Shown here one piece after another: positions 1-64,000 of a DNA stretch of 64,000 nucleotides (position 1 is its first letter; every line of letters begins with the position of its first letter). The DNA comes from a virus. A program made the translations under genes and the position numbers. The notes under the pieces are model-generated. The model was not told the origin of the DNA and ran no database searches. It saw nothing but the letters and a program-made list of their open reading frames with translations. The stretch lies in the IMG/VR virus record IMGVR_UViG_3300032296_003821, positions 1 to 64,000 of that record; one strand, written 5' to 3'.

Positions 1-47
1 CTGCCCCACATTTTGATGTTTGAGCACTCGATTATTCACCTGAATTA

Positions 48-92
48 GGTCATTATGGTAGACAGGTGGGTTCGAATCCCACATGACCACTA
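48..92 (+). ncRNA. tRNA-like mini element (acceptor stem plus T-arm, no anticodon arm)
   Basis: Perfect T-arm GTGGG-TTCGAAT-CCCAC (66-82). GGTCAT (48-53) pairs with ATGACC (83-88), followed by A-CTA. The 12-nt connector contains D-loop-like TGGTAGA. Confidence 0.55.
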
Positions 93-141
93 TCTTTTTA
101 ATTATACGACCCCTTAAGCCCGGTAACCCGGGCTTTTGGGG
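91..141 (+). repeat. Dispersed repeat copy 1 with terminator-like hairpin
   Basis: TATCTTTTTAATTATAC followed by stem AAGCCCGG/CCGGGCTT (116-135). A near-identical copy lies at 468-525. Confidence 0.8.
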
Positions 142-200
142 GCGGAAGTAGGGTCGCACGAGCGGGTTCGTATATTGAGGTATAAATAAAGATAAGACAT

Positions 201-458
201 ATGATTAAAGTTGATTTCAAGATTATCGATCCAGTAAGTAACCAGACCATTAAGACATACAGCCTAGATTTAGAGCCAAGCCGTGTACTCATTGAGGTAG
301 ATGAAGCCCGAGCCGTGTGGGATGAGTACCAGGTGGTAGCCTCAAGTGTAGACCCTGTACCATTTGTGGTTTACAAGATCAAGACACATAAGCAAGAAAT
401 GATGGAGCGCCAGTGGTTAATGGATCTACATTACGAGGTCTGCGACCAGGATTTCTAG
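201..458 (+). CDS. hypothetical early protein
   Basis: 85-aa ORF with an A-rich leader and a TATATTGA promoter-like box at 171-178. Confidence 0.65.
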   Translation: MIKVDFKIIDPVSNQTIKTYSLDLEPSRVLIEVDEARAVWDEYQVVASSVDPVPFVVYKIKTHKQEMMERQWLMDLHYEVCDQDF

Positions 459-467
459 CCAACCAAG

Positions 468-525
468 TATCTTTTTAATTATACAATACACCCTAAGCCC
501 GGTTTCATAACCCGGGCTTTCGGTG
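468..525 (+). repeat. Dispersed repeat copy 2 with terminator-like hairpin
   Basis: TATCTTTTTAATTATAC followed by stem AAGCCCGG (495-502)/CCGGGCTT (512-519). Confidence 0.8.
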
Positions 526-528
526 GCC

Positions 529-705
529 ATGAGCACACACCAATTTATCCAACAGAACCAAGACCGTATTGAGAACATAGACGGTAACCTAGATGAAGCC
601 GCAATTACCATTATGAATGATAATGGGCGCCTGGAGTTTTATTATTTTGAAAATGGGGTCATGGTCAGCGCCAGGGCTAAAAACCCAAATGTGTGCGAAT
701 GGTAA
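529..705 (+). CDS. hypothetical small protein
   Basis: ORF from ATG 529. Composition is plausible but the start context is poor. Confidence 0.4.
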   Translation: MSTHQFIQQNQDRIENIDGNLDEAAITIMNDNGRLEFYYFENGVMVSARAKNPNVCEW

Positions 706-720
706 CTGGTGTTGGGTCTG

Positions 721-818
721 GAGACCATGGAGACCCGAGACCCGAGATCCAAGACCTTATATCCTGGTAAGGGGATCTGGTGGCGTACGGCGGTATATAT
801 ATGGTATATATATGGTAT
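721..818. repeat. Short tandem repeats: about five GAGACC(C) units and 2.5 GGTATATATAT units
   Basis: GAGACC-like units at 721, 730, 737, 744 and 751. 11-bp tandem units at 792-802, 803-813 and 814-818. Confidence 0.75.
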
Positions 819-1056
819 TATGTATAGGGTACCACGCGCGTTGGGGTCAATATATGCGTGGTATGGCGATTTCCATTACTTAGAGTAAATCTCTTCCTTT
901 TAACCCTTTACCCACATCGACCCATTATATAATTATATATTTCCGATTTGCACATTTTTTGGAAACGCCCGTAAATCCCAAATCCTTCTTTTTAAAAAAT
1001 TTCTTGGCATCGAGCAAGTATATACGCATATCAAGTGTGGTTTTCATAACCTCACC

Positions 1057-1064
1057 ATATTTAT
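1057..1064 (+). promoter_or_regulatory. Putative late promoter ATATTTAT
   Basis: Motif recurring just upstream of at least 15 gene starts. Confidence 0.65.
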
Positions 1065-1068
1065 TATC

Positions 1069-1167
1069 ATGATAAAAAAAGCACTTTTAATCCCAGTTTA
1101 TTTAACGCTTGGTTACATTTTTATTGTTACTTGTTCAATTATGTCCCTTATTAATTTACTAAAATAA
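1069..1167 (+). CDS. 32-aa single-TM peptide (below ORF track cutoff)
   Basis: MIKKALLIPVYLTLGYIFIVTCSIMSLINLLK. Starts 4 nt after the ATATTTAT motif and its stop abuts the next ATG. Confidence 0.5.
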   Translation: MIKKALLIPVYLTLGYIFIVTCSIMSLINLLK

Positions 1168-2349
1168 ATGCCTACACTTAATTATTCATTTGAAGAACTT
1201 TGGGGTGAACGTGGTGAAGGAACTTCCTCCATCAATTTAACCGCCGGTACAACTTATAATTTTCTTATTACAAGTAGTATAGGTGCGGGTTATCTTACCC
1301 TCGAAACTGTTCGTAATTACGATGGTGTTACCCCTAAAAACACTTCCGGTTCATACACTGCACTTACCAATATTGCTTCATCTGTTATTTCAGATTATAT
1401 TGCTGGGTTCTCTGTTCCACAAGGTTTTAGTTCATTTGTTTATACCCCAGCTTCTAATGTAGATGGCTCTACACTTAAGTTACGTGGTGTAGGAGGTGTT
1501 ATTTTAGGAAGTGGAAGTAATGCTCCTACTCCACCCCCTCCAACTTCAGCTACTTTCCAAGTAGATACTACTCAAACAACAGTAGGTTCAACAGGAAATA
1601 CTCAATTTAAATTACCTTTAACTAATAATGGTGTAATTAATTTTACTATTGATTGGGGTGATGGAAACACTGATGTGATTACTTTTTGGAACCAAGCAGA
1701 AACTACTCACACATATGCTACCCCTGGTGTATATGAGGTTGAAATTACCTCTGGTGTACTTAGAGGTTGGTCATTTGCTGGTACTGGGGATAGAAATAAA
1801 TTAATAGAAGTTTATGATTGGAGTGTTTGGGACTTTAATGTTGCTGGGGCATTTAGAGGATGTAATAATTTAATTTCTAGTGCTACTTCTGTTCCTACTA
1901 TTACTAGCAATGCATTAAATAACATGTTTCAACAGACAACTAATTTTAATGGACCATTAAATGGGTGGGATGTGTCTGGAGTTGAAAATTTCCAACAAAT
2001 GTTTTTAAATGCTTCTACATTTAATCAACCATTAAACAATTGGGATGTAAGTAGTGCTACTAATATGAATGGTATGTTTGATGGAGCAACATCATTTGAT
2101 CAAAATATTGGTGGATGGGATATCTTAAATGTTACTAATTTTAATAACTTTATGGCTTCCAAAACACCTTCAACGTTCTCTACAACTAATTTAAATGCTA
2201 TTTATAGTGGTTGGAGTGCTTTACCTAGTTTACAAAGTAATGTAACCGCTAGTTTTGGTACCGCTAATTATACTGCTGCGGCTGCTGCTGGAAGGAATAC
2301 TTTAGTAACTACTTATAATTGGACTATTACTGATGGTGGTCAAGTATAG
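1168..2349 (+). CDS. DUF285/BspA-type leucine-rich repeat protein with PKD-like domain (putative virion adhesin)
   Basis: Repeats of the form WDVSxVxNFxxMFxxAxxFNQPLNNWDVS; PKD-like IDWGDG...THTYATPGVY; Pro-rich linker. Confidence 0.85.
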   Translation: MPTLNYSFEELWGERGEGTSSINLTAGTTYNFLITSSIGAGYLTLETVRNYDGVTPKNTSGSYTALTNIASSVISDYIAGFSVPQGFSSFVYTPASNVDGSTLKLRGVGGVILGSGSNAPTPPPPTSATFQVDTTQTTVGSTGNTQFKLPLTNNGVINFTIDWGDGNTDVITFWNQAETTHTYATPGVYEVEITSGVLRGWSFAGTGDRNKLIEVYDWSVWDFNVAGAFRGCNNLISSATSVPTITSNALNNMFQQTTNFNGPLNGWDVSGVENFQQMFLNASTFNQPLNNWDVSSATNMNGMFDGATSFDQNIGGWDILNVTNFNNFMASKTPSTFSTTNLNAIYSGWSALPSLQSNVTASFGTANYTAAAAAGRNTLVTTYNWTITDGGQV

Positions 2350-2389
2350 TATATACGGATAGAAGTATTTTTATAGGTCTAAAAAATAG

Positions 2390-2421
2390 CTTGGAGGGTT
2401 GAAATATATTTCTTATATTTA
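2390..2421 (+). promoter_or_regulatory. Bacteroidota sigma-A-type promoter (early/middle)
   Basis: CTTG-N20-TATATTTA, close to the TTTG-N19-21-TAnnTTTG consensus. Confidence 0.6.
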
Positions 2422-2448
2422 CGGTATAAATAAATAAAAATAAAGGTT

Positions 2449-2781
2449 ATGAAAGAAAAAGACATCCAAGATCTACAAAATGCTGTTGAAAGTGTTGAAA
2501 ATGTTCAAACAGTAGAACAAGCAGAAGCTCGTATCAAAGAACTTAAAAAAGGAATTCGTAAACTAGAAGTTGCTGTTATTGTAATTGGTTTGGGTATTTT
2601 GAGTTTAATTATTCTCCCTATTATCGGAATTATTTCATTTAACTTTACTTTAGCTTTGACTATTGTAGGAGGTATTTTGTTGATTATTAAAGCATTTAAA
2701 GACGGAGAAGTTCTTGAATTAGAGAAATATTTTTTAGAACTAGTTTACAAACAATCTAATAATACAAAAGATGGAGAATAA
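2449..2781 (+). CDS. two-TM membrane protein
   Basis: N-terminal coiled coil followed by a long hydrophobic hairpin. Confidence 0.75.
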   Translation: MKEKDIQDLQNAVESVENVQTVEQAEARIKELKKGIRKLEVAVIVIGLGILSLIILPIIGIISFNFTLALTIVGGILLIIKAFKDGEVLELEKYFLELVYKQSNNTKDGE

Positions 2782-3013
2782 AAAATATCAACCAAGTAGA
2801 AAAATTACAACTGCAGACGGAACCATTATGTATATGTTTGATGGTAAACTTCACAATTGGGAAGGTCCGGCAATGATCCCTCAAGGCGATAATCGTAAAA
2901 GAGAGTATTATCTCAATGGAATTAAAATGAGCCAAGAACAATGGAAAGAAGCTCTTAAAGGAAGAGAAGGTTTACCTTGGTATAAAGGATCAGGCGCTAA
3001 AGCACGATTTTAA
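2771..3013 (+). CDS. hypothetical protein with MORN-like GKLH-x3-GPA repeat unit
   Basis: DGKLHNWEGPA...EYYLNG motif. Confidence 0.7.
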   Translation: MENKKYQPSRKITTADGTIMYMFDGKLHNWEGPAMIPQGDNRKREYYLNGIKMSQEQWKEALKGREGLPWYKGSGAKARF

Positions 3014-3030
3014 CACGCAAAATAAAGGTT

Positions 3031-3483
3031 ATGAAACGTATATCAAATGAGGAAACTTTAAATTACGTTCCGTATGAAAGAACTCCTCTATCACCTCAAC
3101 CCGCATATTTTTCTATTTTTATAGATGATGAAGGGTGGGAACAAGTAAAATATTATACAGCTCGTTATAGACAAAGTGTAAGTGGTTCAAATGGAGATCA
3201 ATCTGTTTATATTTTAGAAAGTTCTTCTATACCTGACATGGTAAAAATAGGTTATACAAAAGGGGACCCAATTGATCGAGCTAATACTTTGAGTAAATCT
3301 ACAGGTGTTCCCACCCCATTTAATGTTGTATATTCATACAGTTGCTTTAATGGAGAAAGAATTGAAAAAGCAGTTCATAAACACTTCAGAAAAAAACGAG
3401 TTAATTCACAACGAGAATTCTTTTATGTTGAGTTAGATGAAGCTATTAAAGTAATAGAAGATTTAGGAGCTAAACTAGATTAA
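3031..3483 (+). CDS. T5orf172/MUG113-type GIY-YIG nuclease domain protein
   Basis: VYIL...VKIGYT...R...TGVPTPF...E..VH..F...R...REFF. Confidence 0.9.
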   Translation: MKRISNEETLNYVPYERTPLSPQPAYFSIFIDDEGWEQVKYYTARYRQSVSGSNGDQSVYILESSSIPDMVKIGYTKGDPIDRANTLSKSTGVPTPFNVVYSYSCFNGERIEKAVHKHFRKKRVNSQREFFYVELDEAIKVIEDLGAKLD

Positions 3484-3511
3484 TATTTATACGCGAAATC
3501 AATGATTTTAT

Positions 3512-3949
3512 ATGGCACTTAAAAATGTATTTGCATTATTTGGGTTTCCGGATGAAGAGAATCCTGAACGTTTAAAACTTGAAGCTGAATTAGAGGATTA
3601 TAAAGAATCTCCTCATTTTAAGTTAGGGATGTTTCATAAATTGATCATGAATGGTCATTTATTTTCAAAGCAAGTTACCAAATTTTTCGCTAAAGCAGAT
3701 CCTTCCCTGGATGTAAAAGGAATAGATCAAGCAGGTGAATACATGATGTATACCAGAGCTTGGTTTTGGATTGAGCAAGTTAAAATTAGATCCAAAGTTT
3801 GGAAAGATGCTTTGAAACAGTATTCAAATGAAGAATTTTTAATATCTCTCCGGTTGAGTATTTCTTACTTTGAAAGTACAGAAGAATATGAAAAGTGTGC
3901 TCATTTGAAAAAAATACAAGACTTTGTACAAAAGAACTTGCCCAAGTAA
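3512..3949 (+). CDS. hypothetical protein with C-terminal UVR-like helix
   Basis: EEYEKCAHLKK motif; preceded by ATATTTAT at 3483-3490. Confidence 0.7.
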   Translation: MALKNVFALFGFPDEENPERLKLEAELEDYKESPHFKLGMFHKLIMNGHLFSKQVTKFFAKADPSLDVKGIDQAGEYMMYTRAWFWIEQVKIRSKVWKDALKQYSNEEFLISLRLSISYFESTEEYEKCAHLKKIQDFVQKNLPK

Positions 3950-3968
3950 AAGAAAGTTATTATCTTTA
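3937..3968 (+). promoter_or_regulatory. Bacteroidota sigma-A-type promoter
   Basis: CTTG-N20-TATCTTTA. Confidence 0.6.
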
Positions 3969-4035
3969 ATTATATTTTGATATTAAATTATTGAAAATAT
4001 AAAGGGTTATAATAAAAATAAGTAAATAAAATAAA

Positions 4036-4203
4036 ATGAAAAATAAAGAATTAGTATTAAGACGGCTAGAGTCTCTAGAAGGAAAATTAAAACGTTTGAG
4101 AAGTGCTCTAAACGAAAGAAATGTAGATGCTGCTCGTCAAATTTTACAAGAAGCACTCGAAATTAAAGAGGACACTCAAGCAATCGTAGAACGTGAAAAT
4201 TAA
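4036..4203 (+). CDS. 55-aa coiled-coil protein (not in ORF track)
   Basis: MKNKELVLRRLESLEGKLKRLRSALNERNVDAARQILQEALEIKEDTQAIVEREN. It has an A-rich leader and fills the gap between genes. Confidence 0.75.
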   Translation: MKNKELVLRRLESLEGKLKRLRSALNERNVDAARQILQEALEIKEDTQAIVEREN

Positions 4204-4220
4204 TTAAGTAAATAAAAGTT

Positions 4221-5015
4221 ATGAATCTTACCGCCGAACAAATCCAATCAAATTGGAATGAATTAATGGATTATATTGATAAATATATTTCCGAACCCCG
4301 TAAAGAAAAATTATTAGAATTTTATGAGCAATATGCAGACCGTTTGATGTTAATGCCTGCTGCGCATAAAAAAGAATACCATAATGCTTTCCCCGGAGGA
4401 TATGTAGAACATGTTTTACGCGTTATTCGATGTGCTCTTAAGCAAGCTAAATTATGGGAATCTGAAGGTTGTGACATGACTACATTTACAACTGAAGAAT
4501 TAGTATTTTCAGCCCTAAATCATGATTTAGGTAAAATGGGAGACGAAAATGAAGAATCATATATCCCCCAGACTGATAATTGGAGAAAGGAAAAATTAGG
4601 AGAAGATTATATGTTCAACACTAAAGTTCCATTCTCATCAGTTCCCGATAGAGGTTTATTTATGCTCCAATCACATGGTGTCCAGTATACATTTAATGAA
4701 ATGTTAGCTATTCAGACACATGATGGTTTATATGATGAAGCAAATAAGAAATATTTAATGGCATTTATGCCAGAACAAAAACCAAGAACATCTCTTCCAT
4801 TTATTATCCACCAGGCAGATTTAATGGCAGCACGTATCGAGTTTGAACGTGAATGGTTACCTAAGTTAAAAGAGGACAAAAAGTCCGTGGATAACGGAAA
4901 AGGAAATTTTACATTGGGGAATAAACCCAACATGTCTAAAAAGACATCAACCAAAACTAAAGCTTTAGGTACGTTTAAAAGTGAAGGTTTAAAAAACATA
5001 TTTGATAGCTTATGA
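4221..5015 (+). CDS. HD-domain phosphohydrolase (YhaM-like)
   Basis: PAA..YH.AFPGG..EH, HDLGK, HDG and HQAD motifs. Confidence 0.9.
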   Translation: MNLTAEQIQSNWNELMDYIDKYISEPRKEKLLEFYEQYADRLMLMPAAHKKEYHNAFPGGYVEHVLRVIRCALKQAKLWESEGCDMTTFTTEELVFSALNHDLGKMGDENEESYIPQTDNWRKEKLGEDYMFNTKVPFSSVPDRGLFMLQSHGVQYTFNEMLAIQTHDGLYDEANKKYLMAFMPEQKPRTSLPFIIHQADLMAARIEFEREWLPKLKEDKKSVDNGKGNFTLGNKPNMSKKTSTKTKALGTFKSEGLKNIFDSL

Positions 5016-5293
5016 CAACAGTGATAATTAGCGTTTTAGCGGTTTTAGTCGTGATTCTAGGATTCACGACTTTTAACCTTATGCGCAAAGTAGAAAAACA
5101 AGAAGACGTATTAGCAGGATATTTAGCATATCTAGATCGTTTATCTCGCACAATTGAAATTTCAGACAAAAAACTTAAAGAACTAGACCGTGGAGGTGTG
5201 TTTCAAGCGGATGATGAAGTTGGGGTTATATTTCAATCAATTTTAAAAATTCAAGAAATCCTCAATGAGTTCAACCTTAGAAAGTTCAGTTAA
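5012..5293 (+). CDS. membrane-anchored coiled-coil protein
   Basis: N-terminal TM helix; ATGA overlap with the upstream gene. Confidence 0.75.
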   Translation: MTTVIISVLAVLVVILGFTTFNLMRKVEKQEDVLAGYLAYLDRLSRTIEISDKKLKELDRGGVFQADDEVGVIFQSILKIQEILNEFNLRKFS

Positions 5294-5294
5294 A

Positions 5295-6002
5295 ATGCCT
5301 AAAAAACCGGGAAGTAAAAATTACTTTACTCAAGATACTGAGGATGCGATCGTGTTGTATAATAACACGGTCGATCCTGTATTGAAAAGTAAGATTTATG
5401 AAGACCGTATCCATTACGCATTTTTCAAATTAACCCAGAATATAATCCATACGTTCAAATTCTACCACACTGAAGTAGAAAATTTAGAACATTTACAACA
5501 TGAGATTATAGTATTTCTTTTATCTAAAATCCACTTATTCAATCCCCAGAATGGAGCCAAAGCATATTCTTACTTTGGTACTATTGTAAAACGATGGTGT
5601 ATTTTATACAACGAGAAAAATTATAAAAGTAAAATTAGCAAGGTTTCAGTAGATGAATTATCTAAAGATGATTCAGATCATACTTACACTATTGAACCAA
5701 ACAATTCAGATGATCGATTATCTCATTTTATGGACGAATATGTTGAATTCGTCAGCTTTAACTTATACGAAATCTTCCCTAAAGAATATGACGCGAAAAT
5801 TGCGGATGCGGTTTTAGAGTTGTTTAGAAAACGAGATAGTATAGACGTATTCAATAAAAAGGCACTCTACATTTATATACACGAAATGATTCCAGATGCT
5901 AAGACTCCTAAGATCACTAAAATAGCAGGTATATTATACGACGTATTTAAGAGAAATTACCTATTTTATCTAGAAGAAGGATATATGAGTTTCCAACTCT
6001 AG
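5295..6002 (+). CDS. phage RNA polymerase sigma factor (T4 gp55-like late sigma)
   Basis: NYFT..E.AI..YN, F..Y, and KIHLFNP...AYSYFGTIVKR resemble gp55 region 2. Start moved to MPKK at 5295. Confidence 0.65.
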   Translation: MPKKPGSKNYFTQDTEDAIVLYNNTVDPVLKSKIYEDRIHYAFFKLTQNIIHTFKFYHTEVENLEHLQHEIIVFLLSKIHLFNPQNGAKAYSYFGTIVKRWCILYNEKNYKSKISKVSVDELSKDDSDHTYTIEPNNSDDRLSHFMDEYVEFVSFNLYEIFPKEYDAKIADAVLELFRKRDSIDVFNKKALYIYIHEMIPDAKTPKITKIAGILYDVFKRNYLFYLEEGYMSFQL

Positions 6003-6033
6003 TAGTTGTTTATATTTATAAAAAACAATACAT

Positions 6034-6372
6034 ATGAGTAATTTAGAATCAAACGTATTTGGTAAGAAAAAATTCTCGGATATTCTCAAGGAAATTTACG
6101 AAAACCAAAAGAAAAAAGAGACCCAAATCACAGCTTTGATAGGTGAATTAAAACCACTTATCAATGACATTGGTGATGCTACTTTAATTGTTCCTTTAAT
6201 CAAGGAATATATGGAATTAGGTATCAAAAATGATGAGCAGCTAATTAAAATGGCTACAATCATTCAACGCGCTCTTGCTACTGGTAAATCGGAAGAAGAA
6301 GGATTTGGAATGACTGAAGAAGAAAAAGCACAATTATTATCTGAGGTTAAAAAATTCAATCCTAAAGATTAA
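6034..6372 (+). CDS. conserved helical phage protein
   Basis: 112-aa ORF following ATATTTAT (6012-6019). Confidence 0.7.
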   Translation: MSNLESNVFGKKKFSDILKEIYENQKKKETQITALIGELKPLINDIGDATLIVPLIKEYMELGIKNDEQLIKMATIIQRALATGKSEEEGFGMTEEEKAQLLSEVKKFNPKD

Positions 6373-7676
6373 TGGCATACGGTAAATTTGGTTTCCCATC
6401 AATGACTAGTAGGGCATTAGGAAACCCTAAAAATTTCAATTCTAAAAAAAAACAAAGTGGCGAAATTCTTGTAAGAGTTAATGACATTATCTTAGATGAA
6501 AACCATGCCCAATATAACCCTGACCAAGGATTAAATCAAATAGGAACCATAATAGGTAATAAAGCCAATTTTGATGGAACTATTGAAAACCAAATTATTA
6601 GAGCTCGCCCAGCATTTAGTGCTGCTTCAAAATATCCAACAGTAAATGAATATGTAAAAGCTTGGAAACATATTACTCCAAATGAACCTGCTGGTTCTTG
6701 GGTATATGGTGAAGTAGTTCCTGTATGGGGTATGCTTTCTCCAAATGTTAGCCCTTATCCTACTAATACAACTAGTTTATTACCTCCTTCACAACAATTA
6801 GATTATACTCAAGTTGAAGCTGGTGGTGTAAATGTTGTAAATAATGAAGTACAACAAATTAACTTGAATTCTCCTAATAGTATTAGTCAAGCTACTTTTG
6901 TAGAACGTTCAAATATTCACCCATTAATGCCCTATATGGGTGATATATTATATGAAGGTAGATGGGGTAATAGTATCCGATTAGGAAGTACTGCAAAATC
7001 AAAAAGTATATTTGCTAATCCTTGGTCTCGTTCAGGTACAAATGGTGATCCTATTACTATAATCAGAAACGGTCAAGATAGAAATGCAAATGAATTTGGA
7101 GCTGAACCTATAGTTGAAAATATTAAAAGAGATTTATCTTCTATTTATTTAACTTCAACTCAAGCTCTCCCTTATGATCTTTCAGGACTCCAAGCTATAC
7201 CTTATAAATCATATACTATTTCAGGAATACCTAAACCAGTAACTCCATCCCAATTTATATCTCCTCAAATATTACTTAATTCAGATAGAATAGTAATAGA
7301 TGCTCAATCTAATGATGTATTAGTTGGAGCCAATAGATCAATTGGACTGTTTGGAGGTATTAGTATCAACATTGAGTCAGGCCAGATTAATATGTCAGCT
7401 AATGACATTAAATTAGGAGTTAGCTCAGATGAAAGTGCAATGCAACCAGTATTAAAAGGAAATGACACTGTTAATATTCTTCTTCAATTAACTAATGTAC
7501 TCCAAGGACTTTCAGAAGTATTAAAAGTAGCTAAAATTTACCCTGAAGGAGCAACTATTAGTGATACCGCATCCTTAATAATTTCAGGTCAAGCATTGAG
7601 TATTTTAGAAGAAGTAGAAAAAAAATTAAAAGATCAAACCAATGGTATTAAGTCAAATTTTGTAAAAACTATTTAA
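6372..7676 (+). CDS. baseplate hub/central spike protein (gp5/gpV-like)
   Basis: OB-fold-like N-terminus, GD..YEGRWGNSIRLGST, beta-helix-like ILLNSDRIVIDA region; sits ahead of the gp25/gp6 homologues. Confidence 0.6.
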   Translation: MAYGKFGFPSMTSRALGNPKNFNSKKKQSGEILVRVNDIILDENHAQYNPDQGLNQIGTIIGNKANFDGTIENQIIRARPAFSAASKYPTVNEYVKAWKHITPNEPAGSWVYGEVVPVWGMLSPNVSPYPTNTTSLLPPSQQLDYTQVEAGGVNVVNNEVQQINLNSPNSISQATFVERSNIHPLMPYMGDILYEGRWGNSIRLGSTAKSKSIFANPWSRSGTNGDPITIIRNGQDRNANEFGAEPIVENIKRDLSSIYLTSTQALPYDLSGLQAIPYKSYTISGIPKPVTPSQFISPQILLNSDRIVIDAQSNDVLVGANRSIGLFGGISINIESGQINMSANDIKLGVSSDESAMQPVLKGNDTVNILLQLTNVLQGLSEVLKVAKIYPEGATISDTASLIISGQALSILEEVEKKLKDQTNGIKSNFVKTI

Positions 7677-9836
7677 ATGGCTGGATATAATTTAAAACAA
7701 ATACCAAATGGGAGTTTACCTGATTATAGTAATGTAATTAATGCTTTTCAAAGTGATTCTTCTTTATTTGATATTTCAAAACAGTTAGAATTAAGAAACT
7801 TAGTATTAGATGTTACTCCTAGATTAATTAGTTTAACTCAAAACATAGTTGAAGATTTTAGACAAGTATCTCAATCAAGAAATTTACCTTTATCTTTAGA
7901 AGAAGCTGAATTTGATCTAAATAAAGATGGAATTTTAGATGATGAAGAAAAACAAGAATATGAAAAATCTCAACTTATAAATACTTTTACTTCTTCATTA
8001 GATACTATATATTTTTCTAAGTATGGTTTTACTACGGCTGATCTAATTAAATTTAATGATTTATCTCGAAAAGATAAAAATAAAGCAATTGAAACTTATG
8101 TTAAAAGCAAAGTTACTGGAAGTTCTCAATATCAAAATATTTCTTCTTCTGTAGCCTTAATTGATCGAATAATTCAATCAAGTATATCCGCTGGAGAAGA
8201 ATTATTTAAAATATTAAAATCAAATAAATTAAAAACTGTTAGGGGTAAAATATATGATAGTGTTACTAATACCCCTATAAGAGGAGCTAAAATAAAATTT
8301 ATGTCCTCTGATGGAGAAGATTTTGATTACTATAATGATACTAGTGATAGAAAAGGGAGATTTAAAATAGAAGTTCCTAAAATTTCCGATGGTATATTAG
8401 CTGATAACCCCCCACTTCCTCAAACAGAAAATCCTCAATTAGTTACTATTAGTGGAGATATTATGATTCCTGAAGGAGAAAACCCTTTAGGATTTGTAGT
8501 TTATGTTTCTGATGAAGATGGAACCCCAACCACTCCACTTTACCAGATTTTTCCTAAAAAAAAAGAAATAACTTTAATAAACACTACTGTTGATAATCTT
8601 GGTCAAACCAATAGTCAAGTATCTAGTTCCCGTTATATCCCTGGATTTTCAAACTTTTCAGTCCCCCAAGATTTTAAATATTTAACAGCTCAAAAAATTG
8701 GAACTAATTTTAAACAAACTTTAGAAGGTAATACAATTACGTATTCATTTGATTTTGAATATTTTAGATCTGTAACAAATGCTGTTGGGGTAAATGCAAA
8801 CCAAAACCAAAATAAACCCAGCACTATCCTTATTTCTGCAAACCTTCCAGGAATACTTTACTCTCCAGTTGAAATATCTCCTTATAAAGGAGACGGTGAT
8901 ATTAAACGTAATTTAGATATTATCACCTTAGATCCTATAAAAATTGATTTTCAAGAAATATTAAATGCTTCATTAGCTATTAAAAAAGAACAAGTTGATA
9001 GATTAAATCAAAATAAAAAAGATTTACAATACTATGCTCAGGAAAAATTAAGTCAATTAGAAATCCAACTTAAAAAAACCGCTATTCCTTTTTGTTTAAC
9101 ATTAATAGCTTCTTTTGGTATAACTAAAGTAAATGAATTAATATCTGAAGGTAGAGAAAATTTAATGGATGAATTAAAAACTTGTCCTGCCCAAGAAGAA
9201 ATTGCTATAATAATCAGTAAAAAAAATAAAATAGTAAGACAATTAAATAATGCTCTTACTGCTATAGAACGAACTAATAACGCTCTTTCAATTTCTGCTA
9301 GTGTTATAGATGTTTTAAATGCATCTTTATTAATAGTAAAAAATGTACCTATTCCAACTTCAACTGGTGTTCCTGGAGTACCTGGGATTCCTATTAATGT
9401 AATTAACAAAATTCAAGAAATAATAACTAAAACAGAAAAAGTTTTAACAGTATTGAAAGGAGTAAATATAGGTTTAATAGCTATTTTAGGTATTTTAAGA
9501 CAAACTTTAGCTACTATAGTTCGTTATTTAAATTTACTAGACAATCTTATCCAAAGCTGCTACCCAGAAGCTAACCAAGAACAACTTTCAGCTGAATTGA
9601 CAGCTTTGACTATCCAACAATCCCCTACATCCCCAGTAATTACAAATGTAAATGGTTTTGAAATGGGTGTTGAAACAGAAAATTCACCCAATACTTTAAA
9701 ACGCAGAAGAGCCATTGCACGTAATAAACAAGGAGTAGTAATGTTAAAAGGAGAATGGTCATTTAGTTCAATTGATCAAATATTAATAGATGAACTAGTA
9801 TTCTATATCCAAGTAAATAATTTAAAAGCTGATTAA
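7677..9836 (+). CDS. baseplate-region protein with EF-hand-like loop, carboxypeptidase-regulatory-like domain and long helical C-terminus
   Basis: DLNKDGILDDEE; VRGKIYDSVTNTPIRGAKI...TSDRKGRFKI. Confidence 0.6.
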   Translation: MAGYNLKQIPNGSLPDYSNVINAFQSDSSLFDISKQLELRNLVLDVTPRLISLTQNIVEDFRQVSQSRNLPLSLEEAEFDLNKDGILDDEEKQEYEKSQLINTFTSSLDTIYFSKYGFTTADLIKFNDLSRKDKNKAIETYVKSKVTGSSQYQNISSSVALIDRIIQSSISAGEELFKILKSNKLKTVRGKIYDSVTNTPIRGAKIKFMSSDGEDFDYYNDTSDRKGRFKIEVPKISDGILADNPPLPQTENPQLVTISGDIMIPEGENPLGFVVYVSDEDGTPTTPLYQIFPKKKEITLINTTVDNLGQTNSQVSSSRYIPGFSNFSVPQDFKYLTAQKIGTNFKQTLEGNTITYSFDFEYFRSVTNAVGVNANQNQNKPSTILISANLPGILYSPVEISPYKGDGDIKRNLDIITLDPIKIDFQEILNASLAIKKEQVDRLNQNKKDLQYYAQEKLSQLEIQLKKTAIPFCLTLIASFGITKVNELISEGRENLMDELKTCPAQEEIAIIISKKNKIVRQLNNALTAIERTNNALSISASVIDVLNASLLIVKNVPIPTSTGVPGVPGIPINVINKIQEIITKTEKVLTVLKGVNIGLIAILGILRQTLATIVRYLNLLDNLIQSCYPEANQEQLSAELTALTIQQSPTSPVITNVNGFEMGVETENSPNTLKRRRAIARNKQGVVMLKGEWSFSSIDQILIDELVFYIQVNNLKAD

Positions 9837-9854
9837 TTTAATATTTATAAACAT

Positions 9855-10190
9855 ATGAAAACCGACGGATTAAAAAAACTAATTAAAGAAGCTGTACGAG
9901 AGGCAATCCAAGAGGAATTAAAAGACATTCTTTTGGAAGCAGTTCGTTCACCAAAAACAATCGTAAAGGAATCTATTCAAACAATAGATACACCTAAACC
10001 TACTTTTACTCCACCAATAATGGATACTAGAAAGGCGTATGCTGATATTATGAATGAAACTATGCTAAGTTTTACATCACAAGATGCTCAGACCGCTTTT
10101 AGACCACAAGTAAGTGATCCTGTAAATGGAAACTTAGGTTCTGGTGAAGTAGGAATGGATCAAATTATGAATCTGTTAAATAGTAAATAA
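9855..10190 (+). CDS. small protein with LKKLIKE-type leader
   Basis: MKTDGLKKLIKEAVREAIQEE; ATATTTAT at 9841-9848. Confidence 0.75.
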   Translation: MKTDGLKKLIKEAVREAIQEELKDILLEAVRSPKTIVKESIQTIDTPKPTFTPPIMDTRKAYADIMNETMLSFTSQDAQTAFRPQVSDPVNGNLGSGEVGMDQIMNLLNSK

Positions 10191-10594
10191 TGGCGTTTAG
10201 TCCCCAACAAATAGCTCCTGTAGATTTTGACGCAAGTGTTGCCGTTGGGGTTAATATTCCTTTTAGTGGTCCTGCTGTTTTTATTTCAAATTACCAAACA
10301 AAAGATGCTATTAAAAATAATCTTATTAATTTTTTCTTAACCAACCCCGGAGAACGTCCATTAAATCCATTATTTGGGGGTGGATTACGAGAATTTATAT
10401 TTGAACAAATTACTGAAGATAATTTAAATTTTTTAAGAGAAGATATAAATGATAAACTTATAATATATTTTCCTAATATAATAATTAATGATTTAACAGT
10501 TACAGGACAGAGTGATACTAATCAAATAACTGTAACTTTAAAATATTCTGTGTTAAACACTTCTATAAACGATACTTTAGAAATACAATTTTAA
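10190..10594 (+). CDS. baseplate wedge protein gp25/GPW-like
   Basis: IKNNL.N..LTNPGERP.NP.FG.GL..FIFE signature. Confidence 0.9.
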   Translation: MAFSPQQIAPVDFDASVAVGVNIPFSGPAVFISNYQTKDAIKNNLINFFLTNPGERPLNPLFGGGLREFIFEQITEDNLNFLREDINDKLIIYFPNIIINDLTVTGQSDTNQITVTLKYSVLNTSINDTLEIQF

Positions 10595-10597
10595 TAA

Positions 10598-12442
10598 ATG
10601 GCAACCTCTAAAAAAGATATAAAATATATTAACCGTGATTTTACTGATTTTAGAACACGATTAATAGAATTTACTCGTACATATTTTCCTAACACATATA
10701 CAGACTTTTCCCCAACATCACCAGGTATGATGTTTATGGAACAAACTGCATATGTAGGAGATGTTTTAAGTTTCTATTTAGATAACCAATTTCAAGAAGT
10801 ATTTACTCAATATGCTCAACAAACAAATAATGTTTATGAATTAGCATATATGTTTGGGTATAAACCAAACGTTTCAACAGCTGCTCAAACTGTAATTGAT
10901 TTTTACCAACAAGTTCCTTCTAAATTAGTTCTTGGAGAATATGTTCCTGATTATGATTATGCTTTAACAATTAATGAAAATGCTACTGTAACTTCTCAAA
11001 ATGGAACTTCTTTTATTATTCAAGATAAAATAGATTTTTCCATCTCAAGTTCCCAAGACCCTACATCTGTTTCAGTATATCAAGTAGCAGCTAACAATCC
11101 ACAATATTTTTTATTAAAGAAAAGTAGAAGAGCATTATCAGCTACCGTTAATACTCAAACATTTACATTTACTGATCCTGTTCCTTTTAATACTATAACA
11201 GTTTCAACTAATAATTTCCTTAAAATTTTAGATATTATTGACTCAGATGGTAATAAATGGTATGAAGTAGATCATTTAGGTCAAGAAATGGTATTAGATT
11301 CTATTAAAAATACAAATGTAAATGATCCAAATACTAATGGAGATACACCATATCTTCTTCGTTTAAAAAAAGTTCAAAGACGTTTTGCTACTAAAGTAAT
11401 TTCAACTACCCAATTCCAAATCCAATTTGGTGCTGGTTCTCCAACTACTACTGATGAAGAAATTACTCCTAATGCTGATAACGTAGGAATAGGTTTACCA
11501 TTTGAAAAAGATAAATTAACAGCTGCTTATTCTCCTGTAAACTTTTTATATACCAAAACATATGGTATAGCACCCTCTAATACTACTTTAACTATTAGAT
11601 ATTTAACAGGTGGAGGAGTTTCATCAAATGTAGAAGCTAGCACATTAACCAGTATAACTCCTGGATTTGCTCAATTTAATCAAGTTAATTTAACTCCTAG
11701 TACTGCAAATTATGTATTTAATTCTTTAGCAGCTAATAATCCTTCTGCAGCTGATGGTGGTAAAGCAGGAGATACTATAGAAGAAATTCGTCAAAATACT
11801 TTAGCGCTTATAGCCTCCCAAAAACGATCAGTTACAGCAGACGATTATTTGATTCGTGCTTTAAGTATGCCTTCTGATTATGGTGCTGTATCTAAAGCAT
11901 ATATTGAACAACCTAAATTAACAGATGCTCAAGTTTCAACTATTGAGACTCTTAATTTATATGTTTTATCATTAAATTCTCAAGGACAATTAGATTATGC
12001 TACAGATACATTAAAAAATAATTTACGAACCTATATGTCCCAATATAGAATGATTGGTGATAATATTGAAATTAGAAATGCGTTTATAATTAATATTGCT
12101 GTTGATTTTGAAATTATAGTTTTACCTGAATTTAATAACAATGAAGTATTACTAGCATGTATTACTGCTTTACAAACATATTTTAATATAAATAATTGGC
12201 AAATTAATCAACCTATTTTACTTCGTGATTTATATATTTTACTTGATAGAATAGCAGGCGTCCAAACTGTTAAAAATATTTCTATTTCAAATAAAGCAGG
12301 AGCTAATGCTGGATATTCACAATATGCTTATGACATAACCGGAGCAACACAAAATCAAGTAATTTATCCTTCATTAGATCCTAGCATTTTTGAAGTAAGA
12401 TACCCTAATACTGACATAAAAGGCAAAGTAGTTCCTTTATAA
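10598..12442 (+). CDS. baseplate wedge protein (T4 gp6/baseplate J-like)
   Basis: Y.NRDF...L......YFP..YTDFS.TSPG.M..E..AYVGDVLSFY.D; Q.R.VT.DDY. Confidence 0.9.
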   Translation: MATSKKDIKYINRDFTDFRTRLIEFTRTYFPNTYTDFSPTSPGMMFMEQTAYVGDVLSFYLDNQFQEVFTQYAQQTNNVYELAYMFGYKPNVSTAAQTVIDFYQQVPSKLVLGEYVPDYDYALTINENATVTSQNGTSFIIQDKIDFSISSSQDPTSVSVYQVAANNPQYFLLKKSRRALSATVNTQTFTFTDPVPFNTITVSTNNFLKILDIIDSDGNKWYEVDHLGQEMVLDSIKNTNVNDPNTNGDTPYLLRLKKVQRRFATKVISTTQFQIQFGAGSPTTTDEEITPNADNVGIGLPFEKDKLTAAYSPVNFLYTKTYGIAPSNTTLTIRYLTGGGVSSNVEASTLTSITPGFAQFNQVNLTPSTANYVFNSLAANNPSAADGGKAGDTIEEIRQNTLALIASQKRSVTADDYLIRALSMPSDYGAVSKAYIEQPKLTDAQVSTIETLNLYVLSLNSQGQLDYATDTLKNNLRTYMSQYRMIGDNIEIRNAFIINIAVDFEIIVLPEFNNNEVLLACITALQTYFNINNWQINQPILLRDLYILLDRIAGVQTVKNISISNKAGANAGYSQYAYDITGATQNQVIYPSLDPSIFEVRYPNTDIKGKVVPL

Positions 12443-12468
12443 CGCCATATTTATAATAAAATATATAA

Positions 12469-13593
12469 ATGGCTGTATATAAAATATTCCCAACCCAGGA
12501 TACAACTCTTTATTCTACATTACCTTCAATGAATACTGGATTGGATGCTATTTTAGAAGTATCTAACCAACAAAATATTAGTGGAGATCCTACAGTAGCA
12601 AGATATCTTATTCAATTCGATACTGAAGAAATAATTGATATTATTGATAATAAGATTGCTGGGAATAATTCTAGTATTTATTTAAAAAACTTTATTGCTG
12701 AAGCTCAAGGTATAAATGCAAATATTTCTCTTGAAATTCGTCCTATTGCTCAAGAGTGGGATAATGGAACAGGATATGTTTTAAATTCTCCAAATACAAC
12801 AGATGGTGCTTCTTGGACTTTTTCAGCTTATTCTGGTTCAACTTCTTGGAGCTTAAGTGGCTCTAATTCAGGAGGAACATACACTGGGTCATATAATTCT
12901 ACATATGCTGATCAAGGAGGAGGAAATTGGTATACATCTTCAATTTATTTAGTTACTGAGTCTTTTGGTTTACGTAGTAATAAAGATATTAATTTAAATG
13001 TTAGTACTACAGTTAATGCTTGGTATAGTGCTTCACTTCCAAATTATGGGTTTATAGTTAAACTTTCTAATTCTTCGGAATTTTCAACCAGTGAAGATAT
13101 TCAACCTATGTTAAAATATTATAGTGTTGATACAAATACAATTTATCCCCCATGTCTTGAATTCAGATGGAGAGATTATAAAACAGTTTTAACTGGGTCA
13201 GCTACTGGAAGTATAGTTACTACTTCTAATATTAAAATGTCCCTTGCCGAAAATCCCGGTATTTTCTACCCAGAAAGTATAAACAGATTCTACGTCAATG
13301 TAAGCCCTTTATACCCAGCAAGAGTATATCAAACATCTTCTTTATACACTAATTTAAATTATTTACCAACTGCTTCATATTATGCAATAAAAGACTTGGA
13401 TACTAACGAGTATGTTGTTAACTTCGATGACAATTATACTCAAATTAGTTCCGATTCAACTGGTAATTATTTTGATATTTACATGAGTGGTTTAGAACCT
13501 GAAAGATATTATAAAATTTTAATTAAATCTATCATTAATGGTTCTACAATGATTTACGATGATAGCTATTATTTTAAAGTTATTAACGGATGA
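12469..13593 (+). CDS. virion structural protein (DNRLRE-like beta domain)
   Basis: DTTLYS..P..NTG.D..LE, W..GTG, NYGFIVK, YS.DT.TIYPP.L; ATATTTAT at 12447-12454. Confidence 0.65.
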   Translation: MAVYKIFPTQDTTLYSTLPSMNTGLDAILEVSNQQNISGDPTVARYLIQFDTEEIIDIIDNKIAGNNSSIYLKNFIAEAQGINANISLEIRPIAQEWDNGTGYVLNSPNTTDGASWTFSAYSGSTSWSLSGSNSGGTYTGSYNSTYADQGGGNWYTSSIYLVTESFGLRSNKDINLNVSTTVNAWYSASLPNYGFIVKLSNSSEFSTSEDIQPMLKYYSVDTNTIYPPCLEFRWRDYKTVLTGSATGSIVTTSNIKMSLAENPGIFYPESINRFYVNVSPLYPARVYQTSSLYTNLNYLPTASYYAIKDLDTNEYVVNFDDNYTQISSDSTGNYFDIYMSGLEPERYYKILIKSIINGSTMIYDDSYYFKVING

Positions 13594-13952
13594 GTGAAAA
13601 TATAAATTTACAAAAACAAGTATTTAATAAAGGAGTTTATTCTAAAATTATAAATACTGATTTTACAGAACTTGGAGTTACCCCTATTCAACAACAAATA
13701 GAAACCCAACCTACTGTTGAAGATTTTTTTAATTTATATAATGAATTATTTTATGACATACCTGAATTAGGAGGAGTAAATTCACATGAATATTTAATTA
13801 CAAAGAGCAGTGAATATATTAATTTTTCTCCTAACCAGGATGAAATAGATGCTCTTCAAACTGAAATATCTCAATTAAGAGTTGAATTATTAGATACACA
13901 AAAACAGCTTTTAGAAGCTCAAACAGGAACAACATTAGCTAATCCACAATAA
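13590..13952 (+). CDS. baseplate-associated protein with C-terminal coiled coil
   Basis: ATGA and TAATG overlaps with its neighbours. Confidence 0.7.
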   Translation: MSENINLQKQVFNKGVYSKIINTDFTELGVTPIQQQIETQPTVEDFFNLYNELFYDIPELGGVNSHEYLITKSSEYINFSPNQDEIDALQTEISQLRVELLDTQKQLLEAQTGTTLANPQ

Positions 13953-16900
13953 TGGCCGCAGAAATTATTCCAATAAGTACTCAAGATTATTTTTTACAAA
14001 ATTATAATCCTCAAGAAACGAACTTAATCCCTTCGTTTGAACTAAATACAGTATTAACTGAAAATAGTTATATTGAATATTTTGTTTATGATATTAATAA
14101 AACTATCCTTTACTCTAGCTATAGTTATTCTCAATATACTGTTTTAGCTAATGGTCAATCTGCAGGGTCAAATAATGAAATCTCCCAAATAATAGTTGAT
14201 CCCGAACAATCACTTATCAACACTGGATTTTCAGAAGGTGAATATGTAACTTACTTTAATTTTTTAAATAAAAAAATAGGTTCTAATTTAGAACAACTTT
14301 TTATTTCTGAAATTTCTTCTGATAGAACTGAACTTCGTTTAGATAGTACAGTATTAACGGAATTTAGTATTGTAGACCAAACAACAAATTTTGTTATAGA
14401 AAGAGAAAATACCCCTTACTTTCTCGATTTCTATCTTAATTTTGGAGACAATAGATTAGTTATTGCTAATAATATTTTACTTGATAATCAGGACCCAAAC
14501 AATCCTACTATTTTAGTAAAATTATATGAAGCTTTACCTGAAAATTTTGATTTAAACTCTACACTTTGGATAGTAACTTTAGTTGAAGAACCTGTTGCTT
14601 ATCAAGTAAGTTTTCCTATAATTCCTGTTGAAGTTATAGACACTTTTCCTTTAAAAGGGCCTAATTTTAATTTAGATTTAAAAGATCAAATTAATAACTC
14701 TACAATAACTTTAGATTATACTTCTTTAACTACAACGGCTTTAACTAGTTCCCAAAACCAATTAAAAAGTTTACTTGAAGAAAAAGGTCTTGACATTAAT
14801 ATAGATTATAGTGATTTCAACAACTATATTCATTTTAGCTCAGCTCAACTTCGTCTTGAAAATTTTTATTATAAAATCCAACTTATTGAAGAGTATACTG
14901 AAAATATTAACTTACTTAATTCAACAACTAACTCTCCATTTTATACAAGTAGTAGTATAGCTGAATATGAATCTAAAATAGATAATATTATAACTTATTT
15001 TGATGATTATGAGTATTATTTATATTATGAAATAGGTCCATATGCTTGGCCTAAAACAAATTTACAAAAACCATATATACTTGCTACATCTGATAGCAAT
15101 GAAGTATTAACTTGGATAGGGAGCACTAACCCTTCAAGTCCTAATTATGGAGGACTTCTACTTTCAGCTTCCTTATTTGATAATGATAATAAAGATTACC
15201 TTCTTTATACCATCCCGGAATACTTAAGAGATGATCCTCAAAATAAACCATATGAAACTTTTATTCAAATGGTTGGTCAACTTTATGATGGTATTTGGGT
15301 TTACTATAAAGATGTTATTAGTAAATACAATAATGATAATCGTTTAGAATATGGTGTTTCAAAAGATATAGTAGCAGATGCTATTCGCGATTTTGGAATT
15401 AAATTATATCAAAATAATTTTTCAAATGATGATTTATATACTGCCTTTTTAGGTTTAACTCCTCAAGGTGGTTTATTCCCATTCCCAAATATTACGGGTT
15501 CACTTCCAACTCCTAGTGGATTTGAATATATTGATACTTTAATATCTGCCTCTAACGATTATATGCCGTTAGATGACGTAAATAAATCGTTATATAAACG
15601 TATTTATCATAATTTACCATACCTATTGAAGGCAAAAGGTACATTACCTGGTCTGCGCACTTTAATTACTTCATATGGTATTCCTGATACAGTATTGAGA
15701 ATTAATGAATTTGGGGGTAAAGATAAATCAAATATAAATGATTGGGACGATTGGCAAAATGTATTTAATTATGCCTACTATAATACTGGAAGTAATAATA
15801 TTACTACAGATTGGAATCTTAATTCAGATTGGAATTCTCCTGATAATATTCCTTCTACTTTAGAATTTAGATTTAAAGTTCCTGATTTGTCTATTGTAAG
15901 TGGTTCGGCATATGTAGATCTTTGGAGAACTGATAATGATTCTAGAATTCAACTCCGTTACACCGGATCAGGTTTAACAACTGATCCCTACTCAGGTGCA
16001 ATTGTTAATCCCTACTACCAATTTACTCATCTAGATTTCATCCCAGATTTTGCAGGTAATCCAACATTTTCAGCAAGTGTATATTTACCATTTGCAAATG
16101 AAGGGTGGTGGTCAATAATGGCAACCCGTAATGGAAATGAATTTAAATTATACGCCGGAAATAACATCTATGAAGGTGGTGAAAATGGAACTCAATTAGG
16201 ATTTTATGCTACATCTTCAATAAATGTAGCTAGTACTGCTTGGACGTCATCTGTAACTTCACAATTTATGCCTCAAGGTACAGAAATGTATCTTCAAGAA
16301 ATCCGTTACTACAATACAGTATTAAGTGAAAGTGTATTTAAGGATTACATTATGAATCCTTATTCAAGTGAAGGAAATACAATTAATAGTTCTCCTGATC
16401 AACTTACATTTAGATTAACCCTAGGAGGTGAACTTTATACTGGATCACTTTCAGTACATCCTAAAATTACAGGTTCTTGGTCTGCAACTAGTTCATTTGC
16501 TACAAATAGTAGTGCTTCATTTGCTGTAACACCAACATTTGTCTCTAATACAGAATATTTCTTTTTTGATCAACCTGTAGTTGGTATTAAAAATGCTATA
16601 TCTGATAAAATACGAGTAGAAAATTCTATTATCCCAACAGGAAGTGTTTTATCTCCATTTAGATCATTAGCACAGAATTTAGCTGCTAGCCAGAGTTATA
16701 CTGCAAATACAAATTTACTTGAGGTAGCATTTGCACCCCAAGATGAAATTAATGATGATATTATATCTCAAATTGGATATTTTAATATAGGAGAATATAT
16801 AGGTGACCCTAGACAACGCTCATCCTCAGCTACTTCATATCCTGATTTAAATCGTTTACGTAACGAATATTTTGAAAAATATACTTCAAATTATGACTTA

Positions 16901-19900
16901 AACGACTACATTCGTTTGATCAAATATTTTGATAACTCGTTATTTAAAATGATTAAAGACTTTGTACCTGCGCGTACAAGTCTTGCTTCTGGTGTTGTTA
17001 TCAAACAAACACTTTTAGAAAGAAATAAATATCCACAACCACAAGTTGATATAAATTCTACTATAGCATATGCCTCTAGTGGATCTCAAAATAATATTCC
17101 ACTTGTTTTTCAAGACATTTCAGTTTCAGGTACAGTTGCCCCACAATGGAATGATTATCAACCTGGGACTATAGAAAATTTTAGTGGTGGTACTGGAGGC
17201 GTATTTGAACCATTTAATGGAATTAATACTTCACCTTATGGACCAAATGGAACAGGACCAGAAAATATATTTGGTATTACTCAAAGTTGGTACGAAACTA
17301 CAATTACCCCATCAGGATCTGTTTTAATATTGCATGATGCCCAAGATGAATTTTATGATGGTGAATTTAGTGGTTCTGTTCTAACGGTAACTACCCAAAG
17401 TCTATTTACCCCATATCCTTCAGAATTTACAAATTTTTATTATAAACATGTTCATTATTATCCAACAACTGGTCAAGAAGTAGATAGTGGAATATGGGAT
17501 GATATATTTTTAAATCCTGTAACTTCTCCTAAAAACGGTGAATTATTTTTACTGTCAAATAAAGATAATGGAACTAGTACTCAATATTTAAAAATTGCCA
17601 AATTTGATTGTAGTGGCAGTAATGTATCTTCTACTCTAGAACAAATAGAATCAGTTTATATTTTAAACGCCAATACAAATACTAATGTATATACTAAATA
17701 TGAAGTAACACTCATTAATGAATCCCCAGATTATTACTTATATGATGTTTTAAATGATCCACCTATATCAACCCCATTATCACTTTCCATCCCTAACCAA
17801 TTATTCAATTATAGAGTTTCAGCATCTAACGTTCCAGGTTTACAACCTGTATCAACTGGTACTTCTCCAACTACTATAAACTCTTATGGTACAGCAACAG
17901 GAAATGCTCTTGGATATTTTGATGCTTTTTCTGGAATTCATACTTTAGGAGATACACCTAATACTGTATTAGCAGTTACTGGGTCTGCTGTAATCTCTGG
18001 AAGTAGTGGTAGATTTTTCATTTATCTAGATAGACAAGGAACTTCTACCACATTAAGTACCGCTAACTACACCTCAGAAACCCCAATTGCTATTTCAGCT
18101 TCATATTATGGATTACAAGGAGATCAATTATATTTAGCAGCAACTACTACAAACCCAACATTTGGAGCTACTAGAATTAGATCAGGTAGTTTACTAATTA
18201 CCCAAAGTAGAGCAGTTAATACATCTAGTTGTCTTCCGGTAATATTTGAACCATATGTAACAGTTCCAAACTATTATAGTAGTGATTATAATCCATTACT
18301 TAATAACGTATTTACTGATCGTTTAAGTACAATTTATCAAGATGTTGATTATTCAACAGGTATTTATACTCCAACTAACTTTTCTTTTTTAATTAGTGGT
18401 AGTGCTTTAAAAGCAGCAGTTCAAGATTCTAATTATACTTCAAAACGTGTAATTTTACCACGTTATGAAGGTAGTAAATCTACTTCTCAACAATTAAATA
18501 AATTTACTTTAGGAGATACGGGAACATATGGTAAACTTCCAACTGTAGAAAGTTTAAAAACTATGGTTGCTTATTGTGATGATATTGGAGGGTGGCCACC
18601 TGAAAGAGAAAATGCTTCTGCTGCATTTGTAAAATATCTAATTAAATCAGATGGTAGTGTTATTATCCCTAACACAACTCCAAATTCATTAGCTGATAAC
18701 CAAGAAACATTTGAATCAGGAGAAAACGTATTAGTTCAATTTACAGGAACAGGTAATCAAGTTACCCCAATTAGAAAAATAATTCGTGGTGGTACTCGTA
18801 TTGAACCTATTATATATACTCAATATGGTCAAAATCCTGCAAGTTGGAATACTACGATGTCTTTTTCAACAGATTTTATTACATCTACTGCTGTAGGAAA
18901 TTATGTAGCTAAATCTGCTCCATCAACAGATAACAGTGTTATTGCTGATGGTACAACATATTCTGGAATAAATATGAATAATAATATATTATTAGGAGCC
19001 CAAGCATCAGCATGGACTAATAATTATTATACTGTTAATCAAGATATAATAGATGAAAATGTTACTTTAATTGCTGGAGGTGAAATCGAAGTTGGAATTT
19101 TAGTAGGTGCTTTAGGAGCTCAATATCATTATGTTACTATTAGATTAGTAAGAGAACGAGGTGGAGTAAAAACAGAATTAACTTCATCAACTAAATTAGC
19201 CAATCAATCTTCTTATAATTCTTCAATTGATACTTGGGGTTCAAATGATATAGCTTATATTTACCCTAAATTTAACCTTTCAGCTCAACTTAATCCACAA
19301 GATATTTTAGCTGGAGATAGAATTTATTATGATGCTGCCCATGTTACTTCTACATATGGAATAGCAGGAAATCCATCAACCTCCACAGTTTATATCAATA
19401 GAAATACTTCTTATCTTTTTATAGGTCAATCTCCTGCTCAAACAAATACTATTGTATATTCTACAGGAGTTAATACTTTATGGGGTTATCCTAATAATAC
19501 TAAATTATATGCTATAACCTGTTCCAATTCTACATTAAATCAGTTATATGATAATGGATTTGTTATGAATGATATAACAGGATCAGGATTTAATTCTATT
19601 ATACTTGAATGGAATGTTAAATATGGAGATGAGTTTAAATTTGAAGGAAACGAAAATAATGTATTCGTAGTTAAACGAGCATACGACGTAAATGATTTTG
19701 ATTCTGAAAGAATTTCCCAAACAGGATCTGTTGAAATCCAATTTAATGCCCAATTACCTTCTCAATCTATTAATTTAGATCACTTTGCAATTAGAAGATA
19801 TGTTGATGACGCTTCACAAATTTTAATTGAAGGTTTTAAACCTACAGGTTCAAGTGGCCCATATATTTTAAGACCAGAATATATAACTCCTGAATTGGAT

Positions 19901-19951
19901 AAAGGAGTTGATGACTATATATTGATTCTTAAGGAAAAAGGCTTGATTTAG
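13952..19951 (+). CDS. 1999-aa baseplate wedge/tail structural protein
   Basis: IYHNLPYLLKAKGT..GL..LI..YG resembles the P2 gpI/T4 gp7 wedge segment; LamG-like central region; S/T/G/N-rich. Confidence 0.7.
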   Translation: MAAEIIPISTQDYFLQNYNPQETNLIPSFELNTVLTENSYIEYFVYDINKTILYSSYSYSQYTVLANGQSAGSNNEISQIIVDPEQSLINTGFSEGEYVTYFNFLNKKIGSNLEQLFISEISSDRTELRLDSTVLTEFSIVDQTTNFVIERENTPYFLDFYLNFGDNRLVIANNILLDNQDPNNPTILVKLYEALPENFDLNSTLWIVTLVEEPVAYQVSFPIIPVEVIDTFPLKGPNFNLDLKDQINNSTITLDYTSLTTTALTSSQNQLKSLLEEKGLDINIDYSDFNNYIHFSSAQLRLENFYYKIQLIEEYTENINLLNSTTNSPFYTSSSIAEYESKIDNIITYFDDYEYYLYYEIGPYAWPKTNLQKPYILATSDSNEVLTWIGSTNPSSPNYGGLLLSASLFDNDNKDYLLYTIPEYLRDDPQNKPYETFIQMVGQLYDGIWVYYKDVISKYNNDNRLEYGVSKDIVADAIRDFGIKLYQNNFSNDDLYTAFLGLTPQGGLFPFPNITGSLPTPSGFEYIDTLISASNDYMPLDDVNKSLYKRIYHNLPYLLKAKGTLPGLRTLITSYGIPDTVLRINEFGGKDKSNINDWDDWQNVFNYAYYNTGSNNITTDWNLNSDWNSPDNIPSTLEFRFKVPDLSIVSGSAYVDLWRTDNDSRIQLRYTGSGLTTDPYSGAIVNPYYQFTHLDFIPDFAGNPTFSASVYLPFANEGWWSIMATRNGNEFKLYAGNNIYEGGENGTQLGFYATSSINVASTAWTSSVTSQFMPQGTEMYLQEIRYYNTVLSESVFKDYIMNPYSSEGNTINSSPDQLTFRLTLGGELYTGSLSVHPKITGSWSATSSFATNSSASFAVTPTFVSNTEYFFFDQPVVGIKNAISDKIRVENSIIPTGSVLSPFRSLAQNLAASQSYTANTNLLEVAFAPQDEINDDIISQIGYFNIGEYIGDPRQRSSSATSYPDLNRLRNEYFEKYTSNYDLNDYIRLIKYFDNSLFKMIKDFVPARTSLASGVVIKQTLLERNKYPQPQVDINSTIAYASSGSQNNIPLVFQDISVSGTVAPQWNDYQPGTIENFSGGTGGVFEPFNGINTSPYGPNGTGPENIFGITQSWYETTITPSGSVLILHDAQDEFYDGEFSGSVLTVTTQSLFTPYPSEFTNFYYKHVHYYPTTGQEVDSGIWDDIFLNPVTSPKNGELFLLSNKDNGTSTQYLKIAKFDCSGSNVSSTLEQIESVYILNANTNTNVYTKYEVTLINESPDYYLYDVLNDPPISTPLSLSIPNQLFNYRVSASNVPGLQPVSTGTSPTTINSYGTATGNALGYFDAFSGIHTLGDTPNTVLAVTGSAVISGSSGRFFIYLDRQGTSTTLSTANYTSETPIAISASYYGLQGDQLYLAATTTNPTFGATRIRSGSLLITQSRAVNTSSCLPVIFEPYVTVPNYYSSDYNPLLNNVFTDRLSTIYQDVDYSTGIYTPTNFSFLISGSALKAAVQDSNYTSKRVILPRYEGSKSTSQQLNKFTLGDTGTYGKLPTVESLKTMVAYCDDIGGWPPERENASAAFVKYLIKSDGSVIIPNTTPNSLADNQETFESGENVLVQFTGTGNQVTPIRKIIRGGTRIEPIIYTQYGQNPASWNTTMSFSTDFITSTAVGNYVAKSAPSTDNSVIADGTTYSGINMNNNILLGAQASAWTNNYYTVNQDIIDENVTLIAGGEIEVGILVGALGAQYHYVTIRLVRERGGVKTELTSSTKLANQSSYNSSIDTWGSNDIAYIYPKFNLSAQLNPQDILAGDRIYYDAAHVTSTYGIAGNPSTSTVYINRNTSYLFIGQSPAQTNTIVYSTGVNTLWGYPNNTKLYAITCSNSTLNQLYDNGFVMNDITGSGFNSIILEWNVKYGDEFKFEGNENNVFVVKRAYDVNDFDSERISQTGSVEIQFNAQLPSQSINLDHFAIRRYVDDASQILIEGFKPTGSSGPYILRPEYITPELDKGVDDYILILKEKGLI

Positions 19952-19990
19952 CAATATTTATTACATATAATACACCAATAATAAAACACA

Positions 19991-20656
19991 ATGGGATATT
20001 TAAATAACCAAGTCGTAACAGTAGATGCGATTTTAACAAATAAAGGTAGAGAACTTTTAGCAAAAAATGACGGTTCATTCCGTATTACACAATTTGCTTT
20101 AGCAGATGATGAGATCGATTATACATTGTATAACCCAACTCATCCATCTGGATCTTCATTTTATGGTGAAGCCATCCAAAACATGCCTTTACTTGAAGCG
20201 TTTCCAATTGAAACCCAAATCATGAAATATAAATTAGCTACTCTACCACGTGGAACAGCTAAATTACCTGTACTTGATTTAGGATACTCAGCAATTACAT
20301 TAGTACAAGGAGCTTCACTTGCAATTACTCCTCAAACATTAAACTATTTAGGAAACAATCAAACCTTTGAAACTAGCGGTTATTCAGCTACAATTTCTGA
20401 TGTTCGTCTATTTAGTACATTTACTGGAATCGGAATCAATACTCCGGCAGCAATCGCAGCTAATGCAGCAGTTACCTCAACAACTACACTTGGAACAAAT
20501 GTATCAACAACAGTGATTGGTTCTCAAATTAACCTAAGAGCAACTACAGTTAATACATTATTTGGCACAAATACCCAATTATCAGCTACATTAACTGTTG
20601 TAGGCCTAGATAGCGGTGCTCGCTTAACTATCCCAGTTGTAATTAATCAAAACTAA
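19991..20656 (+). CDS. tail collar/fibre-attachment-like protein
   Basis: AILTNKGRELLA...ITQFALADDEIDY resembles the N-terminal half of the DUF3751 tail-collar domain; ATATTTAT at 19954-19961. Confidence 0.6.
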   Translation: MGYLNNQVVTVDAILTNKGRELLAKNDGSFRITQFALADDEIDYTLYNPTHPSGSSFYGEAIQNMPLLEAFPIETQIMKYKLATLPRGTAKLPVLDLGYSAITLVQGASLAITPQTLNYLGNNQTFETSGYSATISDVRLFSTFTGIGINTPAAIAANAAVTSTTTLGTNVSTTVIGSQINLRATTVNTLFGTNTQLSATLTVVGLDSGARLTIPVVINQN

Positions 20657-20670
20657 TTAAAATATAAATA

Positions 20671-21684
20671 ATGGCGTTTAAAAGATTTGATCCTGAAGAT
20701 TTTGTAGTAAGTAGTGATTCAATCACTTCTACACTTTGGTCAACCGGAGCCCCTACTCTAACAGAATTTTATACCTCTTCAGTTCAAGCAGCTGGGTCAT
20801 CTGGTAATTATTATTTAAGTGTATATCAAACTTCTTCTTTATTAACCTCAGCACAAGTACAGTTTGACATTGCTTATGCTGATGCTTTAGGAAGTGGTAG
20901 TACATTATATAACCCAATCGTACCTGAAAATTCATATACTAAAACAGTTTATGGACAATACCGTTCATTGATTTTAGAAGATGAAAATGCTTATTTTACT
21001 TTTGGAGTAGGAAATAATGTTATAACTAGTTCATTCTTTTGGGTTATTTCTATTGAACGTGCAAATTATAAACAATCTCTCTTCCCGGGTTCATTAAATC
21101 TCCAACTTTCAGGTTCAGGGGGAATTATTAACTTAACAGATAATTCTTTAGATGCTCCTGTTAATCAATTTATAGGATCATCTCAAGTATACCAATTAAT
21201 TTCAGGCTCAAATGGTACAGCCGGTTCATTATCAGGTAGCGGGTATGTCTCAAATTCAGGCTCATATGGTTTAGTATTCCCTCAATTAGGAACTATTTTA
21301 ATTAATCCATATGCTGTATCTCAATCTATAGGATTATTTCCTTCCCGTTCCAATAATTCAGATGGTTTTAATAATAATCGATTATTAAATTCGATTGTTT
21401 TAGGTGAATCATTTACATTGAATTCCCAAGAGACAATTACTTCAGATTATGTATTTGTTAGAGCACGTAACTCAGAATTTAACTACTCAGAAAACCCATC
21501 ATTTATTTCAGGTTCTACAGGTGAAGTAATTTATAGTAATTTTATTAATGCTCCTCAAGTTTATATTACAACTGTAGGAATGTATAATGATAGTAATGAT
21601 CTATTAGCAGTTGCTAAAATGTCACGTCCATTATTAAAAGATTTTACAAAAGAAGCACTCATACGAGTTAAACTAGATTTTTAA
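20671..21684 (+). CDS. baseplate/tail-collar structural protein
   Basis: C-terminal EFNYSENPS...YITTVGMYND.NDLLAVAK.SRP. Confidence 0.65.
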   Translation: MAFKRFDPEDFVVSSDSITSTLWSTGAPTLTEFYTSSVQAAGSSGNYYLSVYQTSSLLTSAQVQFDIAYADALGSGSTLYNPIVPENSYTKTVYGQYRSLILEDENAYFTFGVGNNVITSSFFWVISIERANYKQSLFPGSLNLQLSGSGGIINLTDNSLDAPVNQFIGSSQVYQLISGSNGTAGSLSGSGYVSNSGSYGLVFPQLGTILINPYAVSQSIGLFPSRSNNSDGFNNNRLLNSIVLGESFTLNSQETITSDYVFVRARNSEFNYSENPSFISGSTGEVIYSNFINAPQVYITTVGMYNDSNDLLAVAKMSRPLLKDFTKEALIRVKLDF

Positions 21685-21690
21685 GAATGA

Positions 21691-22644
21691 ATGAGCGTAT
21701 TCAAGTCATTTATAACGTCTGATGTCATTGTATCTCCTTTTGAGGTAAATAAATCATTTACCTTTAGAGGAAATGAATTAACTGCCTCAAATGTAGAAAT
21801 TGATAGATACCTTGGAAAAAATGTTACAGCTTCTCTTTGGACCTCAGGTTCATACCCAACAGGACAAATTAATATACAAGATCAAATTTTAGTATATCGT
21901 TCAATTAGAGAACTTTATTATTCAAATTATCTTTTAAATGATGATGGTTCTCCTGCAGCAACTGCCTCTTTTAATTTAGATGGAACTATAACAGGAACTG
22001 CTTATACTCCAAATTATTACAATTATTTATCTTCTACCCTCCCAGCAAATAGGTATTTCCCAACATCATCAGATGACGTGATAGGAGTTATTTCTATTCC
22101 TTCTAATTTATTTGGACAATATATAAAACCTGGAACATTTACTCTTTCAAATTCTAATTTTATTTTAAATGATGATGGTGAAGGTAATATTATATCTGGA
22201 AGTTACAAAATAGGAGATATAATTTATGAGCATGGAATAATTATATTAACTAGTGATGGTATTCCTGATGAAGATGGATATGGTTTTGTTACCTATGAAG
22301 GTGGTCTTTATGATGTAGGAGATGTATCTTTCATTACTAATTTTGTTAATGGAACTGATATTACTTGTTCATTTTCATCCTCTCTTACAATATTTGAAAC
22401 TCAATATAAATGCACTATTCGAGAAAATGAATTTAATTTCTCCCAAAACCCAACTTTAATTTCAGGAAGTTCAAACAGCGGAGTTGTATATAACTTTGCA
22501 ACAGGTTCTTATTTTTCACCTTATGTGACTACAGTAGGTCTATATGACAACAATTATAACTTATTAGCTGTAGCTAAACTTGCACAACCTCTCCCTACAT
22601 CTGCTGTTACTGATACTTCTATATTAGTAAACTTAGATCTCTAA
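21691..22644 (+). CDS. baseplate/tail-collar structural protein, paralog of 20671
   Basis: EFNFSQNPT...YVTTVGLYDN.YNLLAVAKLAQP. Confidence 0.65.
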   Translation: MSVFKSFITSDVIVSPFEVNKSFTFRGNELTASNVEIDRYLGKNVTASLWTSGSYPTGQINIQDQILVYRSIRELYYSNYLLNDDGSPAATASFNLDGTITGTAYTPNYYNYLSSTLPANRYFPTSSDDVIGVISIPSNLFGQYIKPGTFTLSNSNFILNDDGEGNIISGSYKIGDIIYEHGIIILTSDGIPDEDGYGFVTYEGGLYDVGDVSFITNFVNGTDITCSFSSSLTIFETQYKCTIRENEFNFSQNPTLISGSSNSGVVYNFATGSYFSPYVTTVGLYDNNYNLLAVAKLAQPLPTSAVTDTSILVNLDL

Positions 22645-22647
22645 ATC

Positions 22648-23097
22648 ATGAATTGGTTATATAAAAAAGAAGAAATCTCTGATTTCTCTCAATTCCCAAA
22701 TAACACATTTGGGTTCATTTACAAGATTACCCATATACCTTCAGGTAAATCCTACATTGGTAAAAAAGTACTTTACCATAACAAAAAAGTAAAGTTAACC
22801 AAAAAAGAACTTGCAATGTATGAAGGTGTAGCAGGCCGTAGAGCTTCCTACAAAATGGTAATTACTGAATCCGATTGGAAAAAATATTGGGGTTCAAACA
22901 AAACATTACTTGAACTTAAAAAAACTGAACCATTAGAAAATTTCAAACGCGAGATTTTGATAATGTGCCCTACTAAAAAACTTTTAACGTACTACGAAAC
23001 ACAAACATTATTTGTTTATAGAGTTTTAGAGGAACCCGATCTATATTTTAATGACAATATTTTAGGCAAGTTTTTCCGAAAAGATTTTGATATCTAA
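22648..23097 (+). CDS. GIY-YIG nuclease (Seg-like)
   Basis: GFIYKIT....GKSYIGKK, Y.GS, F.REIL, E, N. Confidence 0.85.
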   Translation: MNWLYKKEEISDFSQFPNNTFGFIYKITHIPSGKSYIGKKVLYHNKKVKLTKKELAMYEGVAGRRASYKMVITESDWKKYWGSNKTLLELKKTEPLENFKREILIMCPTKKLLTYYETQTLFVYRVLEEPDLYFNDNILGKFFRKDFDI

Positions 23098-23116
23098 AAA
23101 AGATATTGTATCTTAA
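23086..23116 (+). promoter_or_regulatory. Bacteroidota sigma-A-type promoter for primase
   Basis: TTTG-N19-TATCTTAA directly before ATG 23121. Confidence 0.55.
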
Positions 23117-23120
23117 GGTT

Positions 23121-24050
23121 ATGGTAAATGAACTGTTAGTTAATCTAGTTAACGGTGTCTTAGGCACAGGCAAACGTACAGCACGAGGGAATCAAGCATA
23201 CACTTGTCCATTTTGTCATCACCATAAACCAAAACTTGAAGTTAATTTTACCGAAAACAAAGACGGTGTTAATAAATGGGCTTGTTGGGCTTGCGGTAAA
23301 AAAGGTAAAACCATAAGAAGTTTATTTAAACAAGTACAAGTTGATGCTTCCTACTTTCAAGAACTTTCTAAACTTGTAAAAAATGTCTCTACTGAAGATA
23401 TAGGAGAGGTAAAACATGCTTTACTTGAATTGCCAAAGGAATTTAAAACCTTTATTAACAATAAAGATATTGTAGCAAGACATGCTTTTGCTTATCTCAA
23501 AAAAAGAAATATTACCAAACAAGATATTCTTAAATATAATATAGGCTATTGTGATTCAGGACAATATGCTAATATGATTGTTATACCCTCATATGATAGC
23601 ACCGGTAAATTAAATTATTTTACCGCGAGATCATTTGAGAAAGATCCTTACACCAAGTACCGCAACCCTGAAACGTCTCGCGATATTATACCGTTTGAAT
23701 TGTTTATTAACTGGGATTTGCCTATTATACTATGTGAGGGTCCATTTGATGCTATGGCGATCAAACGCAACGTAGTTCCATTGCTTGGTAAAAATATTCA
23801 ATCTAGTTTGATGAAAAAGCTAGTAGAATCTAAAGTACAAAAAATATATATTGCCCTAGACAACGATGCTATTTCAAAAGCCCTTGGTTTTTGTGAACAG
23901 CTTTTGGACATTGGGAAAGAAGTCTATTTGGTAGAACTTGAAGGTAAAGATCCTAGTGAAATGGGGTTTGAAAACTTCACCAAATTGATACAAACCGTTT
24001 CTCCATTAACACAATATAAACTTATGGAGAAAAAATTATTTACTCTATGA
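23121..24050 (+). CDS. DNA primase (DnaG-type, Zn finger plus TOPRIM)
   Basis: CPFC...CWAC Zn finger; EGPFDA, LDND and KDP TOPRIM motifs. Start moved to ATG 23121. Confidence 0.92.
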   Translation: MVNELLVNLVNGVLGTGKRTARGNQAYTCPFCHHHKPKLEVNFTENKDGVNKWACWACGKKGKTIRSLFKQVQVDASYFQELSKLVKNVSTEDIGEVKHALLELPKEFKTFINNKDIVARHAFAYLKKRNITKQDILKYNIGYCDSGQYANMIVIPSYDSTGKLNYFTARSFEKDPYTKYRNPETSRDIIPFELFINWDLPIILCEGPFDAMAIKRNVVPLLGKNIQSSLMKKLVESKVQKIYIALDNDAISKALGFCEQLLDIGKEVYLVELEGKDPSEMGFENFTKLIQTVSPLTQYKLMEKKLFTL

Positions 24051-24820
24051 AGAAAAGGAACATTAAACAATCCTACAATCGCATCTTAGAAATCTCAGAT
24101 GATGCAACCCAAATAACCCTCCCAGATTCTCGCTACTATCGTCGCAATGGAAAGTATTACCCTTCAGTAACATATGTTTTAGGTTACTATCCAAAAGGAA
24201 AATTTTTTGAAAATTGGCTAAAACAAGTAGGTTTCTCTGCTGACTATATTGTTAAAAAAGCAGCTGAAGAAGGTACTCAAGTGCATGAACTAGCTGAAGC
24301 TTATTTAAATGGTGAGGAATTAAACTTTCTAGATGAACGTGGTCGTCCACAATATAATCCTGATGTTTGGCAAATGTTTTTACGTTTTGTTGAATTTTGG
24401 GAAACATTCAAACCTACCTTAATTGAAACTGAAGTTCACATCTTTTCAGATGAACTTAAAGTAGCAGGTACGTGTGACTTAATCGTTAGAATCAATGGTG
24501 AATTGTGGTTATTGGATTTAAAAACATCCAATCAACTTCAAACAGTATATGAGCTACAAACCGCAGTTTATGGTCAATGTTATGAAGAATGTTTTGGACA
24601 AAAAATAGATCGTTATGGTATCCTATGGTTAAAATCATCTAAACGAGGTGCTAAAAAGGATAAAATGCAAGGCAAAGGTTGGGAGATAGTTGAATCATCT
24701 CGCACATTTGAGGAAAACATTGATATCTTTAAAACAGTAAAACGCTTATTTGATTTAGAAAACCCAACACATTCTCCAGTATTTACTGAATTTAGAACAA
24801 CAGCTAAACGAGATTTGTAA
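24047..24820 (+). CDS. PD-(D/E)XK exonuclease (RecB/Cas4-like phage nuclease)
   Basis: YPSVT, GT.VH, E, AGTCD, LDLKTS, Q...Y motifs. Confidence 0.88.
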   Translation: MKKRNIKQSYNRILEISDDATQITLPDSRYYRRNGKYYPSVTYVLGYYPKGKFFENWLKQVGFSADYIVKKAAEEGTQVHELAEAYLNGEELNFLDERGRPQYNPDVWQMFLRFVEFWETFKPTLIETEVHIFSDELKVAGTCDLIVRINGELWLLDLKTSNQLQTVYELQTAVYGQCYEECFGQKIDRYGILWLKSSKRGAKKDKMQGKGWEIVESSRTFEENIDIFKTVKRLFDLENPTHSPVFTEFRTTAKRDL

Positions 24821-24831
24821 TACGTATAAGT

Positions 24832-25581
24832 ATGATAAGCCTGGTTCAATTGTTAAAGGAGGTTCAAACCCAACCTAAAGCCATTTTGATGGCAGGTCCT
24901 GCGGGCGCAGGAAAATCCTATACACTTAACCAATTAGGTCTTCAAGGCTTTACTACAATTAATGTAGATGATGATTTTGAAGAACTCTTACAAAAAGAAC
25001 TAGGCAAATCAGACTTTGCTTCAATGTCTCCCGAAGAACTTTCCATTGCTGCTAAAATGATGGGTAAGGCTAGAGCTACAACTAAAGAAAAAGAGTTGTT
25101 AGCTACCACTAATCTGAACAATATCATTGTTGATGGAACTGGTGCCTCATATAAGGTAGTGGCAAAGAAAAAGGAAGAACTTGAAAACATGGGTTATGAT
25201 GTCTTCATGATTCTAATTTATGTTTCACCGATGACTTCGCTGACTCGTAACGCTCAACGTGGTAGAAGTTTACCTACAAGCGCAGTATTGAAAAGCTGGG
25301 CTAATGTAGTTAACAATATTGAACCATACAGACAATTATTTGGAAATAATATAGTTGTTATCAACAACGACCCTTCAGACGCTAATAAAACATTTGATTC
25401 TGAAGCTATTCAAAAATTATTTCCTATGCCAAAAGGAAAAGAAAAATCTCCTGAGGAAATAGCAAAAATTAAAGCCGAAAGAGAAGCAACTAATCAACAA
25501 ATCCAAGCTTTACTCCAAAAAGAACCTGAATTTGATTCAATGGAGGTAGCAAAAAGTAAAGTAAATGAATTCACTCGTTAA
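24832..25581 (+). CDS. P-loop kinase (zeta toxin/AAA_33 family) with N-terminal leader
   Basis: AGPAGAGKS, IN.DD, IIVDGTG, RN..R.R; leader MISLVQLLKE; ATACGTAT at 24820-24827. Confidence 0.85.
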   Translation: MISLVQLLKEVQTQPKAILMAGPAGAGKSYTLNQLGLQGFTTINVDDDFEELLQKELGKSDFASMSPEELSIAAKMMGKARATTKEKELLATTNLNNIIVDGTGASYKVVAKKKEELENMGYDVFMILIYVSPMTSLTRNAQRGRSLPTSAVLKSWANVVNNIEPYRQLFGNNIVVINNDPSDANKTFDSEAIQKLFPMPKGKEKSPEEIAKIKAEREATNQQIQALLQKEPEFDSMEVAKSKVNEFTR

Positions 25582-27262
25582 GTCACTTATACAACCTATT
25601 TTAGAACAAGAAAAACAAAAAATTGCTCTTGTTCCTGGTGGATTTAAACCACCTACAGTGGGTCATTTCTCTTTAGTTGATGAAGTAGCTAAAAACCCAA
25701 ACATTGATAAAGTACTTGTTTTAATCGGTCATAAAAACCGAGACGGTGTCTCTAAAATAGAAAGTAAAAAAATATGGGATATTTACAAAAAATATCTCCC
25801 TTCAAACGTTGAAATCCAAATCTCAGATAATTCTTCTCCAATAGCAGATGTCGCCTCAATAATCAAAAACAATCCAGACACTATGTTTTATCCTGTAGTA
25901 GGAATTCGAGGTGAAATGGATTTAGGTGATCTAAAACGCTTTGATAGCTTAAAAGGAAAATACGATAATTTCCAAACCATTGTAATCAAATCAGAAGAAG
26001 GTGAAAATCGTGTTAGCGGTACAAATACACGTGCTGCTTTAATTGGTGGAGAAAAAGAAAGATTCCAATCATATCTTCCAACTGAACTTTCAGATGAAGA
26101 AAAAGAAGAAGTTTGGTCTATTCTCCAAAAAACACCTATTGAAGAAATGTATGCTGAACCTAGTGAGTTTAGCTACCCCCCAATGATTAAATCACTTACA
26201 GAATATATGTTAGATAAAGGTATGAATATTCGTCCTTTACCTAAAGTAAAATTTGTAAACGATGATGCTGAAAATGCTAAAAATTTCTTCGGTAAAACAG
26301 CATATTATAATCCGAATGAACGCGTTATAGTACTTTATACTATGGGTCGTCATCCTAAAGATGTTATGCGTTCTTATGCACATGAAATGATCCACCACAT
26401 GCAAAACTGTGATGGTCGTTTGGAAGGTATTACCACTCAAAATACAAACGAGGAAGGTGATTTACCTGAAATCGAAAGAGAAGCATACGAAAAAGGAAAT
26501 ATGACTTTCCGAAATTGGACAGATACACTTACTGAAGGTGTACTTGGAAATAAAATAGTATGTGATAATTGTGGATGGAGTTGGAAAATAGTAGATGGTG
26601 GAGATGATTTATATATTTGCCATAAGTGTGGGCATGACAATACTCCAATGTCTTTAAATGAAGGCCGTTACGATAAAATATCAAATCAAATATCCTCTGC
26701 TATTTTTAAACAATGGAGAGAAGATATTAACAATGGTGCTAAAGCATCTCGTTTAGAGCAATCATTCCCGTTTGGAGACGAAGAAATTTCAATAGACGCT
26801 AACATCTCAGTTGTTCCTGGTTTAGGAAAATTAAATGTAGATGGTGGTGCTGATGATACTGAAGATTATATCCAAGTACGTTTTGAAATTGATCCTGAAA
26901 AACTCCCTGAATTTTGGGAAGAAATTTCAATGAATTTAAAAGATGTTATCCGTCATGAAATTGAACATTTAACTCATGGTGAAGGATTTACCTCCAACCC
27001 AAGTAAAACGATGGAAGATGATATGTTTATCCGTCAAATGATAGACATGGAAATGTTACCTAGAGCAGATTATTTTAAACTTGAAAAAGAAATAGATGCT
27101 AATTTGCAAGGAATGTATTTTCGCGCTAAAAAAGAAAAACGTCCATTTGGAGATGTAATCAACACGTATTTAGATGCTCAAGATATTACACCTGATCAAA
27201 AAGAAGAAATAATGGATCTTTGGAGACGTAGGCTACCTGCATTAAATTTGCCAAAATTCTAA
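25565..27262 (+). CDS. HxGH-type nucleotidyltransferase fused to two HExxH metallopeptidase-like modules and a Zn ribbon
   Basis: PGGFKPPTVGH and VSGT..R; AHEMIHH...E.EAY; CDNCG...CHKCG; RHEIEH...E.DA. Confidence 0.8.
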   Translation: MNSLVKSLIQPILEQEKQKIALVPGGFKPPTVGHFSLVDEVAKNPNIDKVLVLIGHKNRDGVSKIESKKIWDIYKKYLPSNVEIQISDNSSPIADVASIIKNNPDTMFYPVVGIRGEMDLGDLKRFDSLKGKYDNFQTIVIKSEEGENRVSGTNTRAALIGGEKERFQSYLPTELSDEEKEEVWSILQKTPIEEMYAEPSEFSYPPMIKSLTEYMLDKGMNIRPLPKVKFVNDDAENAKNFFGKTAYYNPNERVIVLYTMGRHPKDVMRSYAHEMIHHMQNCDGRLEGITTQNTNEEGDLPEIEREAYEKGNMTFRNWTDTLTEGVLGNKIVCDNCGWSWKIVDGGDDLYICHKCGHDNTPMSLNEGRYDKISNQISSAIFKQWREDINNGAKASRLEQSFPFGDEEISIDANISVVPGLGKLNVDGGADDTEDYIQVRFEIDPEKLPEFWEEISMNLKDVIRHEIEHLTHGEGFTSNPSKTMEDDMFIRQMIDMEMLPRADYFKLEKEIDANLQGMYFRAKKEKRPFGDVINTYLDAQDITPDQKEEIMDLWRRRLPALNLPKF

Positions 27263-27271
27263 CTTTACAAA

Positions 27272-27799
27272 ATGCCAAATTTATTAGATTTATACGAAGC
27301 AATCAAACCAAAATATCTCATTTTTTGTGATATGGATGGTGTATTAGTTGACTTTGATAAAGGATATGAAGAACTAACTGGTAAAAGTACAAAACACCAT
27401 GACGTTCAAGATAAAAACGATTTCTGGAGACTATTAGATAAAAGTCTTGAAGAAAAAGGTCTAGAAGAATATGATTATTGGGTAAATTTGCCTTGGATGC
27501 CTGATGGTAAAACCCTTTGGAACTATATTTCCCCATATAAACCATATGTTTTAACAGCCCCTTCATTAGACCCAGGTTCTAAAGTAGCAAAACGTGAATG
27601 GGTAGAAAAAGAATTACCTGAGGCAAAAAATGTATACTTTAGAAAAGCAGCTCTTAAACCAGAATTTTCAGGTAAAAATCGTATTTTGATAGACGATAGA
27701 GAAGATACTATTGAGGGTTGGATTGCTAAAGGAGGCATCGGTATCCACCATACTTCAGCAGCTAATACTATTAAACAATTAAAAGATTTAGGCTTATAA
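27272..27799 (+). CDS. HAD-family 5'(3')-nucleotidase/phosphatase
   Basis: DMDGVLVDF, LT, K..W, LIDD, W...GG.GI. Confidence 0.88.
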   Translation: MPNLLDLYEAIKPKYLIFCDMDGVLVDFDKGYEELTGKSTKHHDVQDKNDFWRLLDKSLEEKGLEEYDYWVNLPWMPDGKTLWNYISPYKPYVLTAPSLDPGSKVAKREWVEKELPEAKNVYFRKAALKPEFSGKNRILIDDREDTIEGWIAKGGIGIHHTSAANTIKQLKDLGL

Positions 27800-28371
27800 T
27801 GGCAGATTCAGTTTTAAAAAAAGAATTCCAAAAACGTGATGTAGAACGTTTACGTAACCTTGTAAAAGGTAAACATGGTGACCGTACTACTATGGGAATT
27901 GGTTATAGTGGTGAAGTAAGAGAAGATCACAAAGAAGGCGATGTTTGGGAAGAAAAAGGTAAAACTTGGACTATCCGAGATGGCATTAAAGAAAATATTA
28001 CTAAGCTAGATAAAATAAAAAAAGTAGCTGTTCCATTATTTTGTCCTAAATGCAAACAAGTAATGGATAAACAGTTAGATCCATTTTATTTTAAAGCATA
28101 TGGTGAATGTTTGGATTGTAGAGCCAAAACAGAAACCCAGATGAAAATTGCTGGTACTTGGCAAGATTATGTTAATCAAACATTTAATACTGAAATTGAT
28201 CAACAAATACAAGAATATAAAAATTGGTTTGAAAATATCTTAGCTGATACAGCAGATGGATATGTTTCTGAAAATGGTGAAGTACAAAAATGGGTCGGAG
28301 GAATAGACAAAGAACGTGCCCAAGAGTCTTTAGATGATGTAGTTAAATATTTAAATTCACTAAAAAAATAA
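27799..28371 (+). CDS. Zn-finger-containing hypothetical protein
   Basis: CPKC...CLDC; KEGDVWEE.GK.W motif. Confidence 0.75.
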   Translation: MADSVLKKEFQKRDVERLRNLVKGKHGDRTTMGIGYSGEVREDHKEGDVWEEKGKTWTIRDGIKENITKLDKIKKVAVPLFCPKCKQVMDKQLDPFYFKAYGECLDCRAKTETQMKIAGTWQDYVNQTFNTEIDQQIQEYKNWFENILADTADGYVSENGEVQKWVGGIDKERAQESLDDVVKYLNSLKK

Positions 28372-28997
28372 TGGAAATTTTTACTATGTTTACAACTATA
28401 ATTGTAGCATTAATCACAGCTGTGGTTGGTCCTATTGTAGTTAATTGGGTAAAACTTAAAATGGAGAAAAAAGAAGATAAAACTCCTGTACGTGAGGCCC
28501 TTGAAACTTCTAACTTAATAGAAGATCAATTAGATGCCATAATGGAAGAACTTGATTGTGATCGTATTTGGTTAGCCCAATTTCATAATGGAGGACATTT
28601 TTACCCTACAGGTAAATCTATTCAGAAGTTTTCATTTTTTCATGAAAAAACATCCCCGAATACCCCAAATATTCAACATACATTCCAAAATATCCCAGTA
28701 TCTCTATTCCCTAGAGTATTAGCTAAAATTTATAAAGACACAGAATTAGCTATTGATGATGTAAGTACAGCTGAAGACACATATGGTTTAGAACATTTAA
28801 CTCTACAATTTGGAACTAAATCTATTTGTATGCTTGGCTTGTATAGTTTAGATGATCATTTAATTGGTGTGTTAGGTATATCATTTAAAGAACCACATCA
28901 CCTAGTAAGAGATGAATGGTCTTTTATCAGACAGAAAACAGGAGTGATAGGAACACTACTTTCCGAATATTTATACACAAATAACAAGAAGAAATAA
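28371..28997 (+). CDS. TM plus GAF-like domain protein, candidate T4 gpT-like holin
   Basis: N-terminal TM helix, then L.CDRIW..QFHNG...IGVLGISF GAF-like pattern. Confidence 0.55.
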   Translation: MEIFTMFTTIIVALITAVVGPIVVNWVKLKMEKKEDKTPVREALETSNLIEDQLDAIMEELDCDRIWLAQFHNGGHFYPTGKSIQKFSFFHEKTSPNTPNIQHTFQNIPVSLFPRVLAKIYKDTELAIDDVSTAEDTYGLEHLTLQFGTKSICMLGLYSLDDHLIGVLGISFKEPHHLVRDEWSFIRQKTGVIGTLLSEYLYTNNKKK

Positions 28998-29587
28998 TGG
29001 ATAATTTTGACTTAAAAAAATTCTTAAAGGAAAGCAAAGCCATTGAGAACTTAAATCCTTCTATTAAAGCCATAAACGAAGGCGAAGCCGCTTACGAATA
29101 TGAAAAAGGTAAGAAAGAAGGAGAAGAAATCGAAAAGAAAAAAATGACCAAAGAGGCAATGAAAAAACAAATCAAAGATATGATTGTTGCTGAATTAGAT
29201 GGTGCCGCTGTTGCAGCTGAAGACTATGACCCAGTTTACGAAGACAATGACCCAGGAGAAGAAGAAGCAGATATGATGGATGCTTATGCTGATGGTGGGT
29301 TTTTAGATGAAGCTAAAAAAGATAAAGAAGAAGACGTTGAAGACGTTGAAGTAACTGACACTGAAGAAGAAATGCCTGCCGATGAAGAAATGCCTGCTGA
29401 AGAAGCACCTGCTGGTGGTTTAGAAGATATCGCTGCTGACATGGAAGGTACTGAAGGTGATCTTATGGATCATCTTATGAAAGCATTCCAGATTGCAAAA
29501 GGAATGGGTAATGAAAAACTTGAAACACAAGTCGGAAACACACTTAAATTTTTCGTTAGCGAATATATTGGTGGTGGAGAAGGCTAA
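28997..29587 (+). CDS. acidic putative internal head/prohead core protein
   Basis: Leader MDNFDLKKFLKE; very E/D-rich; ATATTTAT at 28967-28974. Confidence 0.65.
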   Translation: MDNFDLKKFLKESKAIENLNPSIKAINEGEAAYEYEKGKKEGEEIEKKKMTKEAMKKQIKDMIVAELDGAAVAAEDYDPVYEDNDPGEEEADMMDAYADGGFLDEAKKDKEEDVEDVEVTDTEEEMPADEEMPAEEAPAGGLEDIAADMEGTEGDLMDHLMKAFQIAKGMGNEKLETQVGNTLKFFVSEYIGGGEG

Positions 29588-29616
29588 TATTTAATAATCT
29601 ATAATTAATAAAATCT

Positions 29617-29787
29617 ATGAACACAACACAACTTTTAGACGCAATCAAAGAACAAGTTGCTATTATGGAAGCTGAGCATGCTAAAACATCTAAAGCAGCT
29701 CGCGGACGTGCACGTAGTGCAGCTAATAGTATTAAAAAACTTGCAGCAGATTTCAAAAAGACATCAACTGCAGAAGACAAAGCTTAA
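29617..29787 (+). CDS. histone H1-like protein (Hc1 family), 56 aa, not in ORF track
   Basis: MNTTQLLDAIKEQVAIMEAEHAKTSKAARGRARSAANSIKKLAADFKKTS matches the KAA..RAR......K....F.K.S pattern of bacterial Hc1. Confidence 0.8.
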   Translation: MNTTQLLDAIKEQVAIMEAEHAKTSKAARGRARSAANSIKKLAADFKKTSTAEDKA

Positions 29788-29790
29788 GAA

Positions 29791-30597
29791 ATGAAACTAC
29801 ATGAGGCATTTTCACCAGACGAATCTAAAAAAATCTATGACAATTTTTTGGCAATCGTAAATGATCCAAAACGTCGTGATAGATTAGTTAGAAAGCATGG
29901 TAAAAATGCCGAAAATGTAGCTTATGGTACTGCTGTAAATCAAGTAAAAAAACAAGCAGCCAACAACATTGAAGAACCACAACCCGAAGAAACAATGGAA
30001 AACAATAGATTGAGAGAAATGGTTATTGATGCTTTAACAGAGAAAAAATCAACAGCATTCACTTCAGAATATGATGATAAATTCACTGATAAACGTAAAA
30101 ATTTACCTGATGGATTACAAAAATCTATTTTAAAAAAACAAGGTAAATTAGAAGAAGACCTTGACCTAGGCCATACCGATGATGAACCGCATATGATTAA
30201 AGCAGAACTTTACCAAATCGGTACATATGCTTTGGAACTTTATAAAATGCTTAACAAGTTTGAAGGCCCTCAAGAAGTCGATCTTCCAGCTTGGTGGCAG
30301 TCAAAAATTACTACTGCTAAAAATATGGTTTCTTCGGCAAAACACTATCTTGATTTTGAGTTAAAAGAACCAAAACTTGATGCTATCATAAGTGCTCAAG
30401 ATAAAGAAGAAGCAATTGATGAAAAATTAAAACCTTCTATGGGTGCAGGTGCATATGTTGATGATTTTAGAAAATCTGATGCACCACAATTCAAAGGTAA
30501 ATCAAAAGCGAAAAAAAATAAAATGGCTGTAGCCGCTTATTTGTCTGCTAAAGATAAAATCAAAGAAGCTATTTTAGCTAAACTTAAAGAAAAATAA
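29791..30597 (+). CDS. putative internal head protein, modular
   Basis: Modules separated by LTE, LEE and IDE; GHTDDEPHM and LPAWWQSKI motifs; basic C-terminus. Confidence 0.65.
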   Translation: MKLHEAFSPDESKKIYDNFLAIVNDPKRRDRLVRKHGKNAENVAYGTAVNQVKKQAANNIEEPQPEETMENNRLREMVIDALTEKKSTAFTSEYDDKFTDKRKNLPDGLQKSILKKQGKLEEDLDLGHTDDEPHMIKAELYQIGTYALELYKMLNKFEGPQEVDLPAWWQSKITTAKNMVSSAKHYLDFELKEPKLDAIISAQDKEEAIDEKLKPSMGAGAYVDDFRKSDAPQFKGKSKAKKNKMAVAAYLSAKDKIKEAILAKLKEK

Positions 30598-31091
30598 TGA
30601 CACGCGAAGAACTTGTAAATAGACTCAAGGCTTTAACTAAGCAGGTGTACTCAAACATGACAGTAACACCTGAAGAGGCAGTTCAATATGATGAACTGAC
30701 CAAATTCCCTGAGCTTAAAAAAGTTATCGTTGACCTATTAACCCCAGAATATGATAGCTTTGTAGCATCAATTGATTGGGTTGCACCACGTCCTTCTACA
30801 TTTAGAATCAATTTACAAAACGGACAACTGTTTTATTTGATCTATGGTAAACGTAGTTGGATTGCACAGGTAGAAGGTAAAAAATATTACCTACTTAATT
30901 TACCTGAAGAAGAAAGAGCTGCTATGTCTATAGCAAATATTTTACGCTATGGTGCTAAAGCAGAAGAAGGAACAGAAATGGGGGCTGAAGGTGGAGCAGC
31001 TGATCTAGGAGCTGAACTCCCAGGAGCAGAAGCCCCAGCAGCAGAAACCCCACCAGCTGAAACACCAGAAGAAACACCAGCAGAAGCATAA
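30597..31091 (+). CDS. hypothetical protein with acidic Pro/Ala tail
   Basis: ORF translationally coupled (TAATG) on both sides. Confidence 0.7.
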   Translation: MTREELVNRLKALTKQVYSNMTVTPEEAVQYDELTKFPELKKVIVDLLTPEYDSFVASIDWVAPRPSTFRINLQNGQLFYLIYGKRSWIAQVEGKKYYLLNLPEEERAAMSIANILRYGAKAEEGTEMGAEGGAADLGAELPGAEAPAAETPPAETPEETPAEA

Positions 31092-32089
31092 TGGATATTT
31101 TAGAACAATTTATACGAAGCGTATCTTACAAATTTCCAAAAGGATACCCTGATATGAAGGATCCTAAGGATGTTGAATTTCTTAATAAACTAATAAGTGA
31201 AGTAGTTGATCCTAAAATGGTTATCAACGAACAACAAACCGAATACGATGATCGTATTAAAGAAGCTTTAGGTGTAGAACAAATTCCAATATGTCAAACA
31301 CCACTTGAGATAGGAAAAGATTTTAATTTAAGTGGAAAAGATGCTGAAATTTGGAAAAAATTATTTGGCGTTAAACCAATAGCAGCCAGAACAGGTAAAC
31401 AAACCGCTGGATCTGGTAATGGTGAAGTTTCTACATATTGGGCATTTCAATACAACAAAACTGGAAAATTCCAAGTAGAAGATAGACGAGGTGCTGACAA
31501 CCCAGATTTAATAATCAACAACTTAGGTGTTGAAATTAAAGACTATGGTTCCAAAATGATTACCTTAGGTAAATTTTTTGGTGATAAAAAATCATATGGT
31601 CTTTTAAGTAACTTATTTGGATTCAAAAGCTTACTTGAAGCCCTTAAAGAAAACAAATTCCCAGAAGAATCTACAGCCAACCCAGGAACATTTAAATCTT
31701 CTGAATTAGTAGATGCTGCTCGTTTAATGTTAAGTTTCTATAAAGAAGCTAAACTAAAAGAATTTGCTGAAAAATATCAATTTGAAATAGTACTAAACCT
31801 ATTTAAACGTGTAGAAGCTATTTTAAATGAACTTCAACTTGGTTCAGGTGCATCACCAGAAGATGTAGCTGGTGGTATTTTAAAAACCATGATTAAAACA
31901 AAACTTAATAAAAAACCATTAATTGGTCAAGCTAAGGGATATGTTTTAAATGTTAATGTGACTGGTTTAGGAGATTTCGTTGAAATTACAAACGAAAAAA
32001 TAGATGCACTTAACAATGAAGATTTGTTAAATAATGTAGCTGTTACTTCATCTGAAATGAAAATGAATTTTGATGCTTTATTCAAATAA
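31091..32089 (+). CDS. putative PD-(D/E)XK endonuclease with N-terminal leader
   Basis: GNGEV...PDL.....VEIK catalytic-like pattern; leader ending VINE. Confidence 0.55.
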   Translation: MDILEQFIRSVSYKFPKGYPDMKDPKDVEFLNKLISEVVDPKMVINEQQTEYDDRIKEALGVEQIPICQTPLEIGKDFNLSGKDAEIWKKLFGVKPIAARTGKQTAGSGNGEVSTYWAFQYNKTGKFQVEDRRGADNPDLIINNLGVEIKDYGSKMITLGKFFGDKKSYGLLSNLFGFKSLLEALKENKFPEESTANPGTFKSSELVDAARLMLSFYKEAKLKEFAEKYQFEIVLNLFKRVEAILNELQLGSGASPEDVAGGILKTMIKTKLNKKPLIGQAKGYVLNVNVTGLGDFVEITNEKIDALNNEDLLNNVAVTSSEMKMNFDALFK

Positions 32090-32090
32090 T

Positions 32091-32969
32091 ATGGACAAGA
32101 CTCGCCTTAAAAAACTCATCCAAGAAGTATATCACCATGTTACAGAAGAAAAATGTAGCTGTGGTTGTAACACTTGTGAAAACGTAGGTAACGCTGGCGT
32201 TATCTTAAACGAAAGTATAGCTCCAAGGGAAATATTATCGGAAAATCTGCGTTATCACGTGGAAAATAAACTCCCACTTACTGAAAATACGTTCCGATAT
32301 GGTTCCAAATCGTTTCTTAATTTATGGGCAGAAGCTCGTTCATTGTATTTACGTGAAGTAATTCATGTTAACGATGATGATAAAGAAATTTTAGAGGAAA
32401 CTGATCTTGGAAACTATGGAATGTATGAAGGTGTTAAAGTACCTTTAGACTTACCTATGTTAGAGGAAGGTGAAGAAGAATTAAATATAGGAGATATCAT
32501 TGAAATTAACCCTAAAGAATTTCCTAACTTTGAATTCCCATATGGCACTGAAGGTGAAATTGAAGATATAAACAAAGCAGATTACGCTAGTGACGATTTA
32601 GTCTATACAGTTAAAATCAAATATATTGATAGTCAAGGAGATGAAGCTAATACTTTACATATTGAAAATTCATCTCAATATTTGAATGAAACTGAGAAAA
32701 AGAAAACACCACCAATTGGAAAACCAAAACGTGGTGGATCTAAAAAATTCTACGTTTACGTTAGAGATAAAGGAAAAGTTAAAAAAGTATCTTTCGGACA
32801 AGCAGGTATGTCTGCTAAAATAAATGACCCAAAAGCACGCCGTGCATTTGCTGCTCGTCATGATTGTAAAAATAAAAAAGACAGAACAAAACCATCTTAT
32901 TGGTCATGTCGCTTACCAAGATATGCTAAATTACTTGGATTAAAATCATCTTTTTCAGGATTCTGGTGA
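32091..32969 (+). CDS. putative head protein with basic Cys/His C-terminal domain
   Basis: Leader MDKTRLKKLIQE; KKFYVYV...KKVSFG...FAARH.C...YWSCR. Start moved to 32091. Confidence 0.7.
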   Translation: MDKTRLKKLIQEVYHHVTEEKCSCGCNTCENVGNAGVILNESIAPREILSENLRYHVENKLPLTENTFRYGSKSFLNLWAEARSLYLREVIHVNDDDKEILEETDLGNYGMYEGVKVPLDLPMLEEGEEELNIGDIIEINPKEFPNFEFPYGTEGEIEDINKADYASDDLVYTVKIKYIDSQGDEANTLHIENSSQYLNETEKKKTPPIGKPKRGGSKKFYVYVRDKGKVKKVSFGQAGMSAKINDPKARRAFAARHDCKNKKDRTKPSYWSCRLPRYAKLLGLKSSFSGFW

Positions 32970-33376
32970 TGGATAGATTAGATAAACTTATCAACGAAGT
33001 TCTTTCTGAAGAAAAGAAAAAACGTGACAGATGTCTTCGTATTGCAGACCGCAAATACGACAAACCATCTGCTTACAAATCTGGCGCTGTTGTAAAATGC
33101 CGCAAAGGAATGATTTGGAAAGGCTTAAAAGAAGAAGTTATTCAAGAAAAAGTAAAAGAAACCCTCCGCACTTGGTTCAAACGTAAAGGAACACCTGGTA
33201 AAAAAGGTGGATGGGTTGATTGTAATGCACCAATCAGAAAAGATGGTAAAGTAACAGGATATAAAGCATGTGGACGTGAAGAAGGTGAAAAACGTTCAAA
33301 ATATCCATCATGTCGTCCTACACCTGCTCAATGTAAAACACCTGGTAAAGGTAAAAAATGGGGAAAAACAAAATGA
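32969..33376 (+). CDS. basic Cys-rich putative DNA-binding head protein
   Basis: Leader MDRLDKLINEVLSE; PSAY.SG..VKCR, L..WF, WVDC, CGR, YP.CRP. Confidence 0.7.
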   Translation: MDRLDKLINEVLSEEKKKRDRCLRIADRKYDKPSAYKSGAVVKCRKGMIWKGLKEEVIQEKVKETLRTWFKRKGTPGKKGGWVDCNAPIRKDGKVTGYKACGREEGEKRSKYPSCRPTPAQCKTPGKGKKWGKTK

Positions 33377-33618
33377 TTAGTTTATTAGAGTTATTGAAAC
33401 AACAGGAATCACCTGAATCTCCACCTTACATGTATTCACCTGTGGGGTTTGGATGCCATGTTTGTAAATTTTATTATATGGAAGACGACAAACATATGTG
33501 CGGCAATTCATATTACAAACATTATATGAAAACTAATGAACTTATAGATGAAGAAGGAAATCAAATTAAAGATCCTTCAAAATGGTGTTCAAATTGGTTT
33601 TTACCAAAAGATGAATGA
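33373..33618 (+). CDS. small HiPIP-like four-Cys protein with MISL..LLK leader
   Basis: CHVCKFY...C...P.KWCSNW. Start moved to 33373 (ATGA overlap). Confidence 0.6.
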   Translation: MISLLELLKQQESPESPPYMYSPVGFGCHVCKFYYMEDDKHMCGNSYYKHYMKTNELIDEEGNQIKDPSKWCSNWFLPKDE

Positions 33619-33875
33619 GACCCTATATAGACATAGAAGTTACTGACAAATATATTATTCGCGAATTTAGCGAAAATATAGACCCAATTGAACTATTATG
33701 GCATCGTGATGATGAAGATAGAACAGTTGAAATCCTAGAAGATACAGACTGGAAACTCCAATTAGAAGATCAGTTGCCTACCTCCCTAAAAGAACGTATA
33801 TTTATACCAAGACACGAATGGCATAGAGTCATTAAAGGAACTGGTACTTTAAAATTAAAAATACATAAATCATGA
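33615..33875 (+). CDS. cupin-fold protein
   Basis: WHRD.E.R and IFIP..EWHRVIKG. Confidence 0.7.
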   Translation: MRPYIDIEVTDKYIIREFSENIDPIELLWHRDDEDRTVEILEDTDWKLQLEDQLPTSLKERIFIPRHEWHRVIKGTGTLKLKIHKS

Positions 33876-34141
33876 AGCTAGACGGCTTAAAACAATTGGT
33901 AAAAGAAGAACTTAAACGTGCTTTAAATGAAGAACTTAAAGACCAAGTTCCTACTGAACCTGGAAAATATAAAGTAGAATATACTATTGATGGTGGTTCA
34001 GGTGGTGATGATGAAATAGTAACTATCACTCAAGAAGATATAGATAATGCTGAGGGCTCAACAAAAATATGGCAATATAAAATTGATAACCATCTTTTTG
34101 GACGTGGTGATAGAGTAATGAGTGTTAAAAAAATAACATAA
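33872..34141 (+). CDS. small protein with LKQLVKEE leader
   Basis: MKLDGLKQLVKEELKRALNEE. Confidence 0.7.
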   Translation: MKLDGLKQLVKEELKRALNEELKDQVPTEPGKYKVEYTIDGGSGGDDEIVTITQEDIDNAEGSTKIWQYKIDNHLFGRGDRVMSVKKIT

Positions 34142-34142
34142 A

Positions 34143-34871
34143 ATGAATAAAGAAACTTTACGTATGCAAATGTTGGCTGGTATTATTACAGAGAGTCAAT
34201 ATAAAGAAAAAATGAATGAAAATAATGTTGGGAGTGTTGATGTTTCTCTAGTAAAAGATTTAATGAATGATCCCAATGTTAAAAAAATAACTGCTAAACT
34301 TAAAGCGGATCCTGAAGCACTTAAAAAAACCATTAAATTTGTTTCAACATATGCTAATAAAGAAGTCCCATTAAATGAAAATGATAAAATAACTAATTTA
34401 ATGATGCAAAAACTAGCAGTAGATGAAATTCCATGGAAAGAATTTGTTAAAAAGGGAGATATATTATACTTAGGTGATAAACCTCTTGAATCTTACACAA
34501 CAGAAGAATTAGCTAGTTTAATTAAAGCTTCTCGAGCTGATAAAGAAGCTCAAACAGCAGCAGAAAAAGCAAGAGAAGAAAAAGCAAGAGAAGAGGCTAA
34601 AAAACAGCTTCAAATGAATAAAAAAGATAAATTATATTCTATTGCTAGTTGGTTAGGATTTCCTGCTCTTTTAGGATCAATGATGGCTGGATTTGTAGAT
34701 TCTGCTGCACCCGGAGGAGTAGTGTTAGTAAGTGCTTTAACGGCGGCATTGCTTGGTTTAGGAGTTGGAGCTCTTGCTACTAAAGGATTTAAAGAAAAAG
34801 TATTACATGAAGAAGATATGAGTATTGAAGACCAAATTCAAAAAATTATTGATTTAGGAAAATCAATGTAA
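34143..34871 (+). CDS. protein with RMQxLAG leader and C-terminal TM hairpin
   Basis: MNKETLRMQMLAGIITE; two hydrophobic helices near the C-terminus. Confidence 0.7.
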   Translation: MNKETLRMQMLAGIITESQYKEKMNENNVGSVDVSLVKDLMNDPNVKKITAKLKADPEALKKTIKFVSTYANKEVPLNENDKITNLMMQKLAVDEIPWKEFVKKGDILYLGDKPLESYTTEELASLIKASRADKEAQTAAEKAREEKAREEAKKQLQMNKKDKLYSIASWLGFPALLGSMMAGFVDSAAPGGVVLVSALTAALLGLGVGALATKGFKEKVLHEEDMSIEDQIQKIIDLGKSM

Positions 34872-34921
34872 TATATAGACAGATTCATAGCCTGTCGACT
34901 TAAAAAAAAATTAATAGAGCT

Positions 34922-34955
34922 GTGGCCTAATCTTTGGATTAGGTCACTTTTTTTT
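34922..34955 (+). terminator. intrinsic terminator
   Basis: 11-bp stem GTGGCCTAATC/GATTAGGTCAC followed by T8. Confidence 0.85.
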
Positions 34956-34964
34956 GTATCTTTA
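34933..34964 (+). promoter_or_regulatory. Bacteroidota sigma-A-type promoter overlapping the terminator
   Basis: TTTG-N20-TATCTTTA. Confidence 0.65.
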
Positions 34965-34979
34965 AATATAAAATAGAAT

Positions 34980-36275
34980 ATGGACAAGAAAATAGTAATA
35001 GTAGGAGCCGGAGTAGCAGGTGTGAATGCGGCAACAAAATTAGTGGATAACGGTTATCCTGGAGAATTAATCACAGTAATTGATATGGGTAAAGATCCAT
35101 ACAAACGTAAACCTGAAGAAGTAATGACAGGTTTTCTTGGTGCTGGAGGTTGGTCAGATGGTAAATTGACTTATCATACTGCAATTGGAGGACAGTTATC
35201 AAAATACTGTGGTGATGATAAAGCAATGGAATTGATGGATCAAGTGATTACCAATTTCAAACGTTTTCACCCTAAACCTGAAGAAGTACAATGTTCAAAC
35301 CCTGTTGAGGAACCTGAATTTATCAAACCATATTTTGGTCTACGTTTATTCCCAGTATGGCACGTTGGAACAGATTATCTATCTGAAATTGCTAAAAACT
35401 GGTACGATTATTTAGTATCTAAAGGTGTTGTATTTCATTGGGAAACTAAAGTAGAATCTATTGATTTTAAAAATAACCGAGCTTACACACATAATGCTGA
35501 TATCACATATGATGAACTTATTTTCGGTGTAGGCAAATCAGGTATTGACTTTGCTCAAGAATTAGCCCAAGAATATAAACTCCCAGATGAACCTAAATCA
35601 GTTCAAATCGGAGTACGTTTTGAAGCACCACAAGAACACTTTCAAAAACTAATCGATATTTCATATGACTTTAAGTTATATAGAAAATTTGATGATGAAG
35701 GAGTATCGTTACGTTCATTCTGTACAAACAATAATGCCGCTTATGTTGCTGTAGAAGAAACATATGGAGATCACAGTTACAATGGTCACGCTAAGAAAGA
35801 TGAAGCGTATAGAAACAACATGACTAACTTCGGTATATTGATGGAAATCAATGGTATTGAAGATCCATTTACTTGGTCACGAGAAGTTGTAAATAAACTA
35901 CAATCAAATGGAACTGGTTTGTATTATAGTCCATCTCGTCAACCATCTACTACATCTGAAGGTAATAATGTAACTGCTACTCAAATTAGTTTAGATACAT
36001 TAACTCATGTTGTAGAACCTGCTATGGGTGGTTATTTTAAGTATGTAATGGATTTTATTATGGATATGAAAAAAGTATTTCCAACACTGCAAAATGATTG
36101 GGGTATGTATATTCCTGAAGTAAAATACTTGTCACCTGAAGTGAAAGTAGATTATAGTAATCTTAGTTTAGTAGATTATCCTAACGTACATTTCGTAGGT
36201 GATGCTTTGAGTGCACGTGGTATTACAGTGTCAGGAGCGCAAGCAATTTATGTAGCAGAAAGTTTTTTAAAATAA
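34980..36275 (+). CDS. FAD-dependent oxidoreductase (COG2509/HI0933-like)
   Basis: IVGAGVAG, G.LGAG.WSDGKL, IGVRFE, RSFC.N, NGH, FVGD. Confidence 0.9.
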   Translation: MDKKIVIVGAGVAGVNAATKLVDNGYPGELITVIDMGKDPYKRKPEEVMTGFLGAGGWSDGKLTYHTAIGGQLSKYCGDDKAMELMDQVITNFKRFHPKPEEVQCSNPVEEPEFIKPYFGLRLFPVWHVGTDYLSEIAKNWYDYLVSKGVVFHWETKVESIDFKNNRAYTHNADITYDELIFGVGKSGIDFAQELAQEYKLPDEPKSVQIGVRFEAPQEHFQKLIDISYDFKLYRKFDDEGVSLRSFCTNNNAAYVAVEETYGDHSYNGHAKKDEAYRNNMTNFGILMEINGIEDPFTWSREVVNKLQSNGTGLYYSPSRQPSTTSEGNNVTATQISLDTLTHVVEPAMGGYFKYVMDFIMDMKKVFPTLQNDWGMYIPEVKYLSPEVKVDYSNLSLVDYPNVHFVGDALSARGITVSGAQAIYVAESFLK

Positions 36276-36280
36276 AAGTT

Positions 36281-36811
36281 ATGAGAATAGGATTTTGTGG
36301 AACAATTTCAGTTGGTAAAACAACATTAGTTAATGCATTAAGAGAATTACCTGAATTTGCTGATTATGAATTTAGAACAGAGCGTTCAAAATACTTACGT
36401 GATTTAGGTATTCCATTAAACACTGACTCAACATTAAAAGGTCAATTTGTATTTTTGGCTGAACGTTCAAGTGAATTATATTTAGAAAATGTAATTACTG
36501 ATCGTACTGTTATTGATGTAATGGCATTTACGCGTTTAGCTGATTCAATTCCATATTATATAGGTGATACATTAAACGAAGTTGCTGCTCATTTATTGCG
36601 CGAATATGACTATATTTTCTATGTTTCACCTGAGGGTGTTGAATTAGAAGATAATGGAGTGCGTGCTATAGATGAAAAATATCGAATGGAAATTGACCAA
36701 GAGATTTGTAAAATTATCGAGAAACATAAAACTAAAATCCCTCATTTCTCCAGATTATCAGGTACTACCGAGGAAAGAATCAAGAAATTGAAACAAGTAA
36801 TGGGTCTCTAA
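36281..36811 (+). CDS. NadR/AAA_28-type nucleoside/nucleotide kinase
   Basis: GTISVGKTTL, ITDRT.ID, YD..FY, EDNG.R, GTTEER. Confidence 0.85.
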   Translation: MRIGFCGTISVGKTTLVNALRELPEFADYEFRTERSKYLRDLGIPLNTDSTLKGQFVFLAERSSELYLENVITDRTVIDVMAFTRLADSIPYYIGDTLNEVAAHLLREYDYIFYVSPEGVELEDNGVRAIDEKYRMEIDQEICKIIEKHKTKIPHFSRLSGTTEERIKKLKQVMGL

Positions 36812-36833
36812 TATTTATAAATAAAATTAGACA

Positions 36834-37679
36834 ATGAAAAAATCTCGTTTACTCGAAATCATACGTGAAGAAATTAGTGCTGTTTTACATGAAGGTGAAG
36901 CAGAAGAAAAAGCAGCAAAAGCTGCTGCTATCAAAGCTACAGATTTAGAAATTAAAGCTCTAGAAAAGAAAAAAGCTGACATGATGAAAAGCGGTGTCGC
37001 TGAATCAGAAGAACTTAATGAAATTCCAGATTTCGGTGGTCGATTTGATAAGCAAGTAGCAGCAAAATATGGTGAAGAAGATACACTAGAAGCAGCTATG
37101 GAAAAAGTTGTTAACAGAACACTTTCGGATAGAGGAATATCTAAAGCAGATGTATCTAAAATGGATAAAGAAGGTTTAAAAGGTCTTTTGAAAGCTATCC
37201 GTCAACAAATTTCTGGTAAAGGTCAAACTTCTGCTGTTGCTCAAGCTTTGAAAAAACAAACAGAATTTGATGATTCAGGAAGCAAATTACAAGATAACCA
37301 AACAAATAATGCTATCTTAAAAGCATTAGGTTTAAAAGAACCAGGACAACGTGGTAGAAAAGCTGCTGAAAAACCTGCTGAAGCACCTAAAGCTAAAAAA
37401 GAAACAACTCCAAAAGCAGCATCTAAAGCAGAACCTGCAGATGATGAAGATGCAGCAGCAACAAAAGCAGCAGCTAGCGATTCAACAGCAAAAGAATTAG
37501 CTTCTACCCCAGAAGAAAAGAAAATTAAATTCAATCAATTCCTAGCTTCAGTTAAGAAAAATAAAGACGATAAAGCTAAAATTGATGGTATTTTAAAACT
37601 AGCAAAAGATAAATTCAAATTCGCTAAATCAATGATGGACGATTTGAAACGTGCTGCTGGTAGAGAAGTTGAAGCATGA
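36834..37679 (+). CDS. K/A/E-rich putative internal head protein
   Basis: Leader MKKSRLLEIIREEISAVLHE; GQRGRK; ATATTTAT at 36811-36818. Confidence 0.65.
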   Translation: MKKSRLLEIIREEISAVLHEGEAEEKAAKAAAIKATDLEIKALEKKKADMMKSGVAESEELNEIPDFGGRFDKQVAAKYGEEDTLEAAMEKVVNRTLSDRGISKADVSKMDKEGLKGLLKAIRQQISGKGQTSAVAQALKKQTEFDDSGSKLQDNQTNNAILKALGLKEPGQRGRKAAEKPAEAPKAKKETTPKAASKAEPADDEDAAATKAAASDSTAKELASTPEEKKIKFNQFLASVKKNKDDKAKIDGILKLAKDKFKFAKSMMDDLKRAAGREVEA

Positions 37680-38041
37680 TCCAAAATAAAACATTCCAAC
37701 TAAAGCTATCCCATCTTATCATAGGTGGGATACTTTTATTGTTACTAGTATTTTTAGTTAAGTGTGATGTTGAAAAACCTACCCCAACTGACAAATACGA
37801 AAAACAAAAACAGGAAATTGAGCGACTAAGAAACAATATTGAAGTATTGAAATTTGGTCAAAAAGTTTTAAACAAACAACTCGATCAACAAAATCACATT
37901 GTTGATTCATTGAATATAGAAATTAAACACACCGAAAAAGAGCTACAACAAACACGCACATATTATGGCAACAAAATTAAAGATCTTACTAGTGCTTCTA
38001 ATACTGAGCTCGAGCAGTTTTTCTCAGACCGTTACAGATAA
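37676..38041 (+). CDS. membrane-anchored coiled-coil protein, spanin-like
   Basis: N-terminal TM ending LVKC, then coiled coil; overlaps the next gene by 77 nt. Confidence 0.55.
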   Translation: MIQNKTFQLKLSHLIIGGILLLLLVFLVKCDVEKPTPTDKYEKQKQEIERLRNNIEVLKFGQKVLNKQLDQQNHIVDSLNIEIKHTEKELQQTRTYYGNKIKDLTSASNTELEQFFSDRYR

Positions 38042-38393
38042 AATTTGTTTTTCACACGATAAAGCACGAGCTATTGCAATTGACCTTACACGAGGTGATT
38101 CTGCTATTGCTGAATTGAAAGTTGTAAATAAAATGGTATGGCAGTTGAATGAAAAAATTGACGCCAAAGATAGCACAATCAGCATTTACGTATCTAAAGA
38201 AAAAAATTATCTTAAGCAAGTAGCAGACTATGAAAAGATTGTTACTGTACAAGATACTGTAATTAAAGGACTAGAAAAAGACGTTAAAGATCTTACTCGC
38301 AAAAACGCTAACTTAAAGAAAGGTATTAAATGGTTAGGTGGAGGATTCGTGGCTTCCCTACTTGTTATTCTTACATTGGTGGCAGTTAAATAA
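37965..38393 (+). CDS. signal peptide, coiled coil and C-terminal TM protein, spanin-like partner
   Basis: Signal-like N-terminus and C-terminal TM WLGGGFVASLLVILTLVAV. Confidence 0.55.
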   Translation: MATKLKILLVLLILSSSSFSQTVTDKICFSHDKARAIAIDLTRGDSAIAELKVVNKMVWQLNEKIDAKDSTISIYVSKEKNYLKQVADYEKIVTVQDTVIKGLEKDVKDLTRKNANLKKGIKWLGGGFVASLLVILTLVAVK

Positions 38394-39994
38394 TGGAAGA
38401 AAAAAGTCTAAAACAAGTCGTCCGCGAGGAGTATATAAAGTGCGCCCAATCCCCGGCATATTTTATGAAAAAATACTGCCAGATCCAGCATCCAAAGCGT
38501 GGACGAATGCCTTTTAACCTTTATCCATTCCAAGAAAAAGTACTTACTCTATTCCAAGAGAACCCATACTCAATAGTACTTAAATCTCGCCAGTTAGGTA
38601 TCTCAACATTAGCAGCAGGTTATTCACTGTGGATGATGATCTTCCATGAAGATAAAAACATCCTTTGTATTGCAACAAAACAGGAAACCGCTAAAAACAT
38701 GGTTACTAAGGTAAAATTTATGTATGAAAGCTTACCTTCCTGGTTGAAATTTGCAAACAAACCTGACGAAGCAAATAAATTAACACTTCGACTGCCAAAT
38801 GGATCTCAAATTAAAGCAGTTGGTGCATCAGCAGATGCAGGTCGATCAGAAGCCGTTTCATTGTTGATTATAGATGAGGCCGCCTTTATTCACAATATTG
38901 GTGAGATTTGGGCCTCAGCTCAACAAACCTTAGCTACCGGTGGTGGATGTATTGCATTATCTACACCTTATGGTACAGGTAACTGGTTCCATCAAACGTG
39001 GGTTGCTGCTGAAATGGGTGACAATAGTTTCTTACCTATTAGATTACCTTGGGAAGTTCACCCTGAACGAGATCAATCATGGAGAGACCAACAAGATAAA
39101 GATTTAGGTATTCGAATGGCAGCACAAGAATGTGACTGTGATTTTACAACATCGGGTGATACAGTATTCACCCCTGAAGACATTACTTTTTACGAACAAT
39201 TTCACGTGAAAGAACCTCTAGAAAAACGTGGTATTGATCAAAACCTATGGATTTGGGAACCAGCGGATTATTCGAGGAGTTATCTGATCGTAGCTGATGT
39301 AGCGCGTGGCGATGGCAAGGATTATTCGGCGTTTCACATCTTTGATGTCGAAACATTCACTCAGGTAGGTGAATATAAGGGCCAAATTAATACAAAAGAT
39401 TATGGACATTTACTAGTAAGCATTGCAACAGAATACAACAATGCCTTATTAGCAGTCGAAAATCAAAGCGTAGGTTGGTCAACCGTACAAACCATTTTAG
39501 ACAGAGGTTATCAAAATTTCTATTACTCACCAAAAGGTGGAGCAAATAATGTAGATTCTTTCTTTGATCCCTACATGGACCATAGCAAAATGACCCCAGG
39601 CTTTACAATGTCAAATACAACTCGTCCTATAGCAATTGGAAAATTCCAAGAAGCTGTTATGGATAAAGGAGTAGTTTTCCATTCAGCTCGCCTATTAGAG
39701 GAAATGAAAGTATTTATATGGAGAAACGGTAGAGCAGAAGCACAAGCAGGATACAACGATGACCTAGTAATGGCATTTTGTATTGGTTGTTACTTACGTG
39801 AAACCGCATTTAAACTTAGAACAAGTAATATGGAAATGACTAAAAGTATGTTAAATGGTATTGGTAATTCCAAAACCGCATATGCTGGAGGTTATTCCAA
39901 TGGGCCTAGTTATGCTGATAAGTATAACAATAACCCATTTCAAATAGACAACCCTTACTCAAACGGCAAAGAAGACATTTCTTGGCTTTTATAA
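38393..39994 (+). CDS. terL: terminase large subunit (T4 gp17-like)
   Basis: YPFQ, KSRQLGIST (Walker A), IIDEAAF (Walker B), STP.G, DVARG.G.DYS, DDLVMA. Confidence 0.97.
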   Translation: MEEKSLKQVVREEYIKCAQSPAYFMKKYCQIQHPKRGRMPFNLYPFQEKVLTLFQENPYSIVLKSRQLGISTLAAGYSLWMMIFHEDKNILCIATKQETAKNMVTKVKFMYESLPSWLKFANKPDEANKLTLRLPNGSQIKAVGASADAGRSEAVSLLIIDEAAFIHNIGEIWASAQQTLATGGGCIALSTPYGTGNWFHQTWVAAEMGDNSFLPIRLPWEVHPERDQSWRDQQDKDLGIRMAAQECDCDFTTSGDTVFTPEDITFYEQFHVKEPLEKRGIDQNLWIWEPADYSRSYLIVADVARGDGKDYSAFHIFDVETFTQVGEYKGQINTKDYGHLLVSIATEYNNALLAVENQSVGWSTVQTILDRGYQNFYYSPKGGANNVDSFFDPYMDHSKMTPGFTMSNTTRPIAIGKFQEAVMDKGVVFHSARLLEEMKVFIWRNGRAEAQAGYNDDLVMAFCIGCYLRETAFKLRTSNMEMTKSMLNGIGNSKTAYAGGYSNGPSYADKYNNNPFQIDNPYSNGKEDISWLL

Positions 39995-40003
39995 AATAAA
40001 AAT

Positions 40004-41902
40004 ATGGCAGATACAGGATTATTTTCACGATTAAGACGATTATTTTCAACTGATGTTATTATCCGTAATGAAGGAGATAACCAATTGAAAGTATTTGATA
40101 TAAACAAGATCCAAGTTTCAGGTGAATATGAAACCAATGCGTTGGTAGATAGATTCAATCGTATCTATACTAACTCACACACCTCAATTTATGGATATCA
40201 AAGCTCGTTTAATTACCAAACTCTACGCCCCACACTTTATTCCGAATATGATTCAATGGATACAGATGCTATCATTGCTTCTGCCCTAGATATCTTAGCG
40301 GATGAAAGTACATTGCGTAATGACATGGGTGAGGTATTACAAATTCGCTCATCTGATGAAGATGTACAAAAAATTCTATATAATCTATTTTACGATGTAT
40401 TGAATGTAGAATTTAACTTATGGCCTTGGATTCGTAACATGTTAAAATATGGTGATTTCTTCTTGAAACTAGAAATTGCTGAAAAGTTTGGTGTGTATAA
40501 TGTAATCCCTTATAATGCATTCCATATTGAAAGACAAGATGGATATGATAAAGATCATCCAAATTCAGTACGTTTTCGTTTTGATCCAGATGGTATTTCA
40601 TCCCCTTCAGACTATGGTTACTACAACGTACCAAATTCAGGTAATCAAGCAAATGCTATTTTCTTTGACAACTATGAAATGGCACACTTCCGTTTATTAA
40701 CGGATACTAACTTTTTACCTTATGGTAGATCGTATTTAGAGCCTGCTCGTAAATTGTTTAAACAATATATTATGATGGAAGATGCGATGTTAATTCACCG
40801 TATTGTTCGCGCACCTGAAAAACGTATCTTCTACATCAATGTTGGAAACATTGCACCTGCTGAGGTAGAAAACTTCATGCAGAAAACAATTTCCAAAATG
40901 AAACGTACTCCTTATATTGACCAAAACACTGGTGATTATAACTTGAAGTACAATATGCAGAATCTACTTGAAGACTTCTATATCCCAGTACGTGGTAATG
41001 ATCAAGCAACTAAAATTGATAATTTAGCAGGTTTACAATGGCAAGGTATTGAAGACGTTACCTACTTACGTGATAAATTATTTGCTGCCCTTAAGGTGCC
41101 TAAAGCATTTATGGGTTACGAAAAAGATTTGACTGGTAAAGCTACATTAGCTGCTGAAGATATTCGATTTGCACGTACAATTGAGCGTATTCAACGTATT
41201 GTAGTATCTGAGTTGACTAAAATTGCTCTTGTTCACTTATATGCTCAAGGTTATCGTGACGAAAGCATGACAAACTTTGAATTGTCATTAACTACACCTT
41301 CAATCATTTACGATCAAGAAAGAGTAGCATTAATGAAAGAAAAAGTTGATCTAGCTACTCAAATGATGGAAAATAAAATCCTTCCTACTGATTGGATTTA
41401 TGAAAACTTATTCCATTTAAGTGAAGATCAATATGATGAATATAGAGATTTGCTTTTACAAGATGCTAAACGTAAATTCCGTATTGCACAAATTGAAAAC
41501 GAAGGTAACGACCCACTTGAAACTGGAAAATCTTATGGTACACCACACGATCTAGCTTCTTTATATGGTAGAGGCAGATATGAAGCAACTAATGTACCTT
41601 TAGGGTATGATGAGGAAAAAGATTTAGGTCGCCCTGAGGAAAAAATTACAGATAAAAATACACAAGATAATGCGTTTGGAAAAGACAGACTTGGAACAGA
41701 CGGCGTTAAAAAAGACGGAGACGAATCAGATTCAATTAGACCTCAATACAAAGGTGGCAGTCCATTAGCTCTTGAAACTAAAGGTAAACCAAACCCTAAC
41801 AAGAGAATGTTTAACGATATCAAAAATCAACACAAACAAATGATCTTTGAATCAGACATTAGGGGGAATTCACTATTAGATGAATCACAGATACGAGAGT
41901 AA
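40004..41902 (+). CDS. portal protein (T4 gp20-like)
   Basis: MEDAMLIHRIVRAPEKRIFYINVGN, EDF.IP.R, YLRDKLFAALKVP. Confidence 0.96.
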   Translation: MADTGLFSRLRRLFSTDVIIRNEGDNQLKVFDINKIQVSGEYETNALVDRFNRIYTNSHTSIYGYQSSFNYQTLRPTLYSEYDSMDTDAIIASALDILADESTLRNDMGEVLQIRSSDEDVQKILYNLFYDVLNVEFNLWPWIRNMLKYGDFFLKLEIAEKFGVYNVIPYNAFHIERQDGYDKDHPNSVRFRFDPDGISSPSDYGYYNVPNSGNQANAIFFDNYEMAHFRLLTDTNFLPYGRSYLEPARKLFKQYIMMEDAMLIHRIVRAPEKRIFYINVGNIAPAEVENFMQKTISKMKRTPYIDQNTGDYNLKYNMQNLLEDFYIPVRGNDQATKIDNLAGLQWQGIEDVTYLRDKLFAALKVPKAFMGYEKDLTGKATLAAEDIRFARTIERIQRIVVSELTKIALVHLYAQGYRDESMTNFELSLTTPSIIYDQERVALMKEKVDLATQMMENKILPTDWIYENLFHLSEDQYDEYRDLLLQDAKRKFRIAQIENEGNDPLETGKSYGTPHDLASLYGRGRYEATNVPLGYDEEKDLGRPEEKITDKNTQDNAFGKDRLGTDGVKKDGDESDSIRPQYKGGSPLALETKGKPNPNKRMFNDIKNQHKQMIFESDIRGNSLLDESQIRE

Positions 41903-41942
41903 GGAAATTCTATATATTTATAAATAAACAAATATTACCAGA

Positions 41943-42806
41943 ATGCAAGTTAAACATTCAAAGTATAAAAACACGGGTATCCTCTTTGAACTTTTGGTTC
42001 GCCAGATCACCACAGACACACTGGATGGAAAGGATTCTCCGGCTAAAGATATACTTAAAAAATATTTCGTTAAGTCGGAATTGGGTCGTGAGTATAAGTT
42101 ATATGAAACGTTACTTAAAAGAACATCATTAACTGAAGGTAAAGCAAACGTTGTAGTAGATACATTAATCGAATCTTCTAAAACATTAAATAGAGGAGCT
42201 ATTAAACGTCAGAAATACAATCTGATCAGCGAGATCCAAAAATATTATGATTTAAACGAGTTTTTTAATCATAAGCTACCAAACTATAAAATGTTTGCTG
42301 CATTCTATACGTTGACTGAAATTGCAAACGCCCAACACACTGTTGACCCTGATCAAGCTATCAACAATAAAGTAACTATTTTAGAGCATTTAACTGCTGC
42401 TAAAATTGAAGAAAATAAAGTACGTGATGAGGTAATGGGTGAATTTGAAAAAGCCGATAAAGACGTTCGTTTTTTAGCATATAAAATGGTATTAGAAAGC
42501 TTTAATACAAAATATAACGACCTACATCCACGTCAAAAAGAAATTCTTAAAGAATTTATTACTTCGGTTGACAATAAACCACGTTTAAAAGAATTTTACA
42601 CTGCCAAGGTAGTTGAAATTAAAGAAGAATTAGCTAAACTCAATGCTAAAACTAAAAACGAAGTAACCAAAATTAAAATCAACGAAATCATCAACATTAT
42701 CCAGATACCTGCTAAAACAGCTAAAATTACTGATAATGATTTAGTTGACTTGTTACAGTATTATGATTTAATCAACGAGTTAGAAACTGTAAATGGAAAA
42801 AATTAA
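41943..42806 (+). CDS. conserved helical head-assembly protein
   Basis: KHSKYKNTGILFELL N-terminus; lies between portal and protease; ATATTTAT at 41914-41921. Confidence 0.65.
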   Translation: MQVKHSKYKNTGILFELLVRQITTDTLDGKDSPAKDILKKYFVKSELGREYKLYETLLKRTSLTEGKANVVVDTLIESSKTLNRGAIKRQKYNLISEIQKYYDLNEFFNHKLPNYKMFAAFYTLTEIANAQHTVDPDQAINNKVTILEHLTAAKIEENKVRDEVMGEFEKADKDVRFLAYKMVLESFNTKYNDLHPRQKEILKEFITSVDNKPRLKEFYTAKVVEIKEELAKLNAKTKNEVTKIKINEIINIIQIPAKTAKITDNDLVDLLQYYDLINELETVNGKN

Positions 42807-43296
42807 AGAAATAATTCGCAAGAAACTAGCAGAAATGAGCGCTACCGGAATGGGTGGTGCTTCGTTTTCTCCTGGTCAAGGAATGAATTATGCTACTCCA
42901 AAAGCATTTAAAAAAACAAAAAATATTAAAGAAGGTCCTGGAGCTAGTTTAGGAATGGGTCCAAGTGCTGGTTCCGAAGGTGTAAAAGATAATGCTTACG
43001 TAAAACAATTCAAATATAAACTAGTACCTAAGAAAATTAAAGGATCTGGTTTAGAAGTTAAGCAACTTTGGGAAGATGAAACATTAAACGAAATGAATGA
43101 CGTTCAAAAAAGACGCATTGCTTCGTTAGACGAGATTGAAAAATTAATGAACGAAATTCAACCACTTGTTTCAAACGCAAAAAATGAGACAATTGAATTA
43201 TATGGTGGAAATGCTGGTTCATATGATATCAATAAACCAATCGAAATAGTTTTAAGCTATTTAAAAGAAATAAAACAACTCTTATCAGAAAAATAA
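42793..43296 (+). CDS. putative prohead core/internal protein
   Basis: Leader MEKIKEIIRKKLAE; YATPKAF; several LxE sites. Confidence 0.65.
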   Translation: MEKIKEIIRKKLAEMSATGMGGASFSPGQGMNYATPKAFKKTKNIKEGPGASLGMGPSAGSEGVKDNAYVKQFKYKLVPKKIKGSGLEVKQLWEDETLNEMNDVQKRRIASLDEIEKLMNEIQPLVSNAKNETIELYGGNAGSYDINKPIEIVLSYLKEIKQLLSEK

Positions 43297-45143
43297 TGAA
43301 AAAGACATTACAAGATCAGTATTTGTTAATCAAAGAAGGTAAAGGACACGTTGGTGTTTTCCTTACAGAAGCAAAGCGTCAATTCCCAAATATCGTACGC
43401 AATGCTGCTACATTTGATGAAGCAGTAGCATCACTTAAGACCAAAAACATCATCTCAGAAAATGTAATTTCTGTAATGCCTGCTATGATGGATCGTCCTA
43501 AAAAAGAATCTTATGAAACTGCGTTTGAAGCATTCTTAGCTGAAGCAAAAAAGAAAAACGAAGACGAAAAAGTTAAAGCAGAAGAAAAAAAAGTTTCTAA
43601 ACCTGTAGAAGAAGATCTTGCCCATAACTACGATAATTCAGATGATAAGAATCCTGACAATATGATCTTTGGTCAAATTATGATGGGTTATTATGCTGAA
43701 ATGAAAGATCCTAAAAATGCTAATAAGACGATGCAAGAACTTAAAGACATCGTATTTAAAAACTTAGAAAAAGACCCAATTTACTATACAAAAAATGGTC
43801 AATTTGGTGTTAAAGATTTAGGATATGTAACTGAAGCACCTGGTTTGGGTGAGCCAAAAGAAGCTAAAGGTAAATACAAATCATCTGGATACGGTGACTT
43901 AAAAGAAGGTGTAGAAAAATTTAAGTCGGATGTTAAAGATGCTGTAACTAAAAAAAAAGATAGCAAATTTACTGATGAAGAAATTAAAGCTAAACTAAAA
44001 CAAAAACGTGAAGCTGAACTTAAGCGTAGAAAAGAAGCAGGTGAATCACTTGAAGAAATTGCATTGCGTGAAGTAGTTCAAAATATGATTTTTGAAGAAT
44101 TGAATTCTGAAGAATTTGAAGATACTCTTTTTAGACTTGAACAACCACATTTAAGTGATAAAGAAGCTTTAACCACAATTCAAAAAATATATGCTCGTCA
44201 CAGTCAAGGACTTAATTCAATTTCTCAAAATATAGAAGAAAGTGATGTTGATGAAGCATATCAATTGGTAAACATTAATCCTGTAAAAAGCGATAAAGAA
44301 AGGGGTGAAAGAGAACCACAACCTTTCAAAATGTCTTATATTGATCCTTCAGTAGTAGATTCACTTACTAAAAACCAACACTTAAGAATCCTTAGAAGCC
44401 CATCTGACCCAGAAAACATTACACTCGCTATTCGTGCTAGATTGGTCCCAACATCTGCTAAAAATTTAGGAAAAACTACAGATAATTTAAATAAACTTCC
44501 ATTAGATATTCCATCAGATTTTAAAAACTTTTTAACTGATACAAACAATATTTCTGGAGAAAAACAACTTCCAACAAGAGAAGGTGTTGCTGAATTGTAT
44601 AAAGTACTTAGCAATGCTACTTTAAATAAAAATGGTAGTCTTGTATTGAAGGTTCCAAACCCAAATTACGAAAAATCACCTGAATCTTTAAAAGAAAGTG
44701 TTGAAAAGGATTTAGCAGATATCAACAAAGAAGCAGAACACGAAGTTCTACAAGCTAAATTAGACAAAATTGACGCTCTAATCGACCATAGACGTTCTAA
44801 ACTTTCAAAACTTGACGAGGATGAGGATATGAAAGCCTTAACTGACAAGAAAAAAGTTAAAGAACTTGAAAAAGACATTAAAAAACTAGAGGTAGCTCGT
44901 AAAAAAGTTGAAAAAATGATGTCGAAATTTAAAGGTAAAAAAGCAGCCTCTAAAGAAGTAATTGACGAAATGGAAGATGAACCATCAACTGAATATCTAG
45001 AATATAAAGAAGATGCTGAAAATCGTTACGACGCTGGAGAAAGCATCGATTCAATCCTTGGCAACTATAACAATATCTCTCAAGATATGAAAGATATGTT
45101 ACGTAATGATCTAGAAGGTAAAATGGACGGAATGGATTATTAA
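43296..45143 (+). CDS. large putative prohead core/internal protein
   Basis: K/E-rich, modules bounded by LKE, IEE and VDE; KDPIYY motif. Confidence 0.65.
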   Translation: MKKTLQDQYLLIKEGKGHVGVFLTEAKRQFPNIVRNAATFDEAVASLKTKNIISENVISVMPAMMDRPKKESYETAFEAFLAEAKKKNEDEKVKAEEKKVSKPVEEDLAHNYDNSDDKNPDNMIFGQIMMGYYAEMKDPKNANKTMQELKDIVFKNLEKDPIYYTKNGQFGVKDLGYVTEAPGLGEPKEAKGKYKSSGYGDLKEGVEKFKSDVKDAVTKKKDSKFTDEEIKAKLKQKREAELKRRKEAGESLEEIALREVVQNMIFEELNSEEFEDTLFRLEQPHLSDKEALTTIQKIYARHSQGLNSISQNIEESDVDEAYQLVNINPVKSDKERGEREPQPFKMSYIDPSVVDSLTKNQHLRILRSPSDPENITLAIRARLVPTSAKNLGKTTDNLNKLPLDIPSDFKNFLTDTNNISGEKQLPTREGVAELYKVLSNATLNKNGSLVLKVPNPNYEKSPESLKESVEKDLADINKEAEHEVLQAKLDKIDALIDHRRSKLSKLDEDEDMKALTDKKKVKELEKDIKKLEVARKKVEKMMSKFKGKKAASKEVIDEMEDEPSTEYLEYKEDAENRYDAGESIDSILGNYNNISQDMKDMLRNDLEGKMDGMDY

Positions 45144-45144
45144 T

Positions 45145-45777
45145 ATGAGCAAACAACTTTTAATAGAAACCAGACATTTTGATCCAAAACCAATGAAATT
45201 GGTTGAGGGTATGAGCAAAAGCGGTAACGTTTTTGTTGAAGGGATATTGGCTACTGTAGAGGTAAAAAATGGAAATGGTCGCTATTACAAACGTGAATTG
45301 TGGGAACGCGAAATTGATAACTTTACACGCAAAATCCAAATGAAATCTACCGAAACGGTAGGTGAGTTGGATCATCCTGATTCGCAAGTAATCAACCTTA
45401 AAAACGCATCTCATGCTATACGTGAAGTATGGTGGAGAGGGGATGAAATTTGGGGTAAAGTAGAAATATTCTCTGATATGGGTGATTTAGGCACTACATC
45501 AGGTCGTATTGCAGGTGCATTAGTCAAAAATGGCTTAATCATTGGTATTTCTTCTCGTGGAATGGGTTCCCTAAAACAAATGGGTGAGGTAATGGAAGTA
45601 CAAGACGACTTTGAATTACTTACTTGGGATTTAGTTTCCAACCCATCTAACCCAGATTCATGGATGAAAAATGGTGCTTTAAATGAATCAAGATCAACAT
45701 ATTTGCATGATTACGCACGTACAAATTCAATAGTTACTGAAATATTATGTGCTAAAGGTACATGTCCGATATTTTAA
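45145..45777 (+). CDS. prohead maturation protease (T4 gp21-like)
   Basis: N.NGRYY, GELDHP, GISSRGMGS, D.VS.PS. Confidence 0.95.
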   Translation: MSKQLLIETRHFDPKPMKLVEGMSKSGNVFVEGILATVEVKNGNGRYYKRELWEREIDNFTRKIQMKSTETVGELDHPDSQVINLKNASHAIREVWWRGDEIWGKVEIFSDMGDLGTTSGRIAGALVKNGLIIGISSRGMGSLKQMGEVMEVQDDFELLTWDLVSNPSNPDSWMKNGALNESRSTYLHDYARTNSIVTEILCAKGTCPIF

Positions 45778-45799
45778 AACATGCAAACCGGTGAAAATT

Positions 45800-45826
45800 A
45801 GCCCTCTTTTTGAGGGCTTTTTTTTT
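45800..45826 (+). terminator. intrinsic terminator
   Basis: AGCCCTC/GAGGGCT stem followed by a T-run. Confidence 0.85.
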
Positions 45827-45852
45827 CTTTGCGACTTTGAGTATATCAACAC

Positions 45853-45965
45853 ATATATATAACTCGAATATGCCACCCCCCCTCACATCTTATGTGGCAT
45901 CGATATAAAAAATTCTATTACGTTTCTTAATAAACGTATTTTCCCAACAAAATAATTTAGGAAAA
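45853..45965 (+). promoter_or_regulatory. Variant late promoter (ATATATAT) plus structured 5' leader of the scaffold-capsid operon
   Basis: Hairpins ATGCCAC/GTGGCAT (45870-45900) and TACGTTT/AAACGTA (45919-45938). Confidence 0.5.
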
Positions 45966-47264
45966 ATGGCAACAAACAGAGACTTGCTCAAAGAAGCAAT
46001 TGCTGATGCTAAAGCTGTTAAAGAAACCGCTATCGCAAACGCAAAAGCAGCTCTAGAAGAAGCCTTCACACCTCAATTGAAAACAATGTTCGCTGCAAAA
46101 CTCCAAGAAATGGAAAAAGAAGAACTCGAAGAAGAAGGATTTGGTAAAGCCAATGCCGATTCAGACGAAGGATTCAGCCAAGGAATGGATGAAAAAGCAT
46201 TAGACGAATATGCAGAACTACAACCAGATAGAGATATAGATGGTGATGGTGATGTAGATGCTCAAGATGCAGCAATGATGGAAATTGATTTGGAAGAGCT
46301 TTTACGCGAGCTAGAAGAAGAGGAAACAGCGGAAGGCCTTTACGAAGCCGAAGAAGAGGAAGAAGAATCTGAAGAAGAGGAAGAAGAATCTGAAGAAGGT
46401 GAAGACGAAGGTGAACCACTTGACCTCGAAGACATGACCGATGAGGATCTTAAATCAATGATTGAAGATGTTATCAAAGACATGATCGAAGCAGGCGAAC
46501 TCGAAGCTGGCCACGAAGGTGGTGAAGAAGAGGAAGCTGAAGAAACAGGCATAGAAGACGAAGAAGAAGTCGACTTAGCAGAACTTTTAAGAGAAATTGA
46601 AGAAATGGAAGAAATGAAAGAACCAGTTGATGAACTTTTTGGTATTAAATCAAGAGCTGTCAGAGACTTTGAAAGAGCAAACCCAGGTTTACTCGACAAA
46701 GTTAAATCAGCTCAAGATGAAAAATCCAAAATTTCCATGATGAAAGATGCTATGGATAAATTTAGAGCAGATTACATCAGAGATACTAAAAGCCCAGGTG
46801 TAGCCAATGCCGCAGTAGCTAGAGTGTGGGAATATGTAGGAGTTGAACCTGCTACTATTCCATCATCATCAGGAGATACAGCAGCAGGAATGTTAGGCCA
46901 AAGAGAATCTATGGAACCTGAATTGGCTGAAGCATTGAAAACTATTGAAGCTCTTAAGTCTGAATTGAACGAAATCAATTTGTTAAATGCTAAATTGCTT
47001 TATACAAATAAAATCTTCAAAGCTAAAAACTTAAACGAAAACCAAAAAGTGAAAGTGTTGAGTTCTTTTGACAAAGCAACAACTGTAGGTGAAGTTAAGA
47101 TGGTATTTGAAACTTTAAATGAGGGAATCAAAGTTTCTAAAAATACAATCAAAGAAAACCTAGGTAGTGCTTCAAAAGCAATGGTAACACCTAACGCTAA
47201 AAAACCAATCGTAGAGTCAAACGATGCATTCTTACGTATGCAAAAATTGGCAGGATTACTTTAA
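45966..47264 (+). CDS. prohead scaffold protein (T4 gp22 role)
   Basis: Extremely acidic coiled coil between protease and capsid genes; LNE.NLLNAKLLY.NK; ends RMQKLAGLL. Confidence 0.85.
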   Translation: MATNRDLLKEAIADAKAVKETAIANAKAALEEAFTPQLKTMFAAKLQEMEKEELEEEGFGKANADSDEGFSQGMDEKALDEYAELQPDRDIDGDGDVDAQDAAMMEIDLEELLRELEEEETAEGLYEAEEEEEESEEEEEESEEGEDEGEPLDLEDMTDEDLKSMIEDVIKDMIEAGELEAGHEGGEEEEAEETGIEDEEEVDLAELLREIEEMEEMKEPVDELFGIKSRAVRDFERANPGLLDKVKSAQDEKSKISMMKDAMDKFRADYIRDTKSPGVANAAVARVWEYVGVEPATIPSSSGDTAAGMLGQRESMEPELAEALKTIEALKSELNEINLLNAKLLYTNKIFKAKNLNENQKVKVLSSFDKATTVGEVKMVFETLNEGIKVSKNTIKENLGSASKAMVTPNAKKPIVESNDAFLRMQKLAGLL

Positions 47265-47292
47265 TTAATTTAATAAAAAACAAAAACAGAAA

Positions 47293-48990
47293 ATGTCAAA
47301 CATTAATTCTCTTTTAGAAAGCGCAGCTGGCAGTTGGAAAAACATGCAAAGCGACGCAGCTCGTATGGCCGCAAAATGGGGCAAAACGGGTCTTTTGGAA
47401 GGATTGAGCACAGAAGTTGAGAAAAACAACATGGCTTTGATCCTCGAAAACCAAGCAAAACAACTTGTTGTTGAGCAATCTTCTACAAACGTAGGTGGTG
47501 CTACCTTTACAGTAGGTCAAGGTGAGCAGTGGGCTGGTGTAGCTCTTCCATTGGTACGTAAAGTATTCGGTTCTTTATCATCTAAAGAATTCGTTTCTGT
47601 ACAACCAATGAATTTGCCTTCTGGTCTAGTATTCTTCTTAGATTTCCAATATGGTGATGCTAACGGTAAAATTGCTCCTACTGGTCCATTTGGTCCTGGT
47701 GGTGATACTTACGGTGCTACTTCATCTATGTATGGTAACACAAACCCAGCTAATGGTGGTGACCCAACTAACGGTTTATATGGTGCAGGTCGTTTTGCAT
47801 ACTCAATCAACCAATTCTCAGCTTCAGCAGTTACTACATGTACTACAGCTTCTTGGTCTGATGTTGAATATAATTCTGACTTATCATCTTCTATCGCTGC
47901 TGGTTACTGGACTAAAGTTGCAGTTCCTGTAACTTCATTATCTGGTTCAGACCTTAAAGGTGTTCGTGCATTCGTAGTAGCTTCAGGTTCAGTAGTAACT
48001 CCAACTCAACAAGCTAAATACCTTCCACAGTATACTTACACTGATGGTACTAATGTATACTTTATTGCAACTGGTTCAGTTAACACTGCTAACCTTCCAT
48101 TGAATGGTGGTACTAACACAGTATTCTACAACCTTCAACCAGCTGACAACTACCGTGGTGATTTTGAAGATCAATCATCTGCAAATCGTGGTGGTTATCC
48201 AAATGCTAATTCTACATCTGCAGATCAATTAGCTATTCCACAAATCAACATCCAAATGAAATCTGAGGCTATTGTTGCTAAAACTCGCAAGTTGAAAGCA
48301 CAATGGACACCAGAATTCGCTCAAGATTTGAACGCATACCAATCTTTGGATGCTGAAGCTGAATTGACTTCAATCATGAGCGAGTACATTGCATTGGAAA
48401 TCGATCTTGAAGTATTGGATATGTTGATCCAAGACGCATCTGCAGCAGATGAGTACTGGTCAACTAAAAACAACAACTACTTGAATGCTGATAAAACAGC
48501 TTGGGAAAACAACGCTGGTTACTACAACACTCAAGGTCAGTGGTTCCAAACTTTAGGTACTAAAATGCAGAAAGTTTCTAACAAAATTCACCAAAAAACT
48601 CTACGTGGTGGTGCAAACTTCATCGTATGTGCTCCAAGTGTAGCAACTATCCTCGAGTCAATCCCAGGATTTGCTTCATCTTCTGATGGTGATGTAACTA
48701 AAGCTAGCTACGCATTCGGTATCCAGAAAGCTGGTCAAATGAACAACCGTTATACAGTTTACAAAAACCCTTACATGACTGAAAATGTAATGTTGATGGG
48801 TTATAGAGGATCACAATTCCTTGAAACTGGTGCGGTATTTGCTCCGTATGTTCCATTAATCATGACACCTCTTGTGTACGATCCAGATACATTTACTCCA
48901 CGTAAAGGACTCTTGACTCGTTACGCTAAGAAAATGATCCGTCCTGAATTCTTCGGTCGTATCTATGTTAACGATTTGAACGTACTTTAA
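47293..48990 (+). CDS. major capsid protein (T4 gp23-like)
   Basis: KW..TGLLEG, LENQ, VQPM..PSGL.F, AKTRKLKA.WT.E.AQDL, APYVPL, TRYA. Confidence 0.97.
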   Translation: MSNINSLLESAAGSWKNMQSDAARMAAKWGKTGLLEGLSTEVEKNNMALILENQAKQLVVEQSSTNVGGATFTVGQGEQWAGVALPLVRKVFGSLSSKEFVSVQPMNLPSGLVFFLDFQYGDANGKIAPTGPFGPGGDTYGATSSMYGNTNPANGGDPTNGLYGAGRFAYSINQFSASAVTTCTTASWSDVEYNSDLSSSIAAGYWTKVAVPVTSLSGSDLKGVRAFVVASGSVVTPTQQAKYLPQYTYTDGTNVYFIATGSVNTANLPLNGGTNTVFYNLQPADNYRGDFEDQSSANRGGYPNANSTSADQLAIPQINIQMKSEAIVAKTRKLKAQWTPEFAQDLNAYQSLDAEAELTSIMSEYIALEIDLEVLDMLIQDASAADEYWSTKNNNYLNADKTAWENNAGYYNTQGQWFQTLGTKMQKVSNKIHQKTLRGGANFIVCAPSVATILESIPGFASSSDGDVTKASYAFGIQKAGQMNNRYTVYKNPYMTENVMLMGYRGSQFLETGAVFAPYVPLIMTPLVYDPDTFTPRKGLLTRYAKKMIRPEFFGRIYVNDLNVL

Positions 48991-49016
48991 TCGGTAGTAA
49001 ATAATCGAATATGAAG

Positions 49017-49046
49017 AGCCTGGCGAAAGCCAGGCTTTTCTATTTT
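49017..49046 (+). terminator. intrinsic terminator after major capsid gene
   Basis: AGCCTGGC-GAAA-GCCAGGCT followed by TTTCTATTTT. Confidence 0.9.
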
Positions 49047-49076
49047 CTCCCAATATTTATTAGCAAATATAGTTAT

Positions 49077-49775
49077 ATGACAGATTTTAACAGAACTCCT
49101 GAAGCGCAGGAAGTATTTAAAGCAAAAAGAAAACCAAAAGGTCCTATCAAGTTCAACATTCAATTGAATGAAGAACAAAAAACCGCTAAATCTAAAATTT
49201 TAACCAATACAGTAACCATATTACGTGGTAAAGCAGGTTCTGGTAAATCTTTATTAGCAGCTAACGTAGCACTTGATTTGTTATTTAGTCGTGAAATTGA
49301 AAAGATTATCATTACACGACCAACTGTAGTAGCAGGACAAGATATTGGTTTCCTACCAGGAGATGTTAATGAAAAATTAGCCCCATTTACTGCTCCAGTG
49401 TATGAAAATATGCACCGTTTATACAACAAAGATAAAATCGAAAAATGTATAGCAGATGGTGAAATTGAAATTGTACCTGTATCATTTATGCGAGGTAGAA
49501 ACTTTACTGATTGTTTAGTTGTAGTAGATGAAGCACAAAATTTAACAGACAATCAAACAGAACTTTTATTAACTCGTATATGCTCAGGTAGTAAAATGAT
49601 CTTTTGTGGTGATGGTGCTCAAATTGACTTGAAAGATAAGAAAACATCTGGGTTCGATGTTGTATGTAAACATATGAAAGAAGTACCTGGATTTGAGGTA
49701 GTTACATTAGAGAGAAATCACAGACATCCAATAGTAGATGATATTTTAGAGGTATACAAATCTTTCAGAGGATAG
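49077..49775 (+). CDS. phoH: PhoH-family ATPase
   Basis: G.AGSGKS, ITRP.V, GFLPG, MRGR.F, DEAQN, LTRI, GD..Q.D, RH..V. Start moved to ATG 49077, after the terminator and ATATTTAT (49053-49060). Confidence 0.95.
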   Translation: MTDFNRTPEAQEVFKAKRKPKGPIKFNIQLNEEQKTAKSKILTNTVTILRGKAGSGKSLLAANVALDLLFSREIEKIIITRPTVVAGQDIGFLPGDVNEKLAPFTAPVYENMHRLYNKDKIEKCIADGEIEIVPVSFMRGRNFTDCLVVVDEAQNLTDNQTELLLTRICSGSKMIFCGDGAQIDLKDKKTSGFDVVCKHMKEVPGFEVVTLERNHRHPIVDDILEVYKSFRG

Positions 49776-49798
49776 CCATATTTATAAATAAAAGATAA

Positions 49799-50287
49799 AT
49801 GGCTAATCTATATGTAACCATTACGGAAGAAATCACTCTCCCTAATACCACTACAGAAAAAACAACCACATTTAAAACTATATCGAACATTAATCAAATT
49901 GTTCGACGTGTAGATACCATTGCCACTACATTTAGTGGTTCAGGTATTGAAATTTTACGTTTTTGTGATAGTGAAGAAGAGCAAACAGGTGGTGCTTTTG
50001 TAAAATCAGATACACAGTATGTTAGAATTACCAATTTATCTACACAATATAATACTTTAATATATTTAATAGCTAATGATAACACTGAAAGTGCTATTTT
50101 TAGTTTAGATCCTGGAAAAACATTAATGTTAGGAGATGCTGATATTAATACTCCTTCAATTGGTGATTATGTAGTGGATGGATATGTAGATGAAACTTAT
50201 TATAGCCCATTAACCTATATCAGTTCAGTAAAAGCAAAAGCAATTTCAGGAAGTACACAATTAGAGTATTTTGTAGCATCAACTTAA
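49799..50287 (+). CDS. virion structural (head decoration-like) protein
   Basis: L.VTI.E.I.L..., Y.RITNL, LEYFVAS; ATATTTAT at 49778-49785. Confidence 0.6.
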   Translation: MANLYVTITEEITLPNTTTEKTTTFKTISNINQIVRRVDTIATTFSGSGIEILRFCDSEEEQTGGAFVKSDTQYVRITNLSTQYNTLIYLIANDNTESAIFSLDPGKTLMLGDADINTPSIGDYVVDGYVDETYYSPLTYISSVKAKAISGSTQLEYFVAST

Positions 50288-50306
50288 TATTTATAAATAA
50301 AAGAAA

Positions 50307-50585
50307 ATGGCAAATTTAACATTAAGAGCAGTAAAAGGTTCTCCACTTACCAATGCCGAATTGGATGGTAACTTTGAATATTTTACTGGGTCACACGCGA
50401 TAACAGGTTCATTAACAATAACTAATAATTTAACGGTAACAGGATCTACCTCACTTTCAGGTTCCCTCGCATTACCTCAATTATTAACTTTTGAATGTGT
50501 TGATAATGCAACAGCAGCAGCTGCAGGTGTTCCTGTAGGTGGGTTATATAGAAATGGTAATATTATTCAAATAAGAACAGCTTAA
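50307..50585 (+). CDS. short fibre/adaptor protein
   Basis: LR..KGSPLT..ELD.NF fibre N-terminal motif; AAAAGV.VGGLY C-terminus; ATATTTAT at 50287-50294. Confidence 0.7.
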   Translation: MANLTLRAVKGSPLTNAELDGNFEYFTGSHAITGSLTITNNLTVTGSTSLSGSLALPQLLTFECVDNATAAAAGVPVGGLYRNGNIIQIRTA

Positions 50586-50604
50586 CCCTTTAAAACTTTA
50601 TAAA

Positions 50605-52575
50605 ATGCCATTCTTTTCAGGATCATTAAATCTCTCAGGATCAATTATAGCAACAGGTGTTATAACCAGTAATGGTTCACCTGTAGTTACTACTAGTAAT
50701 ACTAGCTCATTTGTAATTAATACCGGATCATTTGCAACCACCGGATCAAATACCTTTATAGGTAACCAAACTATAACAGGAAGTGTAACAAGCACTAGTG
50801 GATTTGTAGGATCTCTTACAGGAACTGCAACTACAGCTTCCTATATCAACCCAACCTTTATTTCAGCATCTGCTGCTGCTTCTGGATTTGGTTCTAGTGG
50901 TGGGAGCGTAACTACAGGTTCAAATAATTTTGTAGGTACTCAAAGAATAACAGGTAGTGTTATAGTTACAGGGTCTCTTATCGTTTCTGGTTCAAATACA
51001 TTTATTAATATAGGACCTGCTGAATTTACAGGAAGTGTTTCAAGTACAGGTGGATTTACAGGTTCACTACAGGGAACAGCAGCTACTGCTTCATATGTAG
51101 AAGTCGCTCAAACAGCATCTTATTTTAATGGAAATTCTATTAGTTCTTCATATGCATTAACCGCTCAAACCTTATTAGGAAGTGTTGTAAGTGCTTCTTA
51201 TGCAGAATCATCTTCATATGTACCTTATGTTGATTACTCAGGCCAAACAGATACTATCTTTATGAGCACCTCAGGACTCGCTTCAGATAATTATCCTGTA
51301 GTATTTTCAGCTAACGTAGGAAATAATTATACTAGTGTATATGGAGATGTTAATAATTTAAATTACAACCCTGTTTCTAACAATTTAAGTATATCTGGTA
51401 GTCTTACCATTACAGGATCGTTATCCCAAGGCTCTAGAAACTCAACCTCAGGAATTTTTTCTCATGCTCAAGGATCTAGTTCTTTATCTTCTGGAGTAAG
51501 TTCTCATGCTGAAGGTTTTAGAACCACAGCTTCAGGTAACTATTCACATGCTGAAGGTCAACAAACAATTGCTCTTGGTTCAGTTTCCCATGCTGAAGGA
51601 CAAATTACTTTATCAAGTGGTCAATATTCTCACGCTGAAGGATATAATACTACTTCATCAGGTTTTTACTCCCATGCCGAAGGGGAAAATACCCAAGCAA
51701 CAGGTCAAGGTTCTCATGCTGAAGGATCTTATACTATTTCTTCAGGTGGTAATTCTCATGCCGAAGGAGGATTTACTGTTGCTTCAGGTACTAATTCTCA
51801 TGCTGAAGGAGCTTACACTACTGCATCAGGTATTTTTTCTCATGCTGAAGGAAGTTTCACTAAAGCATTAGGTTTTTATTCACATGCTGAAGGTGGTGAT
51901 GGAATATCAAATGGTGGTATTGCTTTTGGTAATGGATCACATGCTGAAGGAAGACTTACAATAGCATCCGGTTCAAACTCACATGCCGAAGGTAGTTATT
52001 CAATATCTATAGGTTATGGATCTCATGCTGAAGGAGACACTACCATAGCATCAGGTTCCCACGCTCATACCGAAGGATTTAGCACTTCAGCTTCAGGTAA
52101 TTTTTCCCATGCTGAAGGGGTTGGAACATTTTCCCTAGGAATGGGTTCCCATGCAGAAGGAAATTATACAACTTCATCAGGTTATGTATCTCATGCTGAA
52201 GGAGAATATACTAAAGCATTAGGACAAGGTTCCCATGCTGAAGGAAATTATACCATTGCATTAGGAGATTGGTCTCATGCTGAAGGAAACCAAACAATAG
52301 CTTCAGGATCTTATCAACTTGTAGTAGGACAATATAATAAACGTGGAGATTCAACTTCATTAATGATTGTAGGAAATGGTAATGGTGATAATGATGTTAG
52401 CCGTAGAGACGCCTTTAAAGTAAGAATGTCTGGTTCAATCGTTCTACCAACTACACAGTCAGCTGCTCCATCTTGGACAGGTACCGATGGTGAAATGGTA
52501 TTTGCAACCGTAACAGGAAACTATTTATTCTATGTTTGGATGGGTGGTGCTTGGAGATCAGGCTCATTATCATAA
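50605..52575 (+). CDS. fibre/adhesin with about 20 SHAEG 14-aa repeats (YadA-head-like beta-roll)
   Basis: S-H-A-E-G-x9 repeats at about 51460-52300; TASYA repeats; VGNG...R..AF cap. Confidence 0.85.
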   Translation: MPFFSGSLNLSGSIIATGVITSNGSPVVTTSNTSSFVINTGSFATTGSNTFIGNQTITGSVTSTSGFVGSLTGTATTASYINPTFISASAAASGFGSSGGSVTTGSNNFVGTQRITGSVIVTGSLIVSGSNTFINIGPAEFTGSVSSTGGFTGSLQGTAATASYVEVAQTASYFNGNSISSSYALTAQTLLGSVVSASYAESSSYVPYVDYSGQTDTIFMSTSGLASDNYPVVFSANVGNNYTSVYGDVNNLNYNPVSNNLSISGSLTITGSLSQGSRNSTSGIFSHAQGSSSLSSGVSSHAEGFRTTASGNYSHAEGQQTIALGSVSHAEGQITLSSGQYSHAEGYNTTSSGFYSHAEGENTQATGQGSHAEGSYTISSGGNSHAEGGFTVASGTNSHAEGAYTTASGIFSHAEGSFTKALGFYSHAEGGDGISNGGIAFGNGSHAEGRLTIASGSNSHAEGSYSISIGYGSHAEGDTTIASGSHAHTEGFSTSASGNFSHAEGVGTFSLGMGSHAEGNYTTSSGYVSHAEGEYTKALGQGSHAEGNYTIALGDWSHAEGNQTIASGSYQLVVGQYNKRGDSTSLMIVGNGNGDNDVSRRDAFKVRMSGSIVLPTTQSAAPSWTGTDGEMVFATVTGNYLFYVWMGGAWRSGSLS

Positions 52576-52599
52576 CAAAAAACACAACATAATTAAAAT

Positions 52600-52624
52600 G
52601 GGCCTCTAAATGAGGCCCTTTTTT
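52600..52624 (+). terminator. intrinsic terminator
   Basis: GGGCCTC/GAGGCCC stem followed by T6. Confidence 0.85.
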
Positions 52625-52650
52625 ATTCATATTTATAACAAAATAGAAAC

Positions 52651-53799
52651 ATGAACATTCCAATTTGGCCAGGCTCAAGTTCATTTCAACCCGGAGATAC
52701 TCCATTTGGGTTCTACGACTATGATCCACAATTCCAATCCGATGCTGATAAATTTGCAAAATTTGCTGCACAACGTTTGGGATATCCTTTAGTTGAAGTT
52801 GAATTACAAGATATAAACTTTTATACCGCACTTGAAGATGCTGTAACAACTTATGGAAATGAATTGTATGCTTACCAAGTAGCAGAAAACTTATTATCTT
52901 TTCAAGGTGCTCCTACAACTATTGGTGCTGCTAATAATGAGGTTATTCAAGAAAATATGGCCTCCATTGTTCGCTTGTCTCAACAATATGGTGAAGAAGC
53001 AGGTGTTGGAGGTACAATAACATACCGATCTGGTTCAATTAAACTCCAATCAGGGGTTCAAGAATATGATATGAATAAATGGGCCCTTGATAATGGAATC
53101 CAAGGTCGTATTGAAATTAAACGTATCTATTATGAAGCACCACCTGCAATCATGCGATATTTTGATCCATATGCTGGTACAGGTACAGGTATGATGCAAA
53201 TGCTTGATAGTTTTGGTTGGGGTTCATATTCACCAGCTATTAACTTTATGTTGATGCCAATCAACTATGACTTACAGAAAATTCAAGCAATTGAATTTAA
53301 CGATCAAATTCGTAAATCACAATATACATTTGAATTGGTAAACAATCAATTAAAAATATTCCCTATTCCGATTGTACACTACCAAGATTTATGGTTCCAA
53401 TATATTTTAGAATCAGACAGAAACCAACCATATGCTGAACGAAATGGTCAAAGTTTAATTACTAATGCTTCTAATGTACCTTATGAAAACCCAGTTTATT
53501 CACAAATAAATTCAATTGGACGTTCATGGATATTTGAATATGCTTTAGCTTTAGCAAAAGAAATGCTAGGATATGTTCGTGGAAAATACCAAACAGTCCC
53601 AATCCCAGGATCTGAAATTACATTAAACCAAAGTGATTTGATTACTGCTGCAACAAGTGAAAGAACAGCATTAATTGAACGTTTAAGAGCATATTTTGAC
53701 ACTACTTCTCGTAAATCTTTATTAGCAAATAAAGAAGCAGAAGCCGCTAGTCAAAAGAATATATTAGCAGATGTTCCAATGACAATTTTTATAGGATAA
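52651..53799 (+). CDS. neck protein (T4 gp13-like)
   Basis: RLGYP.V.VEL; W..EYALALAKE.LG..R.KY; ATATTTAT at 52629-52636. Confidence 0.85.
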   Translation: MNIPIWPGSSSFQPGDTPFGFYDYDPQFQSDADKFAKFAAQRLGYPLVEVELQDINFYTALEDAVTTYGNELYAYQVAENLLSFQGAPTTIGAANNEVIQENMASIVRLSQQYGEEAGVGGTITYRSGSIKLQSGVQEYDMNKWALDNGIQGRIEIKRIYYEAPPAIMRYFDPYAGTGTGMMQMLDSFGWGSYSPAINFMLMPINYDLQKIQAIEFNDQIRKSQYTFELVNNQLKIFPIPIVHYQDLWFQYILESDRNQPYAERNGQSLITNASNVPYENPVYSQINSIGRSWIFEYALALAKEMLGYVRGKYQTVPIPGSEITLNQSDLITAATSERTALIERLRAYFDTTSRKSLLANKEAEAASQKNILADVPMTIFIG

Positions 53800-53800
53800 T

Positions 53801-54373
53801 ATGGCATTATTTGGCACTCAACGTGATGTTTCCTTATTCAGACACCTCAGCCGTGAGTTGATGTGGGATATTATTTCCCAACAATGTGCTTATTATCAAT
53901 TAATTGCTGACCAAACTAAAGTAAATATTTACGGTGAAGCAGCAGGTGCTAAATATTATAATGGTCCCGTTTTACTTAATGTTTTAATTGAAAGAGGAGA
54001 CAATGCTTCTCCAGTAGATGATTTTGGTGTAAGCTTTGATCGTCCTATGACATTTAGATTTTTACGTGATGATTTACGTGGTAAAAATCCTGTTAACTCT
54101 GGTGGCGGTCCTGATATAGGTAATTATGATAATACATCTTATGGAGCAGATATATTGCCTGAAGTAGGAGATATAATTATGTGGAATGAATCATACTGGG
54201 AAGTTGATAATGTAAATGATAATCAATTATTTGTTGGAAAAGACCCAGCATACCCATATGCAGAAAATCCTATTAATCCTGGATTAGAAAACTACGGTTC
54301 AAACTATTCAATTATTTGTACAGCACATTACGTACCTGCAGATAAAGTTCAGATTACAAGAGAAAGATTATAA
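53801..54373 (+). CDS. neck/head-closure protein (T4 gp14-like)
   Basis: NIYGEA, PEVGDII.W...YWEV; follows the gp13-like gene. Confidence 0.75.
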   Translation: MALFGTQRDVSLFRHLSRELMWDIISQQCAYYQLIADQTKVNIYGEAAGAKYYNGPVLLNVLIERGDNASPVDDFGVSFDRPMTFRFLRDDLRGKNPVNSGGGPDIGNYDNTSYGADILPEVGDIIMWNESYWEVDNVNDNQLFVGKDPAYPYAENPINPGLENYGSNYSIICTAHYVPADKVQITRERL

Positions 54374-54376
54374 AAT

Positions 54377-55642
54377 ATGCCATCAGTAAGAAAACCTAAT
54401 CCAAAATCTCAACAAGAGATATCAAATAATCAGGTAGATCCATATGTGTTTCCTGAAACGGGGGAATCTTATGGTAATCCTAATATTCCTTCTGATTTTA
54501 GGCAATTTACTCCTGATCAACAAAGTGGAGTAGATTTTAATCGTTCCTATGAAATGTCATTTAAGGGAGATACTGTTAAACCTTTTACAGTAGGTCTTCA
54601 AGATATTGACGAATCTATAATGTACTATTTTCAAAACGTTATACGTCCATTTGTTTACCAGAATGGTGTACGAATTGAAGTACCTGTAATATATGGTTCT
54701 CCTGAAAAATGGAAATCTGTACAAAAAGATGGATTTTATAAAGACAAAAATGGTGCTATAATGGCTCCACTAATTATGTTTAAAAGAGATACTGTTGATA
54801 AAAATCGTTCTCTTACAAATAAATTAGATGCTAATCACCCACATCTTTATACTTCTTGGGCTAAATCATATAACCCAAAAAATTCATATTCAAATTTTAA
54901 CGTATTAACAAACCGTATACCTGTTAAACAATTTATTACTAATGTAGTGCCTGATTACGTTAATTTAACGTATACATGTGCTATTCAAACGTACTATGTT
55001 GAGCAGATGAATAAAATAATTGAAGCAATCAATTACGCATCTGATTCATATTGGGGTGATCCTGAGCGCTTTAAATTTAAGGCCTCTATTGATTCATATA
55101 GTACCGCGATTGAAATGTCTGATAATTCAAATCGCATTATAAAAGGCACTTTTACCATTAAATTGTTTGGTTATATCGTGCCTGATACAGTACAAAAAGA
55201 TGTAACAGCAATTAAAAAATATAATAGTAAAGCCCAAGTAATTATTGGAATGGAAACGGTTGATAGTTTAGCAGAAGTTAAACCACCAATTAAAAAACTT
55301 TCTCCTATATTTATAGACGATCAACAACTTGTAGTAAATTATATAGACCCTACCGTGCTTAATTACATAAATACCAACATACAAAAATTAGGAACATATG
55401 TAGACCCAATTACAGTAACATTTGCTAGTGGTTGGTTAACAGCCCCCTCAGGCCTTCCAGCAACATCATTAAATAATTTTTCTATATTTTGTAATGGTGC
55501 ATTGATAGAAAATGCAGCAATAGTTTCCTTTACCGTAAATGGTGCAAATAACTTAACAACTTTAGTAATTAATCCGAATGAACTAGGATATAGTTTTGAT
55601 TCTCAAGACGAAGTTGTAGCAATTGGTAAATTTAATAGTTAA
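54377..55642 (+). CDS. tail terminator/sheath stabiliser (T4 gp15-like) with C-terminal extension
   Basis: VPVIYGSPEKW, P.I...R, P..V.LTY, QMN.I.E. Confidence 0.75.
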   Translation: MPSVRKPNPKSQQEISNNQVDPYVFPETGESYGNPNIPSDFRQFTPDQQSGVDFNRSYEMSFKGDTVKPFTVGLQDIDESIMYYFQNVIRPFVYQNGVRIEVPVIYGSPEKWKSVQKDGFYKDKNGAIMAPLIMFKRDTVDKNRSLTNKLDANHPHLYTSWAKSYNPKNSYSNFNVLTNRIPVKQFITNVVPDYVNLTYTCAIQTYYVEQMNKIIEAINYASDSYWGDPERFKFKASIDSYSTAIEMSDNSNRIIKGTFTIKLFGYIVPDTVQKDVTAIKKYNSKAQVIIGMETVDSLAEVKPPIKKLSPIFIDDQQLVVNYIDPTVLNYINTNIQKLGTYVDPITVTFASGWLTAPSGLPATSLNNFSIFCNGALIENAAIVSFTVNGANNLTTLVINPNELGYSFDSQDEVVAIGKFNS

Positions 55643-55658
55643 CGTAAAATAGTTTAAA

Positions 55659-55802
55659 ATGGCAAAAGCAAAAGCACAAGCATCAGTTTCATTTATTAAA
55701 AAATCAAGAAAAAGAAGACCAGGCGTTCATGCAAAGTCTAAAACAAGTAAAAGTAAAAATAGTAAAAATTACGTTAAAAAATACGTAGCCCAAGGAAAAT
55801 AA
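55659..55802 (+). CDS. 47-aa highly basic protein (not in ORF track)
   Basis: MAKAKAQASVSFIKKSRKRRPGVHAKSKTSKSKNSKNYVKKYVAQGK; stop lies 1 nt before the next ATG. Confidence 0.75.
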   Translation: MAKAKAQASVSFIKKSRKRRPGVHAKSKTSKSKNSKNYVKKYVAQGK

Positions 55803-55803
55803 G

Positions 55804-57807
55804 ATGTCATTAATTAAACCGGAACAGTTACGATCAGGATCATATAATATAACGGGTTCGTTATTTGGTACTTCTTCCTTTGCTACAACTGCGTCATATG
55901 CTTTAAATGTAGCTAATATAGACACAGGAAGTTTACTTATAACTGCTTCCGCTACTAATGACACTATTACTTTTACTAAAGGAGATGGATCAACATTTCC
56001 TATAGTAATAGATAATGTTGCAAGTGCTTCATATGCTTTAACAGCATCATATGCTGTTTCTGCTTCATATGAAATTAACTATGAAGTTTCTTCATCATAT
56101 GCTGAAACCGCTTCATTTGCTATTACAGCATCTTATGCTTTAAATGCACTTTCAAGTTCATATTCATTAACTTCTTCATATGCTGCAACTGCTTCATATA
56201 TTGATACTCTCTATAGTAGTAATTATACACAATCATTTACAAATCAATCTACTTGGACAGTAATTCATAATTTAGATACTCGTTATGTTATTGTACAAGT
56301 ATATGATACAGCATTTGATGAAGTAATCCCACAAAACATTGATTTAACAGATGACAATACTGTTACTATCACATTCCCTACCCCAGAAAGCGGAACTGCA
56401 GTTGTAACTGTAGGAGGTGCTTTACAAAATTCAGGAGCTGTATCTTCTTCATATGCTTTAAATTCTACAAGTGCATCATTTACTTTAACAGCATCATATA
56501 TTAACCCAACCTTTATTTCAGCTTCAGCAGCTGCTGCTGGGTTCGGTTCTGGAGGTACTATTACTATTCCTGGTAGTAATACTCAAATATTATTTAACAG
56601 TGCAAGTGCATTAGGAGCATCATCTAATTTCATATTTGATTATACTCTTGGAAGTTTACAACAAGGTTTTAATAACCTTGCTTCAGGACAATATTCACAT
56701 GCTGAAGGACAATTAGCAACAGCATCTGCAGTGTATTCACATGCCGAAGGAGGTGTTACTAGAGCAACTAATTTTTATGCTCATGCTGAGGGAGCTGACA
56801 CTACTGCTGCTGGAATAGCAGCTCATTCTGAAGGTAATTATACTTCAGCACAAGGAAATTATTCTCATGCTGAAGGAGTAAGTAATATATCCACAGGGCT
56901 AGGCTCTCATGCTGAAGGTCAACAAACTACATCCCAAGGAAATTATTCTCATACCGAAGGATATAGCACTAGTACTCTCGCAATATATTCACATGCTGAA
57001 GGATCAGGTACTACAACTCAAGGAGTAGGTTCTCATGCTGAAGGAAATTTAACTTATGCTAATGGCCCTTATTCACATGCTGAAGGTAATTCAACAATAG
57101 CAACTGGAAATTATTCTCATGCTGAGGGGTTTAGAACTTTAGCTAGTGGTCAATATTCACATACTGAAGGATATTATACTACTGCTTCGGGAAATGGAGC
57201 CCATACCGAAGGATACTATACAATAGCTTTAAATGAATTTTCCCATGCTGAAGGTAGATCTACAATAACCTCAGGACAATATTCTCATGCTGAAGGATAT
57301 GGAACCATAACCTCTGCACTTTATCAACATACCCAAGGTACTTTTAATCTTACTAGTTCAATAACCGGAGCATTTATTCATGGTAATGGTGCTGATGATT
57401 TGAATAGATCTAACTTAATATTTGCTGCAGGTAACCAAGTTCAAATTACTGGATCACTTGCAGTAACAGGATCACTAATTGTAACTGGATCTACTCAAGG
57501 AAATGTAGCTGCTTTAACAATATCTTCAAATACTGCATCTGTAGATTTAACTAGAGCTAGTTTCTTTACAATCACACTTACTTCAGGTGTTACTACACAT
57601 ATTAGTGCAAGTAATATTTTACCTGGTTCTACTAGCACAATACTAGTTACAACGGATGGAACTTCAAATGTATCTTTTCCATCAAACGTAAAACAACCAT
57701 CTGGTTCTTTTTATACTGCCTCTGCAGTATCTGCAAAAGATATATTGACATTTATATCATATGACTCAACAAATCTATATTTAGCAAGTGTTAAAAATTT
57801 AATATGA
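55804..57807 (+). CDS. fibre/adhesin with TASYA repeats and about 16 SHAEG repeats
   Basis: SHAEG repeats at about 56690-57340; W.V.HNL.T module; C-terminal beta domain. Confidence 0.85.
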   Translation: MSLIKPEQLRSGSYNITGSLFGTSSFATTASYALNVANIDTGSLLITASATNDTITFTKGDGSTFPIVIDNVASASYALTASYAVSASYEINYEVSSSYAETASFAITASYALNALSSSYSLTSSYAATASYIDTLYSSNYTQSFTNQSTWTVIHNLDTRYVIVQVYDTAFDEVIPQNIDLTDDNTVTITFPTPESGTAVVTVGGALQNSGAVSSSYALNSTSASFTLTASYINPTFISASAAAAGFGSGGTITIPGSNTQILFNSASALGASSNFIFDYTLGSLQQGFNNLASGQYSHAEGQLATASAVYSHAEGGVTRATNFYAHAEGADTTAAGIAAHSEGNYTSAQGNYSHAEGVSNISTGLGSHAEGQQTTSQGNYSHTEGYSTSTLAIYSHAEGSGTTTQGVGSHAEGNLTYANGPYSHAEGNSTIATGNYSHAEGFRTLASGQYSHTEGYYTTASGNGAHTEGYYTIALNEFSHAEGRSTITSGQYSHAEGYGTITSALYQHTQGTFNLTSSITGAFIHGNGADDLNRSNLIFAAGNQVQITGSLAVTGSLIVTGSTQGNVAALTISSNTASVDLTRASFFTITLTSGVTTHISASNILPGSTSTILVTTDGTSNVSFPSNVKQPSGSFYTASAVSAKDILTFISYDSTNLYLASVKNLI

Positions 57808-57808
57808 T

Positions 57809-58660
57809 ATGTTTATTCCATTTGGTTTTTTTCAAAATTACTCACTAGCTTCTGCTATTACTTCTTCAATTACAGGTTCTCCTTGGCAACAAATTGATAC
57901 TATTGTTTCAACTTTACGAAGCAATGTTACCGATTTTAGAAATCCAAGATTTTTTGTTTATCGATTAGATGGTAATGCTTTCAATATTAATGATGGTGGT
58001 AATGATATGTTTGATAGTGGAAATAGCACTATTCCTTGGCTCCGTTCCAATACAGTATACTGGAACCCAGGATCAGCAACTTATACTGCTTCACCGGCAA
58101 TGTCATATGCATTACAAACTAGTTCATTAACTGATACAAATTTATATTATGCCTCAATTGGGTATACCCAATCAGCAGGAACATTCCCAGCAGCACAAAG
58201 CGCAATATACCATCCGTTAACAATGATTAGTGCTCGTAGTGGTTCAGGACCAATTGGATGGCAAAAAACAGGAAATATTGGAGCTGATGGGGCCGGAAGT
58301 ATTTTAACAGGAAGTATATATACTGGTTCTGTAGTAAATGGATTTACAACATATGCTTACTTTAGGCAAACATATGGTCAAGCATCTGATCCAAACATAT
58401 GTGATGTTTATATGTTATTTGGACATCCAAACTGGGATTCTAATTTTGGAACTGTTGTTTGGTCTGCAAGTTTAAGTACTCAAGGACAGGGAGCTACATT
58501 ATATGCTACAGGATCTGCTTCTAATTTATTAGCAGTAACTACTCTATTAAGTCAAACAGGTAGTACTCCATCTGGTGCTAGTTTACCAATTAGTGCTAGT
58601 GATATTGCTACAGTCGTAGATAATTTTGCATTACGAATTAAACAATCACTATCTTATTAA
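57809..58660 (+). CDS. fibre-tip/adhesin-like structural protein
   Basis: I.DGGNDMFD.GN motif; S/T/G-rich. Confidence 0.6.
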   Translation: MFIPFGFFQNYSLASAITSSITGSPWQQIDTIVSTLRSNVTDFRNPRFFVYRLDGNAFNINDGGNDMFDSGNSTIPWLRSNTVYWNPGSATYTASPAMSYALQTSSLTDTNLYYASIGYTQSAGTFPAAQSAIYHPLTMISARSGSGPIGWQKTGNIGADGAGSILTGSIYTGSVVNGFTTYAYFRQTYGQASDPNICDVYMLFGHPNWDSNFGTVVWSASLSTQGQGATLYATGSASNLLAVTTLLSQTGSTPSGASLPISASDIATVVDNFALRIKQSLSY

Positions 58661-58688
58661 CCCATAATATTTATAACAAAATAAATTA

Positions 58689-58940
58689 ATGAGATTATTT
58701 TCCCCTGTCATAACCGGATCTTTAGATGTTACAGGCTCAGCATCTATAACTGGTTCTTTATTCGTAAAGAGTGATTCTAATGATATTTTTCTCATTAAAA
58801 ATTCAAATAATACTCCTGTTTTAACAGTATCCCAAAGTGGAGTAGTAATTTTTTCTACCCAATCTCAGGAGCTTGCAGGTCCTGCTCCAAATGGCGGGAT
58901 TTATTTTACTTCTGCATCATTTTTTGTTGGTCTCGATTAA
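58689..58940 (+). CDS. short fibre-associated protein
   Basis: ITGSL repeats; GGIYF C-terminus; ATATTTAT at 58667-58674. Confidence 0.65.
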   Translation: MRLFSPVITGSLDVTGSASITGSLFVKSDSNDIFLIKNSNNTPVLTVSQSGVVIFSTQSQELAGPAPNGGIYFTSASFFVGLD

Positions 58941-58983
58941 GGGTAACATATGTATAATAAAACAATTTAAATAAGAAAACAAT

Positions 58984-60246
58984 ATGGCAACTTGGAAAAA
59001 AGTCATTGTCTCGGGTAGTGCAGCAAACCTATCAGCTTTACAAGTAGACAACTTAACTTCCGGTCAGGTAGTAATTGGTGGTGGTACAGGTAACTTATCC
59101 ACAACAGCAGTTAACGGCACCGGAAACATTGTAGCAACTACTGGTGCTACAGGATTATCAGCATCTGGTTCATTTAGTGGTTCATTTCAAGGTACTTTTA
59201 CAGGTACTACGAATTTACCTGATTTAACTCAAGGTACTGGTATTACAGCATTTACGTATGACGGTGGTGCTACAGCAACAGTAGCAGTAAGTGGTGCATC
59301 TGCTTTAAGTACTAATAACATTACAAAATGGACAGGTACAGCATTTGCAAACTCCTCATTAACTGATAATGGTACAGCAATTACAGGTACTACTTCATTG
59401 CAATTATCTGGTGCCAATTCAAGCCTTTCAGGATCATTTAGTGGTTCATTCTTTGGTAATGGTGCTGGCTTAACGGGTGTTACTGCAACTCCAATATTCC
59501 CAACAATTGCTAAAACTGATTTAACTAGTACTGATCAATTCTTTATTAATGATGGTGCCAATAAGTATATTACTTATGGTAACCTATTAACTGATTTAGC
59601 TGGTACTAATTTAGCAGTTGAAGGTACAGATAGTTTAACATTAGCTACTACTATTACAGGTATTACTTCAATTAGTTCAACTGCCTTTACAGGATCACTT
59701 TTAGGTAATGTTAATGGTACTGCAAGTTGGGCTACAAATGCTTTAACAGCATCTAATATTACTCCTTCAATTACTAATAATACAAATAATTATGTATTAA
59801 CAGCAACTGGTGGAGGAACAATTAATGGTGAATCTAATTTACAATTTGATGGTACTACATTAACAGTAACAGGTAATCAAGTATTAACTGGTAATTTAAC
59901 AGTACAAGGTACAGCTTCATTCCAACAAACTACTAATTTAGAAGTTGCTGATAGATTTGTATTATTAGCTTCAGGTTCAAATACTGCAGGCGATGGTGGT
60001 TTAGTAATTCAACAAGGTACTCAAAACGTAGGTGAATTGTTTGGATATGAAAACTCAATTAATCGTTGGGGTTTCACATCAAGTTTTTCAGCAGGAAATT
60101 CTTCATTTTCAGCAGTAGCATATGCAACTACTACAGAAGTTTCTACAGCAGCCCCTGCAGCAGCTCCAATTTATGGTGGTGCTTCTAACGGCTATGGTAA
60201 TATACATGTTAATACAGCTACAGGAGATATTTTTATCTACTCTTAA
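58984..60246 (+). CDS. tail fibre protein ([10 protein letters not shown]-terminus)
   Basis: T/G/S-rich; GNLTVQGT...TTNL.V.D.F..L fibre motif; ATATGTAT at 58948-58955. Confidence 0.8.
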   Translation: MATWKKVIVSGSAANLSALQVDNLTSGQVVIGGGTGNLSTTAVNGTGNIVATTGATGLSASGSFSGSFQGTFTGTTNLPDLTQGTGITAFTYDGGATATVAVSGASALSTNNITKWTGTAFANSSLTDNGTAITGTTSLQLSGANSSLSGSFSGSFFGNGAGLTGVTATPIFPTIAKTDLTSTDQFFINDGANKYITYGNLLTDLAGTNLAVEGTDSLTLATTITGITSISSTAFTGSLLGNVNGTASWATNALTASNITPSITNNTNNYVLTATGGGTINGESNLQFDGTTLTVTGNQVLTGNLTVQGTASFQQTTNLEVADRFVLLASGSNTAGDGGLVIQQGTQNVGELFGYENSINRWGFTSSFSAGNSSFSAVAYATTTEVSTAAPAAAPIYGGASNGYGNIHVNTATGDIFIYS

Positions 60247-60265
60247 TAAATTAAATAAATTAGTT

Positions 60266-60466
60266 ATGTCTTTTATCGCAGGTCACGTCGCAGGTGATAA
60301 TAATGAGAAAAAACAACAACCTCTATCTTCTAACCAATTAACGGCTAAGGAGATAGAGGTTTTGCTTTCTATGATTAAACGTACAACTTTCCTTGGAGAG
60401 GATATTGAACCTTTATATAATTTGGTTGTAAAATTACAAAACCAATACATAGAACAAACTAAATAA
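60266..60466 (+). CDS. small helical protein, putative fibre assembly chaperone
   Basis: Start moved to ATG 60266; LT..EIE.LL..I....F.G.D......KLQ. Confidence 0.7.
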   Translation: MSFIAGHVAGDNNEKKQQPLSSNQLTAKEIEVLLSMIKRTTFLGEDIEPLYNLVVKLQNQYIEQTK

Positions 60467-60474
60467 TTTAAGTT

Positions 60475-60714
60475 ATGAACCTATTCTCAGTTGACTTTTC
60501 CCATGCGGAATTGAACTTTATCCGTCAAGCATTAGAAACAGTTCCAATTCAAGGACGTGATGCTAAATTTTGTGCCTCTATTCAAATTAAGCTAGAACAT
60601 GAACTAGAGGAAATTACACAAATGATTAAAGCTGAAGAAGAATCAAAAATGTTAAGTCTTCAACAGATAATCCAACATGAAGAAACAAAAACTTCAACCA
60701 GGAAAAAACAATAA
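60475..60714 (+). CDS. small helical protein, paralog-like to 60266
   Basis: FS..EL..I...L....I.G.DA.......KL. Confidence 0.7.
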   Translation: MNLFSVDFSHAELNFIRQALETVPIQGRDAKFCASIQIKLEHELEEITQMIKAEEESKMLSLQQIIQHEETKTSTRKKQ

Positions 60715-60728
60715 TATATTTATTACCG

Positions 60729-60786
60729 TATTATAGGCCCGAAAAGGGAAGTGGACACAGCATATTCTGTGTAACCAACCGTAATA
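60729..60786 (+). ncRNA. candidate three-way-junction cis-regulatory RNA leader
   Basis: P1 60729-37/60779-86, P2 CCC-GAAAA-GGG, P3 TGG+ACACAG/CTGTGT+CCA; lies between ATATTTAT (60716-23) and ATG 60796. Confidence 0.55.
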
Positions 60787-60795
60787 AACATATAA

Positions 60796-63084
60796 ATGCC
60801 AAACTGGAAAAAAGTCATAGTATCGGGCTCGGATGCAGCCTTAAATTCTTTAAACGTAACATCCCACTTCACGGCAAGTGGTCTTATATATCCAACTGTA
60901 GATGGTACTGTTGGTCAAGTTATTATAACTGATGGTGCTGGAAATCTTTCATTTTCTCCTATAGAAAATACAGCAATAGTAATTAAAAATGTTTCAGGAG
61001 GTACTATTGCAAAAGGTACTCCATGTTATATTACATCATCTGGTACCTCAGGTAATATTGCTGGTGTTTGGCCTGCAGATGCCTCTAATCCTGCACGAAT
61101 GCCTGCAGGAGTCATTGCAGGAGAGACATTAAATAATGGTGATGAGGGTGTAGGTTTAATTAATGGCTATATTGGAGGTGTAGACACTTCAGCATTCGGT
61201 GCTGGTGATTCAATATATGTTAAAGCTGGTGGTGGTTATACTAATGTACGCCCAACAGGCTCATCTATTTTAGTACAAAAACTAGGTAATGTTGAAAAAT
61301 CAGCTATCAATGGTTCAGGTGTAATCAACGGCCCAGCATATTATAATGATTTACCCAATATACAATCAGGTTATACTTGGGTAGGAAATAGCAACGGAGT
61401 TGCAGTTGCAGTTGCAACATCTTCAATTCAAAATGTAGTAAGTGCTTCATATGCTACTTCAGCTTCATATGCTCAATTTGCCGCTACTCCAACAGTAGCA
61501 GGTGCAACAGGAGCAACAGGACCTCAAGGTGCTACTGGAATTACTGGCGCAACAGGAGTTACTGGTGCAACTGGACCTACTGGACCTCAAGGTGCTACTG
61601 GTGTAACTGGAGCAACAGGACCACAAGGAATTCAAGGAGCAACTGGGGTAACAGGAGCCACTGGTCCACAAGGAATACAAGGTGCAACAGGAGTTACTGG
61701 AGCTACTGGACCACAAGGGATACAAGGCGCAACAGGTATTACTGGAGCGACAGGCCCACAAGGAATACAAGGCGCAACAGGTATTACTGGAGCAACAGGC
61801 CCAACTGGACCACAAGGTGCTACTGGTATTACTGGTGCCACTGGTATAACAGGTGCTACTGGAGTTACTGGAGCGACAGGCCCAACTGGACCGCAAGGTG
61901 CAACCGGAGTAACTGGAGCTACTGGACCAACAGGTCCACAAGGCGCAACAGGTGTAACTGGAGCAACTGGTCCACAAGGAATACAAGGTGCAACAGGAAT
62001 CACTGGTGCAACAGGACCACAAGGGATACAAGGTGCAACCGGAGTAACCGGAGCAACAGGTCCTCAAGGTCCACAGGGCGCAACCGGAGTAACAGGTGCT
62101 ACTGGAGTTACTGGTGCAACAGGTATTACTGGAGCTACTGGACCACAAGGCCCGCAAGGCGCAACTGGGGTAACAGGTGCTACTGGTCCACAAGGACCAC
62201 AGGGCGCAACCGGAGTAACCGGAGCAACAGGGCCACAAGGTCCGCAAGGAGCTACTGGGATAACAGGCGCAACTGGAGTAACTGGTGCTACTGGGATAAC
62301 AGGTGCAACCGGAGTAACAGGTGCAACAGGTCCTCAAGGAATACAAGGCGCGACAGGAGTAACTGGAGCTACTGGTCCACAAGGAATACAAGGTGCTACT
62401 GGTGTAACTGGAGCTACTGGACCACAAGGTCCGCAAGGCGCAACAGGAGTAACCGGAGCTACGGGACCGCAAGGTCCACAAGGTGCCACTGGTGTGACAG
62501 GTGCGACAGGTGTAACTGGAGCTACTGGACCGCAAGGCGCAACCGGAGTAACCGGAGCTACTGGAGTTACTGGTGCAACAGGCGTTACTGGAGCTACTGG
62601 TGTTACAGGTGCTACTGGTGCTACATTAGCTGTAAACAATAACGTTAACAACTATGTTATTACCGCTACTGGAGGATCAAGTGTAAATGGTGAAGCTAAC
62701 ATGACGTTCGATGGTTCTACATTAAATGTTACAGGTACTATCCGCGCTACAACTAAATCCTTTATCATTGACCACCCAACCAAACTCAATAAAAAATTAC
62801 AATATGGTGTACTCGAGGGACCTGAACATTCAGTTTACCTTAGAGGACATTTATATAATACTAATGCAATTATATTCCCAGAATATTGGTCTACTTTAGT
62901 ATCAATAGATTCAACAACTGTTTCATTAACACCAGTTGGAAAGTACCAAAATTTATGGGTAAAAGAAATTACAGATACTCACATTATTGTAGGTTCTGAA
63001 ACAGAAGAAATCAATTGTTTCTATGCTGTGTTTGCAGAACGTAAAGATGTAGAAAAATTAGTAACAGAATTTGACAAAGAATAA
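60796..63084 (+). CDS. collagen-like fibre protein with C-terminal intramolecular chaperone-like domain
   Basis: [10 protein letters not shown]-terminus; about 125 G-X-Y triplets; KSF.IDHP...L....LEGPE..VY.RG...P.YW. Confidence 0.9.
61501..62625 (+). repeat. collagen G-X-Y repeat region (GAT/GVT/GIT/GPQ/GPT/GIQ)
   Basis: 1125 nt of uninterrupted Gly-X-Y triplets with varied synonymous codons. Confidence 0.95.
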
Positions 63085-63087
63085 GTT

Positions 63088-63723
63088 ATGGCTCTAAATT
63101 ATGGCCCTAATATAGTTACTAATGGATTAATCCTCCATTGGGACCCAGCTGATAAAAATTCTTATCCTGGATCTGGTACTACTATGTATGATTTAACAGG
63201 AAATGGAAACCATGCAACATTATATAATGGTGTAGGATATAATACTACCAATGGTGGTGTTTTAGAATTTGATGGTGCCAATGATATTGCTCATGGGGGG
63301 CCTAATATGGCATCTTCTAATTATACATTAATGGGAGTTGCTAGATATGTAACAATTACCGGACGAGTTATTGCTGGGTGGTATAATAACTGGTTATTAG
63401 GTCATTGGGCTGGATACACAAATGATCACTATGCTGAAGGATGGGTATATTATAACCCAACTATCCAAAATACCAACTGGGCTATTTATGCTGGCTCAGG
63501 AAATATTACATCAGATTCTTATCAATTTTACATGAATAATGTATTATTAGCTTCAAATAGTGAAGGCAGTCAAGGACCTAATGGGATAACACTTGGTGCT
63601 GGAGGAGGGGGATATGAATATTCAAATGCACAAACAGGACCTATACTGTTATATAACAGAGTGTTAACTCAACAAGAATTAACTCAAAATTACAACTCAT
63701 TAAAATCAAGATTCGGATTATAA
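63088..63723 (+). CDS. LamG/concanavalin-like fibre-tip protein
   Basis: GP.IVT.GL.L..D.A...SYPGSGT...DL.G..N; YNR.LT..E..QNY...K.RFGL. Confidence 0.85.
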   Translation: MALNYGPNIVTNGLILHWDPADKNSYPGSGTTMYDLTGNGNHATLYNGVGYNTTNGGVLEFDGANDIAHGGPNMASSNYTLMGVARYVTITGRVIAGWYNNWLLGHWAGYTNDHYAEGWVYYNPTIQNTNWAIYAGSGNITSDSYQFYMNNVLLASNSEGSQGPNGITLGAGGGGYEYSNAQTGPILLYNRVLTQQELTQNYNSLKSRFGL

Positions 63724-63724
63724 T

Positions 63725-64000
63725 ATGCCAACTTCAGTAGGACCAAATATCGTTAAACAAGAAAACTTAAAAACCGTTTTAGAAGCAGCAGATGTTAACT
63801 CTATGCTTCCTATGTCTACATTTTTAAATATGTCTTCATGGGTTGTAGGAAATGGAGGAATAGGTAATTACTCTGCAAATGGTAATTATGGAGAAAATGA
63901 ACGCTTAATAGGAACCGATCCGTGGGGTAATTCTGCAATAGTTTGGCAATCAAATCCTTCTGGAGATAATTATGCTGATGGTGGATGGAATAATGGATAT
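63725..64000 (+). CDS. LamG-family-like fibre-tip protein, truncated by window end
   Basis: MPTSVGPNIV... N-terminus resembling 63088; open to the end of the window. Confidence 0.65.
   Translation, partial: MPTSVGPNIVKQENLKTVLEAADVNSMLPMSTFLNMSSWVVGNGGIGNYSANGNYGENERLIGTDPWGNSAIVWQSNPSGDNYADGGWNNGY

Follow-up and report, generated by a model that had tools for sequence, protein, structure and literature searches.

At least eight unrelated proteins encoded on the 59%-complete contig of an uncultured T4-like phage from aquatic Bacteroidota share a short N-terminal helix that ends at a fixed glutamate. The motif behind these leaders is locked to the N-terminus, modular, selected at the level of the peptide and separable from the folded bodies that follow it, and its conserved positions match the rule known from T4. 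From comparison of the sequences we consider it probable that the leaders are T4-type capsid-targeting propeptides, which this lineage would have diversified into several classes. The window analysed is the first 64,000 nucleotides of the contig, and all coordinates count from its first position (Table 1). A preliminary description had listed eleven leaders together with the N-terminus of the capsid protein, all of which are present at the coordinates given, and had read them as interchangeable tags that load proteins into the head for co-injection with the DNA. The properties above, along with a gp21-type protease and separability from the kinase and nucleotidase folds in particular, are the part of that interpretation which stood, while loading and injection are treated conditionally here.

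We searched with a strict motif, Phi-x-x-Phi-Phi-[KRQN]-E (Phi, hydrophobic) beginning within the first 8 residues. This expression, which was fitted to these same data, matches 8 of the 105 contig ORFs, the terminase counted among them, against 0.31 expected (p about 1e-9), confirming that its N-terminal enrichment is far above chance. The T4-derived pattern [Phi/Y]-x-x-Phi-Phi-x-E, which recovers T4 ipII, ipIII, gp24 and Alt as a positive control, gave 9 matches where 1.64 were expected (p = 4e-5). The bare hydrophobic-x-Glu ending, by which the leaders had originally been characterized, is only weakly enriched near N-termini (21 of 102 ORFs, 14.4 expected, p = 0.046), and it is the fuller motif that is strongly enriched. 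The strict fits are 9855, 24832, 28997, 32091, 32969, 33872 and 36834, plus 80956, which lies on the contig outside the window; looser variants begin 33373, 25565, 27272 and 42793. The earlier figure of a dozen or more tagged proteins is reached when the loose variants are counted, but only about eight are strong on this incomplete contig. The complete relative G001 has 12 tagged proteins, its terminase excluded, compared to about 5 known in T4.

Three of the listed leaders depend on an internal ATG, namely 32091 (alternative starts TTG 32070 or ATG 32073), 32969 (GTG 32966) and 33373 (ATG 33358), and orthologues support the internal start at 32091 and 33373. We rejected the terminase as a member of the system, because its motif match sits in what we take, from the T4 gp17 sequence, to be a conserved N-terminal terminase region; the match is probably due to chance. 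A leader-like N-terminus was also seen on a gp32-like SSB at 93880. Neither this protein nor the terminase is expected in heads, and both cases count against the capsid-targeting reading.

The 10-residue tag that gp21 removes from the N-termini of T4 IPI, IPII, IPIII, Alt and gp24 is hydrophobic at residues 4, 7 and 8 and ends in Glu at residue 10, a pattern that recurs in the leaders here. Mutagenesis of IPIII showed that residues 4 and 7 serve targeting and residues 8 and 10 processing, and T4 gp21 itself carries L-I-E at residue 9 (PMC9026906). The leaders follow this rule at 4, 7, 8 and 10, or with the same pattern shifted by two. Further likenesses to T4 are the use of one tag on unrelated mature parts, tandem polymorphic loci, an S77 protease and a homologous propeptide site in the capsid protein. 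The gp21-like protease proposed at 45145 was borne out by its profile matches, and its neighbours are a T4-type portal, the scaffold-like gene and the Gp23 capsid gene. A Phi-x-E by residue 14 is found in five of the six head-module proteins versus 26 of the 99 other ORFs (p = 0.008), and orthologues of 42793 conserve L-K-E at residue 14. In the capsid protein, V-V-E/Q at residue 61 is aligned to L-T-E/A, where T4 gp23 is cut during maturation, and relatives have V-T-E/A and V-S-E/A at the equivalent position; a predicted T4-equivalent cleavage site is present in V-V-E. The system differs from that of T4 in having tags of several classes, 12- and 20-residue forms and a copy of the scaffold tail among them, in a P2 that is mostly K, R, Q or N, in a candidate cargo that includes a polynucleotide-kinase-like enzyme, in its Bacteroidota host and in being known from sequence alone.

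Table 1 Leader-bearing candidates and head-module genes in the window.
Coordinates	Strand	Protein	N-terminal feature	Evidence or context
9855..10190	+	111-aa protein	20-aa class II leader (Glu 12, 20)	Motif match; directly upstream of gp25-like baseplate gene
24832..25581	+	P-loop kinase	10-aa class I leader	Pfam Zeta_toxin/AAA_33
25565..27262	+	HxGH nucleotidyltransferase-like, HExxH motifs	14-aa helix ending I-L-E; weak candidate	
27272..27799	+	5'(3')-deoxyribonucleotidase-like HAD enzyme	9-aa leader like capsid N-terminus; weak candidate	
28997..29587	+	Acidic 196-aa protein	Class III leader (Glu 12)	Motif match; body pI 4.1
32091..32969	+	292-aa Cys-motif protein	12-aa leader	
32969..33376	+	Basic 135-aa DUF5872 protein	10-aa leader (Glu 10, 14)	Pfam and motif matches; body pI 10.1
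33373..33618	+	81-aa Cys-rich protein	Degenerate class I leader (Gln for expected Glu)	
33872..34141	+	89-aa protein	20-aa class II leader	Motif match
34143..34871	+	242-aa protein	Copy of scaffold C-terminal motif, then I-T-E	
36834..37679	+	281-aa Lys/Ala/Glu-rich protein	20-aa class II leader	Own late-type promoter motif
38393..39994	+	Large terminase		Strict-motif match; Pfam Terminase_6N
42793..43296	+	167-aa protein, gp67/gp68 position between portal and protease	Helix ending L-A-E at 14	Synteny
43296..45143	+	615-aa head-module protein	I-K-E at 14	N-terminus conserved in 31 loci
45145..45777	+	gp21-type prohead serine protease	L-I-E at 8	Pfam Peptidase_S77 3.5e-27; PHROG 207 4.7e-49
45966..47264	+	Scaffold-like protein (gp22 position)	L-K-E at 10	Synteny; N-terminus conserved in 21 loci
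47293..48990	+	gp23-type major capsid protein	L-L-E at 9	Pfam Gp23 5.4e-75, from residue 78

We hypothesize that the leader folds into an amphipathic helix from about residue 4 to about residue 11, or to about residue 20 in class II, and that through this helix a freshly synthesized protein could dock onto the helical core of the scaffold as the prohead assembles. The S77 (gp21-type) protease would then cut behind the fixed Glu at residue 10, 12 or 20, where P3 and P4 are hydrophobic, and free the mature protein within the head, where it would remain with the DNA and might be ejected into the host.

The tags comprise class I, with 10 residues, class II, with 12 to 20, classes III and IV, and the copy of the scaffold C-terminus. 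The class II leaders of 33872, 9855, 80956 and 36834 are similar to each other on unrelated bodies. That of 9855, which has a late-type ATATTTATAA motif immediately upstream, is retained in the G001, G002 and immuto orthologues, and in 24 orthologues of 36834 residues 1–20 are nearly invariant and the body is hypervariable from residue 21 onward. As a group, leader genes are preceded 3-fold more often by a late-type promoter motif (Fisher p = 0.004). The class III leader of 28997 also begins four immuto proteins with unrelated bodies, and in G002 five tandem genes have one common leader and differing bodies, an arrangement that resembles the T-even ip loci. BLAST comparison of the bodies from residue 25 (E < 1e-3) found no similarity among the four class II proteins of this contig, among the five G002 genes or among the four immuto proteins, and 67 proteins compared from residue 25 onward fell into 48 clusters. 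In the related loci, 297 of 2188 ORFs carry the strict motif (9.1 expected) over at least 35 body clusters, in agreement with the proposal that leaders are swapped between unrelated domains. Orthologues retain the leader of 32969, and one orthologue of 33373 begins with a canonical class I leader. Distant orthologues of 32091 lack the leader and start straight at the Cys motif, which a stop codon closely precedes, indicating that the leader was gained or lost in this family.

The kinase at 24832 has a fold nearest to that of bacterial polynucleotide kinase. Across 41 distinct orthologue sequences L4, L7 and E10 of its leader are invariant and L8 is kept in 40, each Leu being encoded by 4–5 synonymous codons and the Glu by 2. 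Residues 1–10 of the AF2 model have a mean pLDDT of 53 compared to 88 overall, and alignment with structural homologues (VIA-align, rows without trimming included) begins at model residue 12–16. The model of the HAD enzyme at 27272 has a helix at 4–11 followed by a strand at 16–19 (leader pLDDT 76, overall 93); alignment with its homologues, made in the same way, begins at model residue 11–14, with residue 12–14 facing residue 3–4 of the cytosolic enzyme cdN. According to these models the leaders lie outside the conserved kinase and nucleotidase folds rather than forming an integral part of them. The FAD enzyme (34980) and the NadR-like AAA_28 kinase (36281), described earlier as leaderless, indeed open directly at strand 1. 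In fused orthologues of 27272 a linker retaining L-N-E replaces the leader. The 25565 leader, which does not fit the strict motif, is kept in orthologues, and the equivalent segment is internal in a 907-aa immuto protein. That both of these segments serve as internal linkers in fused orthologues counts against reading them as tags. Furthermore, the three enzymes are encoded after a primase and a nuclease, within an apparent nucleotide-metabolism block, which counts against packaging; enzymes of this kind are normally required in the cytoplasm. Packaging in the capsid is plausible for the kinase and doubtful for the other two.

The same block could be taken to suggest that the leader is a docking helix for a partner other than the prohead, such as a hub protein of the phage or the host, a chaperone, the membrane or a factor that assembles the tail or baseplate, with the Glu kept for binding or helix capping. 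Two class II genes, 9855 and 80956, lie within tail or baseplate modules, which counts against a capsid destination, the hydrophobic residues of the class II leader are spaced in a heptad-like manner, as is typical of coiled coils, and a segment that is highly conserved yet modelled with low pLDDT is indicative of a peptide that binds a partner, whichever this is. We nevertheless regard this explanation as unlikely, as the motif coincides with both the targeting and the processing positions of T4, it recurs on head-module proteins, adjoining a conserved predicted capsid cleavage site, and the second tag is a copy of the scaffold C-terminus.

It is more improbable still that the leaders have no common function and reflect AT-rich codon bias near the start, the commonness of N-terminal amphipathic helices or old duplications whose bodies have become unrecognizable. 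The genome has a GC content of about 33% and its proteins are rich in K, E, I and L, the bare Phi-x-E is barely enriched, the tandem G002 leaders are alike in DNA sequence as if recently duplicated, and T4 shows some N-terminal background excess besides its known targeting sequences. However, AT-rich control phages show no enrichment. The motif was found in 0 of 237 ORFs of Staphylococcus phage K and 0 of 94 of Cellulophaga phi38:1, and without real enrichment in phi14:2 (2 of 118) and SPO1 (1 of 214), all of which lack S77; T4 is enriched, by way of its known targeting sequences. By comparison there are 13 matches in G001 (0.99 expected), 14 in G002 (1.44) and 7 in immuto (0.89), counts that are not independent because these relatives have orthologues in common. 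The Glu is also locked in place, at residue 10 (112 times) or 12 (137 times) in 249 of the approximately 350 early occurrences. The many synonymous codons used for the invariant residues, the presence of leaders on clearly different folds such as the P-loop kinase and the HAD enzyme, and the gain or loss in the 32091 family likewise argue against this explanation. Against the capsid-targeting reading, among other T4-like phages that bear S77 the motif is enriched just 2.4-fold in Mel-JY01 and not significantly in RM378, Syn9 and HTVC008M, so that the tag is not a general partner of the protease.

Conserved 5' gene ends could finally be recombination linkers that shuffle cassettes at the DNA level with the peptide as a by-product, as the tandem arrays of DNA-similar leaders on different bodies, the modular shuffling documented in T4-type phages (PMC2839356) and a similar proposal for regulatory cassettes of T4-type genomes might suggest, but this is very improbable, since, from one gene of this contig to another, the leaders keep their residues but have diverged at many synonymous sites, which indicates selection on the peptide, and since recombination could spread a tag and would leave its fixed hydrophobic and Glu positions unexplained.

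Read as capsid-targeting propeptides, the leaders can be set beside other packaging systems. In phiKZ, 201phi2-1 and SPN3US, the gp21-related protease gp175 or gp245 likewise cuts many head and ejection proteins after Glu, at A/S/G-x-E, and paralogues may share identical N-termini, with most propeptides longer than 100 residues (PMC5694885). The leaders here are not of this type, as they all have Leu, Ile or Val at P3, like T4, and the tags span 10–20 residues. Encapsulin cargo-loading peptides are also short and terminal and bring unrelated enzymes into an HK97-fold shell, but they are usually C-terminal, uncleaved and bind the shell protein, with neither scaffold nor protease involved. In P22, C-terminal helices of the scaffold bind coat. 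The scaffold-like protein at 45966, which has no family match in Pfam or PHROG, has a C-terminal motif that is reused as a tag: apart from this scaffold end, its pattern turned up only where 34143 and a few other proteins begin. Unlike in P22, the copy stands at the N-terminus, ahead of a Phi-x-E site. This reuse points to a possible second way for proteins to enter the prohead. The idea of a tag system extends what the internal proteins of T-even phages already show, and if it is correct, injected phage proteins might become recognizable from sequence.

Every leader quoted in the preliminary description is present in the sequence, but the hydrophobic-x-Glu ending proposed as their common feature is by itself only marginally enriched at N-termini (21 compared to 14.4 expected) and is common throughout the proteome, which is rich in K, E, I and L. 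A fuller pattern, in contrast, is strongly enriched. A profile built from leaders of the 36834 family alone was too narrow, with the next-best match, the protein at 33872, in register at an i-E of just 0.29, so we switched to patterns with internal-position controls. The strict pattern Phi-x-x-Phi-Phi-[KRQN]-E, where Phi is a hydrophobic residue, begins within residues 1-8 in 8 of the 105 ORFs of the contig, whereas its internal rate predicts 0.31. Because this pattern was derived from the same data, we also used the T4-defined pattern [Phi/Y]-x-x-Phi-Phi-x-E, which retrieves ipII, ipIII, gp24 and Alt from T4 itself and gave 9 matches versus 1.64 among the contig ORFs (p = 4e-5). Across 160 related loci (2188 ORFs), N-terminal occurrences of the strict motif number 297 compared to 9.1 expected and cover no fewer than 35 clusters of unrelated bodies; the Glu is residue 10 in 112 cases and residue 12 in 137, and seldom lies elsewhere. 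The enrichment, the relatives and the Glu register thus confirm the leaders more strongly than could be known from a first reading of the sequence.

Four phages without an S77 prohead protease showed no real N-terminal excess of the strict pattern: Staphylococcus phage K (0/237), Cellulophaga phages phi38:1 (0/94) and phi14:2 (2/118), and Bacillus phage SPO1 (1/214). The idea that the tag generally accompanies the S77 protease was not upheld, as RM378, Syn9 and HTVC008M lack a significant excess despite having the protease. The strong leader expansion is a property of the studied lineage and T4.

The window spans the initial 64 kb of a viral contig from IMG/VR (94,994 bp, estimated completeness 59%), which has a GC content of ~33% and nearly all genes on the plus strand. 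Flavobacterium phage immuto is its nearest relative in culture (57% capsid protein identity), and Microcystis phage Mel-JY01 and Rhodothermus phage RM378 come next. The contig has a T4-type head module, and the leader-gene region comes after a DnaG-type primase, a PD-(D/E)XK nuclease and a SegE-like homing endonuclease. Two small ORFs before the terminase gene overlap each other and have hydrophobic N-termini, one with a coiled-coil signal. No small terminase was recognisable. A 56-aa basic protein has a sub-threshold match to the histone H1-like family Hc1 (21.6 bits, cut-off 23.5); its N-terminus ends in I-K-E at residue 12, yet the family match spans that segment.

Coordinates of the features discussed
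Feature	Position	Remarks
SegE-type GIY-YIG homing endonuclease	window 22648-23097	Pfam 5.9e-28; flanked by fibre-like genes and primase
P-loop kinase	window 24832-25581	Pfam Zeta_toxin/AAA_33
Nucleotidyltransferase-like and nucleotidase genes	window 25565-27799	fusion tied to loci L116, L119, L120, L122, L124, L126, L133, L139
56-aa basic protein	window 29617-29787	
Two small ORFs	window 37676-38393	directly upstream of terminase gene
Large terminase	38393-39994	first in head-module order
gp20-type portal	40004-41902	then three unassigned ORFs before protease
S77 prohead protease	45145-45777	Pfam 3.5e-27
Scaffold-like gene		between S77 protease and capsid gene
gp23-type capsid protein	47293-48990	
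ATATTTATAA motif	window 6010-6033, 9840-9854, 12445-12468, 36812-36833, 41915-41942, 49780-49798, 50290-50306, 52625-52650, 58665-58688; contig 72-86 kb	
AAATAAA(A/G)GTT	window 2438-2448, 3020-3030, 4210-4220, 36270-36280; contig 93347-93357	
Five-gene array, relative G002	contig 97666-100793	loci L194-L195
T4 ORF 61.1	L164:18966-19130, minus strand	54 aa

The proposal that the leaders are modular tags on unrelated proteins is borne out by the protein bodies. From residue 25 on, no similarity was detected between bodies on the studied contig or in three near-complete relatives (67 proteins, 48 clusters). One class II leader (12- to 20-mer) is carried by five adjacent genes of the relative G002, whose bodies are all different, and one class III leader is common to four immuto proteins, the same pattern of a shared leader seen in the polymorphic internal-protein loci of T-even phages; the five-gene array is a candidate hyperplastic internal-protein locus. 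In the 36834 family, residues 1-20 are nearly invariant and the sequence is hypervariable from residue 21. Distant orthologues of the protein at 32091 begin directly at its conserved Cys motif with a stop codon immediately upstream, and the leader has therefore been gained or lost in that family.

Among known systems, the T4 capsid-targeting sequence (CTS) with its protease gp21 comes closest. CTS mutagenesis assigned targeting to residues 4 and 7 and processing to residues 8 and 10 (PMC9026906). Positions 4, 7 and 10 are those invariant in the kinase leader (L4, L7 and E10 in all 41 distinct orthologue sequences), and residue 8 differs once (L8 in 40/41). Four or five different codons are used for each Leu, and GAA and GAG are almost equally frequent for the Glu; selection acts on the peptide. 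The start of T4 ORF 61.1 is very like the CTS of IPII and IPIII.

Several features of the head module point in the same direction. In the position aligned with the T4 gp23 maturation site, L-T-E|A, the studied capsid protein has V-V-E|Q at residue 61, and relatives have V-T-E|A and V-S-E|A. A Phi-x-E ending by residue 14 is found in five of the six proteins encoded between the portal and capsid genes compared to 26/99 other ORFs (p = 0.008); among these five is the protease, with L-I-E at residue 8, and T4 gp21 has L-I-E at residue 9 (PMC9026906). Furthermore, the C-terminal motif of the scaffold is found again solely at the N-termini of the protein at 34143 and a few others, followed by I-T-E. 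Likeness of leaders to the scaffold N-terminus was weak (across 17 tests, p = 0.006 for 9855 only, then 0.014 for the kinase and 0.019 for 28997) and is not counted as evidence.

Most virion genes (those for sheath, tube, head and fibres) are preceded, at a distance of 5-25 nt, by a promoter-like motif, (A/T)ATATTTATAA, similar to the T4 late promoter TATAAATA; the leader genes 9855, 36834 and 80956 have it upstream as well. In four genomes it is three times commoner upstream of leader genes (11/42 versus 82/788, p = 0.004), and a variant with one mismatch accompanies the kinase gene and is kept in two relatives. A second motif, AAATAAA(A/G)GTT, immediately precedes the start codon ATG in several non-structural genes and may be another promoter class or a translation signal.

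The opposing possibility raised in the preliminary description, that the leaders are integral to the folded domains, was looked at for the kinase and the HAD nucleotidase-like enzyme (27272), and in both the leader lies outside the fold. A large protein search with the kinase gave 1422 matches; the 120 listed were all close metagenomic relatives, at least 68% identical, with no cellular homologue among them, so the N-terminus question was answered by structural comparison instead. The HAD enzyme had no family in the Pfam scan and only a chance match in a PDB sequence search. The AlphaFold2 model of the kinase has a mean pLDDT of 88 overall and 53 for residues 1-10, with a helix at 4-11 and a strand at 16-21. 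Structurally, the model is nearest to bacterial polynucleotide kinase Pnkp, in its kinase domain (4jt2_B; Z 16.8, rmsd 3.0 over 163 residues); zeta toxin (Z 14.4), T4 polynucleotide kinase (Z 13.3) and adenylate kinases come after it. The enzyme could phosphorylate RNA or DNA ends. Nearly all alignments begin at model residue 12-16, also where low-confidence trimming was omitted, and residue 1 of T4 polynucleotide kinase corresponds to model residue 14. A PezT sequence alignment suggested that the leader might be the first zeta-toxin helix; structural comparison did not support this and places model residue 12 at residue 29-30 of that chain. The HAD enzyme is laid out similarly (helix 4-11, strand 16-19), with residue 3-4 of cytosolic 5'(3')-deoxyribonucleotidase at model residue 12-14, and the Glu is 5-6 residues ahead of the first strand in both enzymes. 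Judged from these models, the leader is an add-on in both.

The kinase tag is a canonical class I leader (10-mer) found on many unrelated proteins; the N-terminal helices of the nucleotidyltransferase-like protein (25565) and the HAD enzyme fit the motif only loosely. In several relatives the latter two genes form one fused ORF, extended in immuto by a 280-aa N-terminal domain. Both leader segments are internal in the fused orthologues, which nonetheless hold Phi-x-E at the same place, with (L/M)-N-E at the junction, at the place of the leader Glu in the unfused nucleotidase. A leader-like N-terminus is also present on the gp32-like protein at 93880. Because two class II genes are located in tail or baseplate modules, the terminase motif match looks like chance, the leaders of two enzymes are internal in fused orthologues and our literature search found no virion proteome for this lineage, we regard head targeting as fairly probable for the core tagged set, as a nearly even matter leaning slightly against for the kinase, and as improbable for the other two enzymes.

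T4-like phages were already proposed to load varied proteins via the CTS (PMC9026906). What would be new here is the scale (one complete relative has 12 strict matches besides terminase), the use of several classes and lengths of tag, a scaffold-tail tag among them, the candidate enzyme cargo and the host group. In its fullest form, which we consider unlikely, four or more leader classes would serve as a code for pre-loading the capsid with an enzyme kit of polynucleotide-kinase-like kinase, nucleotidyltransferase-zincin protein and deoxyribonucleotidase; some relatives would make the latter two as a polyprotein cut at the retained Phi-x-E joints, a changing set of small proteins would be co-loaded, and everything would be co-injected with the DNA so as to act ahead of any phage gene expression. 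As immuto is cultured and carries the same tags, the idea is directly testable, and the tags could also load foreign proteins into non-model phage capsids. Should the tags function as they do in T4, genome or metagenome sequence could directly reveal which proteins travel in a phage head and are injected. If true, this would hold for a large group of uncultured aquatic Bacteroidota phages, whose injected proteins would be prime candidates for anti-defence and host-takeover functions.
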